Of a stretch of 64,000 bases of DNA, positions 1-64,000 are shown piece after piece; positions within the stretch are counted from its first letter, which is position 1, and every line of letters starts with the position of its first letter. The notes beneath the pieces are model-generated. The model saw nothing but the letters and a program-made list of their open reading frames with translations, made no database searches and was not told the DNA's origin. The stretch spans positions 35,582 to 99,581 of the forward strand of contig JAVCCG010000017.1 in the NCBI GenBank assembly GCA_030765605.1, written 5' to 3'. Both the position numbers and the translations under genes were made by a program. This DNA comes from Candidatus Alcyoniella australis (GTDB taxonomy: Bacteria; Lernaellota; Lernaellaia; JAVCCG01; Alcyoniellaceae).

Positions 1-9
1 CTGATTACG

Positions 10-37
10 AAAATGAGCCGGTCTGGGACCGGCTCAT
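10..37 (-). terminator. Rho-independent terminator downstream of the CDS at 68..391
   Basis: Perfect 11-bp inverted repeat ATGAGCCGGTC/GACCGGCTCAT with a 3-nt loop, followed on the minus strand by a TTTT run. Confidence 0.5.
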
Positions 38-67
38 CGTGGTTGGTTGTTGGTTCCCGACTTGTAG

Positions 68-391
68 CTAAGCGCGTTTGCGGATCAGCTTGCGGAAGTG
101 CGGCACGACCTCTTTGGGGATCATCGTGATCCGGCGGTAGCGGATCGCCACGTTCTCAAGACGCAGCTCGTACTGGCGCTTGGGGTCGTGCTCGCTGGCC
201 TCGATCGTCACCTTCAACGGAACCTGTGACTCGGTGATCTCGCGTTCGAGCGACTTGTAGGTTTTGTAGTAGGCGAACATCCGGCGGCCGCGCGCCGAAT
301 CGAAGAAATCGAAGTTCTTATTGCGCGAGGGCGGCTCGGTTGCGCCCAGCAGTCGAAGGAGATCGCGGCCGAACTCTTTGTCCATGCTCAT
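68..391 (-). CDS. hypothetical protein (107 aa)
   Basis: ORF with an ATG start and a TAG stop. No motif recognised. Confidence 0.5.
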   Translation of the reverse strand: MSMDKEFGRDLLRLLGATEPPSRNKNFDFFDSARGRRMFAYYKTYKSLEREITESQVPLKVTIEASEHDPKRQYELRLENVAIRYRRITMIPKEVVPHFRKLIRKRA

Positions 392-640
392 ACTCTGCGC
401 CTCTCAAGTGCTGATTGCCTATTGCGCTGTGATGTCTGCTCAGCGGGATCGGCGATCGCAAAACGGGAAAAGGGGCGCTTTCCCCAGGTGGCTATCGTCC
501 GGGCCTGTCAGGGCCCCTCAACTTGGCTCCCTAAAGGCCCGAAGATTTTATTTGAACCACGGCCCTTAGTGCAAGCATATTTATTACTTATCTCAAACAA
601 GGCGCTTGTGTCGATGAGCCCGGATACATATCATTGAGTC

Positions 641-757
641 ATGAATGAACAGAACGGTACCCAACCCGGGGTCGAAATCCGCAACCTGCTGATCGATCTG
701 GCGATTATCCTGGCGATGATGGGCCTGCTCACCCTGCGCATTAAGGGCTATTTTTAG
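641..757 (+). CDS. candidate small hydrophobic protein (38 aa, MNEQNGTQPGVEIRNLLIDLAIILAMMGLLTLRIKGYF)
   Basis: ORF below the 60-aa cutoff of the ORF track, found by reading the sequence. It has one predicted TM helix, lies in a lower-GC intergenic stretch and has a weak SD. Confidence 0.2.
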   Translation: MNEQNGTQPGVEIRNLLIDLAIILAMMGLLTLRIKGYF

Positions 758-775
758 CAGGGGAAAACATATTCC

Positions 776-806
776 CATAAAAAAGCCGAGGGCGCAGGCC
801 CTCGGC
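776..806 (-). terminator. Rho-independent terminator downstream of tRNA-Arg
   Basis: GCCGAGGGC-gcag-GCCCTCGGC hairpin. On the minus strand a T-run follows it (A-run 776-784 on the plus strand). Confidence 0.6.
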
Positions 807-816
807 TTGGATCGTC

Positions 817-893
817 TGGCGCGCCCGGGAGGATTCGAACCCCCAACCTACGGATCCGTAGTCCGTTGCTCTATCCATTTGGGCTACAGGCGC
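817..893 (-). tRNA. tRNA-Arg (anticodon ACG), 77 nt with encoded CCA
   Basis: The reverse complement folds as a cloverleaf: acceptor GCGCCTG/CGGGCGC, anticodon loop CUACGGA, T-arm GGGGG-TTCGAAT-CCTCC. It is close to my recollection of E. coli tRNA-Arg(ACG). Confidence 0.85.
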
Positions 894-1088
894 TTCAAAT
901 GGGCGGCCTTAATAGCACGCCCGATCGATCGCTGTCAACCCTTCGACTTTCCCCGGTTTGAAGGCCGGGCTTGCTCAGGATTGACCCTTCGGCTTGTACT
1001 CCGGGCAGGCCCTGAGAGGCGCTTTCAACCCCGCCTTGAAAGGCGGGGGTTGGCGTCGTCGAATGGGTCAACTGATAATTCTACAGTA

Positions 1089-2189
1089 CTACAGCTCGCT
1101 GAGCTTGAGGTTGAACGCTTCGGCCACGCCGGGGCAGGTGACCCGGCCCTGGTGTACGTTCACGCCGAGCTTCAGCGGCTGATTCTCCGCGATCGCCCGC
1201 CCGAACCCCTTGTCGGCCAGCTCCAACGCGTAGCTCAGCGTGACGTTGGTCAGCGCGTAGGTGCTGGTGCGCGGCACGATCCCGGGCATGTTGGCTACGC
1301 AGTAGTGCACTACGCCGTACTTGACGAACGTCGGCTCGGCGTGGGTCGTGGCCCGGGTGGTTTCGATGCAGCCGCCCTGGTCTACGCTGATATCGATCAG
1401 CGCTGATCCGGGACGCATGCTTTTGACCATCTCGCGCGTCACCAGCTTGGGCGCCCTGGCCCCGGGGATCAGCACCGCGCCGATCAATAGATCCGCGCGC
1501 GCGACCTCGGTGGCGATGTTGGCGCGGTTGCTCATCAGGGTCACGACTTGGCCGCGGTGGATATCGTGGATGTAACGCAGCCGTTTGGGGCTGATGTCGA
1601 GGATCGTCACCAGCGCGCCCATGCCCACCGCGATCTCGCAGGCGCACGAGCCGGACACGCCCGCGCCGATGATCACCACCCGCGCGGGGGCCACGCCCGA
1701 TACTCCGGCGAGCAGTACTCCCGAGCCGCCGTTCTCGGTCTCGAGGCACCACGCTCCGACCTGCGCCGAGAGCTTGCCCGCGACCTCGCTCATCGGCGTG
1801 AGCAGCGGCAGGCTGCCGTCGGGCAGTTCGATGGTCTCGTAGGCCACGCCGGTGCACTTGCTGTGCATCATCCGCTGGGTCAGGTCCCTGTCGGCGGCCA
1901 AATGCAGGTAGGTGAACAGCAGCAGGTCCGGCCGCAACAGGTCGATCTCGGGCCCGATCGGCTCCTTGACCTTGATCACCATCTCCGAGCTGTTCCAGAC
2001 ATCCGCGGCCTTGGAGACCAGCTTGGCCCCGGCCTGCTGGAAATCGCGGTCGGAGATGCCGCTGCCTACGCCTGCTCCGCGCTGGATCAGCACGCTGTGC
2101 TTGTGTGCGACCATCGCTGCCACGCCCGCGGGCGTGATGGCCACGCGCCTCTCCTCGGTCTTGATCTCTTCTGGGACCCCGACGATCAT
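1089..2189 (-). CDS. ald: alanine dehydrogenase
   Basis: 366 aa. N-terminus MIVGVPEEIKTEERRVAITP, followed by a Rossmann GAGVSG motif. Length and motifs are typical of Ald. Confidence 0.8.
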   Translation of the reverse strand: MIVGVPEEIKTEERRVAITPAGVAAMVAHKHSVLIQRGAGVGSGISDRDFQQAGAKLVSKAADVWNSSEMVIKVKEPIGPEIDLLRPDLLLFTYLHLAADRDLTQRMMHSKCTGVAYETIELPDGSLPLLTPMSEVAGKLSAQVGAWCLETENGGSGVLLAGVSGVAPARVVIIGAGVSGSCACEIAVGMGALVTILDISPKRLRYIHDIHRGQVVTLMSNRANIATEVARADLLIGAVLIPGARAPKLVTREMVKSMRPGSALIDISVDQGGCIETTRATTHAEPTFVKYGVVHYCVANMPGIVPRTSTYALTNVTLSYALELADKGFGRAIAENQPLKLGVNVHQGRVTCPGVAEAFNLKLSEL

Positions 2190-2300
2190 GGCGTTACTCC
2201 AAATGTTTGTGTGTGCAGCAGGAACGGGTGCCTAGTGGTAATAAGGATTTTATCCCAGATGGGAGAATTGGCAATAGCTAAAGGATGTTGAAGGAGCGAC

Positions 2301-2717
2301 TCAGCTCAGGACCATCTCGTTTAGCCCCATCTCCTGCAACACCTCCGGATAGAGCCCGAAGGCCGGCCTGAGCAGAGGCAGCACCTTCAGCGCGCGCCCC
2401 ACGTCCCCCTCGGCCTTGATCTTGCCGCGGACCAGCTCGGCGATCACGTCTTGGCGGCCGTGCCAGAAGCGGTGAAATCCCTCTGAATCCTGGGTCAGCA
2501 CCAGGTCTGCGTTGTTCTTCTCGTCGAAGCTGTAGCTCAGGCATTTGCCCTCGGGAGCTTCGGGGTCGCCGAAGAATACGTTGAGTGTCAGGTCGTGATC
2601 CGCGCAGATGAAGCACATCTTGATCTTCATCCGTGAGATTTTCTCCGCGGCCGCGGGGTTGCCCGCCAACCTGTCCAGATACGTTCCCCACACTTTTTTA
2701 CAGAGGTTCTTATCCAT
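2301..2717 (-). CDS. SCP2 sterol-binding domain protein (start at MDKNL, strong SD GGGAGGGGG)
   Basis: C-terminal GKIKAEGD...ALKVLPLL pattern typical of SCP2. The upstream ATG (2750) has no SD. Confidence 0.45.
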   Translation of the reverse strand: MDKNLCKKVWGTYLDRLAGNPAAAEKISRMKIKMCFICADHDLTLNVFFGDPEAPEGKCLSYSFDEKNNADLVLTQDSEGFHRFWHGRQDVIAELVRGKIKAEGDVGRALKVLPLLRPAFGLYPEVLQEMGLNEMVLS

Positions 2718-2872
2718 TGCCGCCCCCTCCCGAGTGTATCGAAAGGGCATACACTGATGCCTCTCAGGTTGTCGAACTGAACCTACTTCAATGATACTAA
2801 ATCAGGGAAGTGGGCGCGTGTCAACGCAATCAATCACCGAATTTCGTGATTCTTACCCTGTATGTTGATGGT

Positions 2873-2900
2873 TTGACACAGATCGCGAGGTCTCTATAAT
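2873..2900 (+). promoter_or_regulatory. sigma70-like promoter for metK (TTGACA-16 bp-TATAAT)
   Basis: Consensus hexamers at 2873-2878 and 2895-2900. The leader to the ATG is only about 35 nt. Confidence 0.55.
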
Positions 2901-2940
2901 GAATCGCCTTTGTCAATGCCGGATACAAGGAGAAAATTCG

Positions 2941-5375
<2,435 letters not shown>

Positions 5376-5403
5376 TCGGCTGAAGCGACATTTAGAACCT
5401 TCA

Positions 5404-5433
5404 AGGCCCGGCGCTTGCCGGGCCTTTTCATTT
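5404..5433 (+). terminator. Rho-independent terminator after ahcY
   Basis: GGCCCGGC-gctt-GCCGGGCC followed by TTTTCATTTT. Confidence 0.65.
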
Positions 5434-5500
5434 TGCTGCGCATGGATAATGCGGGTTGGGGCGCTTGCCTCGAAACAGGCCTGCCGATAATCTGCGGCCG

Positions 5501-6424
5501 ATGAAAAAAATTAAACACTGGTTGCAGGCCATCGGCCTGTTCCGTGGATTTTGGCTGGTGAGCCTGATCCCGGTCTCGACCGGCGCGGCGCTGGCGTGGC
5601 ACGGAGGCGCACGGTTCAGCGCGCCGCTGTTCGCCCTGACCCTGGCCGGAGTTTGGGCGCTGCACATTGCGGCCAATCTGCTCAACGACTACTACGACCA
5701 CATCAACGGCACGGATGATCACAACCAGGTAATCACGCCGTTCAGCGGCGGCACGCGGGTGATCCAGCAGGGGCTGCTCCCGGCGCGCTCGCTGCGGCGC
5801 GCGGCAATCGGTTGCCAAGTGGCCGGGGTGCTGCTGCTGACGCTCTGCGCCGCAATCAGCGGTCGCTGGTCGATCATGATCTGGGCGCCGCTGGGCGTAC
5901 TGGGCGGACTGTTCTACTCCGGCGCCGGGCTGTGGCTGATCTCGCGCGGGCTGGGCGAGCTGACCCTGGGCGCGGTGTTCGGCCCGACGCTGGTCAGCCT
6001 GGGCTGCTATGTGCAGTCCGGATCGATTAGCAACGCCGCCTGGCTGGCCGGGATCGTCTTCGGCCTGGGCGCAAGCGCCGTGCTGACGATCAACGAGTTC
6101 CCCGACGTGCCTGCCGACGAACTGGCGGGCAAACGCACGCTGGTGGTGCGCCTGGGCCGACAACGCGGATTCGCACTCTACGCAACGATGATCGCGCTGA
6201 TGCCGGTATGCATCCTGCTCGGCGTGGGATTCAGACTGTTCCCCATCGGCTGCCTGGCCGCGCTGATCCCTGCGGCTCTGGGCGCGCTGATCGTTGCGCG
6301 CGGCGAGCGGCCGCTGCGCGAGCTGGCCAAACAGATCGCGGCCTCGCGCAACACGATCGTGCTGCACGTGTCCACCTGGGCGCTGTTTCTGGCCGGCATC
6401 GGCTCGCACCAAATCGGTCGATGA
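5501..6424 (+). CDS. menA: UbiA-superfamily prenyltransferase, MenA-like (1,4-dihydroxy-2-naphthoate polyprenyltransferase family)
   Basis: NDYYDHINGTD Asp-rich motif and a polytopic membrane profile. The N-terminal region resembles my recollection of E. coli MenA. The start is chosen at MKKIKHW. Confidence 0.6.
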   Translation: MKKIKHWLQAIGLFRGFWLVSLIPVSTGAALAWHGGARFSAPLFALTLAGVWALHIAANLLNDYYDHINGTDDHNQVITPFSGGTRVIQQGLLPARSLRRAAIGCQVAGVLLLTLCAAISGRWSIMIWAPLGVLGGLFYSGAGLWLISRGLGELTLGAVFGPTLVSLGCYVQSGSISNAAWLAGIVFGLGASAVLTINEFPDVPADELAGKRTLVVRLGRQRGFALYATMIALMPVCILLGVGFRLFPIGCLAALIPAALGALIVARGERPLRELAKQIAASRNTIVLHVSTWALFLAGIGSHQIGR

Positions 6425-8775
6425 AACCGGTCGGCCGTTCCGAGCTGCTAGGCGTCTCGGGGCTGTTGCTGCTGCTGATCGCGCTGTTCCTCTCGCCGCT
6501 GCTGATCCCCGGCGTGATGCCTTCGGCCTCGGGCATTTTGCACGTTTGGCCGACCTTTGAGATCGACGCGGACTATCGTCCCTACAACGATCTGCCCTCG
6601 GACCTGGCGGTGCAGCACGAGCCGTGGACGCATTACGCCCGGCAGCGGTTGGCCCAGGGCGAGCTGCCGCTGTGGAACCCGCACCAGGCCGCGGGCGTGC
6701 CGTTCATCGCCAACATGCAATCCGCGGTCTACTCGCCGCTGACCTGGATCGTCTACCTGCTGGGTGACCGCTGGGGGCCGGTGGCGCGCGCCGCGCTGAT
6801 TCTCTACCTCTCGGGCATGCTGGCCTTCCTGCATTTGCGCGGGCTGGGTTTGGGCCCGCGTCCGGCCCTGGTGGGAATGGTCGGCTGGACCTTTGGCGGG
6901 GCCCTGGCGCACTGGCTGTTCTGGCGCAGCTCGTTGTTCGGATTTCTGCTTCCCGGCTCGCTGTACCTTACCGACCGCGCCTTTAAACGGCCGGATAAAC
7001 TCGCCTCGTGCGCGTTGCTACTAGCGGCGCTGGTGGCCCTGGGAATCACCGCGGGCCACCCCGAGCGGGTGATGCTCTGCGCTGTGGCCGCGGCTGCCAA
7101 CCTAGTCTATCGCAGCTTGATCTGCGGCCTGCCGTGGCGCGAGCGTGGGCGCGCGATCCTGGGACTTGTGGGCGGAGGGCTCTACGGCGGGCTGCTCTCG
7201 TCAGCCGCGCTGCTGCCGTTTATCCAGTACTCGCAAAACAGCGTGGCCTGGGTCTCGCGCGCCGGGGGCTACGCCGCGGGCCTGCTGCCCAAGTCCGCGG
7301 CCGTGCTGTTGTTCGCGCCGGATCTCTACGGCAATCGCGGGCTGTGGTTCAGCATCGATTGGTCCGCGCCGTGGACCAACGATTGCGAGGCGCTCAACGC
7401 GGTTGTCGGCCTGGCGCTGCTGATGCTCGCGGCAATCGGGCTGCGCCGCGGCAGGGCGGGGCGTTGGTTTTATTTTGCGTTGGCAGTGGGCGCGGCGCTG
7501 TTGGCCTACGGCGTGTGGCCCGCCTGGCCGCTGGCCAATCAGCTACCCCTGCTCGATCGCATGGCCCTTGGCCGCTTCAGCGCGCTGTTGGCCTACGCGC
7601 TGGTGGTGCTGGCCGTCATGGCCCTGCAGGATTTGGCGCAGGGAAAGTACGACCCGCTTTCCGGGCCCTCGCTGGTGCGCATCGGCGCGCTGTTCAGCGT
7701 TGGAGCGCTGCTCGTGGCCTGGAATCTGCTCAACGTCGATCGCTTTGTGCGCTCGCCGGGGATCCAAACCTGGTGGGTCGGCTGCGCCGTGCTTGCCGCG
7801 TTGAGTGCCGTAATCTGCCTCTGGCTGCTGCGCGGCATCGGCCGCAACAGCGGCTGGGCCTGGGTCGGACTGGTAGTGTTGGTGTTCCTCGAGACCGGCG
7901 GGCGCTGGGCCGGGTTCTCACCGCAGGTGCCCGATGAACTGTATTTTCCGCGCACAGCCGCGGTCGAACAACTGCGCGCTGCTGCCGGTCGCGGACGTTT
8001 CGCGGCGGTGGGATTGGCCAACCCGTTTGCGCCCAACCTGGCTACCGAGTACGGGCTGCGCGACGTCAAGGTCTACGACAACCTGGAGATCATGGAGTAC
8101 CGCGTGCTGTTCGACGAACGGATCGAACATTTCAGCACTGGTCAGATCACCCAGCGCTTTGACCTTGACGCGCTAAGCGTGCTCGGGGTTCAGGCGGTCC
8201 TGGCGGTCAACGAGGACCCGGCGACCCTGGCGACGGCCGACGCCTCGCGCCTCGAGCCATACTACGCGGGTCGCGGCGTGTTCATCAGTCGCAATCCCGA
8301 GGCCCTGCCACGAGCGTTTTTTGTCAGCGCCGCGCGTCAAATTGCGAGCCCGGCCGACGTGTTCGAGCGCGACGCTCAGGGCCTGATCGCACGCCGCGCA
8401 GTGCTGTTGCAGCAGGCGCAGCCGCCGTTGCAGCCGATTCCACTCGAGTCCATCGATGCAGTACGCTGGCTGCGCGACACACCGGAGCTGGTGCAGCTTG
8501 AGGTCGATGCGCCACGGCGAGGCTGGCTGGTGCTGCTCGACTCGTACTTTCCAGATTGGTGCGTGCTGGTAGACGGCGAGCAAGCAACGCTGCTGCGCGC
8601 AAACCTGGCGTTCCGCGCGGTGGCGATCGAGGCCGGCCGTCACGTGGTGCGCTTCGAGTATCGGCCGCGCTGGGTTTACCTCGGGCTGCTGCTCAGCGCT
8701 CTGGCCACGCTGATTTGGCTGGCGGCGGCTGCGACCTGCGTGCTGCGCGGTCGACGGATGACAAGCGGCGACTAG
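6421..8775 (+). CDS. YfhO-like GT-C family polytopic membrane protein (putative polyprenyl-phosphate-dependent glycosyltransferase)
   Basis: About 784 aa with many N-terminal TM helices and a LPLWNPHQAAGVPFIANMQSAVYSPL motif. It has a large C-terminal extracytoplasmic domain and a final TM helix. Its ATG overlaps the menA stop (ATGA). Confidence 0.4.
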   Translation: MKPVGRSELLGVSGLLLLLIALFLSPLLIPGVMPSASGILHVWPTFEIDADYRPYNDLPSDLAVQHEPWTHYARQRLAQGELPLWNPHQAAGVPFIANMQSAVYSPLTWIVYLLGDRWGPVARAALILYLSGMLAFLHLRGLGLGPRPALVGMVGWTFGGALAHWLFWRSSLFGFLLPGSLYLTDRAFKRPDKLASCALLLAALVALGITAGHPERVMLCAVAAAANLVYRSLICGLPWRERGRAILGLVGGGLYGGLLSSAALLPFIQYSQNSVAWVSRAGGYAAGLLPKSAAVLLFAPDLYGNRGLWFSIDWSAPWTNDCEALNAVVGLALLMLAAIGLRRGRAGRWFYFALAVGAALLAYGVWPAWPLANQLPLLDRMALGRFSALLAYALVVLAVMALQDLAQGKYDPLSGPSLVRIGALFSVGALLVAWNLLNVDRFVRSPGIQTWWVGCAVLAALSAVICLWLLRGIGRNSGWAWVGLVVLVFLETGGRWAGFSPQVPDELYFPRTAAVEQLRAAAGRGRFAAVGLANPFAPNLATEYGLRDVKVYDNLEIMEYRVLFDERIEHFSTGQITQRFDLDALSVLGVQAVLAVNEDPATLATADASRLEPYYAGRGVFISRNPEALPRAFFVSAARQIASPADVFERDAQGLIARRAVLLQQAQPPLQPIPLESIDAVRWLRDTPELVQLEVDAPRRGWLVLLDSYFPDWCVLVDGEQATLLRANLAFRAVAIEAGRHVVRFEYRPRWVYLGLLLSALATLIWLAAAATCVLRGRRMTSGD

Positions 8776-8794
8776 CGCACTAACATCCACGACC

Positions 8795-9928
8795 ATGGAT
8801 GATCGAACCATCGCCGTTGTCGGCGGCGGTCCGGCGGGCGCCTACCTGGCGCATTTGCTCGGGGCTGCCGGTGCGCGCGTGGACCTCTACGAACCGCGCG
8901 GCGCGTGGGAAAAACCCTGCGGCGGCGGCGTGCCGCCCAAAGTGCGCCAGCTGATCCCCGAGGCCGCGAGCTACGGCGGACCGCGCAATGTAGTGGACAC
9001 CGGCGTGTTCATCAGCCCGCGCGGAATCGAGATGAGCTTTCGCTCCGGGCGACCGCTGTGGATCGTGCCGCGCCTTGATTTCAACAAGCATTTTCTCAAC
9101 CTGGCGCGGCAACACGCGGGCGTGGCGATCCATCGTCTGCGGGTCAGGGCGGTCCGGCGCGACGGCGATGGCTGGGTGCTGCACTGCGGCAAGGGCGAGC
9201 GGCCGCGACGCGCGGACTTCCTGGTGGCTGCCGACGGCGCGAGCTCGCTGGTGCGCAGGTCCGTGCTCGGAGCGCTGGGCCGCCGCAACCTGACGACCTG
9301 TTTTGGATTTCTCACCGATCCGCCGGACGACCCCACGCGCGCGGTCAGCCAGTTTCTCCCCGGATCGGGCTACATCTGGGCCTACCCGCGGCCGGACCGG
9401 ATGTGCGTGGGCGCGGGCACCTGGGGCTCGGCGCGTTCGCTGGATCGGGTAGTGCGGCGCTTTATCGATCAGCGTTTTCCCGGCATTAAAATTCGCTCGC
9501 GCTGGTCGGCGCTGATCCCGTTCGTGCACGAACCGGAACTCTACGACCGGCCCTGCTCAGGCGAGCGCTTCGCCGCGTTGGGCGACGCCGCGGGCTGGGT
9601 CGACGCGATCACCGGCGAGGGGATCCTCTACGCGCTGTGGGGCGCGCGGCTGCTGGCGCAACGATTAATCGAGGACCGTCCGTTGCTGTTCGACGATGAC
9701 TGGCGCGACGCCTTTGGCCGCGAGCTGCGGCGCGTATCCCAGATGGGCCTGCGCTTCTACCGGCCGGAGAACATCGAACGCGCTTTTAGCCTGGCCGCGC
9801 GCTCGCGCACGCTGGGCGAACTGGTGGCGCAGATCATGACCGATCAGCCCGAGTACAGTCGGGTGCCGATGATGTTCGCCCGCCGACTGCCGCTGGTGGC
9901 CCTGGACCTGCTGCGGGGCAGACGATGA
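8795..9928 (+). CDS. geranylgeranyl reductase family FAD-dependent oxidoreductase (MenJ/ChlP-like)
   Basis: IAVVGGGPAGAYLA dinucleotide-binding motif and a PCGGG motif; 377 aa. Confidence 0.65.
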   Translation: MDDRTIAVVGGGPAGAYLAHLLGAAGARVDLYEPRGAWEKPCGGGVPPKVRQLIPEAASYGGPRNVVDTGVFISPRGIEMSFRSGRPLWIVPRLDFNKHFLNLARQHAGVAIHRLRVRAVRRDGDGWVLHCGKGERPRRADFLVAADGASSLVRRSVLGALGRRNLTTCFGFLTDPPDDPTRAVSQFLPGSGYIWAYPRPDRMCVGAGTWGSARSLDRVVRRFIDQRFPGIKIRSRWSALIPFVHEPELYDRPCSGERFAALGDAAGWVDAITGEGILYALWGARLLAQRLIEDRPLLFDDDWRDAFGRELRRVSQMGLRFYRPENIERAFSLAARSRTLGELVAQIMTDQPEYSRVPMMFARRLPLVALDLLRGRR

Positions 9929-11043
9929 ACCGTCGCGAATGGTCGGTGGCGGCGCTGTTGGGAGCGGCGTTCTCGTTCTACGTGGTTTTCGACCAGTACG
10001 GCCTGCTGGGCTGGGCCCAAAGCGCGTTGGGTGTGGACGTGTGGGGCATGGCGCCGCTGCTTGGTTGCCTGGTGGTCTGCGGAGCGCTGAGCGCCGTGGC
10101 CGCGTCGCGGGCGATCGTCGCGCTGCGGCCGGGATTCGCGGCGCAGATCAAGCTGATTGCCACGGCCCAACTCGCCGAAGGGATCGTCGGACTGTTGTGC
10201 TTGGCCGCGGACTCGCGCGCAGAGCTGTTGTGGCCGTTGGCCGCGCTCGGAGTCGTGCAGGGCGTGCACATCGTGCTGATCCTCGGGTTGCTAAACAGTG
10301 CCACGCGTCCGGCGCGGCTGGGCTGGTCAGCGGGCGTGGCCGCGGGCATCGCCTATTTGCTTGCTAATTTGCTGACGGCGGTCTTCCCTGACGATCCGCG
10401 CGGCCTGTGCCTCGCGGCCTGCGTGCTGAGTCTGGTTGTGGGCTTGCTCGCGGCCCTGGCAGTGGAGCAATCGTTGCCGCAGGTGGAACTGCGCGAGCTC
10501 AATCGGGAGCCGGGAGGCCGCTCGCTGATCGCCGTGCTGCTGCTGGTGGTGGTACTCGACAGCGCGCTGTGGCAGGTGCTGACCTCCCTGGGCGGCGGCG
10601 TGGCCTTGGGGCCCCAATCTCCGCGCGAACTGTGGCTGCTCAATGGGTTGCTGCACCTGGCCGCGGCAATCGTTGGGGGGCTGCTCTGGCCGCTGCTCGG
10701 GTCGCGTCGCCTGGCCGCGCTCGGCGGACTGCTGATCGGCCTGAGCGCGGCGCTGGTGGCTTGGTCCCCGGACAACGCGCCGCTGTGGGGCGTGCTGCTG
10801 CTGCAAAGCGCGTCGGTCGGGATCTACTCGGTGGCGCTCTATGCCGCGTGGTCCGAGCTTGGGCTGCGGGCCGTGGGGCCGGGCATCGCCCTGGTCGGCT
10901 TTGTCGGATCTCCGTTGGGCGTGGGCCTGGGAATGTTGCTGGGACGCTTCCCGCGCCTCGGATTGTGGCTGCTGGCGCTGTGTGCGATCTGCGTCGGACT
11001 CGGTTTTCTCATACGGCCGACATCGCGCAGTACAGATCGCTGA
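9925..11043 (+). CDS. polytopic integral membrane protein (transporter-like, roughly 10-12 TM)
   Basis: Highly hydrophobic 372-aa ORF. Its start overlaps the upstream stop (ATGA). Confidence 0.45.
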   Translation: MNRREWSVAALLGAAFSFYVVFDQYGLLGWAQSALGVDVWGMAPLLGCLVVCGALSAVAASRAIVALRPGFAAQIKLIATAQLAEGIVGLLCLAADSRAELLWPLAALGVVQGVHIVLILGLLNSATRPARLGWSAGVAAGIAYLLANLLTAVFPDDPRGLCLAACVLSLVVGLLAALAVEQSLPQVELRELNREPGGRSLIAVLLLVVVLDSALWQVLTSLGGGVALGPQSPRELWLLNGLLHLAAAIVGGLLWPLLGSRRLAALGGLLIGLSAALVAWSPDNAPLWGVLLLQSASVGIYSVALYAAWSELGLRAVGPGIALVGFVGSPLGVGLGMLLGRFPRLGLWLLALCAICVGLGFLIRPTSRSTDR

Positions 11044-11067
11044 CTAAAGCTGATGGATAATTCGGGC

Positions 11068-11096
11068 TTGACTGCACGCTGCGAGGGGGTGATAAT
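11068..11096 (+). promoter_or_regulatory. sigma70-like promoter (TTGACT-17 bp-GATAAT with TG extension)
   Basis: Hexamers at 11068-11073 and 11091-11096, upstream of the small secreted-protein gene. Confidence 0.4.
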
Positions 11097-11172
11097 TTAG
11101 TCGCCTGCCTGTGTGGTCGGACAGCGAGTAAGCGGTTGACCGGCCTTTCCTCCCTATGTTAGCGTGATTTAG

Positions 11173-11189
11173 GCGTAATACGATTACGC
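11173..11189. promoter_or_regulatory. perfect palindrome GCGTAAT-acg-ATTACGC in the 5' leader (candidate operator)
   Basis: 7-bp perfect inverted repeat with a 3-bp spacer, about 25 nt upstream of the start codon. Confidence 0.3.
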
Positions 11190-11210
11190 ATTCGACGGAA
11201 GGGCAGAAAA

Positions 11211-11627
11211 ATGTATCGCAAACTCCTGTTGATATCGATCATGATGGCACTGCTGGCCGTGCCGATGAGCATCATCGCCGGACAGATTCCCTCTCCTGTG
11301 CCGCCCAAACCGCCTCCGATCCAGAGCACCTACCCCTTCGGCCCCGAGGAGACGGTCTACGGCGTGACTGTGCAGGAGGGCTGGTTTAAGAAGATGCACA
11401 TCCAGCACGATTGGCATTACGCCTACTACATGAACTGCCACACCGTGTCCAAGCACTTCCTCAATCGCTATGGTAACGGCCAGATGGTGAAGATCGATGA
11501 CGCGCTGGATGAAACCAACTCGCTGGACATCATCAACATCTCGAGCCACTACGATTGGTCGCGCATCGCGCTGAGCGCGTTCACCGGCTCCAACTACTGT
11601 TCGGTAACGATTACCGAGCGACCCTAG
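11211..11627 (+). CDS. small secreted protein (138 aa, signal peptide, lower GC than its surroundings)
   Basis: N-terminal signal peptide MYRKLLLISIMMALLAVPMSIIAGQ. The aromatic/His-rich mature part (HIQHDWHYAYYMNCH) has no recognised domain. Confidence 0.5.
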   Translation: MYRKLLLISIMMALLAVPMSIIAGQIPSPVPPKPPPIQSTYPFGPEETVYGVTVQEGWFKKMHIQHDWHYAYYMNCHTVSKHFLNRYGNGQMVKIDDALDETNSLDIINISSHYDWSRIALSAFTGSNYCSVTITERP

Positions 11628-11651
11628 AACCGCAACGCAGCTGATACACGA

Positions 11652-11683
11652 CGGGGGACCCGCTTGGGTCCCCCGTTTTTTTT
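11652..11683 (+). terminator. Rho-independent terminator
   Basis: CGGGGGACCC-gctt-GGGTCCCCCG followed by T8. Confidence 0.8.
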
Positions 11684-11704
11684 CATCGATGAAATATTGG
11701 TTGG

Positions 11705-12337
11705 CTAACAGCCGTCACCAAGCAGCATTCCCAGGTCGCCCCGGCCCTGGCGCACGACCTCCATCGGTCCGTTGACAAAGCTGATGATCGTGCTCGGCTG
11801 GGGTTCGACCAGGCCGACGTTGAGCATCAGGTCGATGGCGTTGCCGAACGCCTGCTCGATCTCGCCGACGCTGGCGAGCAGTCCGCCGTCAGGGTCGCGG
11901 GCCGAGGTAGAGAGGATCGGCTCGCCCAAAAACGCCAGCAGCCGCTGGCAGGTCGGCTCGTCGGGCACGCGGATACCGACCTCTTTGCGCTTGGTCAGCA
12001 CCTTGCGCGGCGCGGGTTTTTTAGCCTCGAGGATGAAGGTGAACGGTCCGGGCAGCAGGCACTTGATCGCGCGGTAGGCCTCGTCGTGCAGGTTGGCGTA
12101 CTCGGCGATCATCGGCAGGTTGGGCACCAAAATCGACAGCGGACGCGAGATGCTTTTACGTTTGATCTGGTAGAGCTTGTCGATGCCCTTGGAGTTGTCG
12201 ATGCTCACCGACAGCGCGTAGGTGCTGTCCGTGGGATGGACCACGATCCCTCCGCGTCTTAGCACACCCACCGCCTCGCTCAGCGCGCGATGATCAGGGT
12301 GTTCGCGGTGGTAGGTTCGGGTCGTCACTTCGCTCAT
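11705..12337 (-). CDS. tsaC: L-threonylcarbamoyladenylate synthase (YrdC/TsaC family)
   Basis: YrdC-like motifs (GGIVVHPTDSTYAL, SISRPLSILV). The start is chosen at MSEVTT. Confidence 0.65.
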   Translation of the reverse strand: MSEVTTRTYHREHPDHRALSEAVGVLRRGGIVVHPTDSTYALSVSIDNSKGIDKLYQIKRKSISRPLSILVPNLPMIAEYANLHDEAYRAIKCLLPGPFTFILEAKKPAPRKVLTKRKEVGIRVPDEPTCQRLLAFLGEPILSTSARDPDGGLLASVGEIEQAFGNAIDLMLNVGLVEPQPSTIISFVNGPMEVVRQGRGDLGMLLGDGC

Positions 12338-12423
12338 CGAGCAGCTACCTTTAAAAGGGTGAATAAACGTTGCGATTGTACCGCCGGTTTCAAAGCTGTC
12401 AAGGGAGCCGCAGTCCGCGTCGA

Positions 12424-12452
12424 TTGACAAGCCCGGGGGCGATGGCTATTTA
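12424..12452 (+). promoter_or_regulatory. sigma70-like promoter for trxB (TTGACA-17 bp-TATTTA)
   Basis: Hexamers at 12424-12429 and 12447-12452 in the divergent tsaC/trxB intergenic region. Confidence 0.4.
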
Positions 12453-12493
12453 AAAGAGCGTTCCACAACTTTCTATTCGATCGGGAGATACGG

Positions 12494-13414
12494 ATGGACT
12501 TGTATGACAGCGTAATAATCGGTGCCGGCCCCGCCGGACTGACGGCTGCGATCTACGCCGGCCGCGGCGGAATTAACGGCGTGCTGCTCGAGCGAATGAT
12601 TCCCGGCGGCCAGATCGCGGCCACCGAGTTGGTCGAGAACTACCCCGGATTTCCAGAGGGGATAATGGGCGCGGACCTCGCGGCCAAGATGCGCGAACAG
12701 GCGCTCAAATTTGGCGTGAACATCGAGAGCATCGACGTCGAGGCCGTGCAGCGGGCCGACGACGGATTTGAGATCCACGGCTCGGGCAAGACCCTGCACG
12801 CACGTAGCGTGATTCTGGCGATGGGTACCCAGCCGCGGATGCTGGGCATCAGCGGCGAGGCCGAGTTCTTCGGCCGCGGCGTCTCGACCTGCGCCACATG
12901 CGACGGCCCGCTCTACCGCGGCAAGCAGGTGGCCGTGATCGGCGGCGGCGACTCGGCGATCCAAGAGGCGCTGTTTCTGACCAAATTCTGCTCGCGGGTG
13001 CACGTGATCCATCGCCGCGACGCCCTGCGCGCAGTGCCGGCTCTGGGCGAGCGCGCCAAAGCATCGGAGAAGATCGAGATCCACTGGGACAGCGTGCCGC
13101 TGGCCGTGCTCGGCGACAACAGCGGAGTCAGCGGACTGCGCCTGCGCAACGTCAAGACCGACGAGCAGTCCGAGCTGGAGCTGCCCGGCGTGTTCATGTT
13201 CATCGGTTTGCTGCCTAACATCGCCTGCGCCCAGCCGCTGGGGCTCAAGCTGGACGAGGGGCGCTTCATTCTTACCGACCAGCAGCTCGCCACGTCGATC
13301 CCCGGCGTATTCGCTGCGGGCGACATTCGTTCCAAGACCCAACGTCAGCTGGTGACCGCAGTGGGCGACGGTGCCCAGGCGGTGTTTAGCGTCGAGAGGT
13401 ATCTCGAACCGTGA
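12494..13414 (+). CDS. trxB: thioredoxin-disulfide reductase
   Basis: VIIGAGPAG FAD motif, CATC redox-active dithiol and a second GGGDSA NADPH motif; 306 aa. Confidence 0.85.
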   Translation: MDLYDSVIIGAGPAGLTAAIYAGRGGINGVLLERMIPGGQIAATELVENYPGFPEGIMGADLAAKMREQALKFGVNIESIDVEAVQRADDGFEIHGSGKTLHARSVILAMGTQPRMLGISGEAEFFGRGVSTCATCDGPLYRGKQVAVIGGGDSAIQEALFLTKFCSRVHVIHRRDALRAVPALGERAKASEKIEIHWDSVPLAVLGDNSGVSGLRLRNVKTDEQSELELPGVFMFIGLLPNIACAQPLGLKLDEGRFILTDQQLATSIPGVFAAGDIRSKTQRQLVTAVGDGAQAVFSVERYLEP

Positions 13415-14172
13415 GCATCGAGGTCGACCTTTCCGGACAGGTCGCGCTGGTCAGCGGCGCTGGACGCGGCATCGGCGCTGCCATCGCCCTGAGCCTGGCG
13501 CGCTGCGGCGCCGACGTGGCGCTGGGCGCGCGTAGCGCGGCGCAGCTCGAGGCCGTGGCCACGCAGATCGAGGCGCTCGGACAGCGGGCGCTGGTAGTGC
13601 AGGCCGACCTGCGCGAGCCCGAGGCCGCCGAATCCATGGTGCAGCGCACCCAGGCGGGTCTGGGCGGTCCGCAGATCCTGGTGCACGCCGCGGGCGTCGA
13701 ACGCCACAAGGCCACGCTCGAGACCTCGGACGAGGACTACGCCGCGGTGCTCGACACCAACCTGGGGTCGTGCTTCCGGCTTTGCCGCGCCGCGGGTCGG
13801 ACGATGATCGAGGACAGCGGCGGCAGCATCCTGCTGATCGCCTCGGTGGGCGCGTTCGTGGCCATGCCGCGCAACGCCCCGTACCACGCGAGCAAGGCCG
13901 GGATGGTGATGCTCGCTAAGTCCCTGGCCGTGGAGTGGGCGCGCCACGGAATCAGGGTCAACGCCCTGTGCCCAGGCTACGTGCAGACCGCGATGCTCGA
14001 CTCGCTGCTGGGCGACGAGCAGCGCAAGGAGCGCTTTCGCAAGATGATTCCCCTGCGACGCTTTGCCGATCCCGATGAGATCGGCCGACTGGCGGCCGTG
14101 CTCGTCTCTCCGCTGAGCTCGTACATAACCGGCACCGCGATCGTGGCCGACGGTGGAATCAGCGCAAGCTAG
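13411..14172 (+). CDS. SDR family oxidoreductase
   Basis: VSGAGRGIG cofactor motif and YHASKAG catalytic motif. Translationally coupled to trxB (GTGA overlap). Confidence 0.75.
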   Translation: MSIEVDLSGQVALVSGAGRGIGAAIALSLARCGADVALGARSAAQLEAVATQIEALGQRALVVQADLREPEAAESMVQRTQAGLGGPQILVHAAGVERHKATLETSDEDYAAVLDTNLGSCFRLCRAAGRTMIEDSGGSILLIASVGAFVAMPRNAPYHASKAGMVMLAKSLAVEWARHGIRVNALCPGYVQTAMLDSLLGDEQRKERFRKMIPLRRFADPDEIGRLAAVLVSPLSSYITGTAIVADGGISAS

Positions 14173-14293
14173 CCCGGCTTTGAGCCGGCACAAATCTCGC
14201 GTATTACGCTGGTCGTTGACCAACGATCCACTCCGCGACGCGGAAAATATCGTGGAGCAACGTGCTTAGTCCGCTCGCGTGTTTTACCGCACT

Positions 14294-14833
14294 TCAATGG
14301 TGCTGGTTCGCCCAGATGCCGATTTCCCTATCGCGGGCCTGCTGCTCGACCTCGAGATAGTGCTGCTTGAGCTGCTGGTCGTAGTCAAAGTGACGGATGA
14401 CCTCGGCCAGTCCCTGCTCGATCATCAGTTCGGAAAAGTCACTGCCGTCGGGCAGCTCCACATGGGCCAGCAGTCGGCCGTATTTATCGCGGTGGCTGCG
14501 CTGCTCGTTGGCCCGATCCAGACGCAGCAGCACGCGCCTGCTTGAAAGCAGAGTGCGGGCCTGCTGCTTGGCCTTCTGGGCATAGGGCTGGTCCGGACTC
14601 CCGGCGCGGGCCAATTCCGGAGTGTCGATTCCGATTACGCGTACGCGCTCGATCCGTCCGTGTTCGTCAATGCGAGCGTTGAATGTATCGCCGTCTATCA
14701 CGGTTACGACCTTAGCGCTAAGCTCGTTTTTCCCTGCTGCGGCGTTGTCCTGTGCAGCGCGATGCAGGCCGACGCTGACCAGCACGGCGGCAATTATCAG
14801 CAGCGGTAGAATCCAGCGGATTTGTTTTCTCAT
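14294..14833 (-). CDS. thermonuclease (SNase-like) family protein, secreted
   Basis: VIDGDTF...IDTPE...YGRLLA motifs and an N-terminal TM/signal segment. Confidence 0.65.
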   Translation of the reverse strand: MRKQIRWILPLLIIAAVLVSVGLHRAAQDNAAAGKNELSAKVVTVIDGDTFNARIDEHGRIERVRVIGIDTPELARAGSPDQPYAQKAKQQARTLLSSRRVLLRLDRANEQRSHRDKYGRLLAHVELPDGSDFSELMIEQGLAEVIRHFDYDQQLKQHYLEVEQQARDREIGIWANQHH

Positions 14834-15072
14834 CGAAATACTCCCACGGTCGATCAACTAAAAAAGTATATCGCGGATCAGGTGCGAGACTTAGTTGTCT
14901 GGACAGGCATGCTTTGTCTAGCCTTCATCAAGAATGCGGACGAAGACACTGTTGGTGAAGAATTCGGGATAGCCTGCGGCACGACTTTGCAGTAAGATTT
15001 GACCTCAGGTTGCGCGCGAAAACCGTGCGGAGTAACCTTTGAGTCCCGCAGCCACTCAGGCGTTGAGCAACA

Positions 15073-16226
15073 ATGTCTATCAGAGCCACCAAGCAGATTG
15101 AAAACAGCCCGTTACCCGGGGGACCGGCGTTCATTCAGGGTAACGAGGCCATCGCAGATGCCGCGGTAATCGCCGGTTGCCGCTTTTTCGCCGGCTACCC
15201 GATCACTCCATCGAGCGAGATCATGCGCCGCATGATCGAGCGCTTCCACACTCTGGACGGCCGCTTCGTGCAGATGGAGGACGAGTTGGGCTCGATCGCC
15301 GCGGTGATCGGCGCGGCCTGGACCGGCGCCAAGGCGATGACCGCCACCTCGGGCCCCGGCCTGAGCCTGATGATCGAGAACCTGGGTTACGCCACGATGA
15401 CCGAAACCCCGCTGCTGCTGGTCAACGTCCAGCGCGTGGGGCCGTCCACAGGCCAGGCCACACGTCCGGCGCAGGGTGATGTGATGCAGGCGCGCTGGGG
15501 TGGGCACGGCGGTTTCCCCTGCATCGCGCTGGCTCCCTCATCGGTGCAGGAACTGATCGACTTCACCATCCGCGCCTTCAACCTGGCCGAGGCGTTTCGC
15601 ACGCCGGTGCTGCTGATGGCCGACGAGATCGTCGGGCATCTGCGCGAGAACTGCGTGTTCCCCGAACAGGTCGAGATCTGGCAGCGCTATTACGCGCCGG
15701 GCGAGCCGCCGTTCGACACCGACCACCCGAGCCTGGTGCCATCGATGCCCAAGTTCGGCGATGGCGAGGATCTGCTGATTACCGGCTCGACCCACGATGC
15801 CCGCGGCCTGCGCATGGCATCCAGCGCCGAGGTCCAAGCGCGCGTAAGCTGGCGGCTGCACGAGAAGTTCGAACGCGGTCGCGACGAGATCGTACGCACA
15901 CAGCACTTCGGCGAAGCGCAGCCCAAGCTGCTGCTGGTCTCGTACGGCGGCTCGGCGCGCGCTGCAAGGCAGGCGCTGACCCGGCTGCTCGACCAGGGAC
16001 GCGACGCGGGCCTGCTCAAACTCGACACGCTCTGGCCGTTTCCCGAGCAGCAGCTGCAAGCCGCGGCGGCCAAGGCCGATCAGGTACTGGTGGTTGAGGC
16101 CAACTGCGGACAGATCGTACTCGAGGTCGAGCGGCTGCTGCGCAACGGCCCGCGTGTGACCGCGCACCTGCGGCACGATGGCGAGGCGATAACTCCCAGC
16201 GAGGTGCTCGCCGCGGCGGAGGCGCT

Positions 16227-16230
<4 letters not shown>
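15073..16230 (+). CDS. korA: 2-oxoacid:ferredoxin oxidoreductase subunit alpha
   Basis: FIQGNEAIADAAVIAGCRFFAGYPITPSSEI N-terminal signature of POR/KOR alpha; 385 aa. Confidence 0.8.
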
Positions 16231-18415
<2,185 letters not shown>

Positions 18416-18542
18416 CGAGCCCAAACATTTCAGGCTGATCCGCGGGGCCGGGCGTTCGTCCGGCCCTGTTTGTATTCGGCCACAGGCTGCGCAGCCGCGC
18501 TGGTGTATAATCGGGGCGCATGACGAACCGCGAGAGGTTGGA

Positions 18543-19550
18543 TTGATGCGTCTACGATGCCTGCTGTTGCTGCTGCTCGTACCGGCTCTGGTACTCCTCG
18601 CGTCTTTTGCCTGCGAAGACGGCGGAGGCGACGATGAGGACGACAGCGACGATGACGATGATTCCGGCGACGACGACTCGGGCGGCGACGGTGAGCCGCC
18701 GACGATGCGTACGGTGACCGAGCTTGGAAATACCGACGACCAGACCGGCCCCTATCCGGTGGAAGCGCGGATCACGGACAACGTCAGAGTCGCGGGCGTG
18801 CGGCTTTATTACGATCTGGGCCAGGGCTTCCAGGATTTCTGGATGACCAAATTCGGCGCCGACGGCTATCGCGGACAGATCCCGGGCCAGGAAGCGGGGT
18901 CCACGATCCGCTACTTTGTCAAAGCCTGGGACGATGCGCTCAACGAATCGTACTGGCCCGCTGGCGGCCAGGACGCGCCCCAGGTGTTCCACGTGCGCGG
19001 CACCGTGGCCTTGGCTTATGATGACGACCTGCTGCCCGATTCGTATTACGGCGTGCAGCGCGCCGGCGACTGCCTGGTGGTGCGTTTCACCCCGCCGAGC
19101 TACCCGGCGCAGTTCCTGACCTTCAGCCATTACATCTGGGATTACCAGATGCCTCCCGATGATCGCTACCGGCCCATCGTGCTGTTCGACCCCAGCGCCT
19201 CGGGCATTCCGCCGATGCCCAACGTGCCCAACGTGCCCAACGACGGTATTTGGCGCGGCGAGATTGTGGAAGAGGGCACCATTGAGCGCCGTACTTGGTA
19301 CAACTTCGAGTTCGACGGCGAGCCCGAGCTGGAGCAGGCGCTGGAGTCGGGCGACGCCTACATCGGCGTGGAGTTCGTCGAGGTGGCGAACGACGAAGAG
19401 GATATCCTCACCTTCGGTCTGGACACCACCGATCCGACCCATGCACGCACCTGGTACTTCGACCAGAGTCGGCTGACCTGGATCAACATCGACGAACATC
19501 TGCACGTCAAGGGCAACCTGATGTTCCGCAGCAGCGTCCAGTTGCAATAG
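18543..19550 (+). CDS. lipoprotein with poly-acidic (Asp-rich) linker, function unknown
   Basis: Signal peptide ending LLASFAC, then CEDGGGDDEDDSDDDDDSGDDDSGGDGEPP. Confidence 0.55.
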   Translation: MMRLRCLLLLLLVPALVLLASFACEDGGGDDEDDSDDDDDSGDDDSGGDGEPPTMRTVTELGNTDDQTGPYPVEARITDNVRVAGVRLYYDLGQGFQDFWMTKFGADGYRGQIPGQEAGSTIRYFVKAWDDALNESYWPAGGQDAPQVFHVRGTVALAYDDDLLPDSYYGVQRAGDCLVVRFTPPSYPAQFLTFSHYIWDYQMPPDDRYRPIVLFDPSASGIPPMPNVPNVPNDGIWRGEIVEEGTIERRTWYNFEFDGEPELEQALESGDAYIGVEFVEVANDEEDILTFGLDTTDPTHARTWYFDQSRLTWINIDEHLHVKGNLMFRSSVQLQ

Positions 19551-19567
19551 CCGAGGCTGGCCGCCTG

Positions 19568-21259
19568 ATGTGTAAACCCACTGCCGTGGACCCAGTTCTT
19601 CGGCTGCCGCTGATCGTTCTTCTGCTGTTGTGCCTGTTTATTGCGGCTTGCGGCGACCGGCAACAACCTCCAGCTCAACGCAGTCACGAGGCGCCCGATG
19701 TGAGCTTCGGTGCAAACCGCGCAGCCGCGGTCTCGGCCACGGACTGGCCGCGGGCGTTGGTCGCGCCCGAGGTGCGTGAGCTGCCGCAATTGCGTCCCGG
19801 CCAGGCGATTGCGGGCAAGCCCGGCGGTCCATTGGTGGTGCTGGGGATCGACGGCGCGGACTGGCAGGTGCTTGGGCCGCTACTGGCGCGCGGCGAGCTG
19901 CCCAATCTGGCGCGTATTTTGGCCTGCGGAGCGTACGGGTTTTTGGAAACCGACGTGGGCTACTCGCCGATCTCCTGGTCGACCATCGCCTGCGGCGCAT
20001 CGCGTGACCGCCACGGCGTGGGCTATCAGACGGCCCTGGACCCGCAGCTCAGCTCGCGGCTCAAGGTGCCGCCGCTGTGGGAGATCGCCCTGGACCGCGG
20101 GCGCTCGGTGGGCGTGGTGCAGGCCTACTTCGGCATGGGATTGCCCGACAAGCGCGGCAGCTATTGGGGCATGCTCAAGTGGCCGCAGAACGAGATCGAG
20201 CTTTACAACGCACAGCTCCCCGAGGGCCTGTCAGCCGCGATGCCCCAAGGATTCGCCGAACTCAACCGCAGCGACGTCAAGGCCTATTTGGCCACCGAGC
20301 GGCTGCCCGATTTGTTCTTCACGATCATCGACAGTCTCGACGTAGCCTGCCATTACAACCTGCACGGGTTCGTTGCCGCGCGTCCCGGGGCCGCGCCGTC
20401 CGAGCCATCCGCCGCAATGCTGCGGGCGATGGCGCAGCGCATAGAACAGACCGCCGTCGGTATCGATGCCGTGCTGGGCTACGTCTGGGATCGTCTGCCA
20501 GAGCAGGCGACCCTGGTGCTGGTCAGCGACCACGGACAGGGGATTCTCGACCTGCGCTACGAGCTGCGGCCGGGATGGGCCATGTTGCAGGCCCTGGGTT
20601 GCGAATCCATCGAGCCCGGTCAACAGGCCTGCCGCATCGAGGCCGGGACGCTCGATGTGCGGTATGAGCGCAAAACCTTGCGGCGTCCCTGGATCGAGCT
20701 GCGCGGTGTCGAGCTGCCGCTGGAAGTCGAGTACGGCTCGATCGAGATCAGGCCCGGCAACGTCGATGCGGCGCAGTACGCAGCTTGGGCCGACGCCTTG
20801 GAGCAGAGTCTGCCGCGCCAGGGGCCCGAGGCGTTGTACTCAAAAGTGCAGCGTGATGGTGAGCGGATCGTACTGCAGCCGCTCGATCCGTGGCGCGCGG
20901 TGCTCGAGGCAAAGCCCCATGAGCAGATGGCGCAGTGGGAGCGCTACCCGCGTTTTCTTGCCAATCACGGCGAGGCAAACCCGGGGATAGTGGTTTTTGC
21001 CGGGCCGGGGATCATGCCCGGCCGCACGATCGAGGGTGCACGCCTCGAGGATGTCGCGCCCACCGCGCTCTATGCCATGGGCCTGGCTCCGGCCGACACC
21101 ATGACCGGCCGCGTGCTCAGCCAGGCGTTCAGCGAGCAGCGGCTGGCCGCTTACCCGCCCAAACCGCCGCGCAGCTATGCGCGCGTGGAGTGCCAGGCGC
21201 CGCCGGGCGCGGACGCGCAGACCCTGGAGCGCCTCAGGTCGCTGGGCTACCTGCACTAG
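19568..21259 (+). CDS. alkaline phosphatase-superfamily lipoprotein (type I phosphodiesterase/nucleotide pyrophosphatase-like)
   Basis: Lipobox LFIAAC and VVLGIDGADW metal-site motif. The start is chosen at ATG 19568 (in frame with the longer ORF 19295). Confidence 0.55.
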   Translation: MCKPTAVDPVLRLPLIVLLLLCLFIAACGDRQQPPAQRSHEAPDVSFGANRAAAVSATDWPRALVAPEVRELPQLRPGQAIAGKPGGPLVVLGIDGADWQVLGPLLARGELPNLARILACGAYGFLETDVGYSPISWSTIACGASRDRHGVGYQTALDPQLSSRLKVPPLWEIALDRGRSVGVVQAYFGMGLPDKRGSYWGMLKWPQNEIELYNAQLPEGLSAAMPQGFAELNRSDVKAYLATERLPDLFFTIIDSLDVACHYNLHGFVAARPGAAPSEPSAAMLRAMAQRIEQTAVGIDAVLGYVWDRLPEQATLVLVSDHGQGILDLRYELRPGWAMLQALGCESIEPGQQACRIEAGTLDVRYERKTLRRPWIELRGVELPLEVEYGSIEIRPGNVDAAQYAAWADALEQSLPRQGPEALYSKVQRDGERIVLQPLDPWRAVLEAKPHEQMAQWERYPRFLANHGEANPGIVVFAGPGIMPGRTIEGARLEDVAPTALYAMGLAPADTMTGRVLSQAFSEQRLAAYPPKPPRSYARVECQAPPGADAQTLERLRSLGYLH

Positions 21260-21274
21260 GCGGCTTGGCGCCGC

Positions 21275-21416
21275 GGCCAAACACGCGCAGTACGCTGGTC
21301 CTATTACAATGGGCCTCCCCGCGACGAAAGATTTTGGGGGTAGGCAAAGGTCGATAAATCGATCTTTGTGTGTAGGCTCGCCTGGGGGCACCTTTGAGGT
21401 GCCCGCAAAACTCGCG
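21275..21416 (+). repeat. palindrome-containing intergenic repeat element, copy A
   Basis: About 140 bp. Contains the TCGATaaATCGA palindrome and the GGGCACC-tttga-GGTGCCC hairpin. Near-identical to copy B, which lies 197 bp downstream. Confidence 0.8.
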
Positions 21417-21471
21417 AGCGGACCAGGGTCGTAGTGCAACGACCTTCTCCGCGACGGCAGCTTTGAGGTGC

Positions 21472-21613
21472 GGCCAAACACGCGCAGTACGCTGGTCCTA
21501 TTACAATGGGCCTCCCCGCGACGAAAGATTTTGGGGGTAGGCAAAGGTCGACAAATCGATCTTTGTGTGTAGGCTCGCCGGGGGGCACCTTGTGAGGTGC
21601 CCGCAAAACTTGC
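21472..21613 (+). repeat. palindrome-containing intergenic repeat element, copy B (tandem with A)
   Basis: Direct repeat of copy A with a few substitutions. It is flanked by CCCCGCGACG (5') and CGTCGCGG(G) (3') inverted motifs. Confidence 0.8.
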
Positions 21614-21792
21614 GCAGCACGACCCAACGCTCCGCCCCGCGTCGCGGCATGGGTCGACGCTAGACGACCAGGGAAATCTGCGAGCCATGCCCCGGCTCGA
21701 AGCCGCCCCCGCGAGCGTTTGCTCAAATATTGTAATTACAATATTTATCCCCCTTGTTCCTCGGCATATCAGGATAAAGCTGCGGATCAGCG

Positions 21793-21822
21793 TTGACAGC
21801 GCCGGGCATGCTGATTACAATC
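21793..21822 (+). promoter_or_regulatory. sigma70-like promoter (TTGACA-18 bp-TACAAT)
   Basis: Near-consensus hexamers upstream of the Lys-rich Rho_N-like gene. Confidence 0.5.
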
Positions 21823-21871
21823 TGCGCCCGGTCCTAGGGGCCGGTAAAGCTCTGAACCCACGGAGGCGCTT

Positions 21872-22180
21872 GTGCAAAAAGATCAGCTGCTCAAATTGAC
21901 CGTTCCCAAACTGCGCGAAGAGGCGCTGAAAGTCGAGACCATCTCCGGTGTCACCGGGATGAGCAAGACCGAGCTGATCCACGAGCTCGCCGCGCACTTC
22001 GGCATCGTGATTGATGTCGAAAAAAAGAAACGCGTCGACACCTCGGTGTTGAAGAAGCAGCAGAAGGCGCTACGCGAGGAGAAGGAAAAGATCCGCCCCG
22101 AGGCCGACCGCAAGCAGCTCAACATTTTGCGCAAGAAGATCAAGAAGACCAAACGCCAGACCCGCAAGGCCGTGATCTAG
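21872..22180 (+). CDS. Rho-N/SAP-like domain protein with Lys-rich tail (candidate nucleoid-associated protein)
   Basis: GTG start with GGAGG SD. N-terminal LKLTVPKLREEALKVETISGVTGMSKTELIHEL resembles the Rho N-terminal helix-hairpin. The C-terminal 55 aa are about 40% Lys/Arg. Confidence 0.45.
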   Translation: MQKDQLLKLTVPKLREEALKVETISGVTGMSKTELIHELAAHFGIVIDVEKKKRVDTSVLKKQQKALREEKEKIRPEADRKQLNILRKKIKKTKRQTRKAVI

Positions 22181-22208
22181 CCCGGACTTATTCATGCTGT
22201 AAAATAAA

Positions 22209-22237
22209 AGCCCCCGCCGATCGGCGGGGGCTTTTTT
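22209..22237. terminator. bidirectional rho-independent terminator between the Rho_N-like gene and tal
   Basis: Perfect palindrome GCCCCCGCCGA/TCGGCGGGGGC, flanked by an A-run upstream and a T-run downstream. Confidence 0.8.
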
Positions 22238-22258
22238 ATTGCGGTCTCGGATGATCGA

Positions 22259-22909
<651 letters not shown>

Positions 22910-22977
22910 TCCTTATCGAGCCTGGAAACATTTGTATTGTGCACACATTGTAGCCGCGTCGCGGCTGGGGACAAGGT

Positions 22978-24174
22978 CTATTCAACTTCCGCGCCGAGCA
23001 TTTTGCGAATGCCGCGCACAGCCTGTTTGATTCGTGGTTCGTTTTCGACCAGGGCGAAGCGCACGTAGCCCTCGCCGAACTCGCCGAAGCCGATGCCCGG
23101 GCTGGCCGCCACTTTGGCCTCGGCCACCAGCCGTTTGCAAAAGGCCAGCGAACCCTCGTCGCGGTACTGCTCGGGAATCTGAGCCCAGACGAACATCGTG
23201 CCGCGCGGCTTATCCACCGGCCAACCGGCGCGCACCAGCCCGTCGCACAGCGCGTCGCGCCGCGAGCGATAGGTCTCGACGATCCCGCGCGTCACCTCGG
23301 GGTCGGAGCGCAACGCGATCACTGCCGCGATCTGGATCGGCTGAAATACTCCGTAATCCAGGTAGCTCTTCATGCGGCCCAGGGCCGCGATCATCTGCTT
23401 GTTGCCCACGGCGAAGCCCACGCGCCAGCCGGGCATGTTGTAACTCTTGGACAGCGAGTAGAACTCCACGCCCACGTCCTTGGCCCCGGGCACCTGCATC
23501 AGGCTCGGAGCCCGGCCCTCGAACATCAGATCAGCGTAGGCGAAATCGTGGATCAGCATCACCTGGTTGCGCCGCGCCCAATCGACCAGCCGTTCGAAGA
23601 ACTCGAGGTCGACCATCGCCGCGGTCGGGTTGTGCGGGAAGCTGAAGATCAGCGCCTTGGGCTTGGGCCAGGTAGTGCGGCCGGCCTCGAGCAGGTCGGC
23701 GAAGAAGTCGCGGTCCGGGCCGATCGGCACCGAGCGGATGTTGCCGCCGGCGATGCCCACCGAGTAGATGTGGATCGGGTAGGTTGGGTTGGGCACGAAC
23801 ACTACGTCCTCGGGTCCGATGCAGGCCAGCACCAGGTGCGCCAGCCCTTCCTTGGAGCCAATGGTGACGATCGCCTCGTGCTCGGGGTCGATATCTACGT
23901 CGTAGCGCTCGGAGTAGTGCTCCGCGATTTGGTTGCGCAGGCCGGGGATCCCCTTGCTCATCGAGTAGCGGTGGTTCTTGGTTTCACGCACGGCCTCGAC
24001 CAGCCGCTCGACAATGTGCGGCGGCGTGGAGCCGTCGGGGTTGCCCATTCCGAGGTTGATGATGTCGTCGCCGGCGCGGCGTGCGGCCATCATCTGCTGC
24101 ACTACCTCGGAGAAGACGTAGGGTGGCAGACGCCGCATGCGGTGGAATCGTTCGGAGAGCCAGTTGTCGGTCAT
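22978..24174 (-). CDS. class I/II PLP-dependent aminotransferase (AlaA/AspC-like)
   Basis: 398 aa. [18 protein letters not shown]-lysine motif typical of AlaA-type aminotransferases. Confidence 0.75.
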
Positions 24175-24180
24175 CGGCGC

Positions 24181-25590
24181 TCAGCCCCGCTCGAAGAACG
24201 TGCGGTACGCCTGGTAGGTGGCGTAGAGGTCGGCCTTGCTCACCAGCTCGAACGGGCTGTGCATCGAGAGCAGCGCCGGGCCGCAGTCGAGCACCTCCGG
24301 GCCGTGCAGCGCCACGAACTTGGCGATCGTGCCGCCGCCCCCGAGGTCGACGCGTCCCATGCCCGCCGCCTGCCAGGGGACTTTGCCGGTATTGAGGATC
24401 CGCCGCACCTTGCCCAGGAACTCGGCCGAGGCGTCCGACGCGCCGGACTTGCCGCGCGAGCCGGTGTACTTGGTCAGCACCACGCCGTTGCCGATCAGCG
24501 CGGCGTTGCGCTTATCGTGGACTTCGGGCCAACCCGGATCGAGGGCTGCCGTCACATCGGCCGAGAGCACCTCGGAGGCCGCCAGCAGTCGGCGCAGTCC
24601 GCGCTCGGAATCGTCCCCGCCCTTGATCCGCAGCAGCTCGCCGAGGAACTCGAGCCAGAAACGACCCTGGGCACCGGTGTTGCCCTCGGAACCGATCTCC
24701 TCCTTGTCGAACAGCAGCGTGGCGATGTTGCGGCCCGAGCGCTTGGCGTCGATCAGTGCGCGCAGACCGGTGTAGGCGCAGCAGCGGTCGTCGTGCCCAT
24801 AGCCGCCGATCAGCTCGCCGTCGAATCCAACGTCCACGGCCTTGCCCGCGGGCACGGCCTCGAGCTCGGCGCTGATCAGGTCCTCCTCGACCATGCCGTA
24901 GCGCTCGTTGAGCAGCGCGAGCACCGCGAGCTTGATGCGGTCTTTGCCCGTGCAATCGGGGTAGGGCGCGTGGCCTACGATCAGGTTGAGTTTCTCAGCG
25001 GGGAACGCCTCGGGTACGCGCTGGCGGTTCTGGTCCTGGCTCAGGTGCGGCAGCAGATCACTGACGCACAGCACTGGTTCGCCCGGCTCGTCGCCGATGC
25101 TGACCTCGACCGCATCGCCGTTGGCCAGCAGCACCACGCCTTGCAGCGCCAGCGGTCGCGCCATCCATTGGTACTTTTTAATTCCGCCGTAGTAGTGGGT
25201 CTTGAACAGACCGAGGTTCGACTCCTCGTACAGCGGATTGCCCTTGAGATCGAGGCGCGGCGAGTCGATGTGCGCGCCGACCATCAGCATTCGATCCAGG
25301 CTCTTGCCATCGATCCGCGCGGCGAGCACGCACTTGTCGCGGTAGACCTGATAGACCTTGCCGCTCCCGGAGGATTTGTCCAGACGCGTAAATCCGGCCT
25401 GATCCAAAATCTCGGCCACCCGGCGCGCGGCCAGCCGCTCGGTCTTGGACGCGTCGAGGAACGAGACGTAATCCTTGGCAAGGCTATGGGCCTTGTCGAT
25501 TCCGGCGCGGCCCAGCAGATCCCAGGCGCTGGCGGTTTCGTGGGTGTACTTCTTCAGCAGTTCGTCGGCTTTTTGTTTGCTCTTTGCCAT
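24181..25590 (-). CDS. M18 family aminopeptidase
   Basis: 469 aa. GAHIDSP zinc-ligand motif and EEIGSEG motif, typical of aspartyl aminopeptidase / M18. Confidence 0.65.
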   Translation of the reverse strand: MAKSKQKADELLKKYTHETASAWDLLGRAGIDKAHSLAKDYVSFLDASKTERLAARRVAEILDQAGFTRLDKSSGSGKVYQVYRDKCVLAARIDGKSLDRMLMVGAHIDSPRLDLKGNPLYEESNLGLFKTHYYGGIKKYQWMARPLALQGVVLLANGDAVEVSIGDEPGEPVLCVSDLLPHLSQDQNRQRVPEAFPAEKLNLIVGHAPYPDCTGKDRIKLAVLALLNERYGMVEEDLISAELEAVPAGKAVDVGFDGELIGGYGHDDRCCAYTGLRALIDAKRSGRNIATLLFDKEEIGSEGNTGAQGRFWLEFLGELLRIKGGDDSERGLRRLLAASEVLSADVTAALDPGWPEVHDKRNAALIGNGVVLTKYTGSRGKSGASDASAEFLGKVRRILNTGKVPWQAAGMGRVDLGGGGTIAKFVALHGPEVLDCGPALLSMHSPFELVSKADLYATYQAYRTFFERG

Positions 25591-25600
25591 TTTCAGAATC

Positions 25601-26404
25601 CTATTCGCAGGCCGTAGCGCGCATCAGCAGTTCGGCCTCGAGTTGGTTGCTCACCGCTCCCAGGGCGTCGGCGACCTGTACGCTGAACTGTGACGACGAC
25701 TCCGCGGGCGCGGTTTCGGTCAGGGTTACCTCAAGCTCCAGAGTTCCCTCGGTCTGTTCCAGATCCGGGGAGATGATGAACGGATTAATGCTTCCTTCAT
25801 CGATGATGACCAGAATCATCCCACCGCCGAGATTGCCGTCGAGATCGGCGAAATCGACCAGCATCGTGCTGGTGCTGCCCACCAGATTGCACACCGGGTT
25901 GGGATCGAAGCGCAGGTTGCTGATCGAGGGTGTGCGGTTGGCCGGGGCCACCTCGAACGTCGCCTCGAGTACGTTGCTTTGGTTACCCGCGGCGTCGACG
26001 ATCCAGACGGCTAGTAGATGCTCACCAGGTTGCGCGTCCTCGGCCGGCAGCACATTGGACATCAGCTCGCCCTCGCCGCGCTCCTCGTGGATGATCGTCA
26101 CCGGCTCGCGCTCCACCGTATCCACTGCCGCGTGAATCGATCCGCCGATCAGGTCGGCATCGGGATCAACGAAATGGATCACGAAGTTCAGCGCGCCGCC
26201 CTGTGGCACCTGCTCGGGGTAGGTGATCAACTCCGAGATCTGCGGCGCACTGTAGTCGTCGTCATCGTCGTCGTCGATGTCGTCGTCCTGGTCGTCGTCA
26301 TCATCATCATCGTCGTCGCCGCTATCCGCGCAGGCTGCCAGCAGCAGCGCGGTTAGGGCGATAGCGAGCAGAATGCGCCAAAGTGTGATGCGTGTTGTTT
26401 TCAC
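25601..26404 (-). CDS. lipoprotein with poly-Asp linker, function unknown
   Basis: Lipobox LLAAC followed by ADSGDDDDDDDDDQDDDIDDDDDDD. Confidence 0.55.
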   Translation of the reverse strand: MKTTRITLWRILLAIALTALLLAACADSGDDDDDDDDDQDDDIDDDDDDDYSAPQISELITYPEQVPQGGALNFVIHFVDPDADLIGGSIHAAVDTVEREPVTIIHEERGEGELMSNVLPAEDAQPGEHLLAVWIVDAAGNQSNVLEATFEVAPANRTPSISNLRFDPNPVCNLVGSTSTMLVDFADLDGNLGGGMILVIIDEGSINPFIISPDLEQTEGTLELEVTLTETAPAESSSQFSVQVADALGAVSNQLEAELLMRATACE

Positions 26405-26664
26405 CAGATGTCCGATGGGATGTCGCCGTTGGCCGCCAGTAGCAGGTCGACCAGGGCGTCGTTAAAGAAGTTGTGCGAGTCGTTGATCGAACGCGCCGTC
26501 TGCGAGGCGTAGAACTTGCGACCCTGGGCGATCTCGTCGGCCAGCGCCTCGAACAGATTGTCGCGGCGGATGCCGCTGCGCACCCTGGGACCGTTGTAGA
26601 GCAGGATGTCCGAGACGATGCCCCGCGCCAGCTCGCGCGCCTTGGAAGGATTGTCGATGGTCAT
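26401..26664 (-). CDS. hypothetical protein (87 aa)
   Basis: ORF overlapping both neighbours by 4 nt. No motif recognised. Confidence 0.35.
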   Translation of the reverse strand: MTIDNPSKARELARGIVSDILLYNGPRVRSGIRRDNLFEALADEIAQGRKFYASQTARSINDSHNFFNDALVDLLLAANGDIPSDIW

Positions 26665-28046
26665 TTGACCTCCACCGCGACCATCCGCCGCTCGCCGTCG
26701 CGCACGCTCTCAAACAGCACGCTGGTGCCCGGCGCGCGGCTCCACAACAGCGTGGCCAGCTGCTCGGGCCGGTTGATCGGAAAGCCATCGGCCTTTTCGA
26801 TCACGTCGCCCACCTGCAGGTCCACGGCCTGCTGCACGGTGGCCGGATCGATCTTTACGACCATCACGCCGCCGCTTTGGTCCAGTCCCTCGGGCATTGC
26901 CACTACGCTGATCCCGATCAAGGCCTCGGTGCCCTGCGGCCACTGCGATTCGTAGAGCCGGTAGTCGTCCGGCGCGGGCAGCAGACGAGCATTAAGCTCG
27001 TTGGGCTGACCGTGGCGCACCAGCTCGATCTGCACCTCGGAGTAGGGCGGGATGCGCGAGATCAGCCGCTGCAGCGAATGGAAGTCGTCGATCGGCTCGG
27101 AGTTCACCGCGGTCAGCATGTCGCCGGGAATAATTCCCGCTTTAGCCGCCGGTGTTCCCGGCCGCGCCTCGGTTACCATTACCGCGCCGCCGCGCTGCTT
27201 GCCTCGCGCCCGCGCCTGGCCCGGAGTAAGGCTTGAGCCGGAGAGCCCAAGGAACGAACGGCGGACTTTACCGCCGGAGGCGAGCTGAGCCGCGACCCAC
27301 CTACACGTATCCAGCGGCACGGCGTAGCCCACACCCTGGCGCGTACCCAATCTGGTCAGCAGCCCGATCACGCGGCCGTCGAGGGTCAGCAGCGGCCCGC
27401 CGGCCAGCTCGTCGATCACCGCGATGTTGGTCTGGATAAAGGTTTCGTAACCATCGTACCCCTCGGGCAACCGGCCCGAGGCGAGCACCACGCCGTGAGC
27501 CATGCTGCGTCCGCCGGAGAGTATCCCGCCCACGCCCACCACCCAGCGTCCCGGCTGGGGCGTCACGCTTCCGGCCAAATCGGGAACGGGCAGTTCCTCT
27601 CCCGCGTCGACCTTTAGCAGCGCCAAATCGCAAAGCTCGTCGATGCCCACAAGCTCGGCGGGCAGCTCGCGGCCGTCGGGCAGCTCGACAAACGTCGCCA
27701 GGTTGCCCTCGACCTGATGCGCGGTGGTCAGGATCAGCCCCTGGGGGTCGATCGCCATGCCCGAGCCCAGGCGCAACGCCGAAGCGCTGCCGGTCTGCAA
27801 GGCCACGGATCCGGGCTGCTCGATCGCGACCTGCTGAATGTGGCGCGTGCGCACCAGCACCACGGAGGGCGCGACGAATCCGGCGACGTCGATGATCCGC
27901 GCCTCCAGGTCGTCCAGACCCGGCGCGGGCGGCATCAGCGGCTGGACCACCGGCGGCGGCGCGGGCTCGCAGCCCGCCGTCAGTGCCAGTAGCGTAATAA
28001 TCAATGCGAAAACGAGCTTGTTCACGTAATCCAGTCCTCGGATCAT
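26661..28046 (-). CDS. DegP/HtrA-like trypsin-fold serine protease with PDZ domain(s), lipoprotein
   Basis: TTAHQV (His), GGPLL (Ser region), C-terminal PDZ-like segments and a lipobox LTAGC. Confidence 0.65.
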   Translation of the reverse strand: MIRGLDYVNKLVFALIITLLALTAGCEPAPPPVVQPLMPPAPGLDDLEARIIDVAGFVAPSVVLVRTRHIQQVAIEQPGSVALQTGSASALRLGSGMAIDPQGLILTTAHQVEGNLATFVELPDGRELPAELVGIDELCDLALLKVDAGEELPVPDLAGSVTPQPGRWVVGVGGILSGGRSMAHGVVLASGRLPEGYDGYETFIQTNIAVIDELAGGPLLTLDGRVIGLLTRLGTRQGVGYAVPLDTCRWVAAQLASGGKVRRSFLGLSGSSLTPGQARARGKQRGGAVMVTEARPGTPAAKAGIIPGDMLTAVNSEPIDDFHSLQRLISRIPPYSEVQIELVRHGQPNELNARLLPAPDDYRLYESQWPQGTEALIGISVVAMPEGLDQSGGVMVVKIDPATVQQAVDLQVGDVIEKADGFPINRPEQLATLLWSRAPGTSVLFESVRDGERRMVAVEVK

Positions 28047-28073
28047 CGAAGCTATCGGATGCTCTCGGGCATG

Positions 28074-29021
28074 TCAAACAGGGGTGGGGGGGACGCCGCG
28101 TCCGCGGATTCGACCTTTGAACGGCAGTAGCAGCCGACTGCGTCGGCGCAGCTTGCGTACCTGCGCAAGGTGTAGCAGCGCCTCGCGTTCGCCGGCCTCG
28201 ATGTAGTCCTCGATCCGGCCGAAGTCGGCCCAGTGGATGCCTCCCACCTCGGGTCTGAGCACCAGGTCGGCCCTGTCCAGCTCCTGGTTGCGCAGGGCGT
28301 ACTTGGCGATCTCGTTGGCGCGATAGATCACCTCCAGCGAACGTTTGGTCGGCGCGACAGTCGAAAGATCGGCCGAGACGTCGACCGCGATCACTCTGCT
28401 GGCCCCCAGCCGCCGGGCCGCACTCACCGGGACCATCGAGGTCGTGCCGCCGTCGATCAGCTCGCGCCCATCGAGGGTTACCGGCGGAAAAAAGCCGGGA
28501 ATCGAAGAGCTGGCGGCCACTGAGTAGAACACCGAACCCTGCTCAAGCAGCGCCTCGGACCCGTTGCGCAGGTCGGTGGCCACGGCGCAAAACGGTATCC
28601 GGCAATCCTCGAACGTCGCCTGCGGATCGATGATCCCCGCCAAATAGGCCGAGAGATCCTCCCAGCTGAGGATCGAGCGGTCGGTCACCGAGCGGGTGTA
28701 GGCCAGGCCGCGTTTGAGGTAGAAGCCGATCGAATCCCAGAACCCGTCTTCATCGTCCAGCTCGCCGCCGCGCCGCATGTTGTGAATTCGCGCGTTACGG
28801 AATTCGCTCGAGGCGAAGAAGCTGCGGAACTTTTGCAGCACTTTATCCACCTGCGGGGTCAGGCTAAACGCCGCGCCGACAACGCTCCCGGCGCTGGTGC
28901 CGACAATCATGTCGACTTTGATCCCCTCCTCTTGGAGGATACGCAGCACGCCCAGGTGCGCCAGCCCCCTGGCGGCGCCGCCGCCCAATGCCAATGCCAG
29001 TCCGCGGAAACGCTGCGTCAT
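28074..29021 (-). CDS. patatin-like phospholipase
   Basis: GGGAARG oxyanion motif and GTSAGS nucleophile motif. The start is chosen at MTQRF, giving an ATGA overlap with the upstream gene. Confidence 0.75.
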   Translation of the reverse strand: MTQRFRGLALALGGGAARGLAHLGVLRILQEEGIKVDMIVGTSAGSVVGAAFSLTPQVDKVLQKFRSFFASSEFRNARIHNMRRGGELDDEDGFWDSIGFYLKRGLAYTRSVTDRSILSWEDLSAYLAGIIDPQATFEDCRIPFCAVATDLRNGSEALLEQGSVFYSVAASSSIPGFFPPVTLDGRELIDGGTTSMVPVSAARRLGASRVIAVDVSADLSTVAPTKRSLEVIYRANEIAKYALRNQELDRADLVLRPEVGGIHWADFGRIEDYIEAGEREALLHLAQVRKLRRRSRLLLPFKGRIRGRGVPPTPV

Positions 29022-29524
29022 CTGAGAAACTCCAACGCTTCCTGGGGGATGAAGTCCAGCGGCAAATGTTGGGCTCGCACCACGATCCACTGATCGTCGC
29101 GTCGTTCGAGCAGCAATCCGACGTTCGCCGTGCGTCCGGCGTCGACCTGCGGCATGCCGCCGCGCAACAGGCTGGGCACGTAGGTTCCTTGGGCCGTGGC
29201 GTTAAAGGTGATCCTCGCCTGGTCGCCGTCGATCTCGATGCGCACCGCCGAGACGTCGATCTCGATGTCGCTGTAGACCTTGAGCCCGGTGCGCACGACC
29301 CTCTCCCAATTCTCGCGCGAGATGCCGGTGTCGTCGGTGAAGTCGTCGCTGAACAACTCGGTCAGCCGGTCGAAGTCCTCGTCCTGCACAGCGTCCGCCG
29401 CGTGTTCGAGCACGCGCTTGACGCGCTGCTCCTCGCTGGGAGTTGCGAAGTAGAGCATCAGCGCCAGGAATATGCCGGCGACCACGATCAGCGCCGCCAG
29501 CTTTCTGCCTTGTTGTGGCGTCAT
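29018..29524 (-). CDS. membrane-anchored hypothetical protein (168 aa)
   Basis: Single N-terminal TM helix and an acidic soluble domain. Translationally coupled to the patatin gene. Confidence 0.45.
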   Translation of the reverse strand: MTPQQGRKLAALIVVAGIFLALMLYFATPSEEQRVKRVLEHAADAVQDEDFDRLTELFSDDFTDDTGISRENWERVVRTGLKVYSDIEIDVSAVRIEIDGDQARITFNATAQGTYVPSLLRGGMPQVDAGRTANVGLLLERRDDQWIVVRAQHLPLDFIPQEALEFLR

Positions 29525-29528
29525 CTTC

Positions 29529-29750
29529 CTACCTACAATTTGAGCAGTTGTTGGACGTGCACCCCGAGCAGCTCGATCCGGAGCCGCCCGTGGTTGCGCC
29601 GCCCGCAGTTGCGCTGTGATGGCTGCACAGGCTGGGCAGCCGTCGTGCCGGAGCCTTGCAGTGCTCGCAAGTCGGAGCCGGGTCCGAGGCGCGCAGCAGC
29701 GTCTCGAAACAATTTCCGCAGGACGTGCATTCGAAGTCGTAAATCGGCAT
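29529..29750 (-). CDS. FmdB-family zinc-ribbon protein
   Basis: MPIYDFECTSCGN...CEHC N-terminal zinc ribbon and a Cys/Ser/Gly-rich tail. Confidence 0.6.
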   Translation of the reverse strand: MPIYDFECTSCGNCFETLLRASDPAPTCEHCKAPARRLPSLCSHHSATAGGATTGGSGSSCSGCTSNNCSNCR

Positions 29751-29762
29751 CGCGCTCCAGCG

Positions 29763-30020
29763 TTATTGCGTCAGACTGCCCGGCGGGCGATGCGATTCTC
29801 CGCCGGAGCCGTAAAGCATCAATCGATCGGCCAGCTCGAGTCGGCAGCGCAGGCACAGCAGCATCTCGATGCGCTGGCAGACCTCGTTCTCGAGCTCGTG
29901 CGCGGTGCGCGGATCGTCGGCCAGCCTGCGGACCGCAGCCACGAGATCGGCCTCAGGGTCGGTCTCGGGCAGCATGCCGTCGAACCCGGAGACCAACTCT
30001 ACACGCACATGATAGAACAA
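29763..30020 (-). CDS. hypothetical protein (85 aa)
   Basis: ORF only. CxxC...CLRC pair suggests possible metal binding. Confidence 0.3.
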   Translation of the reverse strand: MFYHVRVELVSGFDGMLPETDPEADLVAAVRRLADDPRTAHELENEVCQRIEMLLCLRCRLELADRLMLYGSGGESHRPPGSLTQ

Positions 30021-30107
30021 ACGCGACGGCGGCAGCTCGGCCCCGCAATGGTCGCAGCGCCTGTCCGCCTAGTCCCTGCCCGCCTGGTCCCTGTCCGATG
30101 GTTCCAT

Positions 30108-31505
30108 CTAAGCCTCAAATCTGAGCGCCGCAATCAGCGCCAGCGCCGCGGGCTCGAGCTCGTGCGGCTCTAGGGTGCGCGGATCGAGCAGCAGCCGTTC
30201 GCGGCTGATGCGCGCGATCAACGGTGGATCGCCACGGCGCAGCCTTGCGGCCAGCTCGTCCACCGAAACCGCGAGCGGCTCGATCGCCACAGCGCGGGTC
30301 GGCAGTTCGATCAACGGCAGCGCGCCGCCCCCGGCGCGACTGGTCTCGTCGACGATCTCGAGCTTGGCCGCGCCCTGCGGCAGCGACGCCAGTAGCTCGA
30401 CCAACCGTGCGGCGCGCTGTTGCAACTGCGTTGGATCGATGGTCAGGGCAGCCAGGGTCGGCACCTCGCGTATCGCGGTTTGCGGGTCGAGCGAGAGCCG
30501 CAGGGTCGCCTCCAGAGCGGCCAGGGTCATCTTGTCCAGGCGCAGAGCGCGCGCCAGCGGATGGCGCTTGCAGCGCGCGATCAGTTCGGACTTGCCCGCC
30601 AGGATCCCGGCCTGCGGTCCGCCGAGCAGCTTGTCGCCCGAGAACGTGACCAGGTCCACGCCCTCGTCGAGCACTTGGCGCGCGGTGGGCTCGTCGCCCA
30701 ATCCCCACTGCGCGAGGTCGATCAGGCAGCCCGAGCCCAGGTCCTCGACCAGCGGCAGGCCGTGTTCGCGGCCAAGCGCTGTCAGTTCGCCGCGCGAGAC
30801 CTCTTGGGTAAAGCCGACGATGCGGTAGTTGCTGGTGTGCGCGCGCAGCAGCAGCGCAGTGTCCGGGCCGATGGCCTGTCGGTAGTCGCTCAGGTGGGTC
30901 TTGTTGGTCGAACCGACCTCGACCATCTGGGCGCCAGAGGCGGCCATCACTTCTGGAATGCGGAACGATCCGCCGATCTCGACCAGCTGCCCGCGGCTGA
31001 CGATCACCTGTTTGTCGCCGGCCAACGCAGCCAGGGCCAAAAGCACCGCGCCGGCGTTGTTGTTCACGGCGAACGCGTCCTGCGCACCCGTGGCCTCGAT
31101 CAGCAGCTCGCGCACCAGATCGTGGCGCGAACCGCGCTCGCCGCGCTCCAGGTCGTACTCCAGGGTCGAGTAGCTCACTGCGCAACGCTGCGCAGCCCGG
31201 GCCGCCTCGGCGGCCAAACGGCTGCGGCCCAGGTTGGTGTGAAGCACGATTCCCGTGGCGTTGAGCACCGGCTCGAGGCGCGGCCGCAATCTACGTTGCA
31301 GCTCGCCGGACACCAGCTGGGGCCAGCTCGCGGACTGGGGCGGCCCTGCGCCCTGGATGATAGCCTGCCGTACACGCTCCACGGCTGAGCGTGCCGCGGC
31401 CCCCACGTGGGTCCGGCCGTGTTTCTCGATCAGGCCCTTGACCGGCTCGAGTTCGAGCAGCGCTCCCACCTGGGGCAGGCTGCGCAACGCATCTTTAGCA
31501 GTCAT
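30108..31505 (-). CDS. selA: L-seryl-tRNA(Sec) selenium transferase (selenocysteine synthase)
   Basis: 465 aa. Long colinear similarity to my recollection of E. coli SelA (VLHTNLGR, SYSTLEYDL, VNNNAGAVLL, VIVSRGQLVEIGGSFRIPEVM, FSGDKLLGGPQAGI, DKMTLAALEATLRL). Confidence 0.85.
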   Translation of the reverse strand: MTAKDALRSLPQVGALLELEPVKGLIEKHGRTHVGAAARSAVERVRQAIIQGAGPPQSASWPQLVSGELQRRLRPRLEPVLNATGIVLHTNLGRSRLAAEAARAAQRCAVSYSTLEYDLERGERGSRHDLVRELLIEATGAQDAFAVNNNAGAVLLALAALAGDKQVIVSRGQLVEIGGSFRIPEVMAASGAQMVEVGSTNKTHLSDYRQAIGPDTALLLRAHTSNYRIVGFTQEVSRGELTALGREHGLPLVEDLGSGCLIDLAQWGLGDEPTARQVLDEGVDLVTFSGDKLLGGPQAGILAGKSELIARCKRHPLARALRLDKMTLAALEATLRLSLDPQTAIREVPTLAALTIDPTQLQQRAARLVELLASLPQGAAKLEIVDETSRAGGGALPLIELPTRAVAIEPLAVSVDELAARLRRGDPPLIARISRERLLLDPRTLEPHELEPAALALIAALRFEA

Positions 31506-31575
31506 TGAACACCCGTATGCATCAAATATCGCTATCTTGGATTATCGGCGAGCCGCCAGTGGAAGGCAAACGGGA

Positions 31576-34815
<3,240 letters not shown>

Positions 34816-34990
34816 CCTGCAGTTCTCCCGCCGCCCGCTGACGCGGGCCGTCATGCTTACCAATAATCCGGGTTTGCAATGGAGCGCCGGACCTGTCCGG
34901 CCCAGATTTGCCAAAGCATAGGGAAAGGGGTCGCGCCAGTCAACGCCGGTTGGTTACTGTTTCGCCGTGGACTACTAGGCTAGTGGAAAA

Positions 34991-35058
34991 GATCGAGAAA
35001 TCGATCTTTATGTGTAGGCTCGCCGGGGGCACCTTTGAGGTGCCAGCAAAACTCGCGC
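34991..35058 (+). repeat. palindrome-containing intergenic repeat element, copy C (diverged core)
   Basis: GATCGAGAAATCGATC...GTGTAGGCTCGCC...GGCACCTTTGAGGTGCC...AAAACTCGCGC matches the core of copies A/B. Confidence 0.7.
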
Positions 35059-35344
35059 ATAAAGGTTGGTTTTTAACAACGACCAATCCCGCGTCGCGGA
35101 GAGCATCGTTGGACAATGATTATGGTCGCTCGCGTGCCTTGCTGCAGCTCATAGCTGCCTCGCGGGGTGTTCGAAATTTATTTTGAGGTGGGCTGCGTGC
35201 TTTTCCACGCGTATGTCGAAGAAAACGTGCGTGGAGAACCTTGTTCGGCTGACATGCTGACTGTTGAGGGTCGCGGATACTGTCAAAGGCGGCATGCACT
35301 CCGACATTAATAAATTTCGTTCCAATGCCCCGCGAGCGCTTACT

Positions 35345-35368
35345 AATATTGTTTAAACAAACAATATT
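35345..35368. repeat. AT-only inverted repeat AATATTGTTT-aaac-AAACAATATT
   Basis: 10-bp perfect arms immediately downstream of the DegT-like gene stop. Confidence 0.3.
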
Positions 35369-35374
35369 CCCCCG

Positions 35375-36496
35375 CTACACCACCGCCCGGACCTGTTCGA
35401 TGACGTACTCGACCTGGGGCTGGGTCAGGTCGGGATAGAGCGGCAAGGCGATGGAGCGCGCGCCGATCGACTCGGCGACCAGGAAGTCACTGGGCTGATA
35501 CCCCAGCTCTTGGCGCAGGTAGGTGTGCAGATGCAGCGGTCGGAAGAACACGCCCGTGCCCACGCCGCGTTCGCCCAGTTGCTGGATGATCTCGTGACGG
35601 CGCGAGGCTTCGACCCAGATCGTGAACAGGTTGCGCGCGCTTTTCGAGCCGGGCCGAACTCGCGGAAAGTAGACGTTCTCGATCCGGTCGAACGCCTTTT
35701 CGTAGCGCTTGCAGATTTCGTCGCGCCGCGACCATAACTCCTCAATGCGCCGCAGTTGCGGCAACAGCAGCGCCGCGCGCAGGTCGTCCATCTCGCTGTC
35801 GAATCCCAAGGCGTCGATGTCGCAGGGCATGTGCAGACAGTCGCATCGATCGGCCTGCGTTTCGCTGACGCTGAGATTGCGCAGCCGCCTGAGGCGCTGG
35901 GCCAGGTCCGAATCATTTAGCACGATCGCGGCGCCTTGGCCCGCGCTGATGTTGGCAGTGGAGTGGAACCCCAGGCAGGCCGCGTCGGAAAGCTGGCCGG
36001 GACGGACCCCCTCGCGGCGGCCCTCCAGGCAATGCGAGGCGTCTTCGATAAGCAGTAGGTGCGAACGGTCGGCGATCTCGCGCAGCATGGCCATGTCGGC
36101 CATCTGACCATAGAGGTGCATCGGCACGATCGCCTTGGTCTGCGGCGTGATCGAGGCTTCGATCCGTTCGGCGTTGATGTTGCCGGTATCGGGCTCAACA
36201 TCCACGAACGCGGGTTTGGCGCCGGCGTGCATGATCGCGCTCACGGTTTCCAGCGGGCTCAGCGGCGAGAGGATCACCTCGTGGTCGCGGCCCACGTCCA
36301 GTGCGTGTAGCGCGAGCGTTATCGCATTCGTATTGTTGTTGACGGCCACACAGTGGCGCACGCCGAGCACCTGAGCCAGTCCGCTTTCCAGCCGCGTCAC
36401 GCGATCGCTGCTGCACAGCAGTGGCCGCTGCAGCGCATCCATCGCTTGCTCGATCTCGTCGTGTCCCAAACAGTGACGGTAAAGCTCGATCTTCAT
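35375..36496 (-). CDS. DegT/DnrJ/EryC1/StrS-fold PLP-enzyme homologue, apparently lacking the Schiff-base lysine
   Basis: 373 aa with family-typical architecture. The motif region reads LGFHSTANISAGQGAA, where canonical members have FSFHxxKNxxxGEGG, so the Lys position appears to be Ala. Confidence 0.5.
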   Translation of the reverse strand: MKIELYRHCLGHDEIEQAMDALQRPLLCSSDRVTRLESGLAQVLGVRHCVAVNNNTNAITLALHALDVGRDHEVILSPLSPLETVSAIMHAGAKPAFVDVEPDTGNINAERIEASITPQTKAIVPMHLYGQMADMAMLREIADRSHLLLIEDASHCLEGRREGVRPGQLSDAACLGFHSTANISAGQGAAIVLNDSDLAQRLRRLRNLSVSETQADRCDCLHMPCDIDALGFDSEMDDLRAALLLPQLRRIEELWSRRDEICKRYEKAFDRIENVYFPRVRPGSKSARNLFTIWVEASRRHEIIQQLGERGVGTGVFFRPLHLHTYLRQELGYQPSDFLVAESIGARSIALPLYPDLTQPQVEYVIEQVRAVV

Positions 36497-36499
36497 GGC

Positions 36500-38248
36500 T
36501 TAAACGGAGCCTCCACAGCAGCTTTGGTTTCGGTCATGCTCGTCCGGGGGTTGCCCGTCCGCGTCATCATCATCGTCGCCCGCAGTGTCGTCGTCATCAT
36601 TATCGTAATCGTCGTCGCCCGCCGGCTCCCAGGGGAATTCGCCGATCACCGGCAGGCGTAGGGTGGTCTGATCGCCGAAGACGATCGTGTTGGTCTGATC
36701 CAGCGGCAATCCGATTTCGCCCGGCGTGAGGCCTGGATTGATAGCGAAGAACGGCGATTCGGAGCTGGAGATCAGCACGCCGATGCGATGGCCGGTGTTG
36801 AACGCGTGGCTGGTCGACCACAGGTCGATTGTAAGCTGCGCCGCCTCGCCGGGAACCAGCGCGAGCTGTTGTTCGAATCCCTGGCGGAAGCGCGCGCGCA
36901 GGATGCCGTTGACGATCAGGATCATTCGGCCGTCGGGATAGAGGTCGACCAGGTAGGCGGTGACGTCGGTGTCCGCACGGTCGCTGATCAGCTCCACGTT
37001 GAGCAGTACTTTGCCCGTGACCTCCACCGGCTGGGGCAGCGGCTCGCTCTGGAAGTACAGCACGTCGTCGCGCTCAAGGTAGCTTGTCAGGTCGCAGGGC
37101 CCGGACAGTGCGCTCATTGAGCGGCCGCAGCGGGTGGGCAGCGGATCGTCCGGGTCGAACAGGTAGCTCAGGGTGCCCTCCGCAGGCGGATCGATCGACA
37201 GCGCGGCGTCAACGGTCGGGTAGAGCTTGACCTCGTGCTGTCCCGGCGGCGGCCAGCTCTCGCCGTACTGCCAGCTGTTGCCCGGCGCGTCGGGGTCGCT
37301 CACATCGCCCATGGTGTAGTAGCTCACCGCCGGCCAGTTGAACCCGTCCAACGTGCCCTCCAACGCCCGGTCGAGGAAGTCGTCCAGCGGATCCTTGCGC
37401 GGCGGTTTGTAGCAGCGCCGAGCGTTTTCCGGGAAGGTCAGCTCGCCTATGGTGTTCAGGCCGAAGGTGGCGTGGGTCCAGGGGCCGATCACCAGGTACT
37501 GTTGCTCGGCGCCCGCATGGCTGAAGATCTCGAATCCGCGGATCGCGCCCTCGGAGAAGAAGTCGTACCAGCCGCCAAAGTGGAACGCCGGGCTTTCCAG
37601 GTACGGTTCGCGCGTAGCCAGGTCGACCTGCTCCCAGTACTCGTCGTATGCCGGATGGGCCAGCATCTCGGGCAGGCGGAACAGGCTGCCCTGGCCCTGA
37701 AGCCAGCCGGTGATGTCGCCCTCGCGCAGCACGCCGCCCTGGAGAAAGCCGATGTGATAAAGCGTGGGCGAGGCCGCGGCCATCACCTGACCAGCCAGCT
37801 GATCCGAGGCCGCGCCGGAGAGCATGTATTGCAGAATCGCCAGGCCCGAGTAGCCCTGGCCGACGATCGTGCCGTTGTACCAGGGCATCAGCTCGACGGC
37901 GTGCACCGTGTCCAGGCCGTCGCGCAGCTCGCCCCAGCCGTCGCAGCGAAACACGCAGTCCAAGCCCTGGGATGCGCCGCGGCCGCGGGCGTCCTGAATC
38001 ACCACCGCGCGGCCCTCGTCGGCCAGCGCTCCGTAAGTGACCATCTGCAGCTTGTCGTAGGGTGTGCGCAACAACAGCGTGGGCAGGCGGTCGCCCAGTT
38101 GGTAGCCGCCGGGCAGGTAGATATCCGTGGCTAGATTGACGCTGTCGCGCATCGGCCACGAGAGGGGAAAGTAGAGGAACGCTTGGGCCGCCGCGGGCAG
38201 CAGCAGCGCCAGAGCCACGATCACCGCACACGCCGTTGACCTGCGCAT
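36500..38248 (-). CDS. CocE/NonD family (S15-like) alpha/beta hydrolase, secreted, with C-terminal poly-Asp tail
   Basis: Signal peptide, LLRTPYDK N-terminal motif and an Asp-rich C-terminus (DDDYDNDDDDTAGDDDDDADG). Confidence 0.5.
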   Translation of the reverse strand: MRRSTACAVIVALALLLPAAAQAFLYFPLSWPMRDSVNLATDIYLPGGYQLGDRLPTLLLRTPYDKLQMVTYGALADEGRAVVIQDARGRGASQGLDCVFRCDGWGELRDGLDTVHAVELMPWYNGTIVGQGYSGLAILQYMLSGAASDQLAGQVMAAASPTLYHIGFLQGGVLREGDITGWLQGQGSLFRLPEMLAHPAYDEYWEQVDLATREPYLESPAFHFGGWYDFFSEGAIRGFEIFSHAGAEQQYLVIGPWTHATFGLNTIGELTFPENARRCYKPPRKDPLDDFLDRALEGTLDGFNWPAVSYYTMGDVSDPDAPGNSWQYGESWPPPGQHEVKLYPTVDAALSIDPPAEGTLSYLFDPDDPLPTRCGRSMSALSGPCDLTSYLERDDVLYFQSEPLPQPVEVTGKVLLNVELISDRADTDVTAYLVDLYPDGRMILIVNGILRARFRQGFEQQLALVPGEAAQLTIDLWSTSHAFNTGHRIGVLISSSESPFFAINPGLTPGEIGLPLDQTNTIVFGDQTTLRLPVIGEFPWEPAGDDDYDNDDDDTAGDDDDDADGQPPDEHDRNQSCCGGSV

Positions 38249-39501
38249 CAGTCGAACCAGTAGCTCGTGCCCAGCACGATGCTGGTCGAGATGCCGTTTA
38301 CCGCGACCTTGTCCCCCGCGGGATTCACCGTGTCGCCGTTGCCCAGGTTGAGCAGCAGGCCCAAGCTGGTGTAGGTGCGGTTGGTGCGATAGCCGCCCTG
38401 CATAGTCAATCCGATCCAGTGCACCTTGAGGATTCCGGTGTCCGCGAGCTCATAGGGGTCCGGCGCCGCGGAGCGGTTGGTGTAGGCGCCCGCGGCTACG
38501 GTGTAGCGCTCACGGATTAGGAACTCCATACCCGCATTATAGTTGATCACCTGCAGCAGCGCTGCGTTTCCCGGCTGCTGAGTACCCGTGGCCAGGGTCA
38601 ACAGGTTCTGCGCCGCGAAGTAGCTCAGATCGAGGCTCAGCGTGATCCACGGCCGAGGCATCATCGCCGTACCGAGCACCACGGTGAACGGAAAGGCGGT
38701 CTCGGCCTTAAGCGAGTTGACGATTTTGGAGCGGCCGCTTCGTTGCAAATGATCGGTGTGGGTCACGACCTTGGTGAATCCCGAGCGGTAGAGCGGCAAG
38801 CCCTGGCGCAGGCAGATCCCGATCCGCCACCATTCAAAGGGCCGGAATTGTGCGCCCAGGTGCGGGACCAAGCCGTGGTTGGTGGTCTTGAGTTGGAACA
38901 CCCGGTCGTCGTAGCCGCCGGCGTCGTAGTCTACGTAGGTCGCGCTGTTGGCCTCCTTGCGGTCGTAAAAGTAGAAAAGCGACAGCCCCAGCGAGACGTG
39001 TTCGGCGACTCTGATCGAGTAGCCCGGCCCCAGCAGGTAGGTGCGCTGGGCTTGGCGCAGATCGAGGTTGACCTCGGCCGGTTCCCCCTGCCAGCTCGCG
39101 TTGGACAGGGTCAGGTCGGCGTCGATGTTCTCGTTGCTCGCCACCAGGGTCGAGAACCCGATGACTCCCGGGCCCAGGCGTCTGATCGCCGCGCCGCCGG
39201 TGGGATAGAAGTTGAGCGATCCCAGCCGCAACCGCTCGCCGCCGGAGTAGTCCGAGATCTCCACCAGCTTGCTTTCCAGCGCGCGTCCCGAGAGGCTGAA
39301 GCTGTCGTAGTCGGCCTCGATCGGCCCGGCCGGGTTGTAGTACCAACCCGAGGGATCGGCCGACAGCGCGCAATAGGCTCCGCCCAGACCGAAGGCCCGC
39401 TGCCCCTGCACCACGTTGAAGTAGTTGAATAGCTGCGCACGCGCCGGCGCGGCCCATCCCAGGACGAGCAGCGCCGAGAGCAGCAGCAGGCTTCGACGCA
39501 T
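38248..39501 (-). CDS. FadL/TodX-family outer-membrane transport protein
   Basis: Signal peptide, FGLGGAYCALSADPSGWYYNPAG (FadL N-terminal signature) and an aromatic C-terminus. TGATG stop/start overlap with the CocE gene. Confidence 0.5.
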   Translation of the reverse strand: MRRSLLLLSALLVLGWAAPARAQLFNYFNVVQGQRAFGLGGAYCALSADPSGWYYNPAGPIEADYDSFSLSGRALESKLVEISDYSGGERLRLGSLNFYPTGGAAIRRLGPGVIGFSTLVASNENIDADLTLSNASWQGEPAEVNLDLRQAQRTYLLGPGYSIRVAEHVSLGLSLFYFYDRKEANSATYVDYDAGGYDDRVFQLKTTNHGLVPHLGAQFRPFEWWRIGICLRQGLPLYRSGFTKVVTHTDHLQRSGRSKIVNSLKAETAFPFTVVLGTAMMPRPWITLSLDLSYFAAQNLLTLATGTQQPGNAALLQVINYNAGMEFLIRERYTVAAGAYTNRSAAPDPYELADTGILKVHWIGLTMQGGYRTNRTYTSLGLLLNLGNGDTVNPAGDKVAVNGISTSIVLGTSYWFD

Positions 39502-39516
39502 TGCGCCCGCCGTGCT

Positions 39517-40065
39517 CTACTCGACCGTGAATTCGGCCTGGCCCAGCAGGCCGTTTTGAGCGTCGATCACCTCGACGCGCCAACGTCCGGTCTGCGAGGG
39601 TGCGATCGTCTTGTACGAGTAGGTGCGGAACGGCGTGCTGCGGATCTCGAGTGCGATGCGCGAGACCGGCTGATCCTCGTAGTACCAGACGTGGGTCACG
39701 CTGGTGGGCTCGACGAACGGCTCGAGGGCCACGCGCGAGAGGCAGTAGACACGGCCCACATCCGCGGCAAAGACCTCGGAGGGGCTCACGGCCTCGTGAT
39801 CCTCCACGCCTAGGCAGAACACGAGCTGCACCGAACGTTCCAACAACGTTTCTTGCTGGGGTGCCGCCGCAGTCGGCAAGGCCGCGGGTGCCGGTGTGGG
39901 CGTGGGAGTAGGCGTGGGAGTGGGAGTAGGAGTAGGAGTAGGAGTAGGAGTGGGAGTAGGAGTAGGCGTGGGAGTAATCGGCCCCGGATCCTGTCCCTGT
40001 TGGGCCGCCGCGGGCAGGGCCGTGAGCAGCACGAATAGCAGGCAGATCAGCAGGCTGAGCCTCAT
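39517..40065 (-). CDS. secreted protein with (Thr-Pro)14 linker, function unknown
   Basis: Signal peptide, then TPTPTP... repeat, then a roughly 110-aa C-terminal domain. Confidence 0.5.
   Translation of the reverse strand: MRLSLLICLLFVLLTALPAAAQQGQDPGPITPTPTPTPTPTPTPTPTPTPTPTPTPTPAPAALPTAAAPQQETLLERSVQLVFCLGVEDHEAVSPSEVFAADVGRVYCLSRVALEPFVEPTSVTHVWYYEDQPVSRIALEIRSTPFRTYSYKTIAPSQTGRWRVEVIDAQNGLLGQAEFTVE
39893..39976. repeat. tandem hexanucleotide repeat (14 units, GGNGTR-like) encoding (TP)14
   Basis: 84 bp of near-perfect 6-nt units within the CDS at 39517..40065. Confidence 0.8.
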
Positions 40066-40161
40066 GACGTTATCTCCTTCATAATTTTCCGGTGTGGACA
40101 GGATCGACGGCCAATCTATAGGATGGTGCGTTTCATGTCCACGCGCTTTGGAGGTGCTTCG

Positions 40162-42114
40162 ATGTCGATATCCAGACTGACAACTCTGGTGCTGGTCGCG
40201 TTCCTTATAGCGTGTCCAACGCTGTGTGCGGCCCAGGACGACGGGTTCGCAAACTACCTGCAGATCAGCTATGCCCGGGGCGGATCGCTCTCGCCCGAGG
40301 GCTCGCGGCTCGTCTATCTGGACAACGGCGGCGGCACGTATCAGGTCTACCTGCGCGACCTGACGGCTGACCAGAGCGCGCCCCCGCGGCAGCTCACCGA
40401 CTTTGCCGAGCCGGTTGAGTTCGCCGTGTATTTGCCGACCCGGGAGCGGGTGCTGATCGGATCATCCGTAGGCGGCAACGAGCGCACCCAGTTGCTGCTG
40501 CTCGACCCGGCCACGGGCGAATACGAGGCGTTGACCAGCGCGCCGGAGGTGATCCACCGTTTCGGCTGCTTCAGCCGCGACGGCCGCTACATCGCTTACG
40601 CTGCCAATGCGCGTGATCAGGCCCACTTCGACATCTATGTGATGGACATGAACACGCGCGAGGCGCGCCGAGTTTTGACCCGCGACGGATACAACGACGC
40701 CGAGAGCTTCTCTCCCGACGGCAAACAGCTGGTCGTCAGCTCCTGGGAGAGCAACTACGACAACAATCTGTACCTACTGGATCTAGGCGACGGCGAGATG
40801 CGGCTGCTCACCAAGCACGTGGGCTGGGCGACCTACGAGTACCCGCGTTTCGACCGCAAGGGTAAGCATCTGTGGTTGACCTCCAACTACAGCCAAAACT
40901 TCAACAACCCGGCGCGAATCAAACTTCGCAACGGCAAACTGCGCTTCGAGCGGTTGATCAACCGCGAGACCGAGGCCCTGGTGCTCTCCGAGGACCCGCA
41001 ACGCCTGGCCTACGTGATCAACGACGACGGCTACTCGATGCTGATGCTTTGGGACCCCAAGGGCTGGCGCGAGCTGGAGCTGCCGCAGATCCCGCGCGGC
41101 GTGATCCGCAACCTCTCGATCAGCCCCGACGGCACCAAGCTGGCATTCTCGCTCTCGTCGCCGACCCTGCCCAGCAGCGTGTTCGTGGTCGATATCGAGG
41201 CGCGCAACCTGCGGATGGTCAGCGTGCCGAATTTCGCGGGCATCGACCCGACGGGATTCGTCGAACCTGAATTGATTAAATACCAATCGGCCGACGGCAA
41301 GAGCGTCCCGGCGTTTCTCTACGTACCTCCCGGCGTCAAGGCCGACGGCTCCAACCCGGCGTTGATCTATGCCCACGGCGGTCCCGAGGGCCAGGAGCGG
41401 CCGGACTTCGGCATCACCTTTCAGTATTTCCTCTCGCGCGGCTACCTGATCTTCGCCCCCAATCCGCGGGGCTCCGCGGGCTACGGCAAGCTCTACATTC
41501 ATGCCGACGACAAGGATAAGCGGCCGGCCGCGGTGGCCGACTACGCCTGGGGCGCCAAGTGGCTGGTCGAGAACAACTGGGCTGATCAAAGCAAGATCGG
41601 GATCTACGGCGGCTCCTACGGCGGCTACGTGGTGATGGCCATGCTCGCCCAGTTCCCGCAGACCTGCGCCGCCGGGGTGAGCTTTGTGGGCATCTCCAAC
41701 CTGGTGAGCTTTTTGCAAAACACCGGCGCCTGGCGACGGGCGATCCGCGAGGCGGAGTACGGCTCACTTGAGTTCGACCTGGAGCTGCTGCAGCGCATCA
41801 GTCCGATCAACAAAGTCGAGCTGATCAGCTCGCCGCTGATGGTGATCCAGGGCGCCAACGATCCGCGCGTGCCGCAGCAGGAGGCCGACCAGATCGTGGC
41901 CGCGTTGCGTGCGCGCAACGTGCCGGTGGAATATCTGCTCTACGCCGACGAGGGGCACGGCTTGGCCAAACGCAAGAACCGGCTCGAGGCCTATCCCAAG
42001 ATGGGCGCGTTTTTCGACCTCTATCTGCGCGGGATCCAGCCTGAGCCCGAAAAACAGACTGAGCAGAACGCAACGGACGAAGACGGGGAGCAGCCGCCTG
42101 CGACCGAGCAATAA
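40162..42114 (+). CDS. S9 family peptidase (prolyl oligopeptidase/dipeptidyl aminopeptidase-like, with N-terminal beta-propeller)
   Basis: Signal peptide and GGSYGGY nucleophile motif. C-terminal DEGHG region. GGAGG SD upstream of ATG 40162. Confidence 0.7.
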   Translation: MSISRLTTLVLVAFLIACPTLCAAQDDGFANYLQISYARGGSLSPEGSRLVYLDNGGGTYQVYLRDLTADQSAPPRQLTDFAEPVEFAVYLPTRERVLIGSSVGGNERTQLLLLDPATGEYEALTSAPEVIHRFGCFSRDGRYIAYAANARDQAHFDIYVMDMNTREARRVLTRDGYNDAESFSPDGKQLVVSSWESNYDNNLYLLDLGDGEMRLLTKHVGWATYEYPRFDRKGKHLWLTSNYSQNFNNPARIKLRNGKLRFERLINRETEALVLSEDPQRLAYVINDDGYSMLMLWDPKGWRELELPQIPRGVIRNLSISPDGTKLAFSLSSPTLPSSVFVVDIEARNLRMVSVPNFAGIDPTGFVEPELIKYQSADGKSVPAFLYVPPGVKADGSNPALIYAHGGPEGQERPDFGITFQYFLSRGYLIFAPNPRGSAGYGKLYIHADDKDKRPAAVADYAWGAKWLVENNWADQSKIGIYGGSYGGYVVMAMLAQFPQTCAAGVSFVGISNLVSFLQNTGAWRRAIREAEYGSLEFDLELLQRISPINKVELISSPLMVIQGANDPRVPQQEADQIVAALRARNVPVEYLLYADEGHGLAKRKNRLEAYPKMGAFFDLYLRGIQPEPEKQTEQNATDEDGEQPPATEQ

Positions 42115-42230
42115 CGGGTCGTGGCCGGGCTTGCACGCATTTATGCTCACAGGTAGCCTCTAGCCTGGATAATCCGGGTCGACCTTGCCCAAGAAGGTCA
42201 CGGGGATAAACAAGTAAACGGAGATCGAAG

Positions 42231-44435
42231 ATGAAGCGCTGGATATTTATGGCGATGCTGCTGGCGACCCTGGCCCTTGTGTTTACCATCGGCGGCGGTT
42301 GCAGCTGCAGCGGCGATGATGACGACGACGACGACGATGATGACGATGACGATGACAACCAAGGCGATGTGCCCGACGAGGCGTTTCAGGAGATCTGCGG
42401 CGAGCGCGACTGGCTTGATACCTTGCAGCCGACCGAGCTGGTCTACGACTCGGGCAACGAGTTCGGCAACGACGGCCGCCTGCATTACGACCTGGCCGAG
42501 GGCGACGTGGCCGCGGTGCACTTTATTCCCGAGCACTCGCTGTGGATCAAGAAGCTCCGCGTGCACTTCACCGGCGAGGGGGGGCCGATCCGGGTCCACG
42601 TCTATGAGGGGTACGGCCGCTCGCGTCCGAACACCGACGTCGACCTGACCGAACCGATCGAGCAGGATATCGAAACCGACGCCGGATGGGTCGAGATCGA
42701 CATCAGCGACCGCCAGCTGGTGGTGCTGCCCTCGAACCACTTCTGGGTCGGTTACGAGCACGTCAACGAGCAGCCCTACATCAGCATGGACAACGGCGTG
42801 GACAACGATTCGACCCACAGCCTGATCCGCATCGAGGCCGCGCAGCACGATATCAGCCCCTTCGATTGGATCGGCCTGGGCGACGTGGCGTTTATGATCC
42901 AGGTTACGGGCGACTACTTCTGCGAACTGGATATCAACGAGCGCCAGTTCACCAACGTCAGCGAGCAGGCCGGACTCTCCGAGCTCTCGGCTGTGCGCAT
43001 CAACTGGGGCGACGTCAACAACGATGGCTGGGACGACATGCTCCTGCATCGTCTGGGCTATATCGACGAAACCGCCAATCTGCTGCTCAACAATCAGGAC
43101 GGTACGTTCGAGAACGTCACCGACGATTCGGACCTCGACGGCCACTACGCGAGCTTCGGCGGCCTGGCCGATTTTGACAACGACGGCAACCTCGATGTGT
43201 ACCTCGGGGTCAACGTACCCAATGAGGACGCCGATCCGCCGGACAACGGCGCGCGTTCGCTGATCATGCTCGGCGACGGCGAGGGCGGATTCACTGAAGT
43301 CGCGGGCAACGGCGTGGACCTCGAAGCCTCGACGTCCGCGGCCTCCATCGCCGACTACGACGCCGACGGCGACCTCGACATTTACGTGGGCAACTGGCTG
43401 GTCAAGTACCCCTCTCCGGCGTGCTGGTCCGACTTCATTTTTAACGGCAAGGGCAACGGCAAGTTCGATGAGACCTCCGCCGCGACCGGCATCGCCGTCC
43501 TTGAGGCGCGTCCGAGCTACGGCGTGACTTGGGTCGACTTCGACATGGACAACGACATGGACATCTCGGTCGCCAACTACGGCCGCGTCGACAACTTCCT
43601 GCTCGAAAACAAGAACGGACACTTCACCGACGTCGCGCCCCAAGTCGAGCTCGACCGCCAGGGCGTGGGCACCGGCGGCAACACCTTCGGCACCGACTGG
43701 GGCGACGCCAACAACGACGGCTACTTCGATACCTACCAGGCCGAGATCGCCCACCCGCGCTACCAGCCCAGCTCGGACATCGGCTCGATGATGTTCGGAA
43801 TGGGCCCGGACGAGGACTGGCTGTTCCAGAATGTTACCGAAGCCGCCGGGATCTTCTACGACGAGGGGCAGGTCGACCCCAGCTGGGTCGACTACAACAA
43901 CGACGGCCGCCTCGATTTCGCGCTCAGCGTGCTCTACACGTTGCAATACTTCCGGCTCTACCGCCAGGAAGAGGACGGTACGTTCACCGACGTGACCTAC
44001 ATCACCGGCACCGAGATTCTGGACACCAACAACAACGCCTGGGCCGACTTTGACAACGACGGCGACATGGACCTGATGAACATGGACCGCCGTTCCGGCG
44101 GGCACGCCAACCTGTTCCGCAACGACATCGGCAACGAGCTGAACTGGCTCGAGATCAGCCTGCGCGGCACCGACTCCAACCGCATGGCCGTGGGCGCGCG
44201 GGTCGAGATTTCCAGCCCGAGCATCGAGTACCAGGTGCGCTACGTGCAGGCGGGCAAGGGACACGCCTGTAGCCAGCATTCGGCGCGGCTGCACTTCGGC
44301 CTGAACACCGACGATGTGGTGCAGATCCTGACCGTCTACTGGCCCTCGGGATTGGAAGAGGAGTTCGGCGAGATCCCGGCCAACAGCTGGATCAAGATCA
44401 CGGAGGGCGACGACGACTACGAGGTCGTGCAGTAA
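42231..44435 (+). CDS. CRTAC1-family lipoprotein (FG-GAP/VCBS repeats plus ASPIC/UnbV domain) with poly-Asp linker
   Basis: Lipobox GGGCSC, then D14. Repeated DxDxDGxxD calcium-loop motifs. C-terminal RMAVGARVEI...HFGL (UnbV/ASPIC-like). Confidence 0.6.
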   Translation: MKRWIFMAMLLATLALVFTIGGGCSCSGDDDDDDDDDDDDDDNQGDVPDEAFQEICGERDWLDTLQPTELVYDSGNEFGNDGRLHYDLAEGDVAAVHFIPEHSLWIKKLRVHFTGEGGPIRVHVYEGYGRSRPNTDVDLTEPIEQDIETDAGWVEIDISDRQLVVLPSNHFWVGYEHVNEQPYISMDNGVDNDSTHSLIRIEAAQHDISPFDWIGLGDVAFMIQVTGDYFCELDINERQFTNVSEQAGLSELSAVRINWGDVNNDGWDDMLLHRLGYIDETANLLLNNQDGTFENVTDDSDLDGHYASFGGLADFDNDGNLDVYLGVNVPNEDADPPDNGARSLIMLGDGEGGFTEVAGNGVDLEASTSAASIADYDADGDLDIYVGNWLVKYPSPACWSDFIFNGKGNGKFDETSAATGIAVLEARPSYGVTWVDFDMDNDMDISVANYGRVDNFLLENKNGHFTDVAPQVELDRQGVGTGGNTFGTDWGDANNDGYFDTYQAEIAHPRYQPSSDIGSMMFGMGPDEDWLFQNVTEAAGIFYDEGQVDPSWVDYNNDGRLDFALSVLYTLQYFRLYRQEEDGTFTDVTYITGTEILDTNNNAWADFDNDGDMDLMNMDRRSGGHANLFRNDIGNELNWLEISLRGTDSNRMAVGARVEISSPSIEYQVRYVQAGKGHACSQHSARLHFGLNTDDVVQILTVYWPSGLEEEFGEIPANSWIKITEGDDDYEVVQ

Positions 44436-44542
44436 CTTCGATCAGCGATACGTCAGCCACAAGGGGACGGCCCGGGCCGTCCCCTTTTTTTCATCTGCTC
44501 TCGCCCCAAGTCCCACGCCCGAGCTGTTAGAATTCGCGCACT

Positions 44543-46969
44543 GTGAAAAAAATGACGGTCCTGATTGTACTGATTGCGCTGCTGTTCTGCGGCTGCCAGG
44601 CCGTGATGCTCAACGGTGCCGAGGTACCGGCCACGCTGCGCGCGCCGCTGCTCGAGCGTCCCGCTGATCCGGCCTTGCCGCCGTGGTTGGAGCAGCGCCC
44701 CAAGCTGTTCGAGTTCTCGAGCTGGGATCAATCGTATCTGCGCAACGATCCCTACCCCGCGCGGCTGCTCGGCGGCATGGCCGTGGGCAATGGCCAGGTT
44801 TTCGCCCTTGAGGGGCTGAGCCTGCCGCTGGACACGTTGCACAATGTGGCGGGTCCGGACTACCAGCTGGAGTCGCGCTTTTTTTCGGACATCGTACTCG
44901 AGCTGCGTCGCGGACTGCGCCGCGTGCATTGGGAGCGGCAGCGCATCCGGCGCGTGGCGGGCACGGCGGTAAACGTCATCGACCGCAGTCGCGACGGCCT
45001 TTCGCTGTACAGCATCGACTTCGCGCCGCGAGGCGCCATGATCGAGGGCAGCGCTGCCCAGCGCTGTTTGGTGCGGCTGAGCGTGGTCCACAACAACGGG
45101 CCGCAGGCTGTCGACGATCTGGAACTCGAGTTGCGTAGCGTGTTGGGCAGCTCGTCCGACGAGCTGATCGTCGAACGCATTGAGGGCACGGGGCGCAACT
45201 TGGCCATCGGCACCAACGCCCACCCGTTGCGCTGTCGATCGCGCGACGGCGTGCTGCGCGTGCGCGTGGGTGATTTGCAGCCCGGCGAGCAGTTCATCTG
45301 TGCGTTCTTCATCAGTTTTGCCGACGGCTCGGACGCGCGCACCGTGCTGCGGCAAGCGCTCCAGAGCGATCCCGAGGCGCTGCTGTCCGCGACCATCGAC
45401 GATTGGCGCTCGTGGATGGCCGCTGGCGCGCAAGTACGCACCTCGGATCAACGCTTTGACGAACTGCTCGAGGCGCTGCTGGTGGCGATCCGCGTGCAGA
45501 CCGCGAGTAGCGGCGCGGTCTGCGAGATGAGCCGCTACTCGTTCACCTGGCTGCGCGACATCATGGGCCCGGCGCTACTCTATCCGCTGCTGGGGCGCAT
45601 CGATGAGTATCGCGCGATGCTTGACTACTACTGGCTGGCCGCGCTGGACAACGGCGGGACAGCCAACGCGCTGCCAATCAACGTGGCCGGATTGCCCAAG
45701 GCGCAGCCGGACTGGGAGAGCTTGCCGACCGGCAGCGGACGCGAGGCGGCGGAGAGCGTGAGCTACGCGGTGCTGCACTACCGCGAGTACGTCCAGGCCA
45801 GCGGCGACTGGGAACTGCTGCGCCAACGCTACGGCATGCTGCGCCACGCGCTGATCCACCAGGACCTGCGCCACGGCTGCCTGCTGCCGTTTTCCGACGA
45901 CGAGACCTTTCGCGGCAGCCTGGCCGCTGCCCAGGGGATCTGGGCTGGAAGCGGCCTGCGCGAGACGCACCTCTCGGCCAACTCCTCGTTCCTGTTCGTG
46001 GCCGCGGCCCAGTTCATGGAGCGCGCCGCGCTCGAGCTGGACCTGCCCGAACACGCCGCGCAATACCGTCGACTGGCTGACGATGTGCGCCAGTGCACCG
46101 AGCGCTTCTACTGGCTGTCCGACGAGCGCTGCTACTCTCCGGCGCTGAAGATCGATTCGCTGCAGCCGCTGGACGAGCCGTTCGTCGACGTGACGCTTAA
46201 GCCGCTGTGGTGCGGGTACCTCGACCGCGACGACCCGCGGGCCTATACCAACCTCGAGTCAATCATCGAGCTGCTGCCCGCGCATCGCGGCCTGGTCTAC
46301 TCGCCGCTGCATCCCTATTACCAGGCTCTGGCCGGGCTGATGGGTTTCCATCGCGGGATTTGTACCGGCATGAGCTACGGCTTTTACCTGGACAATCTGG
46401 CGCAGCTGGACCATCCGCAGGCCGAGGCGCTGTTCGCGGGCTACTCCGAGTTCTTCCATCCCACGGGTACGGTCAGCGAGTACCACGTGGTCGACGACTT
46501 CGGCCGCCTGGTCTACCGCTACGACGACCAGGGGGTCCAGACCGACCAGACCGCGGCCTACCGCTCGTGGGAGGCGGGGGTCGACGCCGCGGCCATGCTG
46601 CGTTATCTGTTCGGCCTGGAGCTCGACGCGCCCCGCGGCCGGATTGTTGTTGCCCCGCATTTGCCCGCAGGCATGGACTTCGCGCGGCTCGAGGGGACGA
46701 GCTGCGGCGCCACGCGCTTCGATCTGGCGATCGAGCGCCTGCCGCAGGGTTTGCGCGTAGTGATCAGCGGGCTCGACGGACCGCTGTCGGTGGACGCCCG
46801 GCTTTCGCTGGCCGGGCCGATCGACGAGCTGTTGGTCAACGGTCGACCGCTGCTCGCGCCCAGCGTCAATAAATGGGATCGCTGGTCAATGCGGACCGCC
46901 GGACTGTCCGCCGGGCCGGACACGCCGCTGACCATTGAGGTCCGCTCGCATCTCGATCTGAATTATTAG
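44543..46969 (+). CDS. lipoprotein, possible six-hairpin glycoside hydrolase (GH15/GH63-like)
   Basis: Lipobox LLFCGC. YSFTWLRD matches the YxxxWxRD motif of glucoamylase-like GHs. About 800 aa. Confidence 0.3.
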   Translation: MKKMTVLIVLIALLFCGCQAVMLNGAEVPATLRAPLLERPADPALPPWLEQRPKLFEFSSWDQSYLRNDPYPARLLGGMAVGNGQVFALEGLSLPLDTLHNVAGPDYQLESRFFSDIVLELRRGLRRVHWERQRIRRVAGTAVNVIDRSRDGLSLYSIDFAPRGAMIEGSAAQRCLVRLSVVHNNGPQAVDDLELELRSVLGSSSDELIVERIEGTGRNLAIGTNAHPLRCRSRDGVLRVRVGDLQPGEQFICAFFISFADGSDARTVLRQALQSDPEALLSATIDDWRSWMAAGAQVRTSDQRFDELLEALLVAIRVQTASSGAVCEMSRYSFTWLRDIMGPALLYPLLGRIDEYRAMLDYYWLAALDNGGTANALPINVAGLPKAQPDWESLPTGSGREAAESVSYAVLHYREYVQASGDWELLRQRYGMLRHALIHQDLRHGCLLPFSDDETFRGSLAAAQGIWAGSGLRETHLSANSSFLFVAAAQFMERAALELDLPEHAAQYRRLADDVRQCTERFYWLSDERCYSPALKIDSLQPLDEPFVDVTLKPLWCGYLDRDDPRAYTNLESIIELLPAHRGLVYSPLHPYYQALAGLMGFHRGICTGMSYGFYLDNLAQLDHPQAEALFAGYSEFFHPTGTVSEYHVVDDFGRLVYRYDDQGVQTDQTAAYRSWEAGVDAAAMLRYLFGLELDAPRGRIVVAPHLPAGMDFARLEGTSCGATRFDLAIERLPQGLRVVISGLDGPLSVDARLSLAGPIDELLVNGRPLLAPSVNKWDRWSMRTAGLSAGPDTPLTIEVRSHLDLNY

Positions 46970-46983
46970 CAGTCGATTAAAGT

Positions 46984-47517
46984 TTAGCCGGCCCGGAGGG
47001 TCCGTTCCTGCTCGGACATCTCGCTGCGAATGCGCATGATGTCCTGCGGGTCGTGCAAGCTGATCTTGTGAAGTCGGGCGCGCAGGCCCGCGGTGTCGTA
47101 CTCGTAGCGCCGACGGTCCACGGTGTGCACCAGGCGGATCCGGCCGTAGGGGTTGGCCGCGGTCAGGCACATCATCATCCGCGGCACGTCGCCGATCGGC
47201 GGCAGGGCGTCGCCCTGGGTGTTGAGCATGGCGCTGACTTTGGTGCCGCCGGTCTTGATGTGGGTGATGGCGCAACGGCCGTTGCACTGCTTGGCCAGGG
47301 CGTGCAACCGCTGCAAGCCCCGGGAGCGCTCGAAGTAATCCTGGTCAAAGTCAAACGACCTGGGCGCGTCCGCCTCGAATCGACCGTCGTCAATAACCGT
47401 GATCTCCACCCGTGGTTTGGACCCGTTGGTCTCGCGGATCGAGATCTCGATACTATCGGCCTGATGCGACAGCATGTTCATGCCCACGTCGAGGATTAAC
47501 TGCGAGATTTCGCTCAT
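46984..47517 (-). CDS. GHKL/HATPase_c-like ATP-binding protein (anti-sigma-kinase-like), standalone
   Basis: N-box-like NMLSH, G1-like VIDDGRF and G2-like SRGLQRL, in the order seen in RsbW/SpoIIAB-like proteins. Confidence 0.35.
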   Translation of the reverse strand: MSEISQLILDVGMNMLSHQADSIEISIRETNGSKPRVEITVIDDGRFEADAPRSFDFDQDYFERSRGLQRLHALAKQCNGRCAITHIKTGGTKVSAMLNTQGDALPPIGDVPRMMMCLTAANPYGRIRLVHTVDRRRYEYDTAGLRARLHKISLHDPQDIMRIRSEMSEQERTLRAG

Positions 47518-48157
47518 TGCGCTCTCCGGGTTTTACTAATCAGTTGCTACCCGGTTCCAGGGGCGCGGTTGAGCATCGATCTGATGGGGGGTAATGGCGG
47601 TGGTCGCCTCCCGGCAATACTCCACGGTAAGAGGATGATATGGGCTATCATTGGGAGCCTGAAAATGAAGCAGGTTGTAGCATGATGTGACGGTTTTGCT
47701 GTTTGCCGGTCGGTTAAGGAGGGAAGCGACCACCAACCAAGAAAACTGATAAGCCGGGCTTGCGCCCTTGGGTACCGGGAGTGGCAGGCTTGCCATCAGT
47801 TGTCTTTGCATTATTGTTTCCTACGCATGACTACCGGCGATGGGCCATGGCGGCGACTCATGGTGCAAATCAATGTTGTGAATGTCGCCGCCACGAACCG
47901 TGGTGAAAACAATACAAGTGTCGTGCCAAAACCAGGAGTTTTCGATAGACGTGGTAAATGGCAGCGATTACATTATTGTATAGTTATAGACTTATAGTGC
48001 GCCCCGGGCCCAAGTGTAATGATAATGTGACACTGAAAGGGCTTCATCGTGTTGAAATGCTACACAAATAGCTAACAAAACGTATATAAACAAGTACTTA
48101 ATGATTTGAGTACGATGTTTCGGGGCAGAGACAAAATGACCGAAAATCGACCAATTA
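47518..48157. other. 640-bp AT-rich intergenic island (local GC far below the window average) containing a 9-bp-stem hairpin
   Basis: Long A/T runs (for example tatagttatagacttatag and aaacgtatataaacaagtactta) and the hairpin GGCGGCGAC-26 nt loop-GTCGCCGCC at 47848-47891. No convincing ORF. Confidence 0.7.
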
Positions 48158-50500
48158 TTACTGCAAAATCTTGAAATTTTGCTCCAGGGAGCGGCTGTTG
48201 CCCGCGCGATCGGTAACTTGAAGTTTGATTGTGTGCTCGCCGGGCTCCAGATTTTGGTCCGGGATGTATTTGATCCAGCCTCGCGGACCGTTGCTCTCGC
48301 CCACCACGCGTTGGCCATCGAGGGTCAGGACCGTGTTGCCCGCCGGAATGCCCGAGCCCGCGTCGCTGACCACGAAGCTCAGAGCCGGTCGCGCATTGCG
48401 CAATTTGGCGTTGGCGCGTGGCCCGGTCCACTTGATGTACGGCCGTTGCACGTCGCGCATCAGCGCGAAAGTGCCCAGTTGCGGCGCCCGTCCGCTGATG
48501 GTGCGCGAGGCTGGGTCGTGGTTAAAACCCATCTGCCACCAGCGGCCGGAGTCGTAGTAGTAGACTCCCACGCCGTTTGGGGTCTGGCCCTCGGGCAGCT
48601 TGATGCTCACCCCGATTTTGCCGCCCAGGGGCACGCCCTTGCGCTCGATGCAATAGGCCGCTCCCACCTGTTGCAGGCCCTGTTTGGGCTCGGGGACAGT
48701 CGTCTGTTCCAGCGTGGTGTAGAACGGACGCTCCAGCGTGCCCCGGCCGAGGCGCACGGCGAACCGGCCGTCGTTCGATTTAAGCCTGGCACCCCCGCGC
48801 GCGAGCTGCAGCGGCGCTGCAATGTTTGCGCGGACCTCGCGGCCTTGGCGGTCGCGTCCGCTGGCGCTGATCGACAGCGGGGTCGAGACGATGTTGTTGT
48901 TGTCCAGGATCGCCATGTAACGGCCGTTGCCCTGCCAGACGCCGGGCAGCAGCACCTCGTCCTCGCCCCCTCCGCTGACCTTTACCGTGGGCTCGCGCAG
49001 CAGCGGCTCTGCGGTGTTGATCACGATCTCGGTGTACAGCTCGCGCAGCCGGTAGCTGATCGAGATCTGCGGCAGTGCGGCAGCCTGTTCGATGGTGGGT
49101 CGAGCGTAGAACAGCCGCCATGGGGAATGCAGCCCGTGCCCGTCCTGGGTCCGCGCTTTGATCAGCAGGCCCTCAAGCGCTCGGCCCATGGGCGGCTCGA
49201 GCTCCCAACGTCCGGCGTCAAGCGCGTGCGTTGTGGCCGCATGCCACGAGCGTCCGTGGTCGGCGGACCAGGCGCTCTCCAAGAGCAGGTTGGGCTCGCC
49301 GTCAGGGTCGCTGCCTCCCAGCAGCACGCGCGTTTGTTCAGTCTCGATGCGGAACAGCTCGGGCGCGCGGTTGGCGATCAAGGTCAGCTCGACCACCGTG
49401 CTGTTGTCCGAGACGTCCGTGGCGATCAACCGCAACGTGTGCTCGCCCTGGGGCAGATCGCGGATTACGCCATCGCCATCCAGGTCAAAGGCCGTTTGCT
49501 CGACCCACTTGCGGAACAGCCGGTGATAGCCGTGGCCGTGCCGGAAGTACAGCTCGAGGTCGTAGGCGTAGTTGATCACCTGCTTGTGCTCGTAGCAGGA
49601 GCGCTGGAACTGCGAGAGGAAAATCGTCTTGCCGTCGAGCTCGGCGCGCAGTTGGTAGGGCGCCAGGATGCGGTCCGAGCCGTCGATGCGGTCGATAACC
49701 CGCAGCCCGAATCCAACCTCGCCGCTGATCGAGATCGGCCTGCCCGAGCTGTAGTGACCGTCGCGTTTGACCAGCGGCAGCACCGGCTTGGAGCGTCCGC
49801 CGTTGACCGTGGCGTCGTGGCTCAGTGGATCGATGAAGATTTCCAGCGGCTGGGGCGGGATGCTGTCGTCGCGGAAGAAGCCGTGGGTCAACGGGTTGAG
49901 CGGGCAGTTGTCCGGGCCGCGCAGCTCGAAGTGCAAATGCGGCGAGCTGGTGCCGGTGTTGCCCGCGTAGCCGATCACCTGGCCCGCCGTGACCTTGATC
50001 TCGCCGGGCTTTAGGAACAGGTCGGCCTCGTACGAGCCGATCTGCCGGTGATAGGCGCGCATTCGAGTCCAGATTTCGTCGATCATTCCGTCGAGGTGGG
50101 CGTAGACCACGGTGTTGCCGTCCTCGAGCCGGATGTACAGCGCCTTGCCGTAACCCACGGCGCTGGTGCGCGCGCGGCAGACCCAGCCGTCGGCCACAGC
50201 CACCACCGGCGTGCCGATCACGCCGTAGGTCGACAGGTCGAGCCCCGCGTGAGGGTGGCCGATGCGGTATTCGCCGAAGTTGCCCGAGATGCGAATCGGC
50301 GTCAGCAGCGGCCAAAGATAACCGCGGTCCGAGACAAAGCTTTGGGGCTGCATCTGCGGGACCTGTTGGGCCTGGGCCAGGGTGGCGGGGACCGGATCGG
50401 CGGCCACGGCCGGAACAGCGGTCAGCAGTACGGCCAGCGTCAGCGCGGCGATGGTTCTGAGCATGTCCAGGATCCGAAATTGCGGCGCGACCGGCCTCAA
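48158..50500 (-). CDS. M23 family metallopeptidase (LytM domain) with C-terminal repeat domains
   Basis: HPHAGLD and GNTGTSSPHLHFE motifs. The start is uncertain: TTG at 50500 or ATG at 50465. Confidence 0.75.
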   Translation of the reverse strand: MRPVAPQFRILDMLRTIAALTLAVLLTAVPAVAADPVPATLAQAQQVPQMQPQSFVSDRGYLWPLLTPIRISGNFGEYRIGHPHAGLDLSTYGVIGTPVVAVADGWVCRARTSAVGYGKALYIRLEDGNTVVYAHLDGMIDEIWTRMRAYHRQIGSYEADLFLKPGEIKVTAGQVIGYAGNTGTSSPHLHFELRGPDNCPLNPLTHGFFRDDSIPPQPLEIFIDPLSHDATVNGGRSKPVLPLVKRDGHYSSGRPISISGEVGFGLRVIDRIDGSDRILAPYQLRAELDGKTIFLSQFQRSCYEHKQVINYAYDLELYFRHGHGYHRLFRKWVEQTAFDLDGDGVIRDLPQGEHTLRLIATDVSDNSTVVELTLIANRAPELFRIETEQTRVLLGGSDPDGEPNLLLESAWSADHGRSWHAATTHALDAGRWELEPPMGRALEGLLIKARTQDGHGLHSPWRLFYARPTIEQAAALPQISISYRLRELYTEIVINTAEPLLREPTVKVSGGGEDEVLLPGVWQGNGRYMAILDNNNIVSTPLSISASGRDRQGREVRANIAAPLQLARGGARLKSNDGRFAVRLGRGTLERPFYTTLEQTTVPEPKQGLQQVGAAYCIERKGVPLGGKIGVSIKLPEGQTPNGVGVYYYDSGRWWQMGFNHDPASRTISGRAPQLGTFALMRDVQRPYIKWTGPRANAKLRNARPALSFVVSDAGSGIPAGNTVLTLDGQRVVGESNGPRGWIKYIPDQNLEPGEHTIKLQVTDRAGNSRSLEQNFKILQ

Positions 50501-50505
50501 GTCGA

Positions 50506-52053
50506 CTAGTTACACGGTTGGTTGCAGTAGGGCAGCTGGTTCAGCGGTCTGAAGGAGGAGACCGGATCGGACTCGTCGTAGACCTGGGCGTCGTAGGACA
50601 GCTCGAGCGAGGCGTAGAGTTTGCGCGTTACGCGTTTGACGATCAGCACCTGGCCGATTTGCAGCTTGTCCGAGGGCTTGATCTTGTTCCAGAGGCACAG
50701 GTCGCTCATCCGGCAGTTGAAACGGCGCGAGATCGTCCACAGCGAGTCGCCGGACTCGACATTATGCACGGCCTGTTCCATCACCAGCTCGCTGTTGTCG
50801 GCGACCATCTGCTCGATGCTCGGTTCGCGTTCGGGCAGCGGCGGCACTTCGCTGGTGTAGACCACCAGCGATTGTCCGGGGTAGAGCCTCTTGGAGCGAC
50901 TCAGCCCGTTCCAGGCACGGATGTTGGACGAGGTGACCGCGGGGTCGAGAAAACGCGAGGAGATCGTGCTCAGCGAGTCGCCTTCGGCCACCACGTAAAT
51001 CAGCGAGGGCCCGTCGCGCTTAACCCTGCGCGACACGCTCGAGCTGGCCACTGCCCTGCGCGAGGGCGAGTAGCTCGCGGTCTGGCGCGGGCGCGCGCTT
51101 CCGGGCTCGTAGTCGACCTGGGAGCCGCTGCCGATCATCCGCCCTTGGCGTGCCAGCTGGAAATCGGTCTGGGTCGGCGTAAATCCGTCGGCCGCAGCCA
51201 CGGCATTCGGGCAATAGAAGCGGACGTGCAGGTGGTTGTGGTGTCCGCGCGAGTGACGGATGATCCCCTGGCGTACGCGGCGTCCGCGGGGATATTGAAA
51301 GACCGTCTCGAGGAAGGCGGCCGATTTTTTCAGGTTGTCGCGGCAGTAGGCGTAGAAGATCGATTGCAGCGAGTAGTCCAGGAAGATGTACTGGACTTTG
51401 CCGTTCTCGATCATCGCCTCGATCAACGTCCAGGTTTTGGGTACGTCGAGGTTCCCCTCGTTCATTGTGACGAAATGGCCGCGCGCGCTTCCGTCGCTGA
51501 AGTAGAGGCCGATGTCGATGTCGCGGCCGTTCTCGTGGGAGACGTGGGGCCGCAACGATCCGCCGCCCGGAGCGCTCAAATCGCCGATGTAAATGTCGTG
51601 GGTCCCGGGGTAGGTGACCTGCACGGTCTCAATGGCGTAGAGCACTGCCGAGATCAGTTCCGGCGTGGAGAAGTCGTGGTGCGAGCGGCGCACAAAGTAG
51701 CCCGGGCCGTCGGGGAACTGCACGCCGTTGATCAGCAGGCCGTTTGACGGAGCGCCCCAGGACATGCATACGCCCTCGGGCATCGGCACGCGCTGGCTGA
51801 CGTCGATCGCTTTAGGTGGCTGTTCCACGGTCGGGGGCAGCTCTTTATTTATCGATAATTCGTCGAGGGAGTCCTGGTCGGACGCGGCTTGGGCGGAGTT
51901 CTGATCCTGGTCCTCGGCCTGTTCACCCTGCTCGACAGTCTGCTCGGAGGTCGATTCGTCGGATTCGCCTTGATCGGACGCGACCTCCTCGGCCCACACC
52001 GCGGGCGCGAGCAGTAGCAAGCTTAGTAGGGCGATCAGTAGCAGTCGTCGCAA
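50506..52053 (-). CDS. MepA-like (M74) murein endopeptidase with two C-terminal LysM domains
   Basis: LRPHVSHENGRDIDIGLYF and HHNHLHVRF resemble the MepA metal-binding motifs. Two LysM-like segments (VAEGDSLSTIS, VESGDSLWTIS). The probable start is TTG 52053 with SD GGCGGGAG; the ORF extends to 52137. Confidence 0.5.
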   Translation of the reverse strand: MRRLLLIALLSLLLLAPAVWAEEVASDQGESDESTSEQTVEQGEQAEDQDQNSAQAASDQDSLDELSINKELPPTVEQPPKAIDVSQRVPMPEGVCMSWGAPSNGLLINGVQFPDGPGYFVRRSHHDFSTPELISAVLYAIETVQVTYPGTHDIYIGDLSAPGGGSLRPHVSHENGRDIDIGLYFSDGSARGHFVTMNEGNLDVPKTWTLIEAMIENGKVQYIFLDYSLQSIFYAYCRDNLKKSAAFLETVFQYPRGRRVRQGIIRHSRGHHNHLHVRFYCPNAVAAADGFTPTQTDFQLARQGRMIGSGSQVDYEPGSARPRQTASYSPSRRAVASSSVSRRVKRDGPSLIYVVAEGDSLSTISSRFLDPAVTSSNIRAWNGLSRSKRLYPGQSLVVYTSEVPPLPEREPSIEQMVADNSELVMEQAVHNVESGDSLWTISRRFNCRMSDLCLWNKIKPSDKLQIGQVLIVKRVTRKLYASLELSYDAQVYDESDPVSSFRPLNQLPYCNQPCN

Positions 52054-52147
52054 ACGTATACTCCCGCCAACCTGCCGTAGGGCAGCATCGGCAACATATA
52101 ATCGTGTGATTATCTCAGAAACGAGATGCAAAACCAAGCCCTAACGC

Positions 52148-53971
52148 TTACTTATCCAGTAGTTCTTTCACCCGTTGGCGATCGCGGCCGTAGATGTCGG
52201 TGAGGAAGATCGCCCGGCCGTCATCGTGCAGCGCCACGGTGACGTACTCGATATGGATCGGGATTTTGGTGCGCAGCTCCAGCCGCCGGTTGTTGCCCGA
52301 GCGCAACATCCGTTCGGTGTTGGCCGCCTCGGGGTGGCCGTCCTGCTCGATCAGCCATTGGGCCATCTCCAGGGCATTTTCCAGGCGCATACAGCCGTGG
52401 GAGTAGGCGCGATAGCTGCGGTTGAACAGGTATTTACTCGGAGTATCGTGCAGGTAAACGTCGTGGTGGTTGGGAAAGAGGATCTTGACCTTGCCCAAGG
52501 CATTACCCGCGCCGGGCTTCTGAGTGATGTACAGCCGTCCGCTGCTTGATTCGCGCAGCTTGTAACCGCGGACTTTGTAGTAATCGTCGATGTCCTCGGC
52601 CAGTTCGGCCTTGGCCACGATCTCCTCGACGATCCGTTCGGGCACGTTCCAGAAGGGGTTGTACTCGACGAACTCGATCTCGTCGACGAACTCCGGGGTG
52701 TTGTTGTCCTTCTTGCGGTTGCCGACCACGATGCGATGCTTGCGGAGCAGCTCGCCCTCGCGCACCACGTGGACCTCGTACTGCGGGATGTTGACCCGGA
52801 AGTAGAAGGGCTTCCAGCGGCATGGCGTTTCGCGCAGCTTTTGCGTTGCCAGGGCGATCTGCGCCGCGCGCATATCGATCGGCACGTTGAGCGCCTTGAA
52901 GGTCGATCGCGCCGCCACACCGTCGGGCGTGAGCTGATGGTGCTCCTGGTAGCTCTTGACCGCATCTTGCGTGGCCAGGTCGAAAAAGCCGCTGACCGGA
53001 CCTTGGTAGAATTCTTCCAGTCCCAGCCGCCGTTGCAGTTGTTCGACCAGCGGGCCGCGACTGTTGCGCCGAAGCTTGGTGAAACGCGAGCGCGGCTCGA
53101 TCGGCTCGATCACGTCCCGAGCGTCGAGTTTAAGATAGAACTCCATCGCGCGTTGCAATCCGGCATAGTCGAGCATTCGCGGATCGAGTGCAGCCAGCGC
53201 AGCGTCGAGATCATTGCGCGCCACAGCCAAGACCGAGCCCAGGCGCGAGCGCGGCAGGCCCATCTGCAGCGCCATGCGCTCCAGGTCGCGGGCCAGCTCC
53301 ACGTCCAGCCGGGCCGCGCGGCCCTCCAGCGCCCGAAGTTCGCGGTCCAGCCCTGAGACCTGTTCCACTGGCTTGGAATAGGCGCTGCCCGCATCAGCTT
53401 GCTGCAGTCGGTCCAGCAGCCTTGCGGCCAGCTGCTCGTGCGACAGGTCGCGAAGGTTGCCCAGCTCCAGGCACAGTCGCAGCTCCTGCCACAGCGTGAT
53501 CTCGAGGCTGAAGCGATCGATCAGATCGCGGGCGTCGCTTTGGATCGCGGCGATCCGCTCGCGGTTGTAATCCACTCCATAGGACGTGGGGTCGATGCCA
53601 TCGAAGCGCAGCCGCTCGATTCTCTTGAGCAGCGTATTAGCCGCGGGCAGCGGTTGATATCCGTCAAAGAACACCGGCCGTAGCCTGCCGTTGAAATACA
53701 GCATCCGCAGCGACAGCGCGATGCGGTCCTGGGGCAGTGCGGCGGAGATCTCGTCGGCCTGAAGCTCGAGCAGTTCGGGATCAACGGCCAGTTGCTCCGC
53801 CAGGGCCGGGCCGCAACGCGGCGCGAAGTCGCGCAGGGCGAGCTGATTGGGTTTGAGGTAGAGTAGGTATCCGGCGACCAGAGCGCAGATCGACAATGTC
53901 GCGGCCAGCAAAATATATGCCGGGCCGCGACCTCGTGTTTTTATGCTCTGCGCCTGTTCGTCCTCGGGCAT
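52148..53971 (-). CDS. L,D-transpeptidase (YcbB/LdtD-like) with peptidoglycan-binding domain
   Basis: YkuD catalytic motif HDTPSKYLFNRSYRAYSHGCMRL and a PG_binding_1-like segment. Confidence 0.75.
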   Translation of the reverse strand: MPEDEQAQSIKTRGRGPAYILLAATLSICALVAGYLLYLKPNQLALRDFAPRCGPALAEQLAVDPELLELQADEISAALPQDRIALSLRMLYFNGRLRPVFFDGYQPLPAANTLLKRIERLRFDGIDPTSYGVDYNRERIAAIQSDARDLIDRFSLEITLWQELRLCLELGNLRDLSHEQLAARLLDRLQQADAGSAYSKPVEQVSGLDRELRALEGRAARLDVELARDLERMALQMGLPRSRLGSVLAVARNDLDAALAALDPRMLDYAGLQRAMEFYLKLDARDVIEPIEPRSRFTKLRRNSRGPLVEQLQRRLGLEEFYQGPVSGFFDLATQDAVKSYQEHHQLTPDGVAARSTFKALNVPIDMRAAQIALATQKLRETPCRWKPFYFRVNIPQYEVHVVREGELLRKHRIVVGNRKKDNNTPEFVDEIEFVEYNPFWNVPERIVEEIVAKAELAEDIDDYYKVRGYKLRESSSGRLYITQKPGAGNALGKVKILFPNHHDVYLHDTPSKYLFNRSYRAYSHGCMRLENALEMAQWLIEQDGHPEAANTERMLRSGNNRRLELRTKIPIHIEYVTVALHDDGRAIFLTDIYGRDRQRVKELLDK

Positions 53972-54234
53972 CTGCGTTCCTCAGTTGATATTGTGCCCAA
54001 TTTTGCGCCTGAATATCACACGTCGCATTACCGATCAACTTAAAAGCGTTACGATTTTTACCATAGTTGTGTTGCTGCGACCCGCCAAACGGCGAGAGTG
54101 GGGTGGGGAATAATGTTGGATAACATCAAAACTTATCGTGATCCGTGCGCAGGAAGATCTCGGCGCTCAGCAGTGAGACCAGCGCCCACAGCGCGATCAG
54201 CGGCAGCAATCTGATGGAGTAGTGCGTCGCGCAA

Positions 54235-54777
54235 TTACTTTTTTTTCGGGTTTTTACGCTTGCCCTTATCCGCGGCATGCGCCGCGGGCACCGGCGGAGC
54301 CAGGCGCATATCGCCGAACAGCCCGTTGTAGAGCACGAGTAACAGCAGCAGCAGTCCGGCGAGCAGGAAGTAGCCGCCGACCACCCGGGCGTTGCGGTTG
54401 CCGATGCGTTTATCGTTGAGCAGCTCGCGCAGCAACAGCAGATCGTACGGGCTCACCTCGCCCAGTTGCTGGGCGAACATCTGCGAAAGGTGCGCGATGT
54501 TCTCTCCTCGCGGCCGCCCGTTGACGTCCTGCGAGGTCTGCAAATCGCGGTGGTACAGCTTGGTGGGCGCGAGCAGCCAATCTTGCATGGGCGCGATTTC
54601 GGACCACTCGGGGTGGTGGTTGTCGTAGAGCATTGGCCGCGCCGACTCGATCTGCGGGCCGTACCTGCCAAAGGCCAGTAACAGCACCAGCCCGGCAATC
54701 AGCGCTGCTCCGGCCAGGGGCAGCAGCGGGAACGACTCGAACTTGCTCGGGCTGAACAGGTCGGCCAGGCGGTTCAA
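54235..54777 (-). CDS. membrane protein, function unknown (180 aa)
   Basis: Two hydrophobic segments and a Lys-rich C-terminus. 4-nt overlap with the upstream gene. Confidence 0.4.
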   Translation of the reverse strand: MNRLADLFSPSKFESFPLLPLAGAALIAGLVLLLAFGRYGPQIESARPMLYDNHHPEWSEIAPMQDWLLAPTKLYHRDLQTSQDVNGRPRGENIAHLSQMFAQQLGEVSPYDLLLLRELLNDKRIGNRNARVVGGYFLLAGLLLLLLVLYNGLFGDMRLAPPVPAAHAADKGKRKNPKKK

Positions 54778-55877
54778 CGTTCGCCCTCCAAAAAGAAGTA
54801 GTGTCCCTCGAGCCCCACAGGATGCAATTTAATCAGCAGCCCACGCTCGCGCGCATAGCTGAAAAGCTCGTCCAGCCGTTGACGGGGGACCTCGACGAAC
54901 TGGCCCACAGTGTGCACGCCGTCGCCCTTGCGCACCTCGAAAGCCCGCTTGAGCTGATCGTCCCAGGATTCGACCTGCACAACGGCGGACCCCGCGTTGT
55001 CCAGATCGTCGAACAGCGCCGGCTCTCTGGTGGGTACGTTCTCCAACGATCCGTCCGAGCGGATCAGCACGCAGTGCGAGGGATAGCACAGCACCCAGGC
55101 GTTGTAATAGAAGCTGAAGGTCGCGTTGTCCGGCCTGGTGGTCACCTGCGACAGGGCCTTGCTCAGATTCGGATCGCGGCGCGCGACGGGATGGCGCACG
55201 CCAAGATCGCCGGACTTGAACAGCAGCTCTCCCAGCCGTTGGGCAGGGAAGATCACCGCCCACTGGCTGGGCGTATCAGCGGGGCTGACCGTGCGTGATT
55301 GCGCCGCCCGCAGCCGCTGCTGGGCCGGGGCGTTGATGTGCACGAAGCTCGTCGAGTCCTCGGGATCGTACTGCTCCAGCGGCTCGCCGGGCGCCGTGCT
55401 CAGCCGCTGGGGCACCCAGAACAGACGGTCGACAGCACAGGCGCAGAACTGATACCAGCGCAGCTGGAACTCCTCGCGCATTTGCAGTGGCCGGTACTTG
55501 ACCTCGACCGCGATGGTCTGGCCGGGCCAGATCAGGCCTTCGCTGAAAAAGCGTTCGGTCGTTCCGCGCGCCCCCGGGTCGTAGTTGTAGCCGCCCTGCT
55601 GATGATCGACCTCCAGCGCTCCGCGCGCCGTGCGCTGGAAGGTGTAGACGGTCCAGGGGTAGTCCTTGCGCTGTATGTCGTAGAGCACGTGCGGCTGGCT
55701 GTCCTTGTTGGTGATCTCGAACACGACCTTGACCAGCTCGCCCTCGCCCGCTGATTCGGGCACACGGGTGCTGATTTTGAACGGCGGCGAGTCCACGTGC
55801 TCAACAGGCGGCAATGCCGCCGCAGGTAGGCAGGCGATCAACAGCAGCGCGACAATCAATGCGGCTGGTTTGTACAA
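54774..55877 (-). CDS. secreted hypothetical protein (367 aa)
   Basis: Signal peptide MYKPAALIVALLLIACLPAAA. No recognised domain. Confidence 0.45.
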   Translation of the reverse strand: MYKPAALIVALLLIACLPAAALPPVEHVDSPPFKISTRVPESAGEGELVKVVFEITNKDSQPHVLYDIQRKDYPWTVYTFQRTARGALEVDHQQGGYNYDPGARGTTERFFSEGLIWPGQTIAVEVKYRPLQMREEFQLRWYQFCACAVDRLFWVPQRLSTAPGEPLEQYDPEDSTSFVHINAPAQQRLRAAQSRTVSPADTPSQWAVIFPAQRLGELLFKSGDLGVRHPVARRDPNLSKALSQVTTRPDNATFSFYYNAWVLCYPSHCVLIRSDGSLENVPTREPALFDDLDNAGSAVVQVESWDDQLKRAFEVRKGDGVHTVGQFVEVPRQRLDELFSYARERGLLIKLHPVGLEGHYFFLEGER

Positions 55878-55978
55878 GCTTCACTCCATCTGGGACCGCG
55901 CTGATCTTAGCAAGAGGGCCGCCGGGGTAGCAACGCCATTTGACAGGCACTCAACGGCTGCGGACAATGAATTGCACT

Positions 55979-57076
55979 ATGCGAACTATCCACCTGCTCG
56001 CCCTGGCCGCTATTGCGGCGCTGCTGTTGCCGACCCTGTGCTGCACTGATTACGCGGACTACTACGGGCCGGGCGGCGAGGGATTGGATTACGATTCCGG
56101 AAACGGGCCGTACGACGACAGCGACTCTTCGGGCTCGTTGCGCGGCGAGGTGAATCCTCTGGGTCCCGAGAACACGGTGGTGCGCGCGATGGCCGCGGAC
56201 GAAAAATATCTTTTCATCGGCACGGACTCGGGCGAGCTGCTGTTCAGTGCGCTGGTGGCCGACCCGCCCAAGTGGACCTCCCTGGGCAGCGTGCCCGAGG
56301 CGGTCAGTGCCTTGGCCATTTCACCCAGAGACAGCGAGCTGCTGATCGCTCTGGACCGCACGTCGGACACGTTGATCTACCGTTTCGACGACTCCCATGG
56401 ATTGATCCCCTCGGACGACGGGATTGTCGATGGCGGCCCGGTGCTGCAGATCGGGGTCGAATCGGGCAACGACGATATGTTCGTCCTGACCCCGCGCGCG
56501 CTGTACGTCAGCGCGGATAACGGCGTCACCTGGGAACGCCGCCTGCATGTGGCCGATGTGGGGTGCGCTGATTTCTACAAGATGGCGATTCATCCCCTGC
56601 TGCCGCAGTCGATCTTCATCATCGGGCTGTGCGACGATCGACCGACCGTGCTGCGCACGCTCAACGGCGGACGCCTGTTCAACAGCATCGAGCTGCCGGC
56701 CCCCGCCGGTGAGGAGGCCTGGTGCCTGGCCGCGTCGACCGATGACCCGCTGCTACTGGTGGCCGGCGGCAGGCGCGGGGTGTGGTCCAGCTCCGATTTG
56801 GGTTCGAGCTGGAGCATCGAGCGTTCATCCGCCCAGTGGGCCCTGAACTTCGACGCATCCTACAGCCGCCACAACGGCAAGCCGCTGTTCGTCGGGCTTG
56901 AGGCCGTGCACTACCGCCTGCTGCTGCTGATGGGCAATCAGGCGGGCACGGCTTGGCAGGACAAGATCGTCGATGGCTATACGGGCGGCAACGACGTGCT
57001 GTGCCCCAGCACGCAGCTCTCCAAGAGCTGCTTCGTGGGCACCGAGGGCAGCGGCGTAGTTTCGCTCATGCCCTGA
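55979..57076 (+). CDS. secreted BNR/Asp-box repeat protein (beta-propeller-like)
   Basis: Signal peptide and Asp-box motifs SADNGVTW and SSDLGSSW. The start is uncertain (55940, 55967 or 55979). Confidence 0.4.
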   Translation: MRTIHLLALAAIAALLLPTLCCTDYADYYGPGGEGLDYDSGNGPYDDSDSSGSLRGEVNPLGPENTVVRAMAADEKYLFIGTDSGELLFSALVADPPKWTSLGSVPEAVSALAISPRDSELLIALDRTSDTLIYRFDDSHGLIPSDDGIVDGGPVLQIGVESGNDDMFVLTPRALYVSADNGVTWERRLHVADVGCADFYKMAIHPLLPQSIFIIGLCDDRPTVLRTLNGGRLFNSIELPAPAGEEAWCLAASTDDPLLLVAGGRRGVWSSSDLGSSWSIERSSAQWALNFDASYSRHNGKPLFVGLEAVHYRLLLLMGNQAGTAWQDKIVDGYTGGNDVLCPSTQLSKSCFVGTEGSGVVSLMP

Positions 57077-57114
57077 GGGCCGCAGTAGAACCCTCATGAA
57101 TAATGCGGGCCAGA

Positions 57115-58015
57115 TCAGTCGGGTTTGTAGCCCAGTTCGGCCAGGGCTTGCGGGTCGCGGGTCCAGTCGCGCTTGAGTTTGACGAACAGCCGCAGCACGA
57201 CCTTACGTCCCAGCAACTGTTCGAGCTCCTCGCGCGCCTGCGTGCCGATCAGTTTGATCGTGCGTCCGGCCGCGCCGATCACCATTCCCTTCTGGCTGTC
57301 GCGTTCGACCCAGATTTCGGCCTCGATTTCGACCGGCGCATCGGACGAGCCGGGTTCCCTGTAATCGATCACGTCCACGGCCGTGGAGTAGGGGATCTCC
57401 TGGCGCATGAGCTTGAAGACTTTTTCGCGCACGATCTCCGCGGCCAGCAGGCGCTCGGTCTGATCGCTGAGCTGGTCGCGTGGGTAATAGGCCGGACCCG
57501 GGGGCAGGGCGTTGACGATCTCGAGCAGCAGATCATCGACTCCGTCGCCGCTGAGCGCGCTGATCGGGATCACCTGCGACACGCCGGGCAGGCCGCTGTA
57601 ATGCTCGATCATCGGCAGCAGCTCGAGCCGGTCGATCTTGTCGATTTTGTTCAGCGTGCAGATGCAGGCGATCTTGGCCTCGTGCAGACGATCGGCGATC
57701 TGTTCGTCGCGCCTGCGGTCGGGCTTGAGGCAGTCGACGAGCAGCACGGCCAGGTCGGCGTCCTTGATTACGCTCCAGGCCTCGCGCTGCATGTAGGCGG
57801 TCAGCCGCTTGTCGGTCCGCCCCAGGATGCCCGGTGTGTCCAGGAACAACACCTGGGCCTGGGGCAGGTTGAGGATCCCCAGAATGCGTTTGCGCGTGGT
57901 CTGGGGTTTGGCCGAGACTGCGGCGATTTTCTGGCCGAGCAGGCAGTTGAGCAGGGTGGATTTGCCCGCGTTGGGCTTGCCCAACAGCGCGACGTAGCCC
58001 GAACGCAGTTCGCTT

Positions 58016-58044
<29 letters not shown>
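57115..58044 (-). CDS. era: GTPase Era
   Basis: GKPNAGKSTLLN P-loop, DTPG motif and C-terminal KH domain; 309 aa. Confidence 0.85.
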
Positions 58045-58756
<712 letters not shown>

Positions 58757-58815
58757 TTAATCCCAGGCTAAGCTCACTGTCAACCTCGGATATTACCGTA
58801 TGGTATAAATCGACC

Positions 58816-60273
58816 GTGCCAAAGCAGCCTTTAACAGACCGCGGAGAGCGCCGCAGGGCCCAAAGCCGCGCCGAGCGCTTGGGATTGCTGCTGGCGGTTT
58901 TAGGCGGGGTCGCACTGCGGCTGCCGCTGATCGACGCTTGCGGAATCATGCCTGCCGACGGCCTGCGCCTGGCAGTCTGGTCGATCACCGTGCAGGACAA
59001 AGCGCTGCCGCTCTATCCGCTGCTGCTCCAGGCGATGCGGCCGCTGTGCGGCAACGCGCAGCTCGCCGGCGGGCTGGTCGCGGCATTGCTCGGGGCGTGG
59101 GCCGTGGTGCCGCTCTACCTTTTGTTGAGCGAGCGGGTAAGTCGCGTCGCGGGCTGGATCGGCGTGCTGATCGCCTCGAGCTCGTTGCACTGCATTGCGC
59201 TCAGCGCCGGGGTCGTGCCCAATCCGGCGTTGATCGTGCCGCTGCTTTACGCCTGGCTCTTTTGGGGCCGACTAGATCCGGACGACCGCGCGAACCTGAT
59301 TAAATTCAACCTGGCCTGCGGCCTGGCCGCTCTGGCGCGTCCCGAGGGTTGGGCGCTGATCGCACCCTGCGCCTGGGCCAACTATCGCTACATCCGGCAA
59401 CGGGGTTTCTCTCGTTGGCTGGGGCCGGGTCTGGCCGCGGCGCTGCCCTACCTGGCGCTGGTCGGCTGGATGGCGCTGCTGGGGCACAGCGGCTACGCCG
59501 GCGAGTTCTTTGGCTACTCACTATCACGGCTGAGCGTCGGGGGCGTGCTGCACGGCCTGACCGGCTATCTCGCGGCGCTGGTGGGACACGGGTTTGCCTG
59601 GTGGTGCCTCGTTGCGCTCTGCGGCTGCGTCGCGGCGCTGTGTGGAAAGGGGTTTGCGCGCAGCCTGGCGTTCGAGGCGCTGGCGATTGTGGCGGTGCTG
59701 CTCGCGGCGCTCTCGATCCAGTGGGCGCCGGACCTGCACCGGTTGCTCACGCCCGCGGTCTTTGCGGTCTACGTGAGCGCTGCGGCGGCCCTTGGCGCGC
59801 TGCTGCGCGGGCTGCGGGCACGCAGGACGTTGCAAAGCGCGGTCGCGGTGACGATCGGGTTACTGGTGTTGCTCAGCGCGGCCCTGAGCTACGGCATTCT
59901 CTCCGATGCGCGCCAGGATCTGCGCGGTGTGTTCGACGATCGACTGCGGTCCTGGCAGGTCGCGGCGGCCGCGACTCAGGGCCGATTGCACAGCGACCTG
60001 CCGCTGGAGGCCTCGTACTATTCGGGCCGCGAATTCGACCGTTACTCGATCGAGACTGCGCTGCCCGGCGATACGTTGGCGCTGCACAGCACCGAGGGCT
60101 GCCTGGAACAGCGGATCGATGAGTTGCGGGAGCGCTTCGAGCTGCGAGTGCTGCGCCGGTTGACCGCTCCCCGGGCTTTTAAGTACGGCCCGGCCAACGT
60201 AAGCTGTTTCAATGGAAGCGATCCGGGAGAGCTGCACGTCTCGATAGTGATCGCTCTGGACCAAGTGAGGTAA
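58816..60273 (+). CDS. GT-C superfamily membrane glycosyltransferase-like protein (ArnT/PMT, GT39/GT83-like)
   Basis: 485 aa, about 10 TM helices plus a roughly 130-aa C-terminal soluble domain. Topology resembles ArnT-like proteins. No decisive motif. Confidence 0.35.
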   Translation: MPKQPLTDRGERRRAQSRAERLGLLLAVLGGVALRLPLIDACGIMPADGLRLAVWSITVQDKALPLYPLLLQAMRPLCGNAQLAGGLVAALLGAWAVVPLYLLLSERVSRVAGWIGVLIASSSLHCIALSAGVVPNPALIVPLLYAWLFWGRLDPDDRANLIKFNLACGLAALARPEGWALIAPCAWANYRYIRQRGFSRWLGPGLAAALPYLALVGWMALLGHSGYAGEFFGYSLSRLSVGGVLHGLTGYLAALVGHGFAWWCLVALCGCVAALCGKGFARSLAFEALAIVAVLLAALSIQWAPDLHRLLTPAVFAVYVSAAAALGALLRGLRARRTLQSAVAVTIGLLVLLSAALSYGILSDARQDLRGVFDDRLRSWQVAAAATQGRLHSDLPLEASYYSGREFDRYSIETALPGDTLALHSTEGCLEQRIDELRERFELRVLRRLTAPRAFKYGPANVSCFNGSDPGELHVSIVIALDQVR

Positions 60274-60275
60274 AT

Positions 60276-62369
60276 ATGCGCAAAACGGCCTTGGCATTGG
60301 CCTTGGTCTGCCTGCCGCTGCTGCTCGCCTCATCCGCGCTGGCGGAAGAGCGCGGGCTGGAAAAGCTGGTCACGATCCTCCAAGCCCAGGACGCGCGGCA
60401 GGTGACCGAAGGATTGGCGCAGCTTACGCGTGATCCCGACCCGGCGATCGCTGCGCGCGCCCTGCGCGCCCTGGGACGCATCGGCGATCCGGTGGCTCTG
60501 CCGTTGCTGCTCGAGGCCCTGCACTCGGGAAACGTTCGCGACGAGGCGATTTTTGCCCTGGGCGAGTTGGAGGACCGCGAGACCCTGGCCTTAATCGGCG
60601 CCAAGCCTGATCCCATGGCGCTCGAAGCCCTGCGCGGCGTGCTTGTCGAACCGACGACGATCCTCTCCCAAGACGTGTTGTTGCGCCGCGCCCTGGCCGT
60701 GGAGGCGCTGGGCAAGCTTCGCGACCGCGAGTGGGTGGAGAAGATCGTTGAGGCGGGCACCATGGGTCTGGGCGGGATGCGCGGCTCGATGCCCGAGTTG
60801 CTGTGCCTCAACGCGATTACCGCGCTGGTGCGCATCGACGACGAGGCTGCGCTGCCGCTGCTGCTCAGCGCCCTTGAGGCCCCGAGCCCGGCGCTACGGC
60901 GCAGTGCGGCTCTCGGGCTGGGGAGGATGGGCCGCACTGAAACAGCGGACGAGCTTTCGGCGCTGTTCAATGATCCTGATCCGGAAGTGCGTTCGGCCGC
61001 GTTGTGGGCGCTGGTGCGGCTTGCGGCGTCGGATAAGGCGAACCTTGCGCTGCGGATGCTCTCCGACCCGGTGCTCGAGGTGCGGATCGAGGCGATCCGA
61101 CTGCTGGCGCTGGGTTCGGGCCCGGAGGTCAGCGGCGCGTTGTTCCATCATCTGCGGCGCAGCGGCGGCCGTCCGCCCGCGGCTTACAATAACGAGGATC
61201 TCGAGGTGCTGCGCGCCCTGGGCCGACTGGGCGGCAAGGACGAACGCAACCTGCTCTCGATGCTCGTGAGTCAGCCCGGGCCGGCCGGGTTGACTGCGCG
61301 CTGGGCCTATGCGACCTGCAAGACAGTGGAAGACCGCGACGTGCTGACCGTGGAGCGCAAGTACTATGCGAGTACGCCGCTGTCCTACGTTTCGTGGGCC
61401 GAGGCGCTGGCCCAACGCGGTGGAGAGGCGGGCCGCATCGGGCTGCGCGCGGTAATCGAAGACCCGGCGGCTCCGGCCGAAGCCAAGTGCATTGCGCTGG
61501 ACGCGCTGGCCGACAAGCTGCCCGAGCAGGTCGAGGCCTGGGCCACGGAGTTCCTCTCCCAGCCGGGCAGCCCGCCGCAGCTCAAGGCCGGTGCGGCCCA
61601 GGCCCTGAGCGCGATCCAGAGCCAGAGCGCGTTGGCCGAACTGCTCGCGGCCTGGCCCCGGGCGCATCACGAGGTTGATCCCGACGTGCGGCTCTCGCTG
61701 CTCGACGCGTTGGGCAAGCACGCGGCTCGCCTTGACCAGCGCTCCCAGCGCTGGTCAAGGGTGCGCGCGGCGATCTACTCGGGTACGCGCGATCAACAGC
61801 GGCTGGTCAGGGCGCAGGCGATCAGGTTAATGCGCGAGATCTACAACGAGGACCTGCTCTCGATGCTCGCCCAACAAATGCCCGCGTCCGACGACGGGCG
61901 CTGCGAGCGGGCCGCGCAGTTGATCGGCAAGCTGCGCATACTACGGATCGAGACGCCGCGCGGCCGGATCGACGTGCGGCTGGAGACCGACGATGCGCCG
62001 CTGACCGTGTTGCAGATCAGCGAGCTGGCGCGTTCCGGCGCGTACAACGGACTAATCTTCCACCGCGTTGTGCCCGATTTCGTTGTCCAGGGCGGCGACC
62101 CGCGCGGCACTGGTTGGGGATCGGCCGGCGAGCTGCTGCCGTGCGAAATCAGTCGGCTGCGGTTCGTCACCGGCGCGGTGGGCATGGCCACGGCGGGCAA
62201 GGACACCGGCTCGAGCCAGTTTTTCTTTACGCTCTCGCCCCAGCCGCACCTCGACGGCGGCTACACGGTGTTCGGCGAGGTGGTGCAGGGGATGGACGTG
62301 GTGCGCAGGCTGCTGCCCGGCGACAAGATCGTACGCGCCACGCTGCTCGACCTGCGGCCGCAGCAATAA
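60276..62369 (+). CDS. periplasmic HEAT-repeat protein fused to a cyclophilin-type peptidyl-prolyl isomerase domain
   Basis: Signal peptide. Repeated ALGRIGDPVALPLLL-type HEAT/PBS-lyase repeats. C-terminal FHRVVPDFVVQGGDP...GSQFFFTL cyclophilin signature. Confidence 0.65.
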   Translation: MRKTALALALVCLPLLLASSALAEERGLEKLVTILQAQDARQVTEGLAQLTRDPDPAIAARALRALGRIGDPVALPLLLEALHSGNVRDEAIFALGELEDRETLALIGAKPDPMALEALRGVLVEPTTILSQDVLLRRALAVEALGKLRDREWVEKIVEAGTMGLGGMRGSMPELLCLNAITALVRIDDEAALPLLLSALEAPSPALRRSAALGLGRMGRTETADELSALFNDPDPEVRSAALWALVRLAASDKANLALRMLSDPVLEVRIEAIRLLALGSGPEVSGALFHHLRRSGGRPPAAYNNEDLEVLRALGRLGGKDERNLLSMLVSQPGPAGLTARWAYATCKTVEDRDVLTVERKYYASTPLSYVSWAEALAQRGGEAGRIGLRAVIEDPAAPAEAKCIALDALADKLPEQVEAWATEFLSQPGSPPQLKAGAAQALSAIQSQSALAELLAAWPRAHHEVDPDVRLSLLDALGKHAARLDQRSQRWSRVRAAIYSGTRDQQRLVRAQAIRLMREIYNEDLLSMLAQQMPASDDGRCERAAQLIGKLRILRIETPRGRIDVRLETDDAPLTVLQISELARSGAYNGLIFHRVVPDFVVQGGDPRGTGWGSAGELLPCEISRLRFVTGAVGMATAGKDTGSSQFFFTLSPQPHLDGGYTVFGEVVQGMDVVRRLLPGDKIVRATLLDLRPQQ

Positions 62370-62388
62370 CAGCAACAGTTCGGCGGCG

Positions 62389-63675
62389 CTATTTCTTATT
62401 CAGTGCGCGCTTGCTGACCCTGATTGCGCAGAACTCCCCGCACATAGTGCACACGTCGTCCTCGGTCGGCGGCGTGTTGGCGCGCAGTTCCTCGGCGCGT
62501 TTTGGGTCGATGGCGGACTCGATCTGTCCCGGCCAGTCCTGGGCCACGCGACGCTCGCTCATCTTGCGGTCGAGCGCCCAGGAGTCGGCGCGGCCGCGAG
62601 CTAGGTCAGCGGCATGCGCCGCGATCTTGGAGGCGATCACTCCCTGCCGCACCTGCTCGACGTCGGGCAGCCCGAGGTGCTCGCTGGGCGTGACGTAGCA
62701 CAGGAAGTCCGCGCCGTGCCAGGCGGCCAACGCCCCACCGATGGCGCAGGCGATGTGGTCGTAGCCCGGAGCGATGTCGGTCACCAGCGGACCGAGCACG
62801 TAGAACGGCGCGCCGTCGCAGATCCGCTTCTGCAGCTCGACGTTGCTCTGCACCTGATCCAGCGGCACGTGCCCCGGCCCCTCGACCATCACCTGCACGC
62901 CCGCGGCCCGCGCGCGTTTGGTCAGTTCGCCGAGTACGAACAGCTCGGCGAGCTGGGCCGGATCCGTGGCGTCGACGATCGATCCGGGACGGAATCCGTC
63001 GCCCAAGCTGAGCACAACCTCGTGCTCGGCCGCGATCTGCAGCAATTCGTCATAGCGCTCGTAGAGCGGGTTTTCCGCCTTGTTGTGCATCATCCACTCG
63101 ACGAGGAACGAGCCGCCGCGGCTGACAATGCCCATCAGTCGCGGGTTGTCCAACAGTACCTTGAGCGAGTTGCGGTTGATGCCGCAGTGCACGGTGATGA
63201 AGTCGACTCCACCCTCGCATTGGCGGCGGATCACCTCGAACAGCAGGTCCGGGTCGAGGTCGGCCAGGCCCACGCCGCAGGCGATCGATTCGATGACCGC
63301 CTGGTAGATCGGCACGGTGCCCAGCGGGACCGGGCATTGCGCGAGGATCTCGCGGCGCACCGCGTCGATATCGCCGCCGGTGGAGAGGTCCATCACCGTG
63401 TCGGCCCCGGCGTCGAGCGCCGCCCGCAGCTTGTCCAGCTCGAATTGCAGGTCCGCGCGGTCCTTGCTGGTGCCGATGTTGGCGTTGACCTTGATCCGCG
63501 CGCCGCCGCCCACAGCCAGCGGCTCGATCTGCGGCCGGTGCAGGTTGCGCGTGATCACCGCCTTGCCCGCGGCGACCTGCTCGGCCAGGCTTTCGGGCTC
63601 GAGCCCCTCGCTGTGCGCGGCCTGAACCACGGATTGGGGAAGTGTGCCGGACTTGAGTTGTTCGAGTAGAGTCAT
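62389..63675 (-). CDS. thiC: phosphomethylpyrimidine synthase
   Basis: 428 aa. VMDLSTGGDI and the C-terminal radical-SAM-like Cys cluster region typical of ThiC. Confidence 0.8.
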   Translation of the reverse strand: MTLLEQLKSGTLPQSVVQAAHSEGLEPESLAEQVAAGKAVITRNLHRPQIEPLAVGGGARIKVNANIGTSKDRADLQFELDKLRAALDAGADTVMDLSTGGDIDAVRREILAQCPVPLGTVPIYQAVIESIACGVGLADLDPDLLFEVIRRQCEGGVDFITVHCGINRNSLKVLLDNPRLMGIVSRGGSFLVEWMMHNKAENPLYERYDELLQIAAEHEVVLSLGDGFRPGSIVDATDPAQLAELFVLGELTKRARAAGVQVMVEGPGHVPLDQVQSNVELQKRICDGAPFYVLGPLVTDIAPGYDHIACAIGGALAAWHGADFLCYVTPSEHLGLPDVEQVRQGVIASKIAAHAADLARGRADSWALDRKMSERRVAQDWPGQIESAIDPKRAEELRANTPPTEDDVCTMCGEFCAIRVSKRALNKK

Positions 63676-63919
63676 CTCTTCCCTCCAGGGCGGAGCCGTG
63701 TTTCCCGCCTGGGCGGCGGTGTCTCAATCCACTGAGACACCCCCAGCGGCGGCCCCTTTTTAAGCCCGGCCTCGCCTGCAAGTCAAGCTGCACGGCCCAG
63801 GTCGCGGACCGCGAACCGGCGACGCGGGCGGCATGACGGCAGCCTTGCTTTTACAGGGTCGGTTCACTAGATTCATCTCGAACCGCGTACCGTCGGGTTC
63901 AATCACCGGGGAGGAATGG

Positions 63920-64000
63920 GTGCCGATCTACGAGTACGAGTGCCGCCGTTGCGGCGCGACCACCAGCTTTATCGAGAAGATGTTCCAGCGGCCGCGATTG
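63920..64000 (+). CDS. FmdB-family zinc-ribbon protein (5' partial, runs off the window; GTG start)
   Basis: GTG start preceded by SD GGGGAGGA, encoding (M)PIYEYECRRCGATTSFIEKMFQ. Not in the ORF track because of the GTG start. Confidence 0.45.
   Translation, partial: MPIYEYECRRCGATTSFIEKMFQRPRL

What the first reader, a model, noticed from the sequence alone, without database searches (positions are those of the whole stretch)
5501..11043. Translationally coupled operon: MenA/UbiA prenyltransferase, YfhO-like GT-C membrane protein, geranylgeranyl-reductase (MenJ-like) and a polytopic membrane protein
Four consecutive plus-strand genes overlap by ATGA stop/start codons or lie 20 nt apart. A terminator (5404-5433) precedes them and a promoter for the next gene follows them. 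MenA-family prenyltransferases attach polyprenyl chains to DHNA. GGR-family flavoproteins include MenJ, which saturates the menaquinone side chain, and archaeal/bacterial geranylgeranyl reductases. A large YfhO-type GT-C glycosyltransferase inserted between the two is not part of any described menaquinone operon. I infer that the operon may make a partly saturated and/or glycosylated prenyl-quinone, or a reduced polyprenyl-phosphate sugar carrier for envelope glycosylation; the fourth protein may be a flippase or exporter.
Basis: partly seen in the sequence, partly recalled or inferred. Interest (0 to 1): 0.7.

Follow-up and report, generated by a model that had tools for sequence, protein, structure and literature searches.

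The report
MenA-like prenyltransferase, prenyl reductase, MFS module
Four tightly packed genes in an uncultured Antarctic-lake bacterium contain a conserved three-gene module (quinone-type prenyltransferase, isoprenoid-chain reductase, unclassified transporter) that probably makes a partly saturated menaquinone, while the large glycosyltransferase between them is an addition found only in this lineage.

Summary
Four plus-strand genes (5501-6424, 6421-8775, 8795-9928, 9925-11043) have ATGA overlaps at two junctions and a 19-nt spacer at the third. A terminator-like hairpin precedes them and a promoter-like site follows. The window is from Candidatus Alcyoniella australis (phylum Lernaellota).

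The family calls are right:
- g1 is a MenA-clade UbiA prenyltransferase.
- g2 is a YfhO-family GT-C glycosyltransferase.
- g3 is a geranylgeranyl-reductase (GGR)-type flavoprotein with all the GGR motifs.

Comparison of about 20 independent loci changes the interpretation. All 16 loci compared jointly carry g1 and g4, and 12 of them also carry g3, usually with overlapping stop and start codons. g2 is present in only three contigs, all from Alcyoniella-like organisms, and the same MAG holds a 60% paralogue elsewhere. A four-gene pathway making a glycosylated product is therefore not supported.

My best reading is that g1 prenylates a naphthoquinone head group, g3 saturates the side chain, and the transporter handles the head group or the product. 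g2 is a co-expressed envelope glycosyltransferase. No function was tested. This is a new variant of a known kind, of moderate interest.

The parts
5403..5433 (+). Intrinsic-terminator-like hairpin after ahcY, marking the upstream edge of the cluster
   Evidence: 10-bp stem with 8 GC pairs, 4-nt loop and a T-rich tail. The sequence was read.
5501..6424 (+). g1: MenA-clade UbiA-superfamily membrane prenyltransferase (307 aa)
   Evidence: Pfam UbiA scores 103 bits (cut-off 34) and the top ten NCBIfam hits are all MenA-type (naphthoate prenyl- or phytyltransferase) or MenA-like prenyltransferase models. TIGR00751 menA scores 100.5 against a cut-off of 102.15. The best solved relative is UBIAD1, 2e-13. 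Identity to E. coli MenA is 29%. Asp-rich motifs are N62-D63-x-x-D66...D72 and D202-x-x-x-D206. The module-linked copies form one clade in an NJ tree.
6421..8775 (+). g2: YfhO-family GT-C glycosyltransferase (784 aa), inserted here only in the Alcyoniella lineage
   Evidence: Pfam YfhO scores 42 bits (cut-off 28.5), C-terminal stretch only. The NCBI name is 'YfhO family protein' and most listed homologues carry PF09586. The AlphaFold model has pLDDT 87 and pTM 0.90. Foldseek finds AftD at 2e-8 and ArnT at 4e-5, followed by STT3, AftA, DPY19 and PMT. Asp61 is invariant in the stretch just after the first TM helix across 25 homologues. g2 is absent from all module loci except L095 and L097.
8758..8786 (+). 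Weak promoter-like site at the g2/g3 junction (possible internal start for g3-g4)
   Evidence: ATGACA-17-TAACAT, 9 of 12 matches. This is a consensus match only.
8795..9928 (+). g3: geranylgeranyl-reductase-type FAD flavoprotein (377 aa), the presumed prenyl-chain reductase
   Evidence: NCBIfam GG-red-SF scores 113 bits (cut-off 158.8) and BchP-ChlP 72 bits. Motifs found: GGGPAG 10-15, PCGG 41-44 with Cys42, YIWAYPx7GAG 193-208, GDAAG 263-267. A profile of the orthologues hits Thermoplasma DGGGPL reductase 3oz2 over the full length at 4e-20, with the Cys and YxWxFP motifs aligned. Orthologues at 40-47% identity always follow a g1 orthologue.
9925..11043 (+). g4: 12-helix MFS-fold transporter of a small unnamed family (372 aa), the constant partner of g1
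11068..11096 (+). Promoter-like site for the next, separate gene (11211-11627); downstream edge of the cluster
   Evidence: TTGACT-17-GATAAT, 10 of 12 matches. A strong terminator at 11650-11677 follows the small ORF.

Best explanation
The four genes form a real co-oriented, translationally coupled cluster, but it is a composite.

The conserved unit has three genes:
- a MenA-clade prenyltransferase (g1);
- a GGR-type flavin prenyl reductase (g3);
- a dedicated MFS transporter of a small new family (g4).

Proposed mechanism:
1. g1 sits in the membrane and uses its two Asp-rich motifs to bind a polyprenyl diphosphate. It attaches that chain to a naphthoquinone-type head group, most likely 1,4-dihydroxy-2-naphthoate, giving demethylmenaquinone. 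This is inferred from family membership.
2. g3 uses FAD and its conserved Cys42 to saturate one or more isoprene double bonds. It could act on the finished quinone, as MenJ and Archaeoglobus AF0648 do, or on the prenyl diphosphate before transfer, as ChlP does for phylloquinone. This is inferred from motifs and linkage.
3. g4 moves a small amphipathic or aromatic molecule that belongs to this step. I favour supply of the head group from outside, or handling of the product. Only the MFS fold and the linkage to g1 are shown; the substrate is a guess.

g3 is missing from some module loci whereas g4 never is. That pattern fits side-chain saturation as an optional, lineage-variable trait.

g2 is a GT-C glycosyltransferase that uses a polyprenyl-phosphate-linked sugar on the outer face of the membrane. 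It entered the g1/g3 junction in the Alcyoniella lineage and is co-expressed there. It most likely decorates an envelope polymer or protein and is not a step in quinone chemistry.
For: Gene structure.

Organism: Ca. Alcyoniella australis. PMC9324843 describes it as an anaerobe with complex I, Nqr and a Qrc menaquinone reductase, so it needs a quinone.

g1:
- MenA models dominate the hits.
- The module orthologue P0124 passes the MenA equivalog cut-off, 124 against 102 bits.
- UBIAD1 is the only solved relative found.
- Sister-clade homologues sit beside a polyprenyl synthase (L093) or UbiD (L094).

g3: all GGR hallmark motifs are present. The best full-length structural relative is an archaeal GGR. 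Homologues at 31-37% identity pass the GG-red-SF cut-off.

g4: confident MFS fold.

Co-conservation:
- g1-g3-g4 occurs in L003, L005/L006, L009, L012, L013, L014, L018, L098, L099, L101, L105 and L112.
- g1-g4 alone occurs in L007, L008, L100, L102 and L103.
- In the joint comparison g1 was found in 16 of 16 loci. g4 was found in 14, and as partial copies at the contig ends of the other two (L095, L105). g3 was found in 12.
- MenA-like genes outside this clade (L107-L176 except L112) have neither partner.
- Overlapping junctions are conserved.

g2: found only in the window, L095 and L097. A 60% paralogue, P0002, carries the same MAG's locus-tag prefix.
Against: - No enzyme activity, lipid or transcript was examined.
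- g1 falls 1.6 bits short of the MenA trusted cut-off, and the Lernaella orthologue falls further short at 88 bits. The acceptor could therefore differ from DHNA.
- g3 scores below the GG-red-SF cut-off. Some GGR-fold proteins (QhpG, LodB, GoxB) are hydroxylases, and QhpG is the second-best model at 74 bits.
- I could not check whether these genomes hold DHNA-synthesis genes or a second MenA.
- No described menaquinone pathway needs an MFS protein, so the constant g1-g4 pairing is not explained by the menaquinone model alone.
- g2 has kept its exact position and an overlapping start in three organisms that share only 64-82% protein identity. This hints at selection for co-expression and so at some functional tie.
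- GT-C genes of another family (PMT_2) lie a few genes upstream of the module in other Lernaellota.
Confidence: 0.5

Rival explanations
1. All four genes act in one pathway that builds a glycosylated prenyl lipid: either a glycosylated, partly saturated prenylquinone, or a reduced polyprenyl-phosphate sugar carrier that the GT-C (g2) uses and the MFS (g4) flips.
For: - g2 is translationally coupled to g1. It has kept this position in three diverged Alcyoniella-like contigs.
- GT-C enzymes use polyprenyl-phosphate sugars, and g2's closest folds are AftD, ArnT and AftA.
- From my own knowledge, mycobacteria place a UbiA-family enzyme (DPPR synthase Rv3806c) next to the GT-C arabinosyltransferase AftB.
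- From my own knowledge, archaeal GGR paralogues saturate dolichol carriers. PMC10821996 notes that GGRs are promiscuous.
- PMT_2-type GT-C genes lie upstream of the module in other Lernaellota.
Against: - About 17 module loci lack g2, and g1 then overlaps g3 or g4 directly.
- Non-Lernaellota module loci (L005, L007, L008, L009, L100, L103) have no GT-C nearby.
- g1 matches MenA models. No phosphoribosyltransferase-type UbiA model appears among the 19 NCBIfam hits.
- The same MAG holds a 60% paralogue of g2 elsewhere, so g2 looks like a duplicated general envelope enzyme.
- The g2 copy in L095 is interrupted by a frameshift.
- None of the window proteins scanned (30 beyond g1-g4, not all ORFs) is a GT2 polyprenyl-phosphate sugar synthase.
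Confidence: 0.12
2. The module makes a prenylated aromatic compound or other prenyl lipid that is not the respiratory quinone. Examples would be a pigment, antioxidant or signalling lipid. In this reading g4 is its proton-coupled exporter.
For: - g1 belongs to a separate clade with its own strongly conserved TPFSGGTRVIQ segment. It sits at or just below the MenA cut-off.
- The structures most similar to g4 include drug and aromatic-amine exporters and the lipid transporter EfpA.
- Constant pairing of a prenyltransferase with a transporter is typical of secondary-metabolite clusters (my own knowledge).
- The module is rare and patchily spread over lineages with 45-65% GC.
Against: - The module carries no head-group biosynthesis or tailoring genes in any locus.
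- In Lernaellota it sits among housekeeping genes (metK, ahcY, fabH) with stable synteny.
- One orthologue passes the MenA equivalog threshold.
- The organism needs a quinone, and no second Alcyoniella or Lernaella MenA-like protein was named among the 120 best of 255 hits.
Confidence: 0.22
3. g3 is not a reductase. It is a GGR-fold flavin monooxygenase, like QhpG, LodB or GoxB, that hydroxylates the aromatic head group.
For: The QhpG model is the second-best NCBIfam hit at 73.7 bits, and GoxB also hits. g3 is below the GG-red-SF cut-off. The peptidyl-tryptophan dihydroxylase 7ctq matches the N-terminal half.
Against: - GG-red-SF is the best model.
- The full-length best structural relative is the Thermoplasma GGR. 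The catalytic-Cys motif PCGG and the YxWxFPx7GxG motif both align with it.
- The organism is described as a strict anaerobe, which argues against an O2-dependent hydroxylase.
Confidence: 0.06
4. The adjacency reflects inherited synteny with no shared function.
For: In Lernaellota the module travels with unrelated housekeeping genes: metK, ahcY, fabH and galT.
Against: The g1-g4 and g1-g3-g4 linkage, with overlapping codons, persists in lineages of very different GC content that share no other neighbours.
Confidence: 0.03

Closest known systems
Mycobacterial MenA plus MenJ (menaquinone-9 to MK-9(II-H2))
   Same: A DHNA-type UbiA prenyltransferase combined with a GGR-family flavoprotein that saturates the quinone side chain.
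   Different: The mycobacterial menA and menJ are not adjacent (my own knowledge). g3 scores only 28 bits on the MenJ model against a cut-off of 700. The mycobacterial pathway has no MFS partner.
Archaeoglobus fulgidus AF0648, menaquinone-specific prenyl reductase
   Same: A GGR paralogue devoted to saturating menaquinone tails (PMC10821996).
Phylloquinone route of cyanobacteria and plants: ChlP reduces GGPP to phytyl-PP and MenA attaches it
   Same: MenA-type transferase plus GGR, giving a naphthoquinone with a saturated tail. g1 scores 90 bits on the cyanobacterial/plant MenA model and g3 scores 72 bits on BchP-ChlP.
   Different: Both scores are far below the cut-offs of 225 and 343. The host is a non-phototrophic anaerobe. 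In the phylloquinone route the genes are not clustered with a transporter.
bchG - ORF428 (PucC-like MFS) - bchP of purple-bacterial photosynthesis gene clusters (from my own knowledge)
   Same: The same three protein types in one operon: a UbiA-superfamily prenyl-attaching enzyme, an MFS protein and a GGR reductase acting on the attached tail.
   Different: g1 is MenA-like, not chlorophyll-synthase-like: ChlG scores 30 bits against a cut-off of 313. g4 and its relatives show no PucC (PF03209) hit. There are no other pigment genes nearby.
YfhO/CsbB-type GT-C glycosylation (Bacillus and Listeria teichoic acids; PgfM1/2 in streptococci)
   Same: g2 passes the Pfam YfhO threshold, has the GT-C fold and keeps an invariant Asp in the stretch just after the first TM helix.
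   Different: The host has a Gram-negative-type envelope, since Lpt genes are present in the related locus L003. Only the C-terminal 68 residues align to the Pfam model. No partner GT2 was found in the window.
Mycobacterial UbiA (DPPR synthase Rv3806c) next to GT-C arabinosyltransferases
   Same: A UbiA-superfamily gene adjacent to a GT-C gene. AftD is g2's top structural match.
   Different: g1 belongs to the MenA clade and not to the phosphoribosyltransferase clade. The adjacency is confined to one lineage.

Membership tests
UbiA superfamily (PF01040) | Pfam model score above the gathering threshold | tested here: met
   103.3 bits against 34.2, covering residues 22-266.
UbiA superfamily (PF01040) | Two Asp-rich Mg/diphosphate-binding motifs (NDxxDxxxD-type and DxxxD) | tested here: met
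   N62-D63-YY-D66-HING-T-D72 and D202-VPA-D206. All are invariant in 11 clade members.
MenA, DHNA polyprenyltransferase (TIGR00751 / PRK06080) | Equivalog HMM score at or above the curated cut-off | tested here: inconclusive
   g1 scores 100.5 against 102.15. Module orthologue P0124 scores 124.1 and passes. P0126 from Lernaella scores 87.9 and fails. All PRK06080 sub-models are far below their cut-offs.
MenA, DHNA polyprenyltransferase (TIGR00751 / PRK06080) | Closer to MenA/UBIAD1 than to any other UbiA subfamily | tested here: met
   The top ten NCBIfam hits are MenA-type (naphthoate prenyl- or phytyltransferase) or MenA-like prenyltransferase models. ChlG, BchG, CtaB and DGGGPS-type models score 30 bits or less. 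The only PDB hit is UBIAD1. Identity to E. coli MenA is 29%.
MenA, DHNA polyprenyltransferase (TIGR00751 / PRK06080) | Uses 1,4-dihydroxy-2-naphthoate as acceptor; the genome supplies or acquires DHNA | not testable with these tools
   There are no men or mqn genes in the 64-kb window. The rest of the genome could not be scanned.
Geranylgeranyl reductase superfamily (TIGR02032) | Subfamily HMM score at or above the cut-off | tested here: not met
   113.2 against 158.8. Homologues at 31-37% identity score 176-183 and pass.
Geranylgeranyl reductase superfamily (TIGR02032) | FAD-binding GxGxxG, catalytic Cys in PxCGG, YxWxFPx7-8GxG and GDAAG motifs | tested here: met
   GGGPAG 10-15, PCGG 41-44, YIWAYPRPDRMCVGAG 193-208, GDAAG 263-267. 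These align with the same motifs of Thermoplasma GGR 3oz2.
MenJ (NF045655) | Equivalog HMM score | tested here: not met
   28 bits against a cut-off of 700.
YfhO family (PF09586), GT-C glycosyltransferases | Pfam model score above the gathering threshold | tested here: met
   42.2 against 28.5, but only residues 692-759 align. Most listed homologues carry PF09586.
YfhO family (PF09586), GT-C glycosyltransferases | GT-C fold with a conserved acidic residue in the first periplasmic loop | tested here: met
   The model has pLDDT 87. Foldseek gives AftD 2e-8 and ArnT 4e-5, then STT3, AftA, DPY19 and PMT. Asp61, in the stretch just after the first TM helix, is invariant in 25 homologues.
YfhO family (PF09586), GT-C glycosyltransferases | Partner GT2 that loads the sugar onto polyprenyl phosphate (CsbB/GtrB type) encoded nearby | tested here: not met
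   None among the window proteins scanned with Pfam (30 beyond g1-g4, not all ORFs). It could lie elsewhere in the genome.
Major facilitator superfamily | Sequence match to the MFS models | tested here: inconclusive
   g4 itself has no hit. 11 of its 21 family representatives hit PF07690, best 2.6e-11. The family profile gives only E 0.03 to MCT1 in the PDB.
Major facilitator superfamily | Twelve-helix, two-domain MFS fold | tested here: met
BchG / PucC-like MFS / BchP operon | Prenyltransferase of the chlorophyll-synthase clade and MFS of the PucC family | tested here: not met
   ChlG scores 30.5 bits against 313 and BchG 23 against 212. No PUCC hit was found in any of the 21 g4-family members.

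The most novel reading that the evidence does not exclude
The invariant pair, a MenA-clade prenyltransferase plus the new MFS family, could be a quinone salvage device. In this reading the transporter takes up a naphthoquinone head group such as DHNA released by neighbouring microbes. g1 then prenylates it at the membrane and g3 tunes tail saturation. This would let uncultured anaerobes that lack the men or futalosine pathway build their own menaquinone. In the Alcyoniella lineage the inserted GT-C might additionally tie this lipid chemistry to envelope glycosylation.
Probability: 0.15. Interest if true: 0.65.

Novelty: new variant of a known kind. Interest (0 to 1): 0.42.

Why it matters
Partly saturated menaquinones are standard chemotaxonomic markers, but outside actinobacteria and a few archaea the enzymes that make them are largely unassigned (my own knowledge). 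This module offers a candidate prenyltransferase-reductase pair for Gram-negative-type anaerobes. It also flags a small, unnamed MFS family that is genetically locked to a quinone prenyltransferase, a link that described menaquinone pathways do not include.

If the transporter supplies the head group, quinone cross-feeding in anoxic communities would become directly testable, and one reason why such phyla resist cultivation would be suggested.

The work also illustrates a general caution. A translationally coupled operon can hold a lineage-specific passenger gene, so gene content in one genome should not be read as a pathway.

Tried and rejected
- The context of the g2 paralogue P0002 could not be retrieved; it is not on record.
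- The nearest non-Alcyoniella YfhO homologue (P0005, Thermoanaerobaculia) sits in an unrelated context.
- A locus scan with the 21-member g4 alignment failed because no stretch was conserved enough.
- The afdb50 fold library was unavailable.
- The paper that describes the organism has no held supplement and does not mention quinone biosynthesis genes.
- tblastn with the E. coli MenB-F proteins against all fetched loci and the window gave only generic crotonase-type hits far from the module. It therefore gave no information on DHNA supply.
- One distant g4-family member hit the aromatic-acid/H+ symporter model. This proved to be C-domain-to-N-domain MFS repeat similarity and not a specific relationship.
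- I considered a CcoA-like copper importer because two family members are fused to CcoO-like cytochrome c. I set this aside because the invariant TM7/TM8 residues are Asp212 and His244 without the Met motifs. That is a comparison from memory, not a test.
- I considered descent from the BchG/PucC/BchP operon and rejected it on HMM scores.
- Rfam and tRNA scans found nothing relevant near the cluster.
- Literature searches for this gene combination returned nothing.
Full report
**1. What is in the sequence**

Four plus-strand ORFs fill 5501-11043.
- g1: ATG 5501 to TGA 6424, 307 aa.
- g2: ATG 6421 to TAG 8775, 784 aa.
- g3: ATG 8795 to TGA 9928, 377 aa.
- g4: ATG 9925 to TGA 11043, 372 aa.

g1/g2 and g3/g4 share ATGA. 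g2 and g3 are 19 nt apart. A terminator-like hairpin at 5403-5426 with a T-rich tail follows ahcY (4119-5375). A promoter-like site at 11068-11096 precedes the next, separate ORF. No consensus promoter lies between the terminator and g1, so read-through from metK-ahcY cannot be excluded. A weak promoter-like match sits before g3.

Exact protein matches identify the source as a 124.5-kb contig of the MAG Candidatus Alcyoniella australis, phylum Ca. Lernaellota. The describing paper reports an Ace Lake anaerobe with complex I, Nqr and a Qrc menaquinone reductase (PMC9324843).

**2. The four proteins**

*g1* is a UbiA-superfamily enzyme: Pfam 103 bits.
- Its top ten NCBIfam hits are MenA-type or MenA-like prenyltransferase models. 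It falls just short of the TIGR00751 menA cut-off, 100.5 against 102.15.
- UBIAD1 is the only solved relative found. Identity to E. coli MenA is 29%.
- Both Asp-rich motifs are present and invariant in the clade.

*g3* has every hallmark of geranylgeranyl reductases.
- The motifs are GxGxxG, PCGG with Cys42, YxWxYPx7GxG and GDAAG.
- A profile of its orthologues aligns over the full length with Thermoplasma digeranylgeranylglycerophospholipid reductase at 4e-20, motif for motif.
- It scores below the GG-red-SF cut-off (113 against 159) and is not MenJ (28 against 700).

*g2* passes the Pfam YfhO threshold, but only through its C-terminus.
- Its alignment-based AlphaFold model (pLDDT 87, pTM 0.90) matches GT-C glycosyltransferases: AftD, ArnT, STT3, AftA, DPY19 and PMT.
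- Asp61, in the stretch just after the first TM helix, is invariant in 25 homologues.

*g4* has no family hit of its own.
- It has only 21 cluster representatives among 1.84 billion proteins.
- 11 of these 21 hit Pfam MFS_1.

**3. Comparative genomics: the decisive evidence**

I fetched contexts of g1 homologues, of g3 homologues from one genome per species, and of g1-clade homologues from metagenomes. I mapped all four proteins onto them with tblastn and clustered the neighbours.

- **g1 and g4.** Every locus carrying a g1-clade prenyltransferase with enough flanking sequence also carries a g4 homologue just downstream.
- **g3.** Twelve of the 16 loci compared jointly also carry g3 between g1 and g4.
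  - The order g1-g3-g4 occurs in L005/6, L009, L012, L013, L014 (the original FEN-1099 MAG), L018, L098, L099, L101, L105 and L112.
  - Lernaella stagnicola L003 has the variant metK-g1-g3-ahcY-g4.
  - L007, L008, L100, L102 and L103 have g1-g4 only.
- **Junctions.** They overlap (ATGA, GTGA or TGATG) throughout.
- **Spread.** The carriers span 45-65% GC. Outside Lernaellota they share no other neighbour.
- **Clade specificity.** The module-linked g1 proteins form one clade in an NJ tree. MenA-like genes outside that clade have neither partner.
- **g2.** It occurs between g1 and g3 only in the window, in L095 and in L097.
  - L095 has the same four-gene order at 44-70% identity, and its g2 is split by a frameshift.
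  - L097 is a short contig showing g1-g2.
  - These copies are closer to the window's g2 than to P0002, a 60% paralogue carrying the same MAG's locus-tag prefix.
- **Unrelated YfhO homologues.** The next-closest YfhO homologue examined lies in an unrelated context.

The conserved functional unit is therefore g1 + g4, usually with g3. g2 is an insertion specific to the Alcyoniella lineage.

**4. Most likely mechanism**

*Shown:* the family and fold of each protein, the catalytic motifs, and the linkage pattern.

*Inferred:*
- g1 prenylates a naphthoquinone-type head group, most likely DHNA.
  - One module orthologue passes the MenA equivalog threshold.
  - Sister-clade genes sit next to a polyprenyl synthase or UbiD.
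  - The organism has quinone-dependent complexes.
- g3 saturates isoprene units of the tail. It could act after attachment, like MenJ or AF0648, or before attachment on the prenyl diphosphate, like ChlP. GGRs are known to be promiscuous (PMC10821996).
- g3 being dispensable in some lineages, while g4 is not, matches tail saturation as a variable trait.
- g4 transports a small amphipathic or aromatic compound belonging to this step. Its substrate is unknown. I favour head-group supply or product handling.
- g2 most probably decorates an envelope acceptor using a polyprenyl-phosphate sugar and is merely co-expressed.

I put about 0.5 on this composite model.

**5. Rival explanations**

  - For it: g2's position and overlapping start have survived substantial divergence. 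PMT_2-type GT-C genes lie a few genes upstream of the module in other Lernaellota.
  - Against it: most module loci lack any GT-C, g1 is not of the phosphoribosyltransferase type, and g2 has a paralogue elsewhere.
- *A non-respiratory prenylated product exported by g4* gets about 0.22.
  - For it: the g1 clade is distinct and borderline for MenA, and g4 resembles exporters.
  - Against it: no head-group or tailoring genes accompany the module, and it sits among housekeeping genes.
- *g3 as a hydroxylase* gets about 0.06. It is disfavoured by the motifs, by the best structural relative and by the anaerobic lifestyle.
- *Pure synteny with no shared function* gets about 0.03.

**6. Comparison with known systems**

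Functionally the module resembles MenA+MenJ, AF0648, and the ChlP+MenA route to phylloquinone. In gene content (UbiA-type enzyme, MFS, GGR) it parallels the bchG-ORF428-bchP operon of purple bacteria, which I recall from my own knowledge. HMM scores exclude membership of the MenJ, ChlG/BchG and PucC families.

I found no paper describing this gene combination. I rate it a new variant of a known kind.

**7. Limits**

Nothing was tested biochemically. The rest of the genome could not be searched for DHNA-pathway genes or a second MenA. The tree is a simple NJ tree. Taxonomic identity of several carrier contigs is unknown.

Noticed in passing
P0247 and P0256 (distant g4-family members); locus L010 8001-9917: Two members of the small g4 MFS family carry a C-terminal CcoO/FixO-like mono-haem cytochrome c domain. 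In L010 this fusion sits beside a PF00884 sulfatase-type gene and a PAP2 phosphatase, with no UbiA gene nearby.
   Followed up: partly
L003 1748-8620; L012 205-4451; L018, L099, L105 (same layout): In other Lernaellota, two or three PMT_2-type GT-C glycosyltransferase genes and one or two GDSL lipases lie directly upstream of metK-ahcY-UbiA-GGR-MFS. The window lacks them at that position and has only a weak PMT_2-like ORF far away.
   Followed up: partly
window 58816-60273 (+): A 485-aa membrane ORF with a sub-threshold PMT_2 hit (22 bits against a cut-off of 26). It may be the displaced counterpart of the PMT_2 genes seen upstream of metK in relatives.
   Followed up: no
L003 12064-13515: Lernaella stagnicola has a different type of S-adenosylhomocysteine hydrolase (483 aa, 38% identical to the window's). 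It lies between the reductase and the MFS gene instead of between metK and the prenyltransferase. Methyl-cycle genes therefore stay interleaved with the module despite rearrangement.
   Followed up: no
L015 7011-9062; L025; L016 (Thermoplasmatales MAGs): The nearest archaeal relatives of g3 (31-33% identity, passing the GG-red-SF cut-off) have an archaeal UbiA-family prenyltransferase (best hit PRK13591, below its cut-off) just upstream: immediately in L015, about 1 kb away in L016 and L025. This is an analogous prenyltransferase-reductase pair.
   Followed up: partly
L052 4371-6863; L038 10560-11063; 16-18 Blastocatellia-type loci: Another branch of g3 homologues is regularly followed by a canonical TetA-like MFS transporter and a CopD-like membrane protein. 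This is a second, independent reductase-MFS association, and it may simply be synteny within that lineage.
   Followed up: no
L095 1785-1795: The YfhO-like gene in this Alcyoniella-like contig changes reading frame near residue 413 and is called as two ORFs. This is either an assembly error or decay of the inserted gene.
   Followed up: no
window 2873-2900 (+): A perfect 12-of-12 sigma-70 consensus (TTGACA-16-TATAAT) lies in front of metK. It would place the transcript start inside the longest metK ORF, so the true metK start is probably a downstream Met.
   Followed up: no
window 6208-6420 (+): The g2 reading frame is open for a further 71 codons upstream, overlapping g1. The NCBI record and the homologue alignment support the 6421 start.
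   Followed up: partly
window 25601-26404 (-) and 42231-44435 (+): Two putative secreted or lipoproteins carry long poly-aspartate runs just after their signal sequences. The second also has FG-GAP and ASPIC/UnbV domains.
   Followed up: no
window 11211-11627 (+): A small signal-peptide ORF (138 aa) with no family hit has its own promoter-like site and a strong terminator (11650-11677). It lies directly after the cluster but is not conserved with it.
   Followed up: no
P0142, P0143, P0154, P0158, P0164 etc.: A set of about 510-aa MenA-like proteins, two of them named Chloroflexi by NCBI, is fused to a pyridoxamine-5'-phosphate-oxidase-like (PF01243) domain. This is an unusual architecture for a quinone prenyltransferase.
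   Followed up: no

What the first reader, a model, noticed from the sequence alone, without database searches (positions are those of the whole stretch)
18603..18711. Recurrent poly-Asp/acidic tracts immediately after the lipobox cysteine in several lipoproteins
At least four envelope proteins in this window carry an uninterrupted Asp-rich run directly after the lipidated Cys, or in one case at the C-terminus. (i) 18543..19550: CEDGGGDDEDDSDDDDDSGDDD. (ii) 25601..26404: CADSGDDDDDDDDDQDDDIDDDDDDD. (iii) 42231..44435: CSCSGDDDDDDDDDDDDDDN. (iv) The CocE hydrolase C-terminus at 36500..38248: DDDYDNDDDDTAGDDDDDADG. Such acidic tethers could act as lineage-specific lipoprotein sorting or retention signals, calcium-binding tethers or flexible spacers. 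At DNA level they create GAC/GAT microsatellites that are prone to length variation.
Basis: seen in the sequence. Interest (0 to 1): 0.5.

Follow-up and report, generated by a model that had tools for sequence, protein, structure and literature searches.

The report
Poly-aspartate tethers on bacterial lipoproteins
Several exported proteins of this uncultured Antarctic-lake bacterium have a floppy, strongly negative aspartate-rich stretch next to the cysteine that is predicted (lipidation not tested) to anchor them to the membrane; this looks like a lineage-specific form of the known lipoprotein linker, and a possible C-terminal version of it is unexplained.

Summary
All four tracts are at the stated genes. 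The three strong Asp tracts of the 64 kb window, found in a six-frame scan, each begin within five residues of a lipobox cysteine. The window comes from the Candidatus Alcyoniella australis MAG (Lernaellota, Ace Lake).

The tracts are not chance. In a pan-bacterial sample only about 2 of about 75 poly-Asp tracts follow a lipobox. Orthologues at 25-56% identity keep an Asp-rich tract of variable length and sequence, from about 12 to about 115 residues. In the family of protein (i), 10 of 12 lipoproteins carry the tract and 0 of 137 non-lipoproteins do. The AlphaFold model puts the tract in a low-confidence coil between the signal helix and well-folded beta domains.

My best reading is a polyanionic, disordered tether between the lipid-anchored Cys and very acidic folded domains. 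That makes it a compositional variant of the known N-terminal lipoprotein linker. A sorting role like the Bacteroidota lipoprotein export signal is not excluded.

The microsatellite claim is only partly right. Codons are mixed and perfect repeats reach at most 5 units. Relatives at 90% identity or more differ by D5 to D7.

The C-terminal tract of the CocE hydrolase belongs to a second class: an Asp-rich tract followed by a terminal CC/CXC cluster. I found 7 such cases in 220 kb of related loci and none in the genome control loci.

The parts
18543..18614 (+). Protein (i): signal peptide and lipobox (LLASFAC); Cys24 codon at 18612..18614
   Evidence: ORF. Heuristic lipoprotein call. The Cys is nearly invariant in the 12-member family alignment A2. 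AlphaFold models a helix at residues 2-19.
18615..18701 (+). Protein (i): Asp-rich tether E25..P53 (EDGGGDDEDDSDDDDDSGDDDSGGDGEPP; 14 D, 3 E, no K or R)
   Evidence: pLDDT is 45-59 and the model is coil over residues 20-53. Homologues carry tracts of about 12 to about 115 residues at the same place.
18702..19547 (+). Protein (i): folded part, an Ig-like domain plus a beta-sandwich domain; very acidic (pI 4.3)
   Evidence: pLDDT is above 90 from residue 54. Foldseek matches the Ig-like domain of P. gingivalis PPAD, E about 1e-6. The domain repeats in giant proteins. pI.
26330..26404 (-). Protein (ii): signal peptide and canonical lipobox (LLLAAC); Cys25 codon at 26330..26332
   Evidence: The protein is identical to P0001, NCBI locus tag P9M14_01715, Ca. 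Alcyoniella australis.
26255..26329 (-). Protein (ii): tether ADSG-D9-Q-D3-I-D7 (20 D in 25 residues)
   Evidence: Orthologues P0002 (56% identity) and P0003 (42%) keep an Asp-rich tether with a different sequence and length.
25604..26254 (-). Protein (ii): mature part with a weak Ig-like (Big_13) signal; pI 4.05; invariant Cys two residues from the C-terminus
   Evidence: Pfam, E=0.0016, which is below the curated cut-off. Alignment A1. pI.
42231..42308 (+). Protein (iii): signal peptide with two candidate lipobox cysteines (IGGGC24-S-C26)
42309..42368 (+). Protein (iii): tether SG-D14-NQGD; the D14 run lies at 42315..42356
   Evidence: Close homologues P0005, P0007, P0010, P0013, P0016, P0017 and P0019 have a lipobox followed by a poly-Asp tract.
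42369..44432 (+). Protein (iii): FG-GAP/VCBS repeats plus an ASPIC/UnbV domain (CRTAC1 family); pI 4.05
   Evidence: Pfam. Homologues named CRTAC1 family. pI.
36557..36616 (-). Protein (iv), CocE/NonD S15 hydrolase: C-terminal Asp-rich tract D545..D564
36503..36556 (-). Protein (iv): C-terminal tail GQPPDEHDRNQSCCGGSV with the Cys pair at 36515..36520; the stop codon follows directly and the next gene starts at 36496
   Evidence: The same layout (Asp-rich tract, then terminal CC/CXC) occurs in six further ORFs in L245 and L247; five of them have signal-peptidase-I leaders and the sixth, a 97-aa ORF, has no clear leader.

Best explanation
The tracts are this lineage's version of the N-terminal intrinsically disordered tether of bacterial lipoproteins.

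Proposed mechanism, all of it inferred:
- The protein is exported, Cys+1 receives a diacylglyceryl group, and signal peptidase II removes the leader.
- A 25-30 residue segment (up to more than 100 residues in relatives) then connects the lipid anchor to the first folded domain. It is almost pure Asp with some Gly, Ser or Thr, has no basic residues, and carries a net charge of about -17 to -20.
- Such a polyanion cannot fold. It is repelled by the anionic membrane surface and by the very acidic domains it carries (pI 4.05-4.4).
- It therefore acts as an extended spacer of roughly 10 nm that holds the domain away from the membrane. It probably binds divalent cations loosely along the way.

Shown here:
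- The position of the tracts and their predicted disorder.
- Conservation of presence but not of sequence or length.
- Coupling to lipoprotein status.
- Use of the same Asp-rich material as interdomain and C-terminal linkers in exported proteins of related organisms.

Not shown: lipidation, final location and the physical behaviour of the tether. Selection appears to act on composition and presence. Length drifts by small in-frame insertions and deletions.
For: (1) Position. All 3 strong Asp tracts in the window begin at +2 to +5 after a lipobox Cys.

(2) Disorder. In the AlphaFold model of (i), built with a 12-sequence alignment, residues 20-53 are coil with pLDDT 45-59. They lie between a signal helix and beta domains with pLDDT above 90.

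(3) Conservation of presence only.
- Orthologues of (ii) at 56% and 42% identity keep the tract with a different sequence.
- Ten full-length homologues of (i) at 25-32% identity all have a lipobox and an Asp-rich tract of about 12 to about 115 residues, ending at a conserved PP(V/T)I motif.
- The one homologue with a signal-peptidase-I leader (P0165) has no tract.
- Corrected count for that family: 10 of 12 lipoproteins against 0 of 137 non-lipoproteins.

(4) Lineage rather than family. Among the listed top 120 CRTAC1-family hits (of 156 below the cut-off), only the closest ones carry the tract.

(5) Generic linker use. Asp-rich tracts also lie between domains (P0016 and P0010; L244 7150..8295; L249) and at C-termini. 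In 220 kb of related loci every such tract is in an ORF with an export signal, apart from one 97-aa ORF (L247 18109..18402) that has no clear leader.

(6) No obvious restriction to surface proteins. Carriers include a TlpA/AhpC-like thioredoxin and a penicillin amidase as well as adhesin-like proteins.

(7) Published work in E. coli shows that N-terminal lipoprotein linkers must be disordered and long enough, and that their sequence is irrelevant (bioRxiv 10.1101/2021.01.05.425367).

(8) The pan-bacterial background is different. About 2 of about 75 runs of 8 or more Asp follow a lipobox, and most are acidic tails of proteins without signal peptides (Fisher p=1.3e-4).
Against: - A pure spacer does not explain why Asp is used almost exclusively rather than Glu, Ser or Pro. 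The same genome also uses Pro-rich and Pro-Thr linkers, in the HtrA-like lipoprotein at 26661..28046 and the DUF2914 protein at 39517..40065.
- It does not explain why only about a third of the lipoproteins have the tract.
- It does not explain why the carriers are exactly the most acidic exported proteins. That pattern would also fit a class-specific sorting signal.
- In most cases the acidic residues start at +2 to +6, which is where the Bacteroidota export signal sits.
- Lipidation, localisation and disorder are all predictions; nothing was measured.
- The related loci were chosen because they contain a tract-bearing protein, so frequencies there are biased upward.
- Signal peptides were called with a home-made rule.
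Confidence: 0.55

Rival explanations
1. The acidic run is a sorting signal that sends these lipoproteins to the cell surface, working like the lipoprotein export signal (LES) of Bacteroidota. The extra length would be secondary.
For: - The LES is a polar or basic residue followed by 2-4 Asp or Glu at +3 to +6: C-X-K-(D/E)2-X in C. canimorsus, SDDDD in B. fragilis. It is sufficient for surface exposure (PMC5080379).
- Most tracts here start at +2 to +6 after small or polar residues, for example C-ADSGDD, C-SCSGDD, C-GDDDD and C-DDDD.
- Only a subset of lipoproteins has the tract, and that subset is the most acidic, adhesin- or enzyme-like class.
- The HtrA-like lipoprotein and the other lipoproteins in the window lack it.
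Against: - The organism is Lernaellota, not Bacteroidota.
- The tracts are 5 to 20 times longer than an LES.
- Some start only at +8 to +10 after poly-Gly (P0007, P0240, P0262) or beyond +25 (L180).
- Identical Asp-rich material also serves as interdomain and C-terminal linker.
- A TlpA/AhpC-like thioredoxin lipoprotein, normally a periplasmic function, carries one.
Confidence: 0.2
2. The acidic tract is an inner-membrane retention (Lol-avoidance) signal. It would be an exaggerated form of the Asp+2 rule of E. coli, and the tether would let the domain reach across the periplasm.
For: - It is established knowledge that Asp at +2 with an acidic or amide residue at +3 keeps E. coli lipoproteins in the inner membrane.
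- Several homologues start C-DDDD or C-DQGDDD (P0005, P0010, P0017, P0155).
Against: - None of the three window proteins has Asp at +2; they have E, A and S.
- Orthologues differ at +2 (S, G, A, D, H, Y), which does not fit a position-specific rule.
- In E. coli, long disordered linkers are typical of outer-membrane lipoproteins, not inner-membrane ones.
- The +2 rule is known not to hold outside enterobacteria (background knowledge).
Confidence: 0.07
3. The main function is high-capacity, low-affinity binding of divalent cations or mineral surfaces at the cell envelope (Ca2+, Mg2+, metal sulfides), as with poly-Asp proteins in biomineralisation. Tethering would be incidental.
For: - Poly-Asp binds Ca2+ strongly; this is background knowledge, and the Asp-rich protein literature surfaced.
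- The habitat is a marine-derived, sulfidic, meromictic lake (PMC9324843).
- The carried domains include Ca-binding FG-GAP repeats.
- The carrier proteins are very acidic throughout.
Against: - A cation-buffering role has no need for the tract to sit exactly at the anchor or between domains.
- Length varies ten-fold among homologues.
- The tract is absent from the non-lipidated homologue P0165.
- No binding data exist.
Confidence: 0.1
4. The tracts are selectively neutral products of trinucleotide slippage in tolerant, disordered regions and have no function of their own.
For: - Length differs among proteins at 90% identity or more (D5, D6, D7) and widely among homologues.
- Tandem Repeats Finder detects period-3 arrays.
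Against: - Codons are mixed and perfect runs reach at most 5 units, so slippage is weak.
- The tract persists across 25-56% identity in three unrelated families and in genomes of 46-67% GC.
- Presence is tightly coupled to the lipobox: 10 of 12 against 0 of 137.
- Cytoplasmic proteins in the same loci lack such tracts.
Confidence: 0.08

Closest known systems
N-terminal intrinsically disordered linkers of Gram-negative lipoproteins (RcsF, NlpD and Pal in E. coli; El Rayes et al., bioRxiv 10.1101/2021.01.05.425367)
   Same: - It sits directly after the lipidated Cys and the sorting residues.
- It is longer than 22 residues and predicted to be disordered.
- Presence and length matter while sequence is free.
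- It is found on only part of the lipoproteins.
   Different: - The composition here is extreme: 50-80% Asp, no basic residues, and homopolymer runs up to D14 in the window.
- Length reaches more than 100 residues in relatives.
- It is restricted to Lernaellota and to MAGs labelled Myxococcales or Deltaproteobacteria.
- The same material is reused as interdomain and C-terminal linker.
- Dependence on Lol is untested.
Lipoprotein export signal (LES) of Bacteroidota (Lauber et al. 2016, PMC5080379; Valguarnera et al. 2018, PMC6222051)
   Same: Acidic residues, with Asp preferred, lie immediately after Cys+1, often preceded by a small or polar residue. The B. fragilis consensus SDDDD resembles C-SGDDDD and C-GDDDD here.
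   Different: - The LES is a 4-5 residue motif that is critical for position, and it was defined experimentally in another phylum.
- The tracts here are 25 to more than 100 residues long and start at variable positions.
- They also occur away from the N-terminus.
- Surface exposure is unknown.
Asp+2 Lol-avoidance signal of Enterobacteria
   Same: A negative charge next to the lipidated Cys.
   Different: - Position +2 is E, A or S in the window proteins.
- It varies among orthologues.
- The tract extends far beyond +3.
[quoted passage not shown]
   Same: - For the CocE-type C-termini, there are Cys residues at the C-terminal end of exported proteins, preceded by low-complexity sequence.
- In L247 an Rce1-like CPBP gene lies directly downstream of one such gene.
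   Different: - The known tags are tripartite: a Cys motif, a transmembrane helix and an Arg cluster.
- Here the protein ends 0-5 residues after a CC/CXC cluster, with no helix and no basic tail.
- No CPBP gene lies in the window.

Membership tests
Bacterial lipoprotein (Lgt/LspA substrate) | N-terminal signal peptide with a basic n-region and a hydrophobic core | tested here: met
   All three have K or R near the start and a Leu/Ala/Val-rich core. AlphaFold models a helix at residues 2-19 of (i). The rule used is heuristic, not SignalP or LipoP.
Bacterial lipoprotein (Lgt/LspA substrate) | Lipobox [LVI][ASTVI][GAS]C at the end of the signal peptide | tested here: inconclusive
   (ii) L-A-A-C is canonical. 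(iii) G-G-G-C, or C-S-C, is relaxed. (i) S-F-A-C is atypical. In the family of (i) the Cys column is at least 90% conserved, with lipoboxes such as GAGC, FASC, GFAC and LGAC.
Bacterial lipoprotein (Lgt/LspA substrate) | Cys+1 carries diacylglycerol and an N-acyl group | not testable with these tools
   This needs mass spectrometry or globomycin sensitivity.
Disordered N-terminal lipoprotein linker (El Rayes et al.) | A segment longer than 22 residues directly after Cys+1 and the sorting residues, lacking secondary structure | tested here: met
   The tethers are 29, about 25-29 and about 22-26 residues long. For (i), the model is coil with pLDDT 45-59 over residues 20-53. (ii) and (iii) were not modelled.
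Disordered N-terminal lipoprotein linker (El Rayes et al.) | Sequence is not conserved while presence is | tested here: met
Disordered N-terminal lipoprotein linker (El Rayes et al.) | Needed for efficient Lol-dependent transfer to the outer membrane | not testable with these tools
   No Lol genes lie in the window, and there is no genetics for this uncultured organism.
Bacteroidota lipoprotein export signal (LES) | Occurs in Bacteroidota, which have the cognate export pathway | tested here: not met
   The window is from Ca. Alcyoniella australis, phylum Ca. Lernaellota.
Bacteroidota lipoprotein export signal (LES) | A short motif, polar or basic residue then (D/E)2-4, fixed at +2..+6 | tested here: inconclusive
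   Acidic residues are present at +2 to +6 in most cases. However, the tracts run 14 to more than 100 residues, and in some homologues they start at +8 to +10.
Bacteroidota lipoprotein export signal (LES) | Sufficient to expose a lipoprotein on the cell surface | not testable with these tools
   Requires reporter fusions.
Asp+2 Lol-avoidance signal | Asp at position +2 | tested here: not met
   +2 is E in (i), A in (ii) and S in (iii). It varies among orthologues.
Slippage-driven contingency (phase or length variable) microsatellite | A long perfect tandem repeat, with length polymorphism between near-identical strains | tested here: not met
   GAC and GAT are mixed and the longest perfect run is 5 units. 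A second assembly is identical over 1190 nt. Variation (D5-D7) is seen only between proteins at 90% identity or more from different MAGs. Read-level polymorphism was not testable.
MYXO-CTERM-like Cys C-terminal sorting domains (for the CocE C-terminus) | Tripartite tag: a Cys motif, then a transmembrane helix, then an Arg-rich cluster | tested here: not met
   The Cys cluster is present, but the ORF ends 5 residues later and the next gene starts 4 nt after the stop. The six related cases end 0-1 residues after the last Cys.

The most novel reading that the evidence does not exclude
In Lernaellota-like bacteria, Asp-rich tracts would mark a dedicated class of very acidic cell-surface proteins, each held by a terminal cysteine at one end or the other. 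At the N-terminus the anchor is the classical lipobox Cys. At the C-terminus it would be a previously undescribed minimal tag: an Asp-rich tract followed by a terminal CC/CXC cluster, with no transmembrane helix. That tag would be modified (lipidated or cross-linked), possibly with the help of a CPBP/Rce1-like enzyme. On this reading the acidic tract is part of the recognition or sorting determinant rather than a passive spacer.
Probability: 0.15. Interest if true: 0.7.

Novelty: new variant of a known kind. Interest (0 to 1): 0.42.

Why it matters
Lipoprotein tethers and post-lipobox signals decide where envelope proteins end up, and almost everything known about them comes from Proteobacteria, Bacteroidota and spirochaetes.

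Here a whole uncultured lineage uses near-homopolymeric aspartate for that segment. The tract is tightly coupled to the lipobox and to a class of extremely acidic cargo proteins. This gives three things:
- A simple sequence signature for predicting a distinct envelope protein class in Lernaellota and in MAGs labelled Myxococcales or Deltaproteobacteria.
- A natural experiment on whether linker charge matters for lipoprotein trafficking.
- A practical warning for annotation pipelines that mask low-complexity sequence.

Tried and rejected
Searches that led nowhere:
- A metagenome search for relatives of (ii) with alignment A1 matched 600 pattern stretches and confirmed none.
- Alignment A3 was too divergent to build search patterns.
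- Alignment A4 returned only 2 loci.
- I tried to extend the contig beyond the window through exact look-ups of the AlaDH and ThiC products. Neither is on record. No whole-proteome test of the MAG was therefore possible.
- Strain-level comparison gave only an identical 1190-nt copy, L001.
- Full-text searches for poly-Asp or Asp-rich tracts after a lipobox found no relevant paper.
- Cluster look-ups gave no taxon names for most relatives.
- NCBIfam and Pfam give no family for (i) or (ii).

Explanations considered and rejected:
- Salt-in halophile proteome. Non-exported proteins of the window have a median pI of 6.5 and almost no net acidity.
- GC-driven codon artefact. Relatives with 46-56% GC have the same tracts.
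- Spurious frame. The tracts lie in the frames with high GC3, and the antisense poly-Val ORF at 26018..26356 is a shadow ORF.
- Phase-variable microsatellite. See the membership test.
- E. coli +2 rule. See the membership test.
Full report
**Observation.**
- Protein (i), 18543..19550(+), reads ...LLASFAC|EDGGGDDEDDSDDDDDSGDDDSGGDGEPP.
- Protein (ii), 25601..26404(-), reads ...LLLAAC|ADSG-D9-Q-D3-I-D7.
- Protein (iii), 42231..44435(+), reads ...IGGGC|SCSG-D14-NQGD.
- Protein (iv), 36500..38248(-), is a CocE/NonD S15 hydrolase. It has a signal-peptidase-I type leader and ends ...GDDDYDNDDDDTAGDDDDDADGQPPDEHDRNQSCCGGSV*.

A six-frame scan of all 64 kb returns only three strong acidic tracts, and they are exactly (i)-(iii). 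Asp makes up 6.2% of coding residues, so a run of nine is expected about 3e-7 times in the window.

My heuristic finds nine lipoprotein-type leaders in the window. Three have 14-20 Asp within +2..+31. The others have Pro-rich or ordinary sequences there, and one is moderately acidic: the lipoprotein at 55976..57076 with 7 Asp.

**Source.**
Proteins (i) and (ii) are identical to NCBI proteins P9M14_01685 and P9M14_01715 of the Candidatus Alcyoniella australis MAG. This is phylum Ca. Lernaellota (formerly FEN-1099), from the anoxic zone of Ace Lake, Antarctica. The describing paper says nothing about lipoproteins or acidic tracts (PMC9324843). The window is 64.3% GC. It contains housekeeping genes and many envelope genes but no Lol components.

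**Is it more than chance or composition?**
- I sampled 80 loci from species-representative genomes that contain (GAY)8. Of about 75 runs of 8 or more Asp, nearly all are internal or C-terminal acidic tails of proteins without signal peptides. Only L180 (a 'Deltaproteobacteria' MAG from the Red Sea) and L196 (Labilithrix) follow a lipobox. Three of three in the window against about 2 of 75 gives Fisher p=1.3e-4.
- In those same 567 kb, 45 lipoprotein-like ORFs have a median of 2 Asp in +2..+31, and only one has 9 or more.
- The effect is not a GC artefact. Related loci with 46-56% GC show the same tracts.
- It is not a halophile-type proteome. Non-exported proteins of the window have a median pI of 6.5.

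**Conservation.**
- Orthologues of (ii) at 56% and 42% identity both have a lipobox followed by an Asp-rich tract of different sequence and length.
- Protein (i) had no relatives in the word-indexed search. The exhaustive HMMER search found 515.
- Ten of its full-length homologues (25-32% identity) all show a signal peptide, a Cys, an Asp-rich tract of about 12 to about 115 residues (often DDDxG or DDDTV units), and then a conserved PP(V/T)I motif that opens the first folded domain.
- The single homologue with a signal-peptidase-I leader (P0165) has no tract.
- After correcting three lipoproteins my rule had missed, 10 of 12 lipoproteins in that family are Asp-rich against 0 of 137 non-lipoproteins.
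- For the CRTAC1-family protein (iii), the closest homologues (P0005, P0007, P0010, P0013, P0016, P0017, P0019) carry post-lipobox poly-Asp. These include MAGs labelled Myxococcales or Deltaproteobacteria. The many distant Bacteroidota lipoprotein homologues do not carry it.
- The trait therefore follows lineage and lipoprotein status, not protein family.

**Structure.**
The AlphaFold model of (i) has mean pLDDT 83.8. It shows a helix at residues 2-19, coil with pLDDT 45-59 over residues 20-53, and confident beta domains from residue 54. The first domain resembles the Ig-like domain of P. gingivalis PPAD and the second is a beta-sandwich. The tract is thus a predicted disordered tether of about 29 residues with net charge about -17. 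That is roughly 10 nm if fully extended.

**DNA level.**
- Asp codons in the tracts are a GAC/GAT mixture: 33% GAT against 28% in the background.
- The longest perfect run is five units.
- Tandem Repeats Finder reports only about 80% matches at period 3.
- An independent ENA assembly is identical over 1190 nt, including the tract of (ii).
- In one cluster at 90% identity or more of CRTAC1 homologues, the post-lipobox run is D5, D6 or D7 with changing Gly/Ser flanks.
- Length therefore drifts among close relatives. These are weak, imperfect microsatellites, and nothing shows population-level hypervariability.

**Wider pattern in relatives.**
I examined eight related loci (L242-L249, about 156 kb) in addition to the window.
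- Every Asp-rich tract lies in an ORF with an export signal, apart from one 97-aa ORF noted below. The tracts lie after the lipobox, between domains, or at the C-terminus.
- Post-lipobox carriers include a TlpA/AhpC-like thioredoxin, a penicillin amidase, an FG-GAP_2 protein and an Lcl_C protein.
- Interdomain examples are P0010, P0016, L244 7150..8295 and L249.
- These loci were found through a tract-bearing protein, so frequencies there are biased upward.
- In the window, the four tract-bearing proteins are also the most acidic exported proteins even with the tract removed. Their pI is 4.05-4.4 and their net charge is -7 to -14 per 100 residues. The median pI of all exported proteins in the window is 5.2.

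**A second class.**
The CocE C-terminus is not an isolated oddity.
- Seven ORFs end with an Asp-rich tract followed by a terminal Cys cluster. Six have signal-peptidase-I leaders. The seventh, the 97-aa ORF L247 18109..18402, has no clear leader and may be a fragment.
- Their C-termini are ...SCCGGSV* (window), ...GGGGGGGCGC* (twice in L245), and ...DDSCCSC*, ...DDSCCG*, ...HCPCYCGC* and ...EGCCGC* (L247).
- The count is 7 in 220 kb. The control genome loci have 0 of 2555 ORFs and the viral loci 1 of 2251 (p=3e-4).
- Known Cys-containing C-terminal sorting tags (MYXO-CTERM and relatives) have a transmembrane helix and an Arg cluster after the Cys. They are processed by CPBP/Rce1-like proteases (bioRxiv 10.1101/2023.06.07.544157). 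The tags here stop right after the Cys cluster.
- In L247 an Rce1-like gene lies directly downstream of one such gene.
- In the window, the CocE gene overlaps by 1 nt the end of an outer-membrane beta-barrel gene that has a weak PorV/PorQ-like hit.
- This is suggestive, but it rests on three loci.

**Interpretation.**
The best-supported reading is that the Asp-rich tract is a polyanionic disordered tether placed next to the anchoring cysteine. It would be a lineage-specific compositional variant of the N-terminal lipoprotein linker. In E. coli that linker must be disordered and long enough, but its sequence is free.

This reading explains the position, the predicted disorder and the free sequence and length. 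It also explains the coupling to the lipobox and the reuse of the same material as a general linker in exported proteins.

It does not explain why Asp in particular is used, or why only the most acidic third of lipoproteins carry it. Those two facts keep a sorting function alive. The closest precedent for sorting is the acidic lipoprotein export signal of Bacteroidota: C-X-K-(D/E)2 and SDDDD (PMC5080379).

I consider three further readings less likely, for the reasons given under the rival explanations:
- An E. coli-type Asp+2 retention rule. The +2 residue is E, A or S and varies among orthologues.
- Pure cation binding.
- Neutral slippage.

**Novelty.**
I found no paper in the searchable library that describes poly-Asp tethers after the lipobox. 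The concept of a disordered lipoprotein tether is established, so I rate this a new variant of a known kind with moderate interest. The C-terminal 'Asp tract plus CC/CXC' class is the part most likely to be truly new, and it needs a genome-wide test.

Noticed in passing
window 36503..36616 (-); L245 3772..5886 and 7183..8037; L247 3658..6165, 12624..15071, 15307..16992, 18109..18402: ORFs end with an Asp-rich tract followed by a terminal Cys cluster (SCCGGSV, GCGC, CCSC, SCCG, CYCGC, CCGC) with no transmembrane helix. Six of the seven have signal-peptidase-I leaders; the 97-aa ORF L247 18109..18402 has no clear leader. I counted 7 in 220 kb of lineage loci, 0 of 2555 ORFs in control genome loci and 1 of 2251 in viral loci. 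The motifs resemble Rab-type CC/CXC ends, but these are exported proteins. This could be a new C-terminal anchor or sorting tag.
   Followed up: partly
L247 1..3236 (-): A large protein with an Rce1-like CPBP intramembrane protease domain (PF02517) is encoded directly downstream of a BNR_4 protein that ends in ...DDDDEGCCGC. CPBP enzymes process the Cys-containing MYXO-CTERM-type tags. This is a single instance.
   Followed up: partly
window 38248..39501 (-) and 39517..40065 (-): The CocE gene overlaps by 1 nt the stop of a 417-aa outer-membrane beta-barrel-like protein. That protein has a weak PorV/PorQ-family hit (NF033709, 30.7 bits, below the cut-off). Upstream lies a DUF2914 protein with a (PT)n linker, encoded by the repeat at 39896..39976. 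The three genes may form an envelope operon.
   Followed up: partly
L245 5926..6966 and 8077..10671: Two lipoproteins with unrelated mature parts share an identical signal peptide and the first roughly 22 residues of the Asp-rich tether. One is a homologue of protein (i) and the other is a penicillin amidase. This suggests that the leader-plus-tether module is duplicated or shuffled. They alternate with two genes that carry the C-terminal GCGC tag.
   Followed up: no
window 42231..44435 (+): Protein (iii) was not returned as an exact or near-exact hit in the protein database; the best hit was 47% identity. Its neighbours (i) and (ii) from the same MAG contig are present. It may be unannotated or called differently in the deposited MAG.
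   Followed up: no
window 50506..52053 (-): A MepA-like (Peptidase_M74) protein with LysM domains and a signal-peptidase-I leader has a roughly 60-residue acidic Glu/Gln/Asp/Ser-rich N-terminal region. This is a different flavour of acidic low-complexity sequence in an exported non-lipoprotein.
   Followed up: no
window 55976..57076 (+): A BNR/sortilin-like lipoprotein (lipobox TLCC) has a moderately acidic Tyr/Gly/Asp-rich tether (TDYADYYGPGGEGLDYDSGNGPYDDSDSSGS) and a pI of 4.4. It is intermediate between the poly-Asp class and ordinary lipoproteins.
   Followed up: no
window 25604..25612 (-); alignment A1: The family of protein (ii) has an invariant Cys two residues from the C-terminus (ATACE, ATACP, NDACL) and one invariant internal Cys. 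These may form a disulfide or serve as another terminal Cys feature.
   Followed up: no
window 30111..31505 (-): A selenocysteine synthase SelA gene is present, so the organism probably makes selenoproteins.
   Followed up: no
L173 and L180 (PBPL01, 'Deltaproteobacteria bacterium RS363', Tara Red Sea): The same MAG appears twice among 80 random poly-Asp loci. One tract, in L180, follows a lipobox after a Gly-rich stretch. This may be another lineage rich in Asp tethers.
   Followed up: no
L244 and L249: The CRTAC1-family lipoprotein sits in conserved synteny in a JGI metagenome contig and in the NCBI 'Myxococcales bacterium' MAG GCA_012517325.1: zinc alcohol dehydrogenase, CRTAC1, two small genes, then an HU-like gene. 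Both copies have post-lipobox poly-Asp tracts and internal Asp-rich linkers.
   Followed up: no

Follow-up and report, generated by a model that had tools for sequence, protein, structure and literature searches.

The window analyzed here, 64,000 nucleotides of Candidatus Alcyoniella australis, contains a family of hairpin-forming intergenic modules in about ten copies at three loci. It is a genuine, previously undescribed repeat family from an uncultured phylum, and it is of a familiar kind: by anatomy, the best match among known classes is the REP/BIME-type repeat. We lean, with moderate confidence, toward the explanation that these are lineage-specific modular extragenic palindromic repeats of this organism, of the REP/BIME or MITE kind, acting via local hairpins. 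Proteobacteria and a few other groups are well known to carry extragenic palindromic repeats. To our knowledge, none has previously been described for Lernaellota, a phylum that, as far as we know, is uncultured and represented by metagenome-assembled genomes (MAGs) only. Current understanding of bacterial repeats is left unchallenged by the family.

The repeat was flagged in a first-pass annotation of this DNA as two near-identical tandem copies with a period of 197 bp. A repeat search of the window returned a direct repeat of 136 nt with 95% identity and a spacing of 197 (21259-21394 and 21456-21591), together with two three-copy families, one at 21343-21387, 21540-21584, and 34985-35029 (91 to 96% identity) and the other at 21384-21416, 21582-21614, and 35025-35057 (82 to 97% identity). 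The 20-mer TCTTTNTGTGTAGGCTCGCC from the conserved linker occurs three times in the window, against 0.01 expected, and a covariance model built from the three cores (R1) scored the copies A, B, and C at 102 to 107 bits. The A/B array is absent from the TRF list because it comprises fewer than two full copies. These data confirm that the flagged repeat is far above chance and bear out the two tandem copies (A, 21336-21462; B, 21533-21652). The diverged third copy that had also been reported is present (C, 34978-35104), but it does not extend over the annotated 140 bp; its high identity to copy A is limited to a 75-nt core, which is accompanied by a diverged hairpin and a conserved tail.

What, then, is the repeating unit? 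It had been described as a 140-bp element with terminal inverted repeats. Our data revealed instead a basic module of ∼80 nt that comprises a short G+C hairpin (SL2, loop UUUGA), a CUCGCG linker, a variable second hairpin (SL3), and a CCGCGACG tail, with an optional A/T-rich hairpin on its 5′ side. The consensus from a MAFFT alignment of seven copies reads SL2, GCAAAMCWCGCG, an SL3 of the GGTCGT...ACGACC type, and the tail C(C/T)CCGCGACG. The optional hairpin, SL1, with its linker GTGTGTAGGCTCGCC, lies 5′ of A, B, C, and, in a more distant form, D, which together make up the SL1 subfamily; G has a possible degenerate SL1 remnant on its 5′ side (AAA-TAAA-TTT, ∼35180-35193). Each locus carries one inverted pair of modules joined tail-to-tail at the 11-bp palindrome CCGCGWCGCGG, which occurs five times in the window versus 0.5 expected. 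Locus 2 also carries the direct copies F0, A, and F1, giving the direct array F0-A-F1-B.

The copies were recovered by several routes. Searching the window with the tail motif CCGCGWCGCGG led to copy E, immediately downstream of the SDR stop codon at 14172, and the sequences before A (F0) and between A and B (F1) proved to be copies of the 3′ half. R1 gave a fourth, weak match beside copy B (21677-21753, minus strand, E = 0.02); in the MAFFT alignment, the reverse complement of this copy, D, runs collinearly with A, B, and C for ∼130 nt. A second covariance model, R2, represents the 3′-half module (83 positions, two hairpins) and was run against the window with filters off. It found G and H although both were absent from its training set. 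Each of these is inverted relative to a known copy and has the central palindrome in common with it, and therefore an inverted pair is present at every locus. The first-pass annotation had recognized the family only in part, and it had missed no fewer than seven additional module copies (D, E, F0, F1, G, and H, as well as the 3′ half of A). The features, in window coordinates, are as follows.

14166-14314, inverted pair E|H (locus 1)
14166..14248, plus strand, module E; motif search, R2 82.8 bits
14228..14314, minus strand, module H, inverted, tail-to-tail with E at the palindrome 14233-14243; R2 28.2 bits, E = 9e-6, outside the training set
21252..21334, plus strand, module F0; R2 79.7 bits, member of the training alignment
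21336..21462, plus strand, module A, full unit; R1 107 bits, R2 47 bits (partial match), pattern match
21448..21531, plus strand, module F1, tandem-duplicate counterpart of F0; R2 83.7 bits, repeat search
21533..21652, plus strand, module B; R1 105 bits, R2 58.5 bits, alignments
21575-21714, inverted pair B|D (locus 2)
21632..21758, minus strand, module D, inverted, tail-to-tail with B; independent R1 match (E = 0.02), MAFFT
34978..35104, plus strand, module C; R1 102 bits, R2 74.8 bits
35020-35166, inverted pair C|G (locus 3)
35084..35166, minus strand, module G, inverted, tail-to-tail with C; R2 63.4 bits, E = 3e-15, outside the training set

One borderline R2 match, inside the class I/II aminotransferase gene (23149-23237, minus strand, 17.9 bits, E = 0.005), is probably due to chance.

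Copy A shows the full unit. Its SL1 (21346-21367, AAAGGTCGA-TAAA-TCGATCTTT) is followed by the linker GTGTGTAGGCTCGCCTGG, by SL2 (21386-21404, GGGCACC-TTTGA-GGTGCCC) and GCAAAACTCGCG, by SL3 (21425-21446, AGGGTCGT-AGTGCA-ACGACCTT), and by the tail CTCCGCGACGG (21447-21457). Copy B has SL1 at 21543-21564 and SL2 at 21583-21602, lacks the 5′ arm of SL3 through a deletion, and ends in the palindrome 21637-21647, which is common to B and D. In copy C, SL1 (34988-35009) and SL2 (35027-35045) precede a diverged SL3 and the tail palindrome 35089-35099. The SL1 of copy D is a perfect 22-bp palindrome, AAATATTGTAATTACAATATTT (21725-21746); its SL2 is CGGCT-TCG-AGCCG (21693-21705), and its SL3 is GGTCG-TCTAGCGT-CGACC. 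Among the modules of the basic type, F0 has SL2 CGGC-TTGGC-GCCG, the linker CACGCGCAG, SL3 GGTCC-TATTACAAT-GGGCC, and the tail CCCCGCGACG, and E has SL2 CCGGC-TTTGA-GCCGG, SL3 GGTCGTT-GACC-AACGATC, and the tail CTCCGCGACGCGG. SL2 is GCAGC-TTTGA-GGTGC, with one mismatch, in F1 and GCAGC-TATGA-GCTGC in G. The 197-bp tandem repeat arose by a recent local duplication in which a unit made up of one F module and one SL1 module was copied.

With the copies aligned, several of the originally annotated motifs take a different form. A perfect palindrome had been assigned to each core, whereas the exact sequence TCGATaaATCGA is found in copy A only, and its counterparts are TCGACAAATCGA in copy B and TCGAGAAATCGA in copy C; the conserved feature of SL1 is a 9-bp stem, AAAGRTCGA / TCGATCTTT, with an NAAA loop. 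The 7-bp hairpin GGGCACC/GGTGCCC, likewise assigned to each core, is intact in A and in B (where this SL2 has a loop of 6 nt) but is reduced to 6 bp in C (GGTGCCA). Copy B had been thought to be bracketed by inverted, MITE-like terminal repeats. The motif on its 3′ side had been given as CGTCGCGGGG, but the actual sequence is CCCCGCGTCGCGGCA, the 11-bp palindrome CCGCGTCGCGG at 21637-21647, and the bracketing CCCCGCGACG motifs are the conserved tails of adjacent modules, namely, the tail of F1 and the joint tail of B and D.

Are the hairpins themselves maintained? In an alignment of nine modules derived from the model, pairing reaches 93% in SL2, where both partners have changed in three of the five pairs, and 71% in SL3, which shows register shifts. 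When A, B, C, and D were aligned with MAFFT, blind to structure, the 9 pairs of SL1 and the 4 pairs of SL2 were 100% paired; five of these pairs have changed on both sides, and slid partners pair at only 30 to 43%. These data are suggestive of hairpins kept through compensatory change, and they stop short of proof because the independent lineages are few. The non-Watson-Crick cells divide evenly between G-U and A-C (4 to 4), and therefore neither strand is favored. The fold z-scores of the three cores were −6.2 (copy A, 81 nt from SL1 to SL2, 21340-21420), −4.2, and −2.9 for the plus strand and −5.4, −2.9, and −4.5 for the minus strand.

The two arms of the inverted pairs are only 47% (B-D), 55% (C-G), and 50% (E-H) identical, below the identity of some non-partners (A-H, 73%), and therefore do not form a near-perfect long hairpin as in a REPIN or an ERIC/Correia-type MITE. 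Folding of whole loci likewise gave local hairpins and no single long stem. What is conserved is local structure, not a long dyad. We considered a rule by which every pair consists of a type-I arm and a type-II arm and dropped it, as the identity matrix is a continuum. Conservation along the unit is uneven as well. Copies A and C agree at 68 of 75 positions (91%) from just before SL1 to CTCGCG and at 13 of 30 (43%) in the SL3 region (Fisher P = 9e-7). This contrast reflects either stronger constraint on the core or a mosaic built by recombination or gene conversion.

The modules lie among housekeeping genes, which encode a Phosphodiest-family protein, transaldolase, an aminotransferase, an SDR, an SNase-like nuclease, a DegT-family aminotransferase, CarB, SelA, S-adenosylmethionine synthetase, and S-adenosylhomocysteine hydrolase. 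A scan of 40 of the 44 ORFs called in the window revealed no transposase (including Y1_Tnp/RAYT), integrase, or reverse transcriptase, and no paralogues were found within the window. All modules are intergenic at the three loci, with gene overlap restricted to stop-codon-proximal sequence, and they abut or overlap the stop codons of the SDR, SNase, and Phosphodiest genes. The Phosphodiest-family gene ends in TAG (21257-21259), and F0 starts immediately thereafter. The pair E|H occupies the entire 121-bp gap between two convergent genes: the SDR gene (13411..14172) ends in a TAG codon, at which E begins, and the SNase-like gene (14294..14857, minus strand) has its final six codons and its UGA stop inside H (14294-14314), the stop lying within the AUUGA loop of the SL2 of H. 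The 3′ end of this ORF is therefore supplied by the repeat. G lies in the sense orientation downstream of the DegT-family gene. A hairpin followed by a U-tract, as in a canonical terminator, was not found at any of the three module loci, SL2 being followed by GCAAAAC and the module tail by non-U sequence; canonical terminators occur elsewhere in the window (5403-26, 11650-77, 22207-34, and 44461-86).

Downstream of the whole array at locus 2 lies a gene for a small, Lys-rich protein of 102 aa, which by eye has a Rho_N/HeH-like N terminus and has no Pfam match. Its promoter, TTGACA-17-TACAAT at 21793-21821, is conserved upstream of homologues that are 51 to 58% identical in three other metagenomic lineages (L006, 9932-9962; L011, 9925-9953; L014, 9167-9195). 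A riboswitch or leader of this gene was ruled out by this promoter, which is the gene's own and lies 3′ of the array; since it is also conserved in three relatives that have no array, the modules are not the leader of the gene. The 5′ untranslated region of the gene contains a hairpin, CCGGTCC-TAG-GGGCCGG (21827-21843), that resembles the SL3 stem of the F modules.

How might such modules act? REP/BIME elements of Escherichia coli serve as 3′-end terminators or protective structures. The modules described here would act through their local hairpins, in RNA or in single-stranded DNA. Transcribed as the 3′ ends of upstream genes, they would form terminators that lack a U-tract, or structures that protect the 3′ end and block exonucleases; their position makes this candidate role a probable one. 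They may have spread by means of a transposase encoded elsewhere or by duplication and gene conversion.

Part of the family could, alternatively, be read as a gene. The SL1-linker-SL2 core (∼75 to 90 nt in A, B, C, and, distantly, D) would then be a multi-copy small RNA gene or structured RNA motif transcribed from the plus strand, with the SL2/SL3/tail module as its 3′ end, a reading that we consider unlikely but credible. The core is 91 to 95% identical between loci 13 kb apart while the flanks and the adjacent SL3 diverge, so that in A, B, and C it is far better conserved than the rest of the unit, and its changes sit in loops and junctions or preserve pairing, as in a change from G-U to A-U in SL1. 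The plus-strand z-scores are also in keeping with an RNA, but the minus strand folds nearly as well, and with only two independent sequence lineages the covariation is anecdotal. By reading of the folds, an outer helix (UGUGUAGG / CUYGCGCA, 7 to 8 of 9 pairs per copy) is possible. In A and B, a TACAAT box contributed by the F modules precedes SL1 by ∼35 nt, whereas in C the box is only TACTAG and lies ∼15 nt from SL1; a scan for sigma-70-like promoters found none upstream of A, B, or C. None of the three is followed by a U-tract terminator, and no Rfam family matches. Moreover, SL2 and the tail are present in modules without SL1 and in both orientations, and therefore a repeat fits better than a gene. 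A broader proposal, which we regard as distinctly unlikely, is that the modules are a new functional RNA or single-stranded DNA element specific to Lernaellota, for example, a bidirectional U-tract-independent terminator or a 3′-end processing signal, with a small RNA in the core. A dedicated protein would in this case recognize the UUUGA loop and the CUCGCG and CCGCGACG motifs, the 75-nt SL1-SL2 core found in A, B, and C would represent a small RNA encoded in multiple copies on the module scaffold, and the family would not be a selfish repeat.

The same sequences could also be read as duplex DNA. The palindromes (CCGCGWCGCGG, TCGA-N4-TCGA, and AAATATTGTAATTACAATATTT) might be operators or sites for nucleoid proteins, with the repeats as arrays of binding sites; this we judge to be very unlikely, because the SL1 and SL2 stems vary in sequence and yet stay complementary, as expected of a structure and not of a sequence-specific duplex site. 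No feature of the family is more conserved than the central 11-bp palindrome, and the wobble pairs show no strand bias, both of which fit binding sites. So does a lone copy of the palindrome, CCGCGTCGCGG at 22954-22964 (extended to AGCCGCGTCGCGGCT), which is flanked on the minus strand by a TACAAT box and a −35-like TTGTCC in the region upstream of the transaldolase gene and could be an operator or the remnant center of a module. The motif ATTACAAT occurs five times in the window versus 0.2 expected, all within 520 bp (21303-21821) beside the promoter of the Lys-rich 102-aa protein: in the SL3 loops of F0 and F1, in both halves of the palindrome 21725-21746, and in the −10 box of the 102-aa gene. 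A common −10 box or an operator half-site would be a possible explanation. On the other hand, E|H lies between convergent genes, with no promoter to regulate, and the copies are too divergent for the operator of a single regulon. A classical MITE, that is, a non-autonomous IS derivative with terminal inverted repeats inserted at three sites, appears highly improbable. The complete SL1-M|M′-SL1′ units (B|D, ∼225 bp; C|G, ∼210 bp) are imperfect palindromes of MITE size, and the ends of B|D can close by GGGGG/CCCCC. MITE insertions often supply the last codons and stop of a gene, as H does for the SNase gene. Against this, the arms of a pair are only 47 to 55% identical, whole units are unlike between loci, the boundaries are not sharp, and by reading, no target-site duplication or flanking direct repeat could be found at any locus; plasmid and phage sequences showed no similarity, and no transposase was found in the window. 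We withhold the MITE label because neither sharp termini nor target-site duplications could be defined and no parent IS was found in the window.

The favored reading, modular extragenic palindromic repeats, can be set against described families. The REP/BIME-like identity offered among the candidates of the first-pass annotation is the best fit, in view of the extragenic hairpin units, inverted pairs, direct arrays, and mosaic motifs. As in the REP/BIME elements of Enterobacteria and Pseudomonas, the units are extragenic imperfect-palindrome hairpins whose stems are kept by compensatory change; they occur in multiple copies, as singles, inverted pairs, and arrays mixed with other short motifs, forming mosaic clusters of alternating orientation; they are found at the 3′ ends of genes and in the gaps between convergent genes; and their sequence is lineage specific. 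Classical REPs, however, are 20 to 40 nt long with one hairpin, whereas the unit here, ∼80 nt (83 positions in R2) with two hairpins and an optional third, is 2 to 4 times longer, and its pairs are fused without a spacer at an exact 11-bp palindrome. The REPINs of Bertels and Rainey are REP doublets that form hairpins (PMC3116915, PMC3337134), their arms being 94 to 98% alike and folding into one nearly perfect long hairpin (PMC3337134). The window family is similar in having two related inverted units as its basic arrangement, alongside singlets and more complex arrays, but its partner arms are 47 to 55% identical and only the local hairpins are conserved, so that near-identical arms in one long hairpin are not seen.

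Larger elements with overall symmetry provide a further comparison, namely, Correia/NEMIS in Neisseria, ERIC/IRU in enterobacteria, and the modular BOX element of Streptococcus pneumoniae. Like these, the full pair here measures 150 to 225 bp with an overall imperfect dyad symmetry, is intergenic and probably co-transcribed with flanking genes, and is modular, with or without SL1 and with direct module repeats. There is no sequence similarity between any of them and this family. MITE-type elements differ further in that the copies here have no definable terminal inverted repeats with target-site duplication and are far more mutually diverged than those of active MITEs.

How widely is the family distributed? 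The MAG of Ca. Alcyoniella australis (phylum Lernaellota) is from Ace Lake, Antarctica (PMC9324843). The first-pass annotation had proposed an Rfam search, and the element matches no curated covariance model there: in Rfam 15, only a tRNA at 820-893 reaches the gathering score across the window, and at E ≤ 10 nothing is found at locus 2 and only noise (E of about 6 to 7) at loci 1 and 3. An exact-pattern scan with the conserved linker gave two matches among 185,579 species genomes, in an Aenigmarchaeota MAG and in Mesonia, which we take as chance, and two among 241 million metagenome records, both in coding sequence without hairpins. The pattern scan of viral contigs and a blastn search of plasmid and phage records each returned zero matches. 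Distinct sequence totaling about 87 kb, taken from three relatives via homologues of the adjacent 102-aa gene, likewise yielded zero copies with R1 and R2. The 102-aa protein matches a hypothetical protein of the Ca. Alcyoniella australis MAG at 100% identity, and outside the source organism its nearest homologue is 58% identical. For CarB, the best match among 5.8 billion proteins shows 70% identity and is no closer than those of Nitrospinota or NC10; with CarB at 70% at best, there is therefore no usable close relative. The same organism is present in another public assembly, ENA ERZ27315835, in which the 819-bp contig k141_344542 is identical to window positions 21416-22234. This contig runs from within copy A to the terminator of the 102-aa gene, and its start at 21416 is consistent with a repeat-induced assembly break.

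ORFs called inside the repeats had been dismissed as artefacts, and our data agree. The GC3 of ORF 21304..21726 is 0.57, compared to 0.75 to 0.91 for nearly all other called window ORFs, and a six-frame translation of the repeat (as a concatenated query) matched none of 5.8 billion protein sequences. Thus, repeat-internal ORFs look like artefacts. The module model explains such spurious ORF calls as well as assembly breaks in Lernaellota MAGs, provides a marker for strain typing and populations, and flags candidate 3′-end signals in a lineage for which transcription signals have otherwise not been studied. The 75-nt core, with its unusual degree of conservation, would be worth inspecting in metatranscriptomes.

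Several other readings were tried and rejected. The spacing GGCAC-N5-TTGC of a sigma-54 promoter is, by reading, not present. Integron attC sites were rejected given the housekeeping context and the lack of RYYYAAC / GTTRRRY core sites. The template and variable repeats of a DGR do not apply to copies that are non-coding in a window with no reverse transcriptase; four of the differences between A and C are A in copy C. A type III toxin-antitoxin repeat array was rejected as well.

Three further features of the window were recorded. A 640-bp intergenic region (47517-48158) without an ORF or repeat module looks markedly A/T-rich compared to the window (64% G+C). Microsatellite-like coding arrays are found at 39896-39976, 26255-26318, and 42321-42356, consisting of (GGAGTA)n with an 18-nt period in a DUF2914 gene and of (GTC)n / (GAC)n Asp-rich tracts. 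Finally, the gene for SelA (selenocysteine synthase) adjoins carB on the minus strand (30108-31505), and because of its presence, the organism probably uses selenocysteine.

What the first reader, a model, noticed from the sequence alone, without database searches (positions are those of the whole stretch)
35375..40065. Operon of a secreted TP-repeat protein, a FadL-like OM channel, a CocE/NonD hydrolase and a DegT-fold protein missing the catalytic lysine
Four minus-strand genes are tightly packed: a 16-nt gap, a TGATG overlap and a 3-nt gap. FadL-type channels import hydrophobic compounds across the outer membrane. CocE/NonD enzymes are esterases, amidases or peptidases acting on such compounds. 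In the last gene, the DegT-family motif where the PLP Schiff-base Lys normally sits (FSFHxxKNxxxGEGG) reads LGFHSTANISAGQGAA, which places Ala at the Lys position. DegT-fold members that lack this Lys (for example the ColD/E1-type dehydratases, which have His) show altered chemistry. An Ala variant would be a PLP/PMP-dependent enzyme without internal aldimine formation, or a pseudoenzyme. Together these look like an uptake-and-catabolism or detoxification module for a hydrophobic ester or amide substrate, and the system is uncharacterised.
Basis: partly seen in the sequence, partly recalled or inferred. Interest (0 to 1): 0.65.

Follow-up and report, generated by a model that had tools for sequence, protein, structure and literature searches.

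The report
Envelope hydrolase operon with dead aminotransferase
Four tightly packed genes in an uncultured Antarctic-lake bacterium encode a secreted protein, a FadL-type outer-membrane barrel, an intact secreted serine hydrolase and a sugar-aminotransferase look-alike that has lost its catalytic lysine and much of its cofactor site; the arrangement is found nowhere else, so it is a curiosity and not a conserved new system.

Summary
Four minus-strand genes (35375-40065) are separated by 15 nt, a 1-nt TGATG overlap and 3 nt. They encode a DUF2914 protein with 14 TP repeats, a FadL/TodX-fold barrel, a CocE/NonD (S15) hydrolase with Ser/Asp/His/Tyr intact, and a full-length DegT homologue.

In the DegT homologue, Ala181 aligns with ArnB K188, perosamine synthase K186 and E1 residue 220. 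All 119 closest homologues have Lys there. The protein breaks 23 of 75 near-invariant family columns, against a mean of 1.2 for other members. The hydrolase control breaks 2 of 69. It is therefore not an aminotransferase, and it is not a ColD/E1-type enzyme either.

The window comes from the MAG Candidatus Alcyoniella australis (Ca. Lernaellota), a predicted proteolytic anaerobe.

Relatives of each gene sit in other contexts: DegT in nucleotide-sugar clusters, the barrel in CHASE2-cyclase/SH3/M48 operons, and the hydrolase alone.

Best reading: a lineage-specific envelope hydrolase/channel operon with a catalytically dead, probably still selected, DegT-fold passenger. That passenger carries a unique CxCx4C triad that remains unexplained. 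Interest is modest.

The parts
40113..40141 (-). Sigma-70-like promoter candidate (TGGACA-17-TAGATT) upstream of the first gene. An AAGGAG Shine-Dalgarno lies 8 nt before the ATG at 40065.
   Evidence: 4 promoter-like sites in the region, against 0.9 expected; none inside the cluster; sequence. This is a consensus match only.
39517..40065 (-). Gene 1: exported 182-aa protein. It has an N-terminal signal-like hydrophobic segment ending AAA/QQ, 14 TP repeats (residues 31-58, window 39892-39975) and a C-terminal DUF2914 domain (residues 121-181, window 39523-39705).
   Evidence: PF11141, E 2e-22; DNA repeat. The signal peptide is judged by inspection. The single-sequence AF2 model was poor (pLDDT 51.6).
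38248..39501 (-). Gene 2: FadL/TodX-superfamily outer-membrane beta-barrel (417 aa) with a signal peptide and an N-terminal hatch segment. The hatch carries the NPA motif (N56-P57-A58, window 39328-39336).
   Evidence: AF2 pLDDT 91.7, pTM 0.87. Foldseek top hits are FadL, TodX, TbuX, CymD and the FadL-like chains of Bacteroidota BAM complexes, E 1e-15 to 1e-10. There are 961 representative relatives. 52/74 hit PF03349. N56/P57/G59 are invariant. There is a weak PorV/PorQ NCBIfam hit (30.7 bits, below cut-off).
36500..38248 (-). Gene 3: Sec-exported CocE/NonD (peptidase S15) serine hydrolase of 582 aa. Catalytic residues are Ser134 (37847-37849), Asp229 (37562-37564) and His259 (37472-37474), with oxyanion Tyr64 (38057-38059). 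It has an Asp-rich C-terminal tail ending CCGGSV (about 36503-36619).
   Evidence: alignment to CocE 1ju3: S117/D259/H287/Y44 equivalents kept; all four invariant in 119 homologues; only 2 of 69 conserved columns differ; tail shared with the 5 closest homologues only.
35375..36496 (-). Gene 4: full-length DegT/DnrJ/EryC1/StrS-fold protein of 373 aa with no signal peptide. Ala181 (35954-35956) replaces the Schiff-base Lys, and 22 further near-invariant family positions are changed. It has a lineage-specific Cys triad C218-x-C220-x4-C225 (35822-35845).
35345..35368 (-). Perfect 10-bp AU-rich hairpin starting 7 nt after the DegT stop codon. It has no U tract and may mark the end of the transcription unit. 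A roughly 460-nt non-coding stretch follows before carB.
   Evidence: (dG -15.6 kcal/mol, z -3.9). The terminator scan found no canonical terminator.
40123..42114 (+). Divergently transcribed neighbour: an exported S9 prolyl-oligopeptidase-family peptidase with a beta-propeller. It shares the short intergenic region with gene 1.
   Evidence: (Peptidase_S9, 149 bits).

Best explanation
This is a lineage-specific, probably co-transcribed cluster in Candidatus Alcyoniella australis (Ca. Lernaellota).

The first three genes make envelope proteins:
- a Sec-exported DUF2914 protein on a TP linker;
- a FadL/TodX-fold outer-membrane barrel with the NPA hatch motif;
- a Sec-exported CocE/NonD (S15) serine hydrolase that looks catalytically competent.

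The most likely job, by inference, is nutrient acquisition at the envelope. The hydrolase would cleave an ester or amide bond of a peptide-like or hydrophobic substrate in the periplasm or at the surface. The barrel would conduct the hydrophobic substrate or product across the outer membrane. The divergently encoded S9 peptidase would act alongside.

The fourth gene is a displaced paralogue of a nucleotide-sugar 4-aminotransferase. It has lost the Schiff-base lysine and most other cofactor-contacting residues. It cannot form an internal aldimine, very probably does not hold PLP normally, and is not an aminotransferase. It is still a full-length, collinear ORF, so it is more likely a retained non-catalytic or repurposed protein than a decaying pseudogene. 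Nothing beyond adjacency ties it to the three envelope genes.

Shown: gene structure, families, catalytic-residue status and lack of synteny elsewhere. Inferred: co-transcription, localisation, substrate class and the role of the DegT-like protein.
For: - Packing and a single promoter-like site upstream.
- Source organism and its predicted proteolytic lifestyle.
- Hydrolase triad and Tyr intact, with only 2/69 conserved columns changed.
- Barrel fold, NPA motif and PF03349 membership of relatives.
- DegT: Ala at the Lys column in three independent alignments and against 119/119 Lys. 23/75 near-invariant columns are broken, against a mean of 1.2 and a maximum of 6 in the family.
- Lost positions include the SxxK-loop Ser, the GEGG loop, F81 (which I take, from knowledge of the family, to be the aromatic that stacks on the cofactor ring) and the K/N of the partner-subunit loop. 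D152, H155 and T56 remain.
- Intact closest DegT homologues (46-49% identity) sit beside Polysacc_synt_2-type dehydratase, WbqC, acetyltransferase and glycosyltransferase genes. The window has none of these within reach.
- Against simple decay: the alignment is gap-free over 373 residues. Native codon-position GC is kept. In a neutral simulation the ORF stays open in only about 1% of runs at 31% amino-acid change and about 4% at 22%, before counting indels. Excess change is concentrated in conserved columns.
- Secreted peptidases surround the cluster.
Against: - No orthologous cluster exists in any searched collection, so operon function cannot be backed by conservation.
- There is no expression data. 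Co-transcription rests only on spacing.
- Substrate class is unknown. CocE/NonD members span esterases, acylases and peptidases.
- The selection argument for the DegT-like gene is indirect. There are no orthologues for dN/dS. The 119 comparison sequences were chosen by similarity to the query, which biases the column-class analysis. P(no stop) of 1-4% disfavours but does not exclude a relic.
- Signal peptides were judged by eye.
- This is a MAG, so population variants or assembly mosaics cannot be excluded.
Confidence: 0.55

Rival explanations
1. The four genes form one uptake-and-catabolism or detoxification module for a hydrophobic ester or amide. The Ala-variant DegT protein performs altered PLP/PMP-dependent chemistry, without an internal aldimine, on the imported or hydrolysed product.
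For: - Tight packing, including a 3-nt gap between the hydrolase and the DegT-like gene.
- The FadL fold and an intact hydrolase.
- Lys-less DegT-fold enzymes with real chemistry exist: ColD, E1 and SpnQ (PMC8987622).
- D152, H155 and T56 of the cofactor site remain.
Against: - No co-occurrence of any pair of the four genes in 80 + 16 + 9 related loci.
- ColD/E1/SpnQ carry His as acid/base at this position; here it is Ala with no obvious substitute.
- The cofactor-contacting Ser, the F81 aromatic, the GEGG loop and the partner-loop K/N are also lost.
- The nearest intact relatives act on nucleotide sugars, not on esters or amides.
- The DegT-like protein is cytoplasmic, while the other three are exported.
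Confidence: 0.08
2. The DegT-like gene is simply a decaying relic. It would be a recently inactivated pseudogene that has not yet been disrupted, stranded at the 3' end of an unrelated operon.
For: - It is a singleton: the best database homologue is 49-50% identical.
- 31% of near-invariant columns are changed.
- It is orphaned from any sugar-pathway partners.
- High-GC genomes keep long ORFs open by chance (one search shows many spurious long ORFs).
Against: - The ORF is collinear with the family over all 373 residues, with only 2 gap columns.
- In the neutral point-mutation simulation the frame stays open in about 1% (31% change) to 4% (22% change) of runs, and indels would lower this further.
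- The GC1/GC2/GC3 pattern is that of a normal coding gene.
- Less-conserved columns changed much less than conserved ones, which uniform neutral drift does not predict (with an ascertainment caveat).
Confidence: 0.2
3. The DegT-like protein is a non-catalytic subunit that pairs with an active DegT aminotransferase encoded elsewhere. The model is Ser4, which pairs with Ser5 in the SerTA heterotetramer.
For: - There is precedent for a Lys-less sugar-aminotransferase homologue that is required for the activity of its partner (PMC11726168).
- DegT enzymes are obligate dimers whose active sites use a loop from the partner subunit (PMC8987622).
Against: - There is no second DegT gene in the 64-kb window.
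- Ser4 is truncated at both ends and adjacent to its partner. This protein is full length and isolated.
- The partner-loop residues K233 and N235, which would be donated to a partner's active site, are themselves lost.
Confidence: 0.07
4. The FadL/PorV-like barrel is not an importer. It would be a surface anchor or export partner for the translationally coupled hydrolase, recognising the hydrolase's Asp-rich, Cys-Cys-Gly C-terminal tail, much as PorV binds T9SS cargo.
For: - The TGATG overlap couples the two genes.
- The best fold hits include the FadL-like chains of Bacteroidota BAM complexes, and there is a weak PorV/PorQ family hit.
- The tail is conserved in the hydrolase subclade.
- Distant barrel homologues are also operon-linked to a peptidase, M48.
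Against: - The five hydrolase homologues with the same tail have no FadL-like gene next to them where the flank is visible.
- The PorV hit is far below the family cut-off (30.7 against 90 bits).
- The NPA hatch motif is the hallmark of FadL-type transporters.
- No T9SS components were seen in the window.
Confidence: 0.05

Closest known systems
DegT/DnrJ/EryC1/StrS nucleotide-sugar aminotransferases (ArnB, PseC, perosamine synthase Per, QdtB)
   Same: Full-length fold-type-I DegT domain (PF01041, 312 bits). 32% identity to E. coli ArnB and 46-49% to the nearest metagenomic members. Keeps the Asp (D152) and His (H155) of the EDAxH motif and T56.
   Different: Ala instead of the Schiff-base Lys. 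Ser, Tyr, GEGG, the F81 aromatic and the partner-loop Lys/Asn are lost. There are no dehydratase, acetyltransferase or glycosyltransferase neighbours. All NCBIfam equivalog scores fall far below cut-off, for example PseC 255 against 423 bits.
ColD, E1 (AscC/DdhC/RfbH) and SpnQ: PMP-dependent NDP-hexose 3-dehydratases
   Same: DegT fold with the catalytic Lys replaced (PMC8987622). The window protein also has extra Cys in the loop between the HG turn and the GxxYN motif, which is the loop where E1 carries its [2Fe-2S] ligands.
   Different: Those enzymes have His (E1 H220, ColD H188) as acid/base; here it is Ala. E1's Cys ligands C251/C253/C261 lie in an E1-specific insertion that the window protein lacks, and the residue equivalent to E1 C193 is Ser154. 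Sequence similarity to ColD/E1 (E 6e-8 and 4e-25) is far weaker than to aminotransferases (7e-52).
Ser4 of the SerTA heterotetramer (Serratia sp. ATCC 39006)
   Same: A sugar-aminotransferase homologue without the catalytic Lys that is nonetheless functional as a non-catalytic subunit (PMC11726168).
   Different: Ser4 is truncated at both termini and encoded in tandem with its active partner Ser5. The window protein is full length and has no DegT neighbour.
FadL / TodX / TbuX / CymD outer-membrane hydrophobic-compound channels (PF03349), and the PorV/BamG-like FadL-fold barrels of Bacteroidota
   Same: The predicted fold superposes at TM 0.6-0.7 over more than 415 columns. It has an N-terminal hatch segment with the NPA motif. 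Most relatives match PF03349.
   Different: 12-15% identity to solved structures. The protein itself has no Pfam hit. Its best relatives (25-32% identity) belong to an uncharacterised subfamily that elsewhere sits in CHASE2-cyclase/SH3/M48 operons. Substrate unknown.
Rhodococcus cocaine esterase CocE and the S15 family (PepX, alpha-amino-acid ester hydrolase)
   Same: Peptidase_S15 + PepX_C architecture. The Ser-Asp-His triad and oxyanion Tyr are conserved. E 1e-50 to CocE.
   Different: It is exported (signal peptide) and carries an Asp-rich tail ending in CCG, seen only in its five closest homologues. Substrate unknown.

Membership tests
DegT/DnrJ/EryC1/StrS sugar aminotransferases (PF01041) | Full-length sequence match to the family profile | tested here: met
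   312 bits, residues 10-370 against profile 3-360/360. Collinear with 119 homologues, with only 2 gap columns.
DegT/DnrJ/EryC1/StrS sugar aminotransferases (PF01041) | Schiff-base (internal aldimine) lysine | tested here: not met
   Ala181 aligns with Per K186, ArnB K188 and E1 position 220. 119/119 homologues have Lys.
DegT/DnrJ/EryC1/StrS sugar aminotransferases (PF01041) | Remaining cofactor-site residues: Ser of the SxxK loop, GEGG loop, F81 aromatic, partner-subunit Lys/Asn, and the Asp to the pyridine N | tested here: not met
   S176G, Y178H, E187Q, G189A, F81P, S54N, K233D and N235E, all in columns at least 95% conserved. Only D152, H155 and T56 are kept. The structural role of each residue comes from my knowledge of ArnB/PseC/Per structures and was not recomputed here.
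DegT/DnrJ/EryC1/StrS sugar aminotransferases (PF01041) | Genomic association with NDP-sugar 4,6-dehydratase and other sugar-modifying or glycosyltransferase genes | tested here: not met
   The closest intact homologues have this association. The window gene lies between an S15 hydrolase and carB, and no such genes were found among the flanking ORFs that were annotated.
ColD/E1/SpnQ PMP-dependent 3-dehydratases | His in place of the catalytic Lys | tested here: not met
   Ala181 sits at E1 position 220. The review states that His is the acid/base (PMC8987622). ColD itself was not aligned residue by residue.
ColD/E1/SpnQ PMP-dependent 3-dehydratases | E1/SpnQ [2Fe-2S] motif (E1 C193...C251-x-C253-x7-C261) | tested here: not met
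   The E1 sequence was recovered from PDB searches. The motif lies in an E1-specific insertion absent from the window protein, and the C193 equivalent is S154. The window's own C218/C220/C225 are in different columns.
FadL/TodX outer-membrane transporters (PF03349) | Profile match to PF03349 | tested here: inconclusive
   The window protein itself has no hit. 52 of 74 aligned relatives hit PF03349, best E 4e-17.
FadL/TodX outer-membrane transporters (PF03349) | Beta-barrel with an N-terminal hatch, superposable on FadL/TodX | tested here: met
   AF2 pLDDT 91.7. Foldseek probability 1.0, TM 0.57-0.70 to FadL, TodX, TbuX and CymD. The strand count and the S3 kink could not be checked without coordinates.
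FadL/TodX outer-membrane transporters (PF03349) | Conserved NPA motif in the hatch | tested here: met
   N56-P57-A58. N56 and P57 are invariant and A58 at least 90% conserved in 74 relatives. That NPA is a FadL hallmark comes from my own knowledge; PDB entries named 'FadL mutant delta NPA', 'P34A' and 'N33A' appear.
FadL/TodX outer-membrane transporters (PF03349) | Transport of hydrophobic substrates | not testable with these tools
   Needs an uptake assay.
CocE/NonD (peptidase S15) hydrolases | Profile matches above curated cut-offs | tested here: met
   PF02129 105 bits, PF08530 132 bits, TIGR00976 248 bits against 66.
CocE/NonD (peptidase S15) hydrolases | Ser-Asp-His triad and oxyanion Tyr | tested here: met
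   S134, D229, H259 and Y64 align with CocE S117, D259, H287 and Y44. S134, D229 and H259 are invariant in all 119 homologues, and Y64 is conserved in 117 of 119.
   0/80 barrel loci have CocE or DUF2914, and 2/80 have a DegT. 0/16 DUF2914 loci have any of the other three. 0/4 hydrolase loci and 0/5 DegT loci repeat the arrangement. No relative closer than 54% (hydrolase), 50% (DegT), 32% (barrel) or 37% (DUF2914) identity exists in the searched collections.
Ser4-type inactive aminotransferase partner | Truncated Lys-less homologue encoded next to an active partner | tested here: not met
   Full length. No second DegT gene in the window. The rest of the genome was not available.

The most novel reading that the evidence does not exclude
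The Lys-less DegT-fold protein is not junk. It would be a selected, repurposed protein whose remodelled pocket has gained a lineage-specific C218-x-C220-x-H222-x2-C225 cluster. That cluster replaces the conserved Tyr218 and Trp225 in the loop next to the former cofactor site. The protein would bind a metal or an Fe-S centre, convergently with but not homologously to E1/SpnQ, and perform new redox or sensing chemistry in the cytoplasm, linked to the products of the upstream envelope hydrolase/channel genes.
Probability: 0.07. Interest if true: 0.65.

Novelty: new variant of a known kind. Interest (0 to 1): 0.3.

Why it matters
If the DegT-like protein is a maintained pseudoenzyme, it would be a full-length, stand-alone, Lys-less member of the sugar-aminotransferase family with a remodelled pocket. 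That adds to the short list of non-canonical DegT-fold proteins (ColD, E1, SpnQ, Ser4). It is also a warning against annotating such genes as aminotransferases, as the public record of this MAG does.

The envelope trio adds a secreted S15 hydrolase to the inferred proteolytic repertoire of the little-known phylum Lernaellota. Because the arrangement is a singleton with no conservation and no expression data, its general significance is small.

Two side observations may be the more reusable leads. One is the widespread CHASE2-cyclase/SH3/M48/FadL-like operon. The other is the conserved Asp-rich, Cys-Cys-Gly C-terminus of the hydrolase subclade.

Tried and rejected
- The search for related loci with the 74-sequence barrel alignment failed because no stretch was conserved enough. 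It worked with 12 sequences.
- Single-sequence AlphaFold of the DUF2914 protein gave pLDDT 51.6, so it is unusable and no fold search was run. This used the last structure job, so the DegT-like protein could not be modelled to see whether the Cys triad clusters near the pocket.
- The E1-like Fe-S hypothesis for the Cys triad was examined. I rebuilt E1 residues 187-320 from PDB searches with chimeric queries. The E1 ligands lie in an insertion that the window protein lacks. Homology of the motif is therefore rejected, and the triad stays unexplained. Its clustering is only marginally unusual (P about 0.02-0.06).
- A search of plasmids for an RfbH/E1 homologue to align returned only ordinary Lys-containing aminotransferases.
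- The papers PMC2515278 and PMC2197195 are not held.
- Rfam found nothing in the region. The repeat scan found only the TP repeat and one 18-nt identity between two signal-peptide coding regions.
- No CHASE2, SH3 or M48 genes are in the window.
- ColD was not aligned residue by residue because no sequence was at hand.
- dN/dS was not possible because there are no orthologues.

Full report
**Source and observation**

The window is part of a 124.5-kb contig of the metagenome-assembled genome Candidatus Alcyoniella australis. This organism belongs to the phylum Ca. Lernaellota and comes from Ace Lake, Antarctica. Its describers infer a strictly anaerobic degrader of proteins and polysaccharides (PMC9324843).

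The four minus-strand ORFs are real:
- 39517-40065, 182 aa
- 38248-39501, 417 aa
- 36500-38248, 582 aa
- 35375-36496, 373 aa

Only the first gene has a strong Shine-Dalgarno (AAGGAG) and a promoter-like site upstream, at 40113-40141. No promoter-like site lies inside the cluster. A perfect 10-bp hairpin follows the last stop codon, and then about 460 nt of non-coding DNA lead to carB. Codon-position GC and codon usage of all four genes are native. A single transcription unit is therefore plausible but not shown.

**Genes 1-3**

Gene 1 has a signal-like N terminus, 14 TP repeats and a C-terminal DUF2914 domain. Nothing is known about DUF2914.

Gene 2 has no Pfam hit of its own. An exhaustive HMMER search found 961 representative relatives, the best at 29-32% identity.
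- 52 of 74 aligned relatives match PF03349, the OMPP1/FadL/TodX family.
- The family keeps an N-terminal G-x-R-A-x-G-M-G-G-A...Y-Y-N-P-A-G segment, and N56 and P57 are invariant.
- The AlphaFold model is confident (pLDDT 91.7, pTM 0.87).
- Its best PDB matches are FadL, TodX, TbuX, CymD and the FadL-like chains of Bacteroidota BAM complexes, at TM 0.57-0.70.

'FadL-like' is therefore correct at the superfamily level.

Gene 3 is a clear CocE/NonD (S15) hydrolase. Ser134, Asp229, His259 and Tyr64 align with the triad and oxyanion Tyr of cocaine esterase. All four are essentially invariant in 119 homologues. The protein has a signal peptide.

**Gene 4, the DegT-like protein**

Ala181 aligns with:
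- the Schiff-base Lys of perosamine synthase;
- E. coli ArnB K188;
- position 220 of E1 dehydrase.

All 119 closest homologues read CFSFYATKN(I/L)T(S/C)GEGGA, where the window protein reads CLGFHSTANISAGQGAA.

The window protein differs at 23 of the 75 columns that are at least 95% conserved in those homologues. Other members differ at a mean of 1.2 and at most 6. The changed positions include S54, F81, S176, Y178, K181, E187, G189, H208/G209, K233 and N235. Kept are D152, H155 and T56. As a control for lineage divergence, the neighbouring hydrolase differs at only 2 of 69 such columns.

The intact closest DegT homologues (46-49% identity) lie in nucleotide-sugar clusters. They sit next to a Polysacc_synt_2-type dehydratase, WbqC, acetyltransferases and glycosyltransferases. 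The window copy has no such partners. It is a displaced sugar-aminotransferase paralogue that can no longer be an aminotransferase.

**Relic or retained protein?**

The ORF is collinear with the family over all 373 residues, with only 2 gap columns.

I simulated neutral point mutation of the gene. At 31% amino-acid change, the level seen at formerly invariant sites, the frame stays open in about 1% of runs. At 22% change it stays open in about 4%. Indels would lower both figures further.

Mismatch to the family consensus is 31% in invariant columns, against 1.7% for other members. It is 37% against 11% in highly conserved columns. In moderately conserved and variable columns it is only 42% against 36% and 69% against 64%. 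Uniform neutral drift does not predict this pattern. The caveat is that the comparison set was chosen by similarity to the query.

I therefore favour a retained protein with an abandoned or remodelled active site over a plain relic. The evidence is indirect, because no orthologue exists for dN/dS.

**The Cys triad and E1**

The protein has three Cys that none of the 119 homologues has in those columns: C218, C220 and C225, in 'DRCDCLHMPCD'. They replace the conserved Y218 and W225.

E1 and SpnQ are Lys-less DegT-fold enzymes with a [2Fe-2S] cluster (PMC8987622). To test a link, I recovered E1 residues 187-320 from the PDB. E1's ligands (C193, C251, C253, C261) include a Cys two residues after the cofactor Asp, where the window protein has Ser154. 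They also include a Cys-rich insertion right after the WG turn, which the window protein lacks. The triad is thus not the E1 motif. It lies in the same inter-motif loop but in different columns. Its clustering is only marginally unusual (P about 0.02-0.06). It remains unexplained.

**Co-occurrence**

- No relative closer than 54% (hydrolase), 50% (DegT), 32% (barrel) or 37% (DUF2914) identity exists in the collections searched.
- Around 80 genomic barrel homologues there is no CocE/NonD or DUF2914 gene. A DegT appears in only 2 of them.
- Around 16 DUF2914 homologues, none of the other three genes appears. Their conserved neighbours are a NAGPA glycosidase, a VTT/DedA protein and a MerR regulator.
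- The three available contexts of the closest hydrolase homologues repeat nothing. One caveat: two of them are cut by a contig end on one side.

The barrel's relatives instead sit in a conserved operon of CHASE2-adenylate/guanylate cyclase, an SH3 protein, an M48 peptidase and the barrel. None of those partners is in the window.

**Most likely function**

The three exported products most plausibly act together at the envelope of a proteolytic anaerobe. The divergent neighbour is an exported S9 peptidase. The wider neighbourhood holds HtrA, M18, M23, M74/LysM and YkuD proteins.

I infer that the S15 hydrolase cleaves an ester or amide bond of a peptide-like or hydrophobic substrate outside the cytoplasm. 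I also infer that the FadL-type barrel moves a hydrophobic substrate or product across the outer membrane. The role of DUF2914 is unknown.

The DegT-like protein is cytoplasmic. Only adjacency links it to the other three.

They are weighed in the rival entries.

**Novelty and verdict**

Every component belongs to a known family. The unusual item is a full-length, stand-alone, Lys-less DegT-fold protein with a broadly degenerated cofactor site and a private Cys triad. That makes it a new variant of a known kind, with precedent in Ser4, ColD and E1.

It is a singleton in one MAG, without conservation or expression data. Interest is modest.

Noticed in passing
Loci L001-L040 (e.g. L001:6224-11116, L003:3768-8522, L007:6387-11155): Distant homologues (22-30% identity) of the window's FadL-like barrel sit in a conserved same-strand operon: CHASE2 + adenylate/guanylate cyclase (about 740 aa), an SH3_3 protein, a Peptidase_M48, then the FadL-like barrel. 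They occur in Nitrospirota, Desulfobacterota, Bdellovibrionota, Leptospirales, Gammaproteobacteria and others. SH3/M48 neighbours appear in 31 loci and the cyclase in 25. A full-text search for CHASE2 together with FadL found no relevant paper.
   Followed up: partly
window 36503-36619 (hydrolase C terminus); homologues P0273-P0277 (L081:8001-9746, L082:242-1966, L084:8001-9758): The hydrolase and its five closest homologues (49-54% identity) all end in a long Asp-rich tail. The tail terminates in CCGGSV, GCGCNFGL, GGCGC or GCCG, directly before a real stop codon. The other 114 homologues lack it, and no other ORF in any held locus has it. It could be a linker plus a terminal anchoring, modification or metal-binding motif. 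Its meaning is unknown.
   Followed up: partly
window 18543-19550 (+), 25601-26404 (-), 42231-44435 (+): Three lipoprotein-like ORFs have a signal peptide, then a Cys, then a run of up to 14 Asp (for example ...GGGCSCSGDDDDDDDDDDDDDDN). This is the N-terminal mirror image of the hydrolase's Asp-rich, Cys-ending tail.
   Followed up: no
window 38183-38200 and 40000-40017: An identical 18-nt stretch (TTGGGCCGCCGCGGGCAG on the + strand) encodes the LPAAAQ end of the signal peptides of both the hydrolase and the DUF2914 protein.
   Followed up: no
window 35345-35368 and 34915-35374: A perfect 10-bp AU-rich hairpin without a U tract lies just after the DegT-like stop codon (z -3.9). It is followed by an unusually long, roughly 460-nt AT-richer non-coding stretch upstream of carB. 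There was no Rfam match.
   Followed up: partly
window 22978-31505 and 40123-53971: The neighbourhood is dense in exported peptidases and cell-wall enzymes: S9 peptidase, an FG-GAP/ASPIC protein, M23, M74 + LysM, a YkuD L,D-transpeptidase, HtrA-type Trypsin_2-PDZ and an M18 aminopeptidase. It also holds patatin, selA and carB.
   Followed up: partly
L093:5587-7860 and the 15 syntenic loci L090-L105: The nearest DUF2914 homologues (31-37% identity, marine metagenomes) are about 240-aa proteins. They sit in a conserved run of MerR regulator, DUF2914 protein, NAGPA phosphodiester glycosidase and VTT/DedA protein.
   Followed up: partly
L087:11156-13125: In one genome an S15/PepX_C gene lies about 4 kb from an intact DegT homologue, on the opposite strand. 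It is only 24% identical to the window hydrolase. I judged this to be chance.
   Followed up: yes
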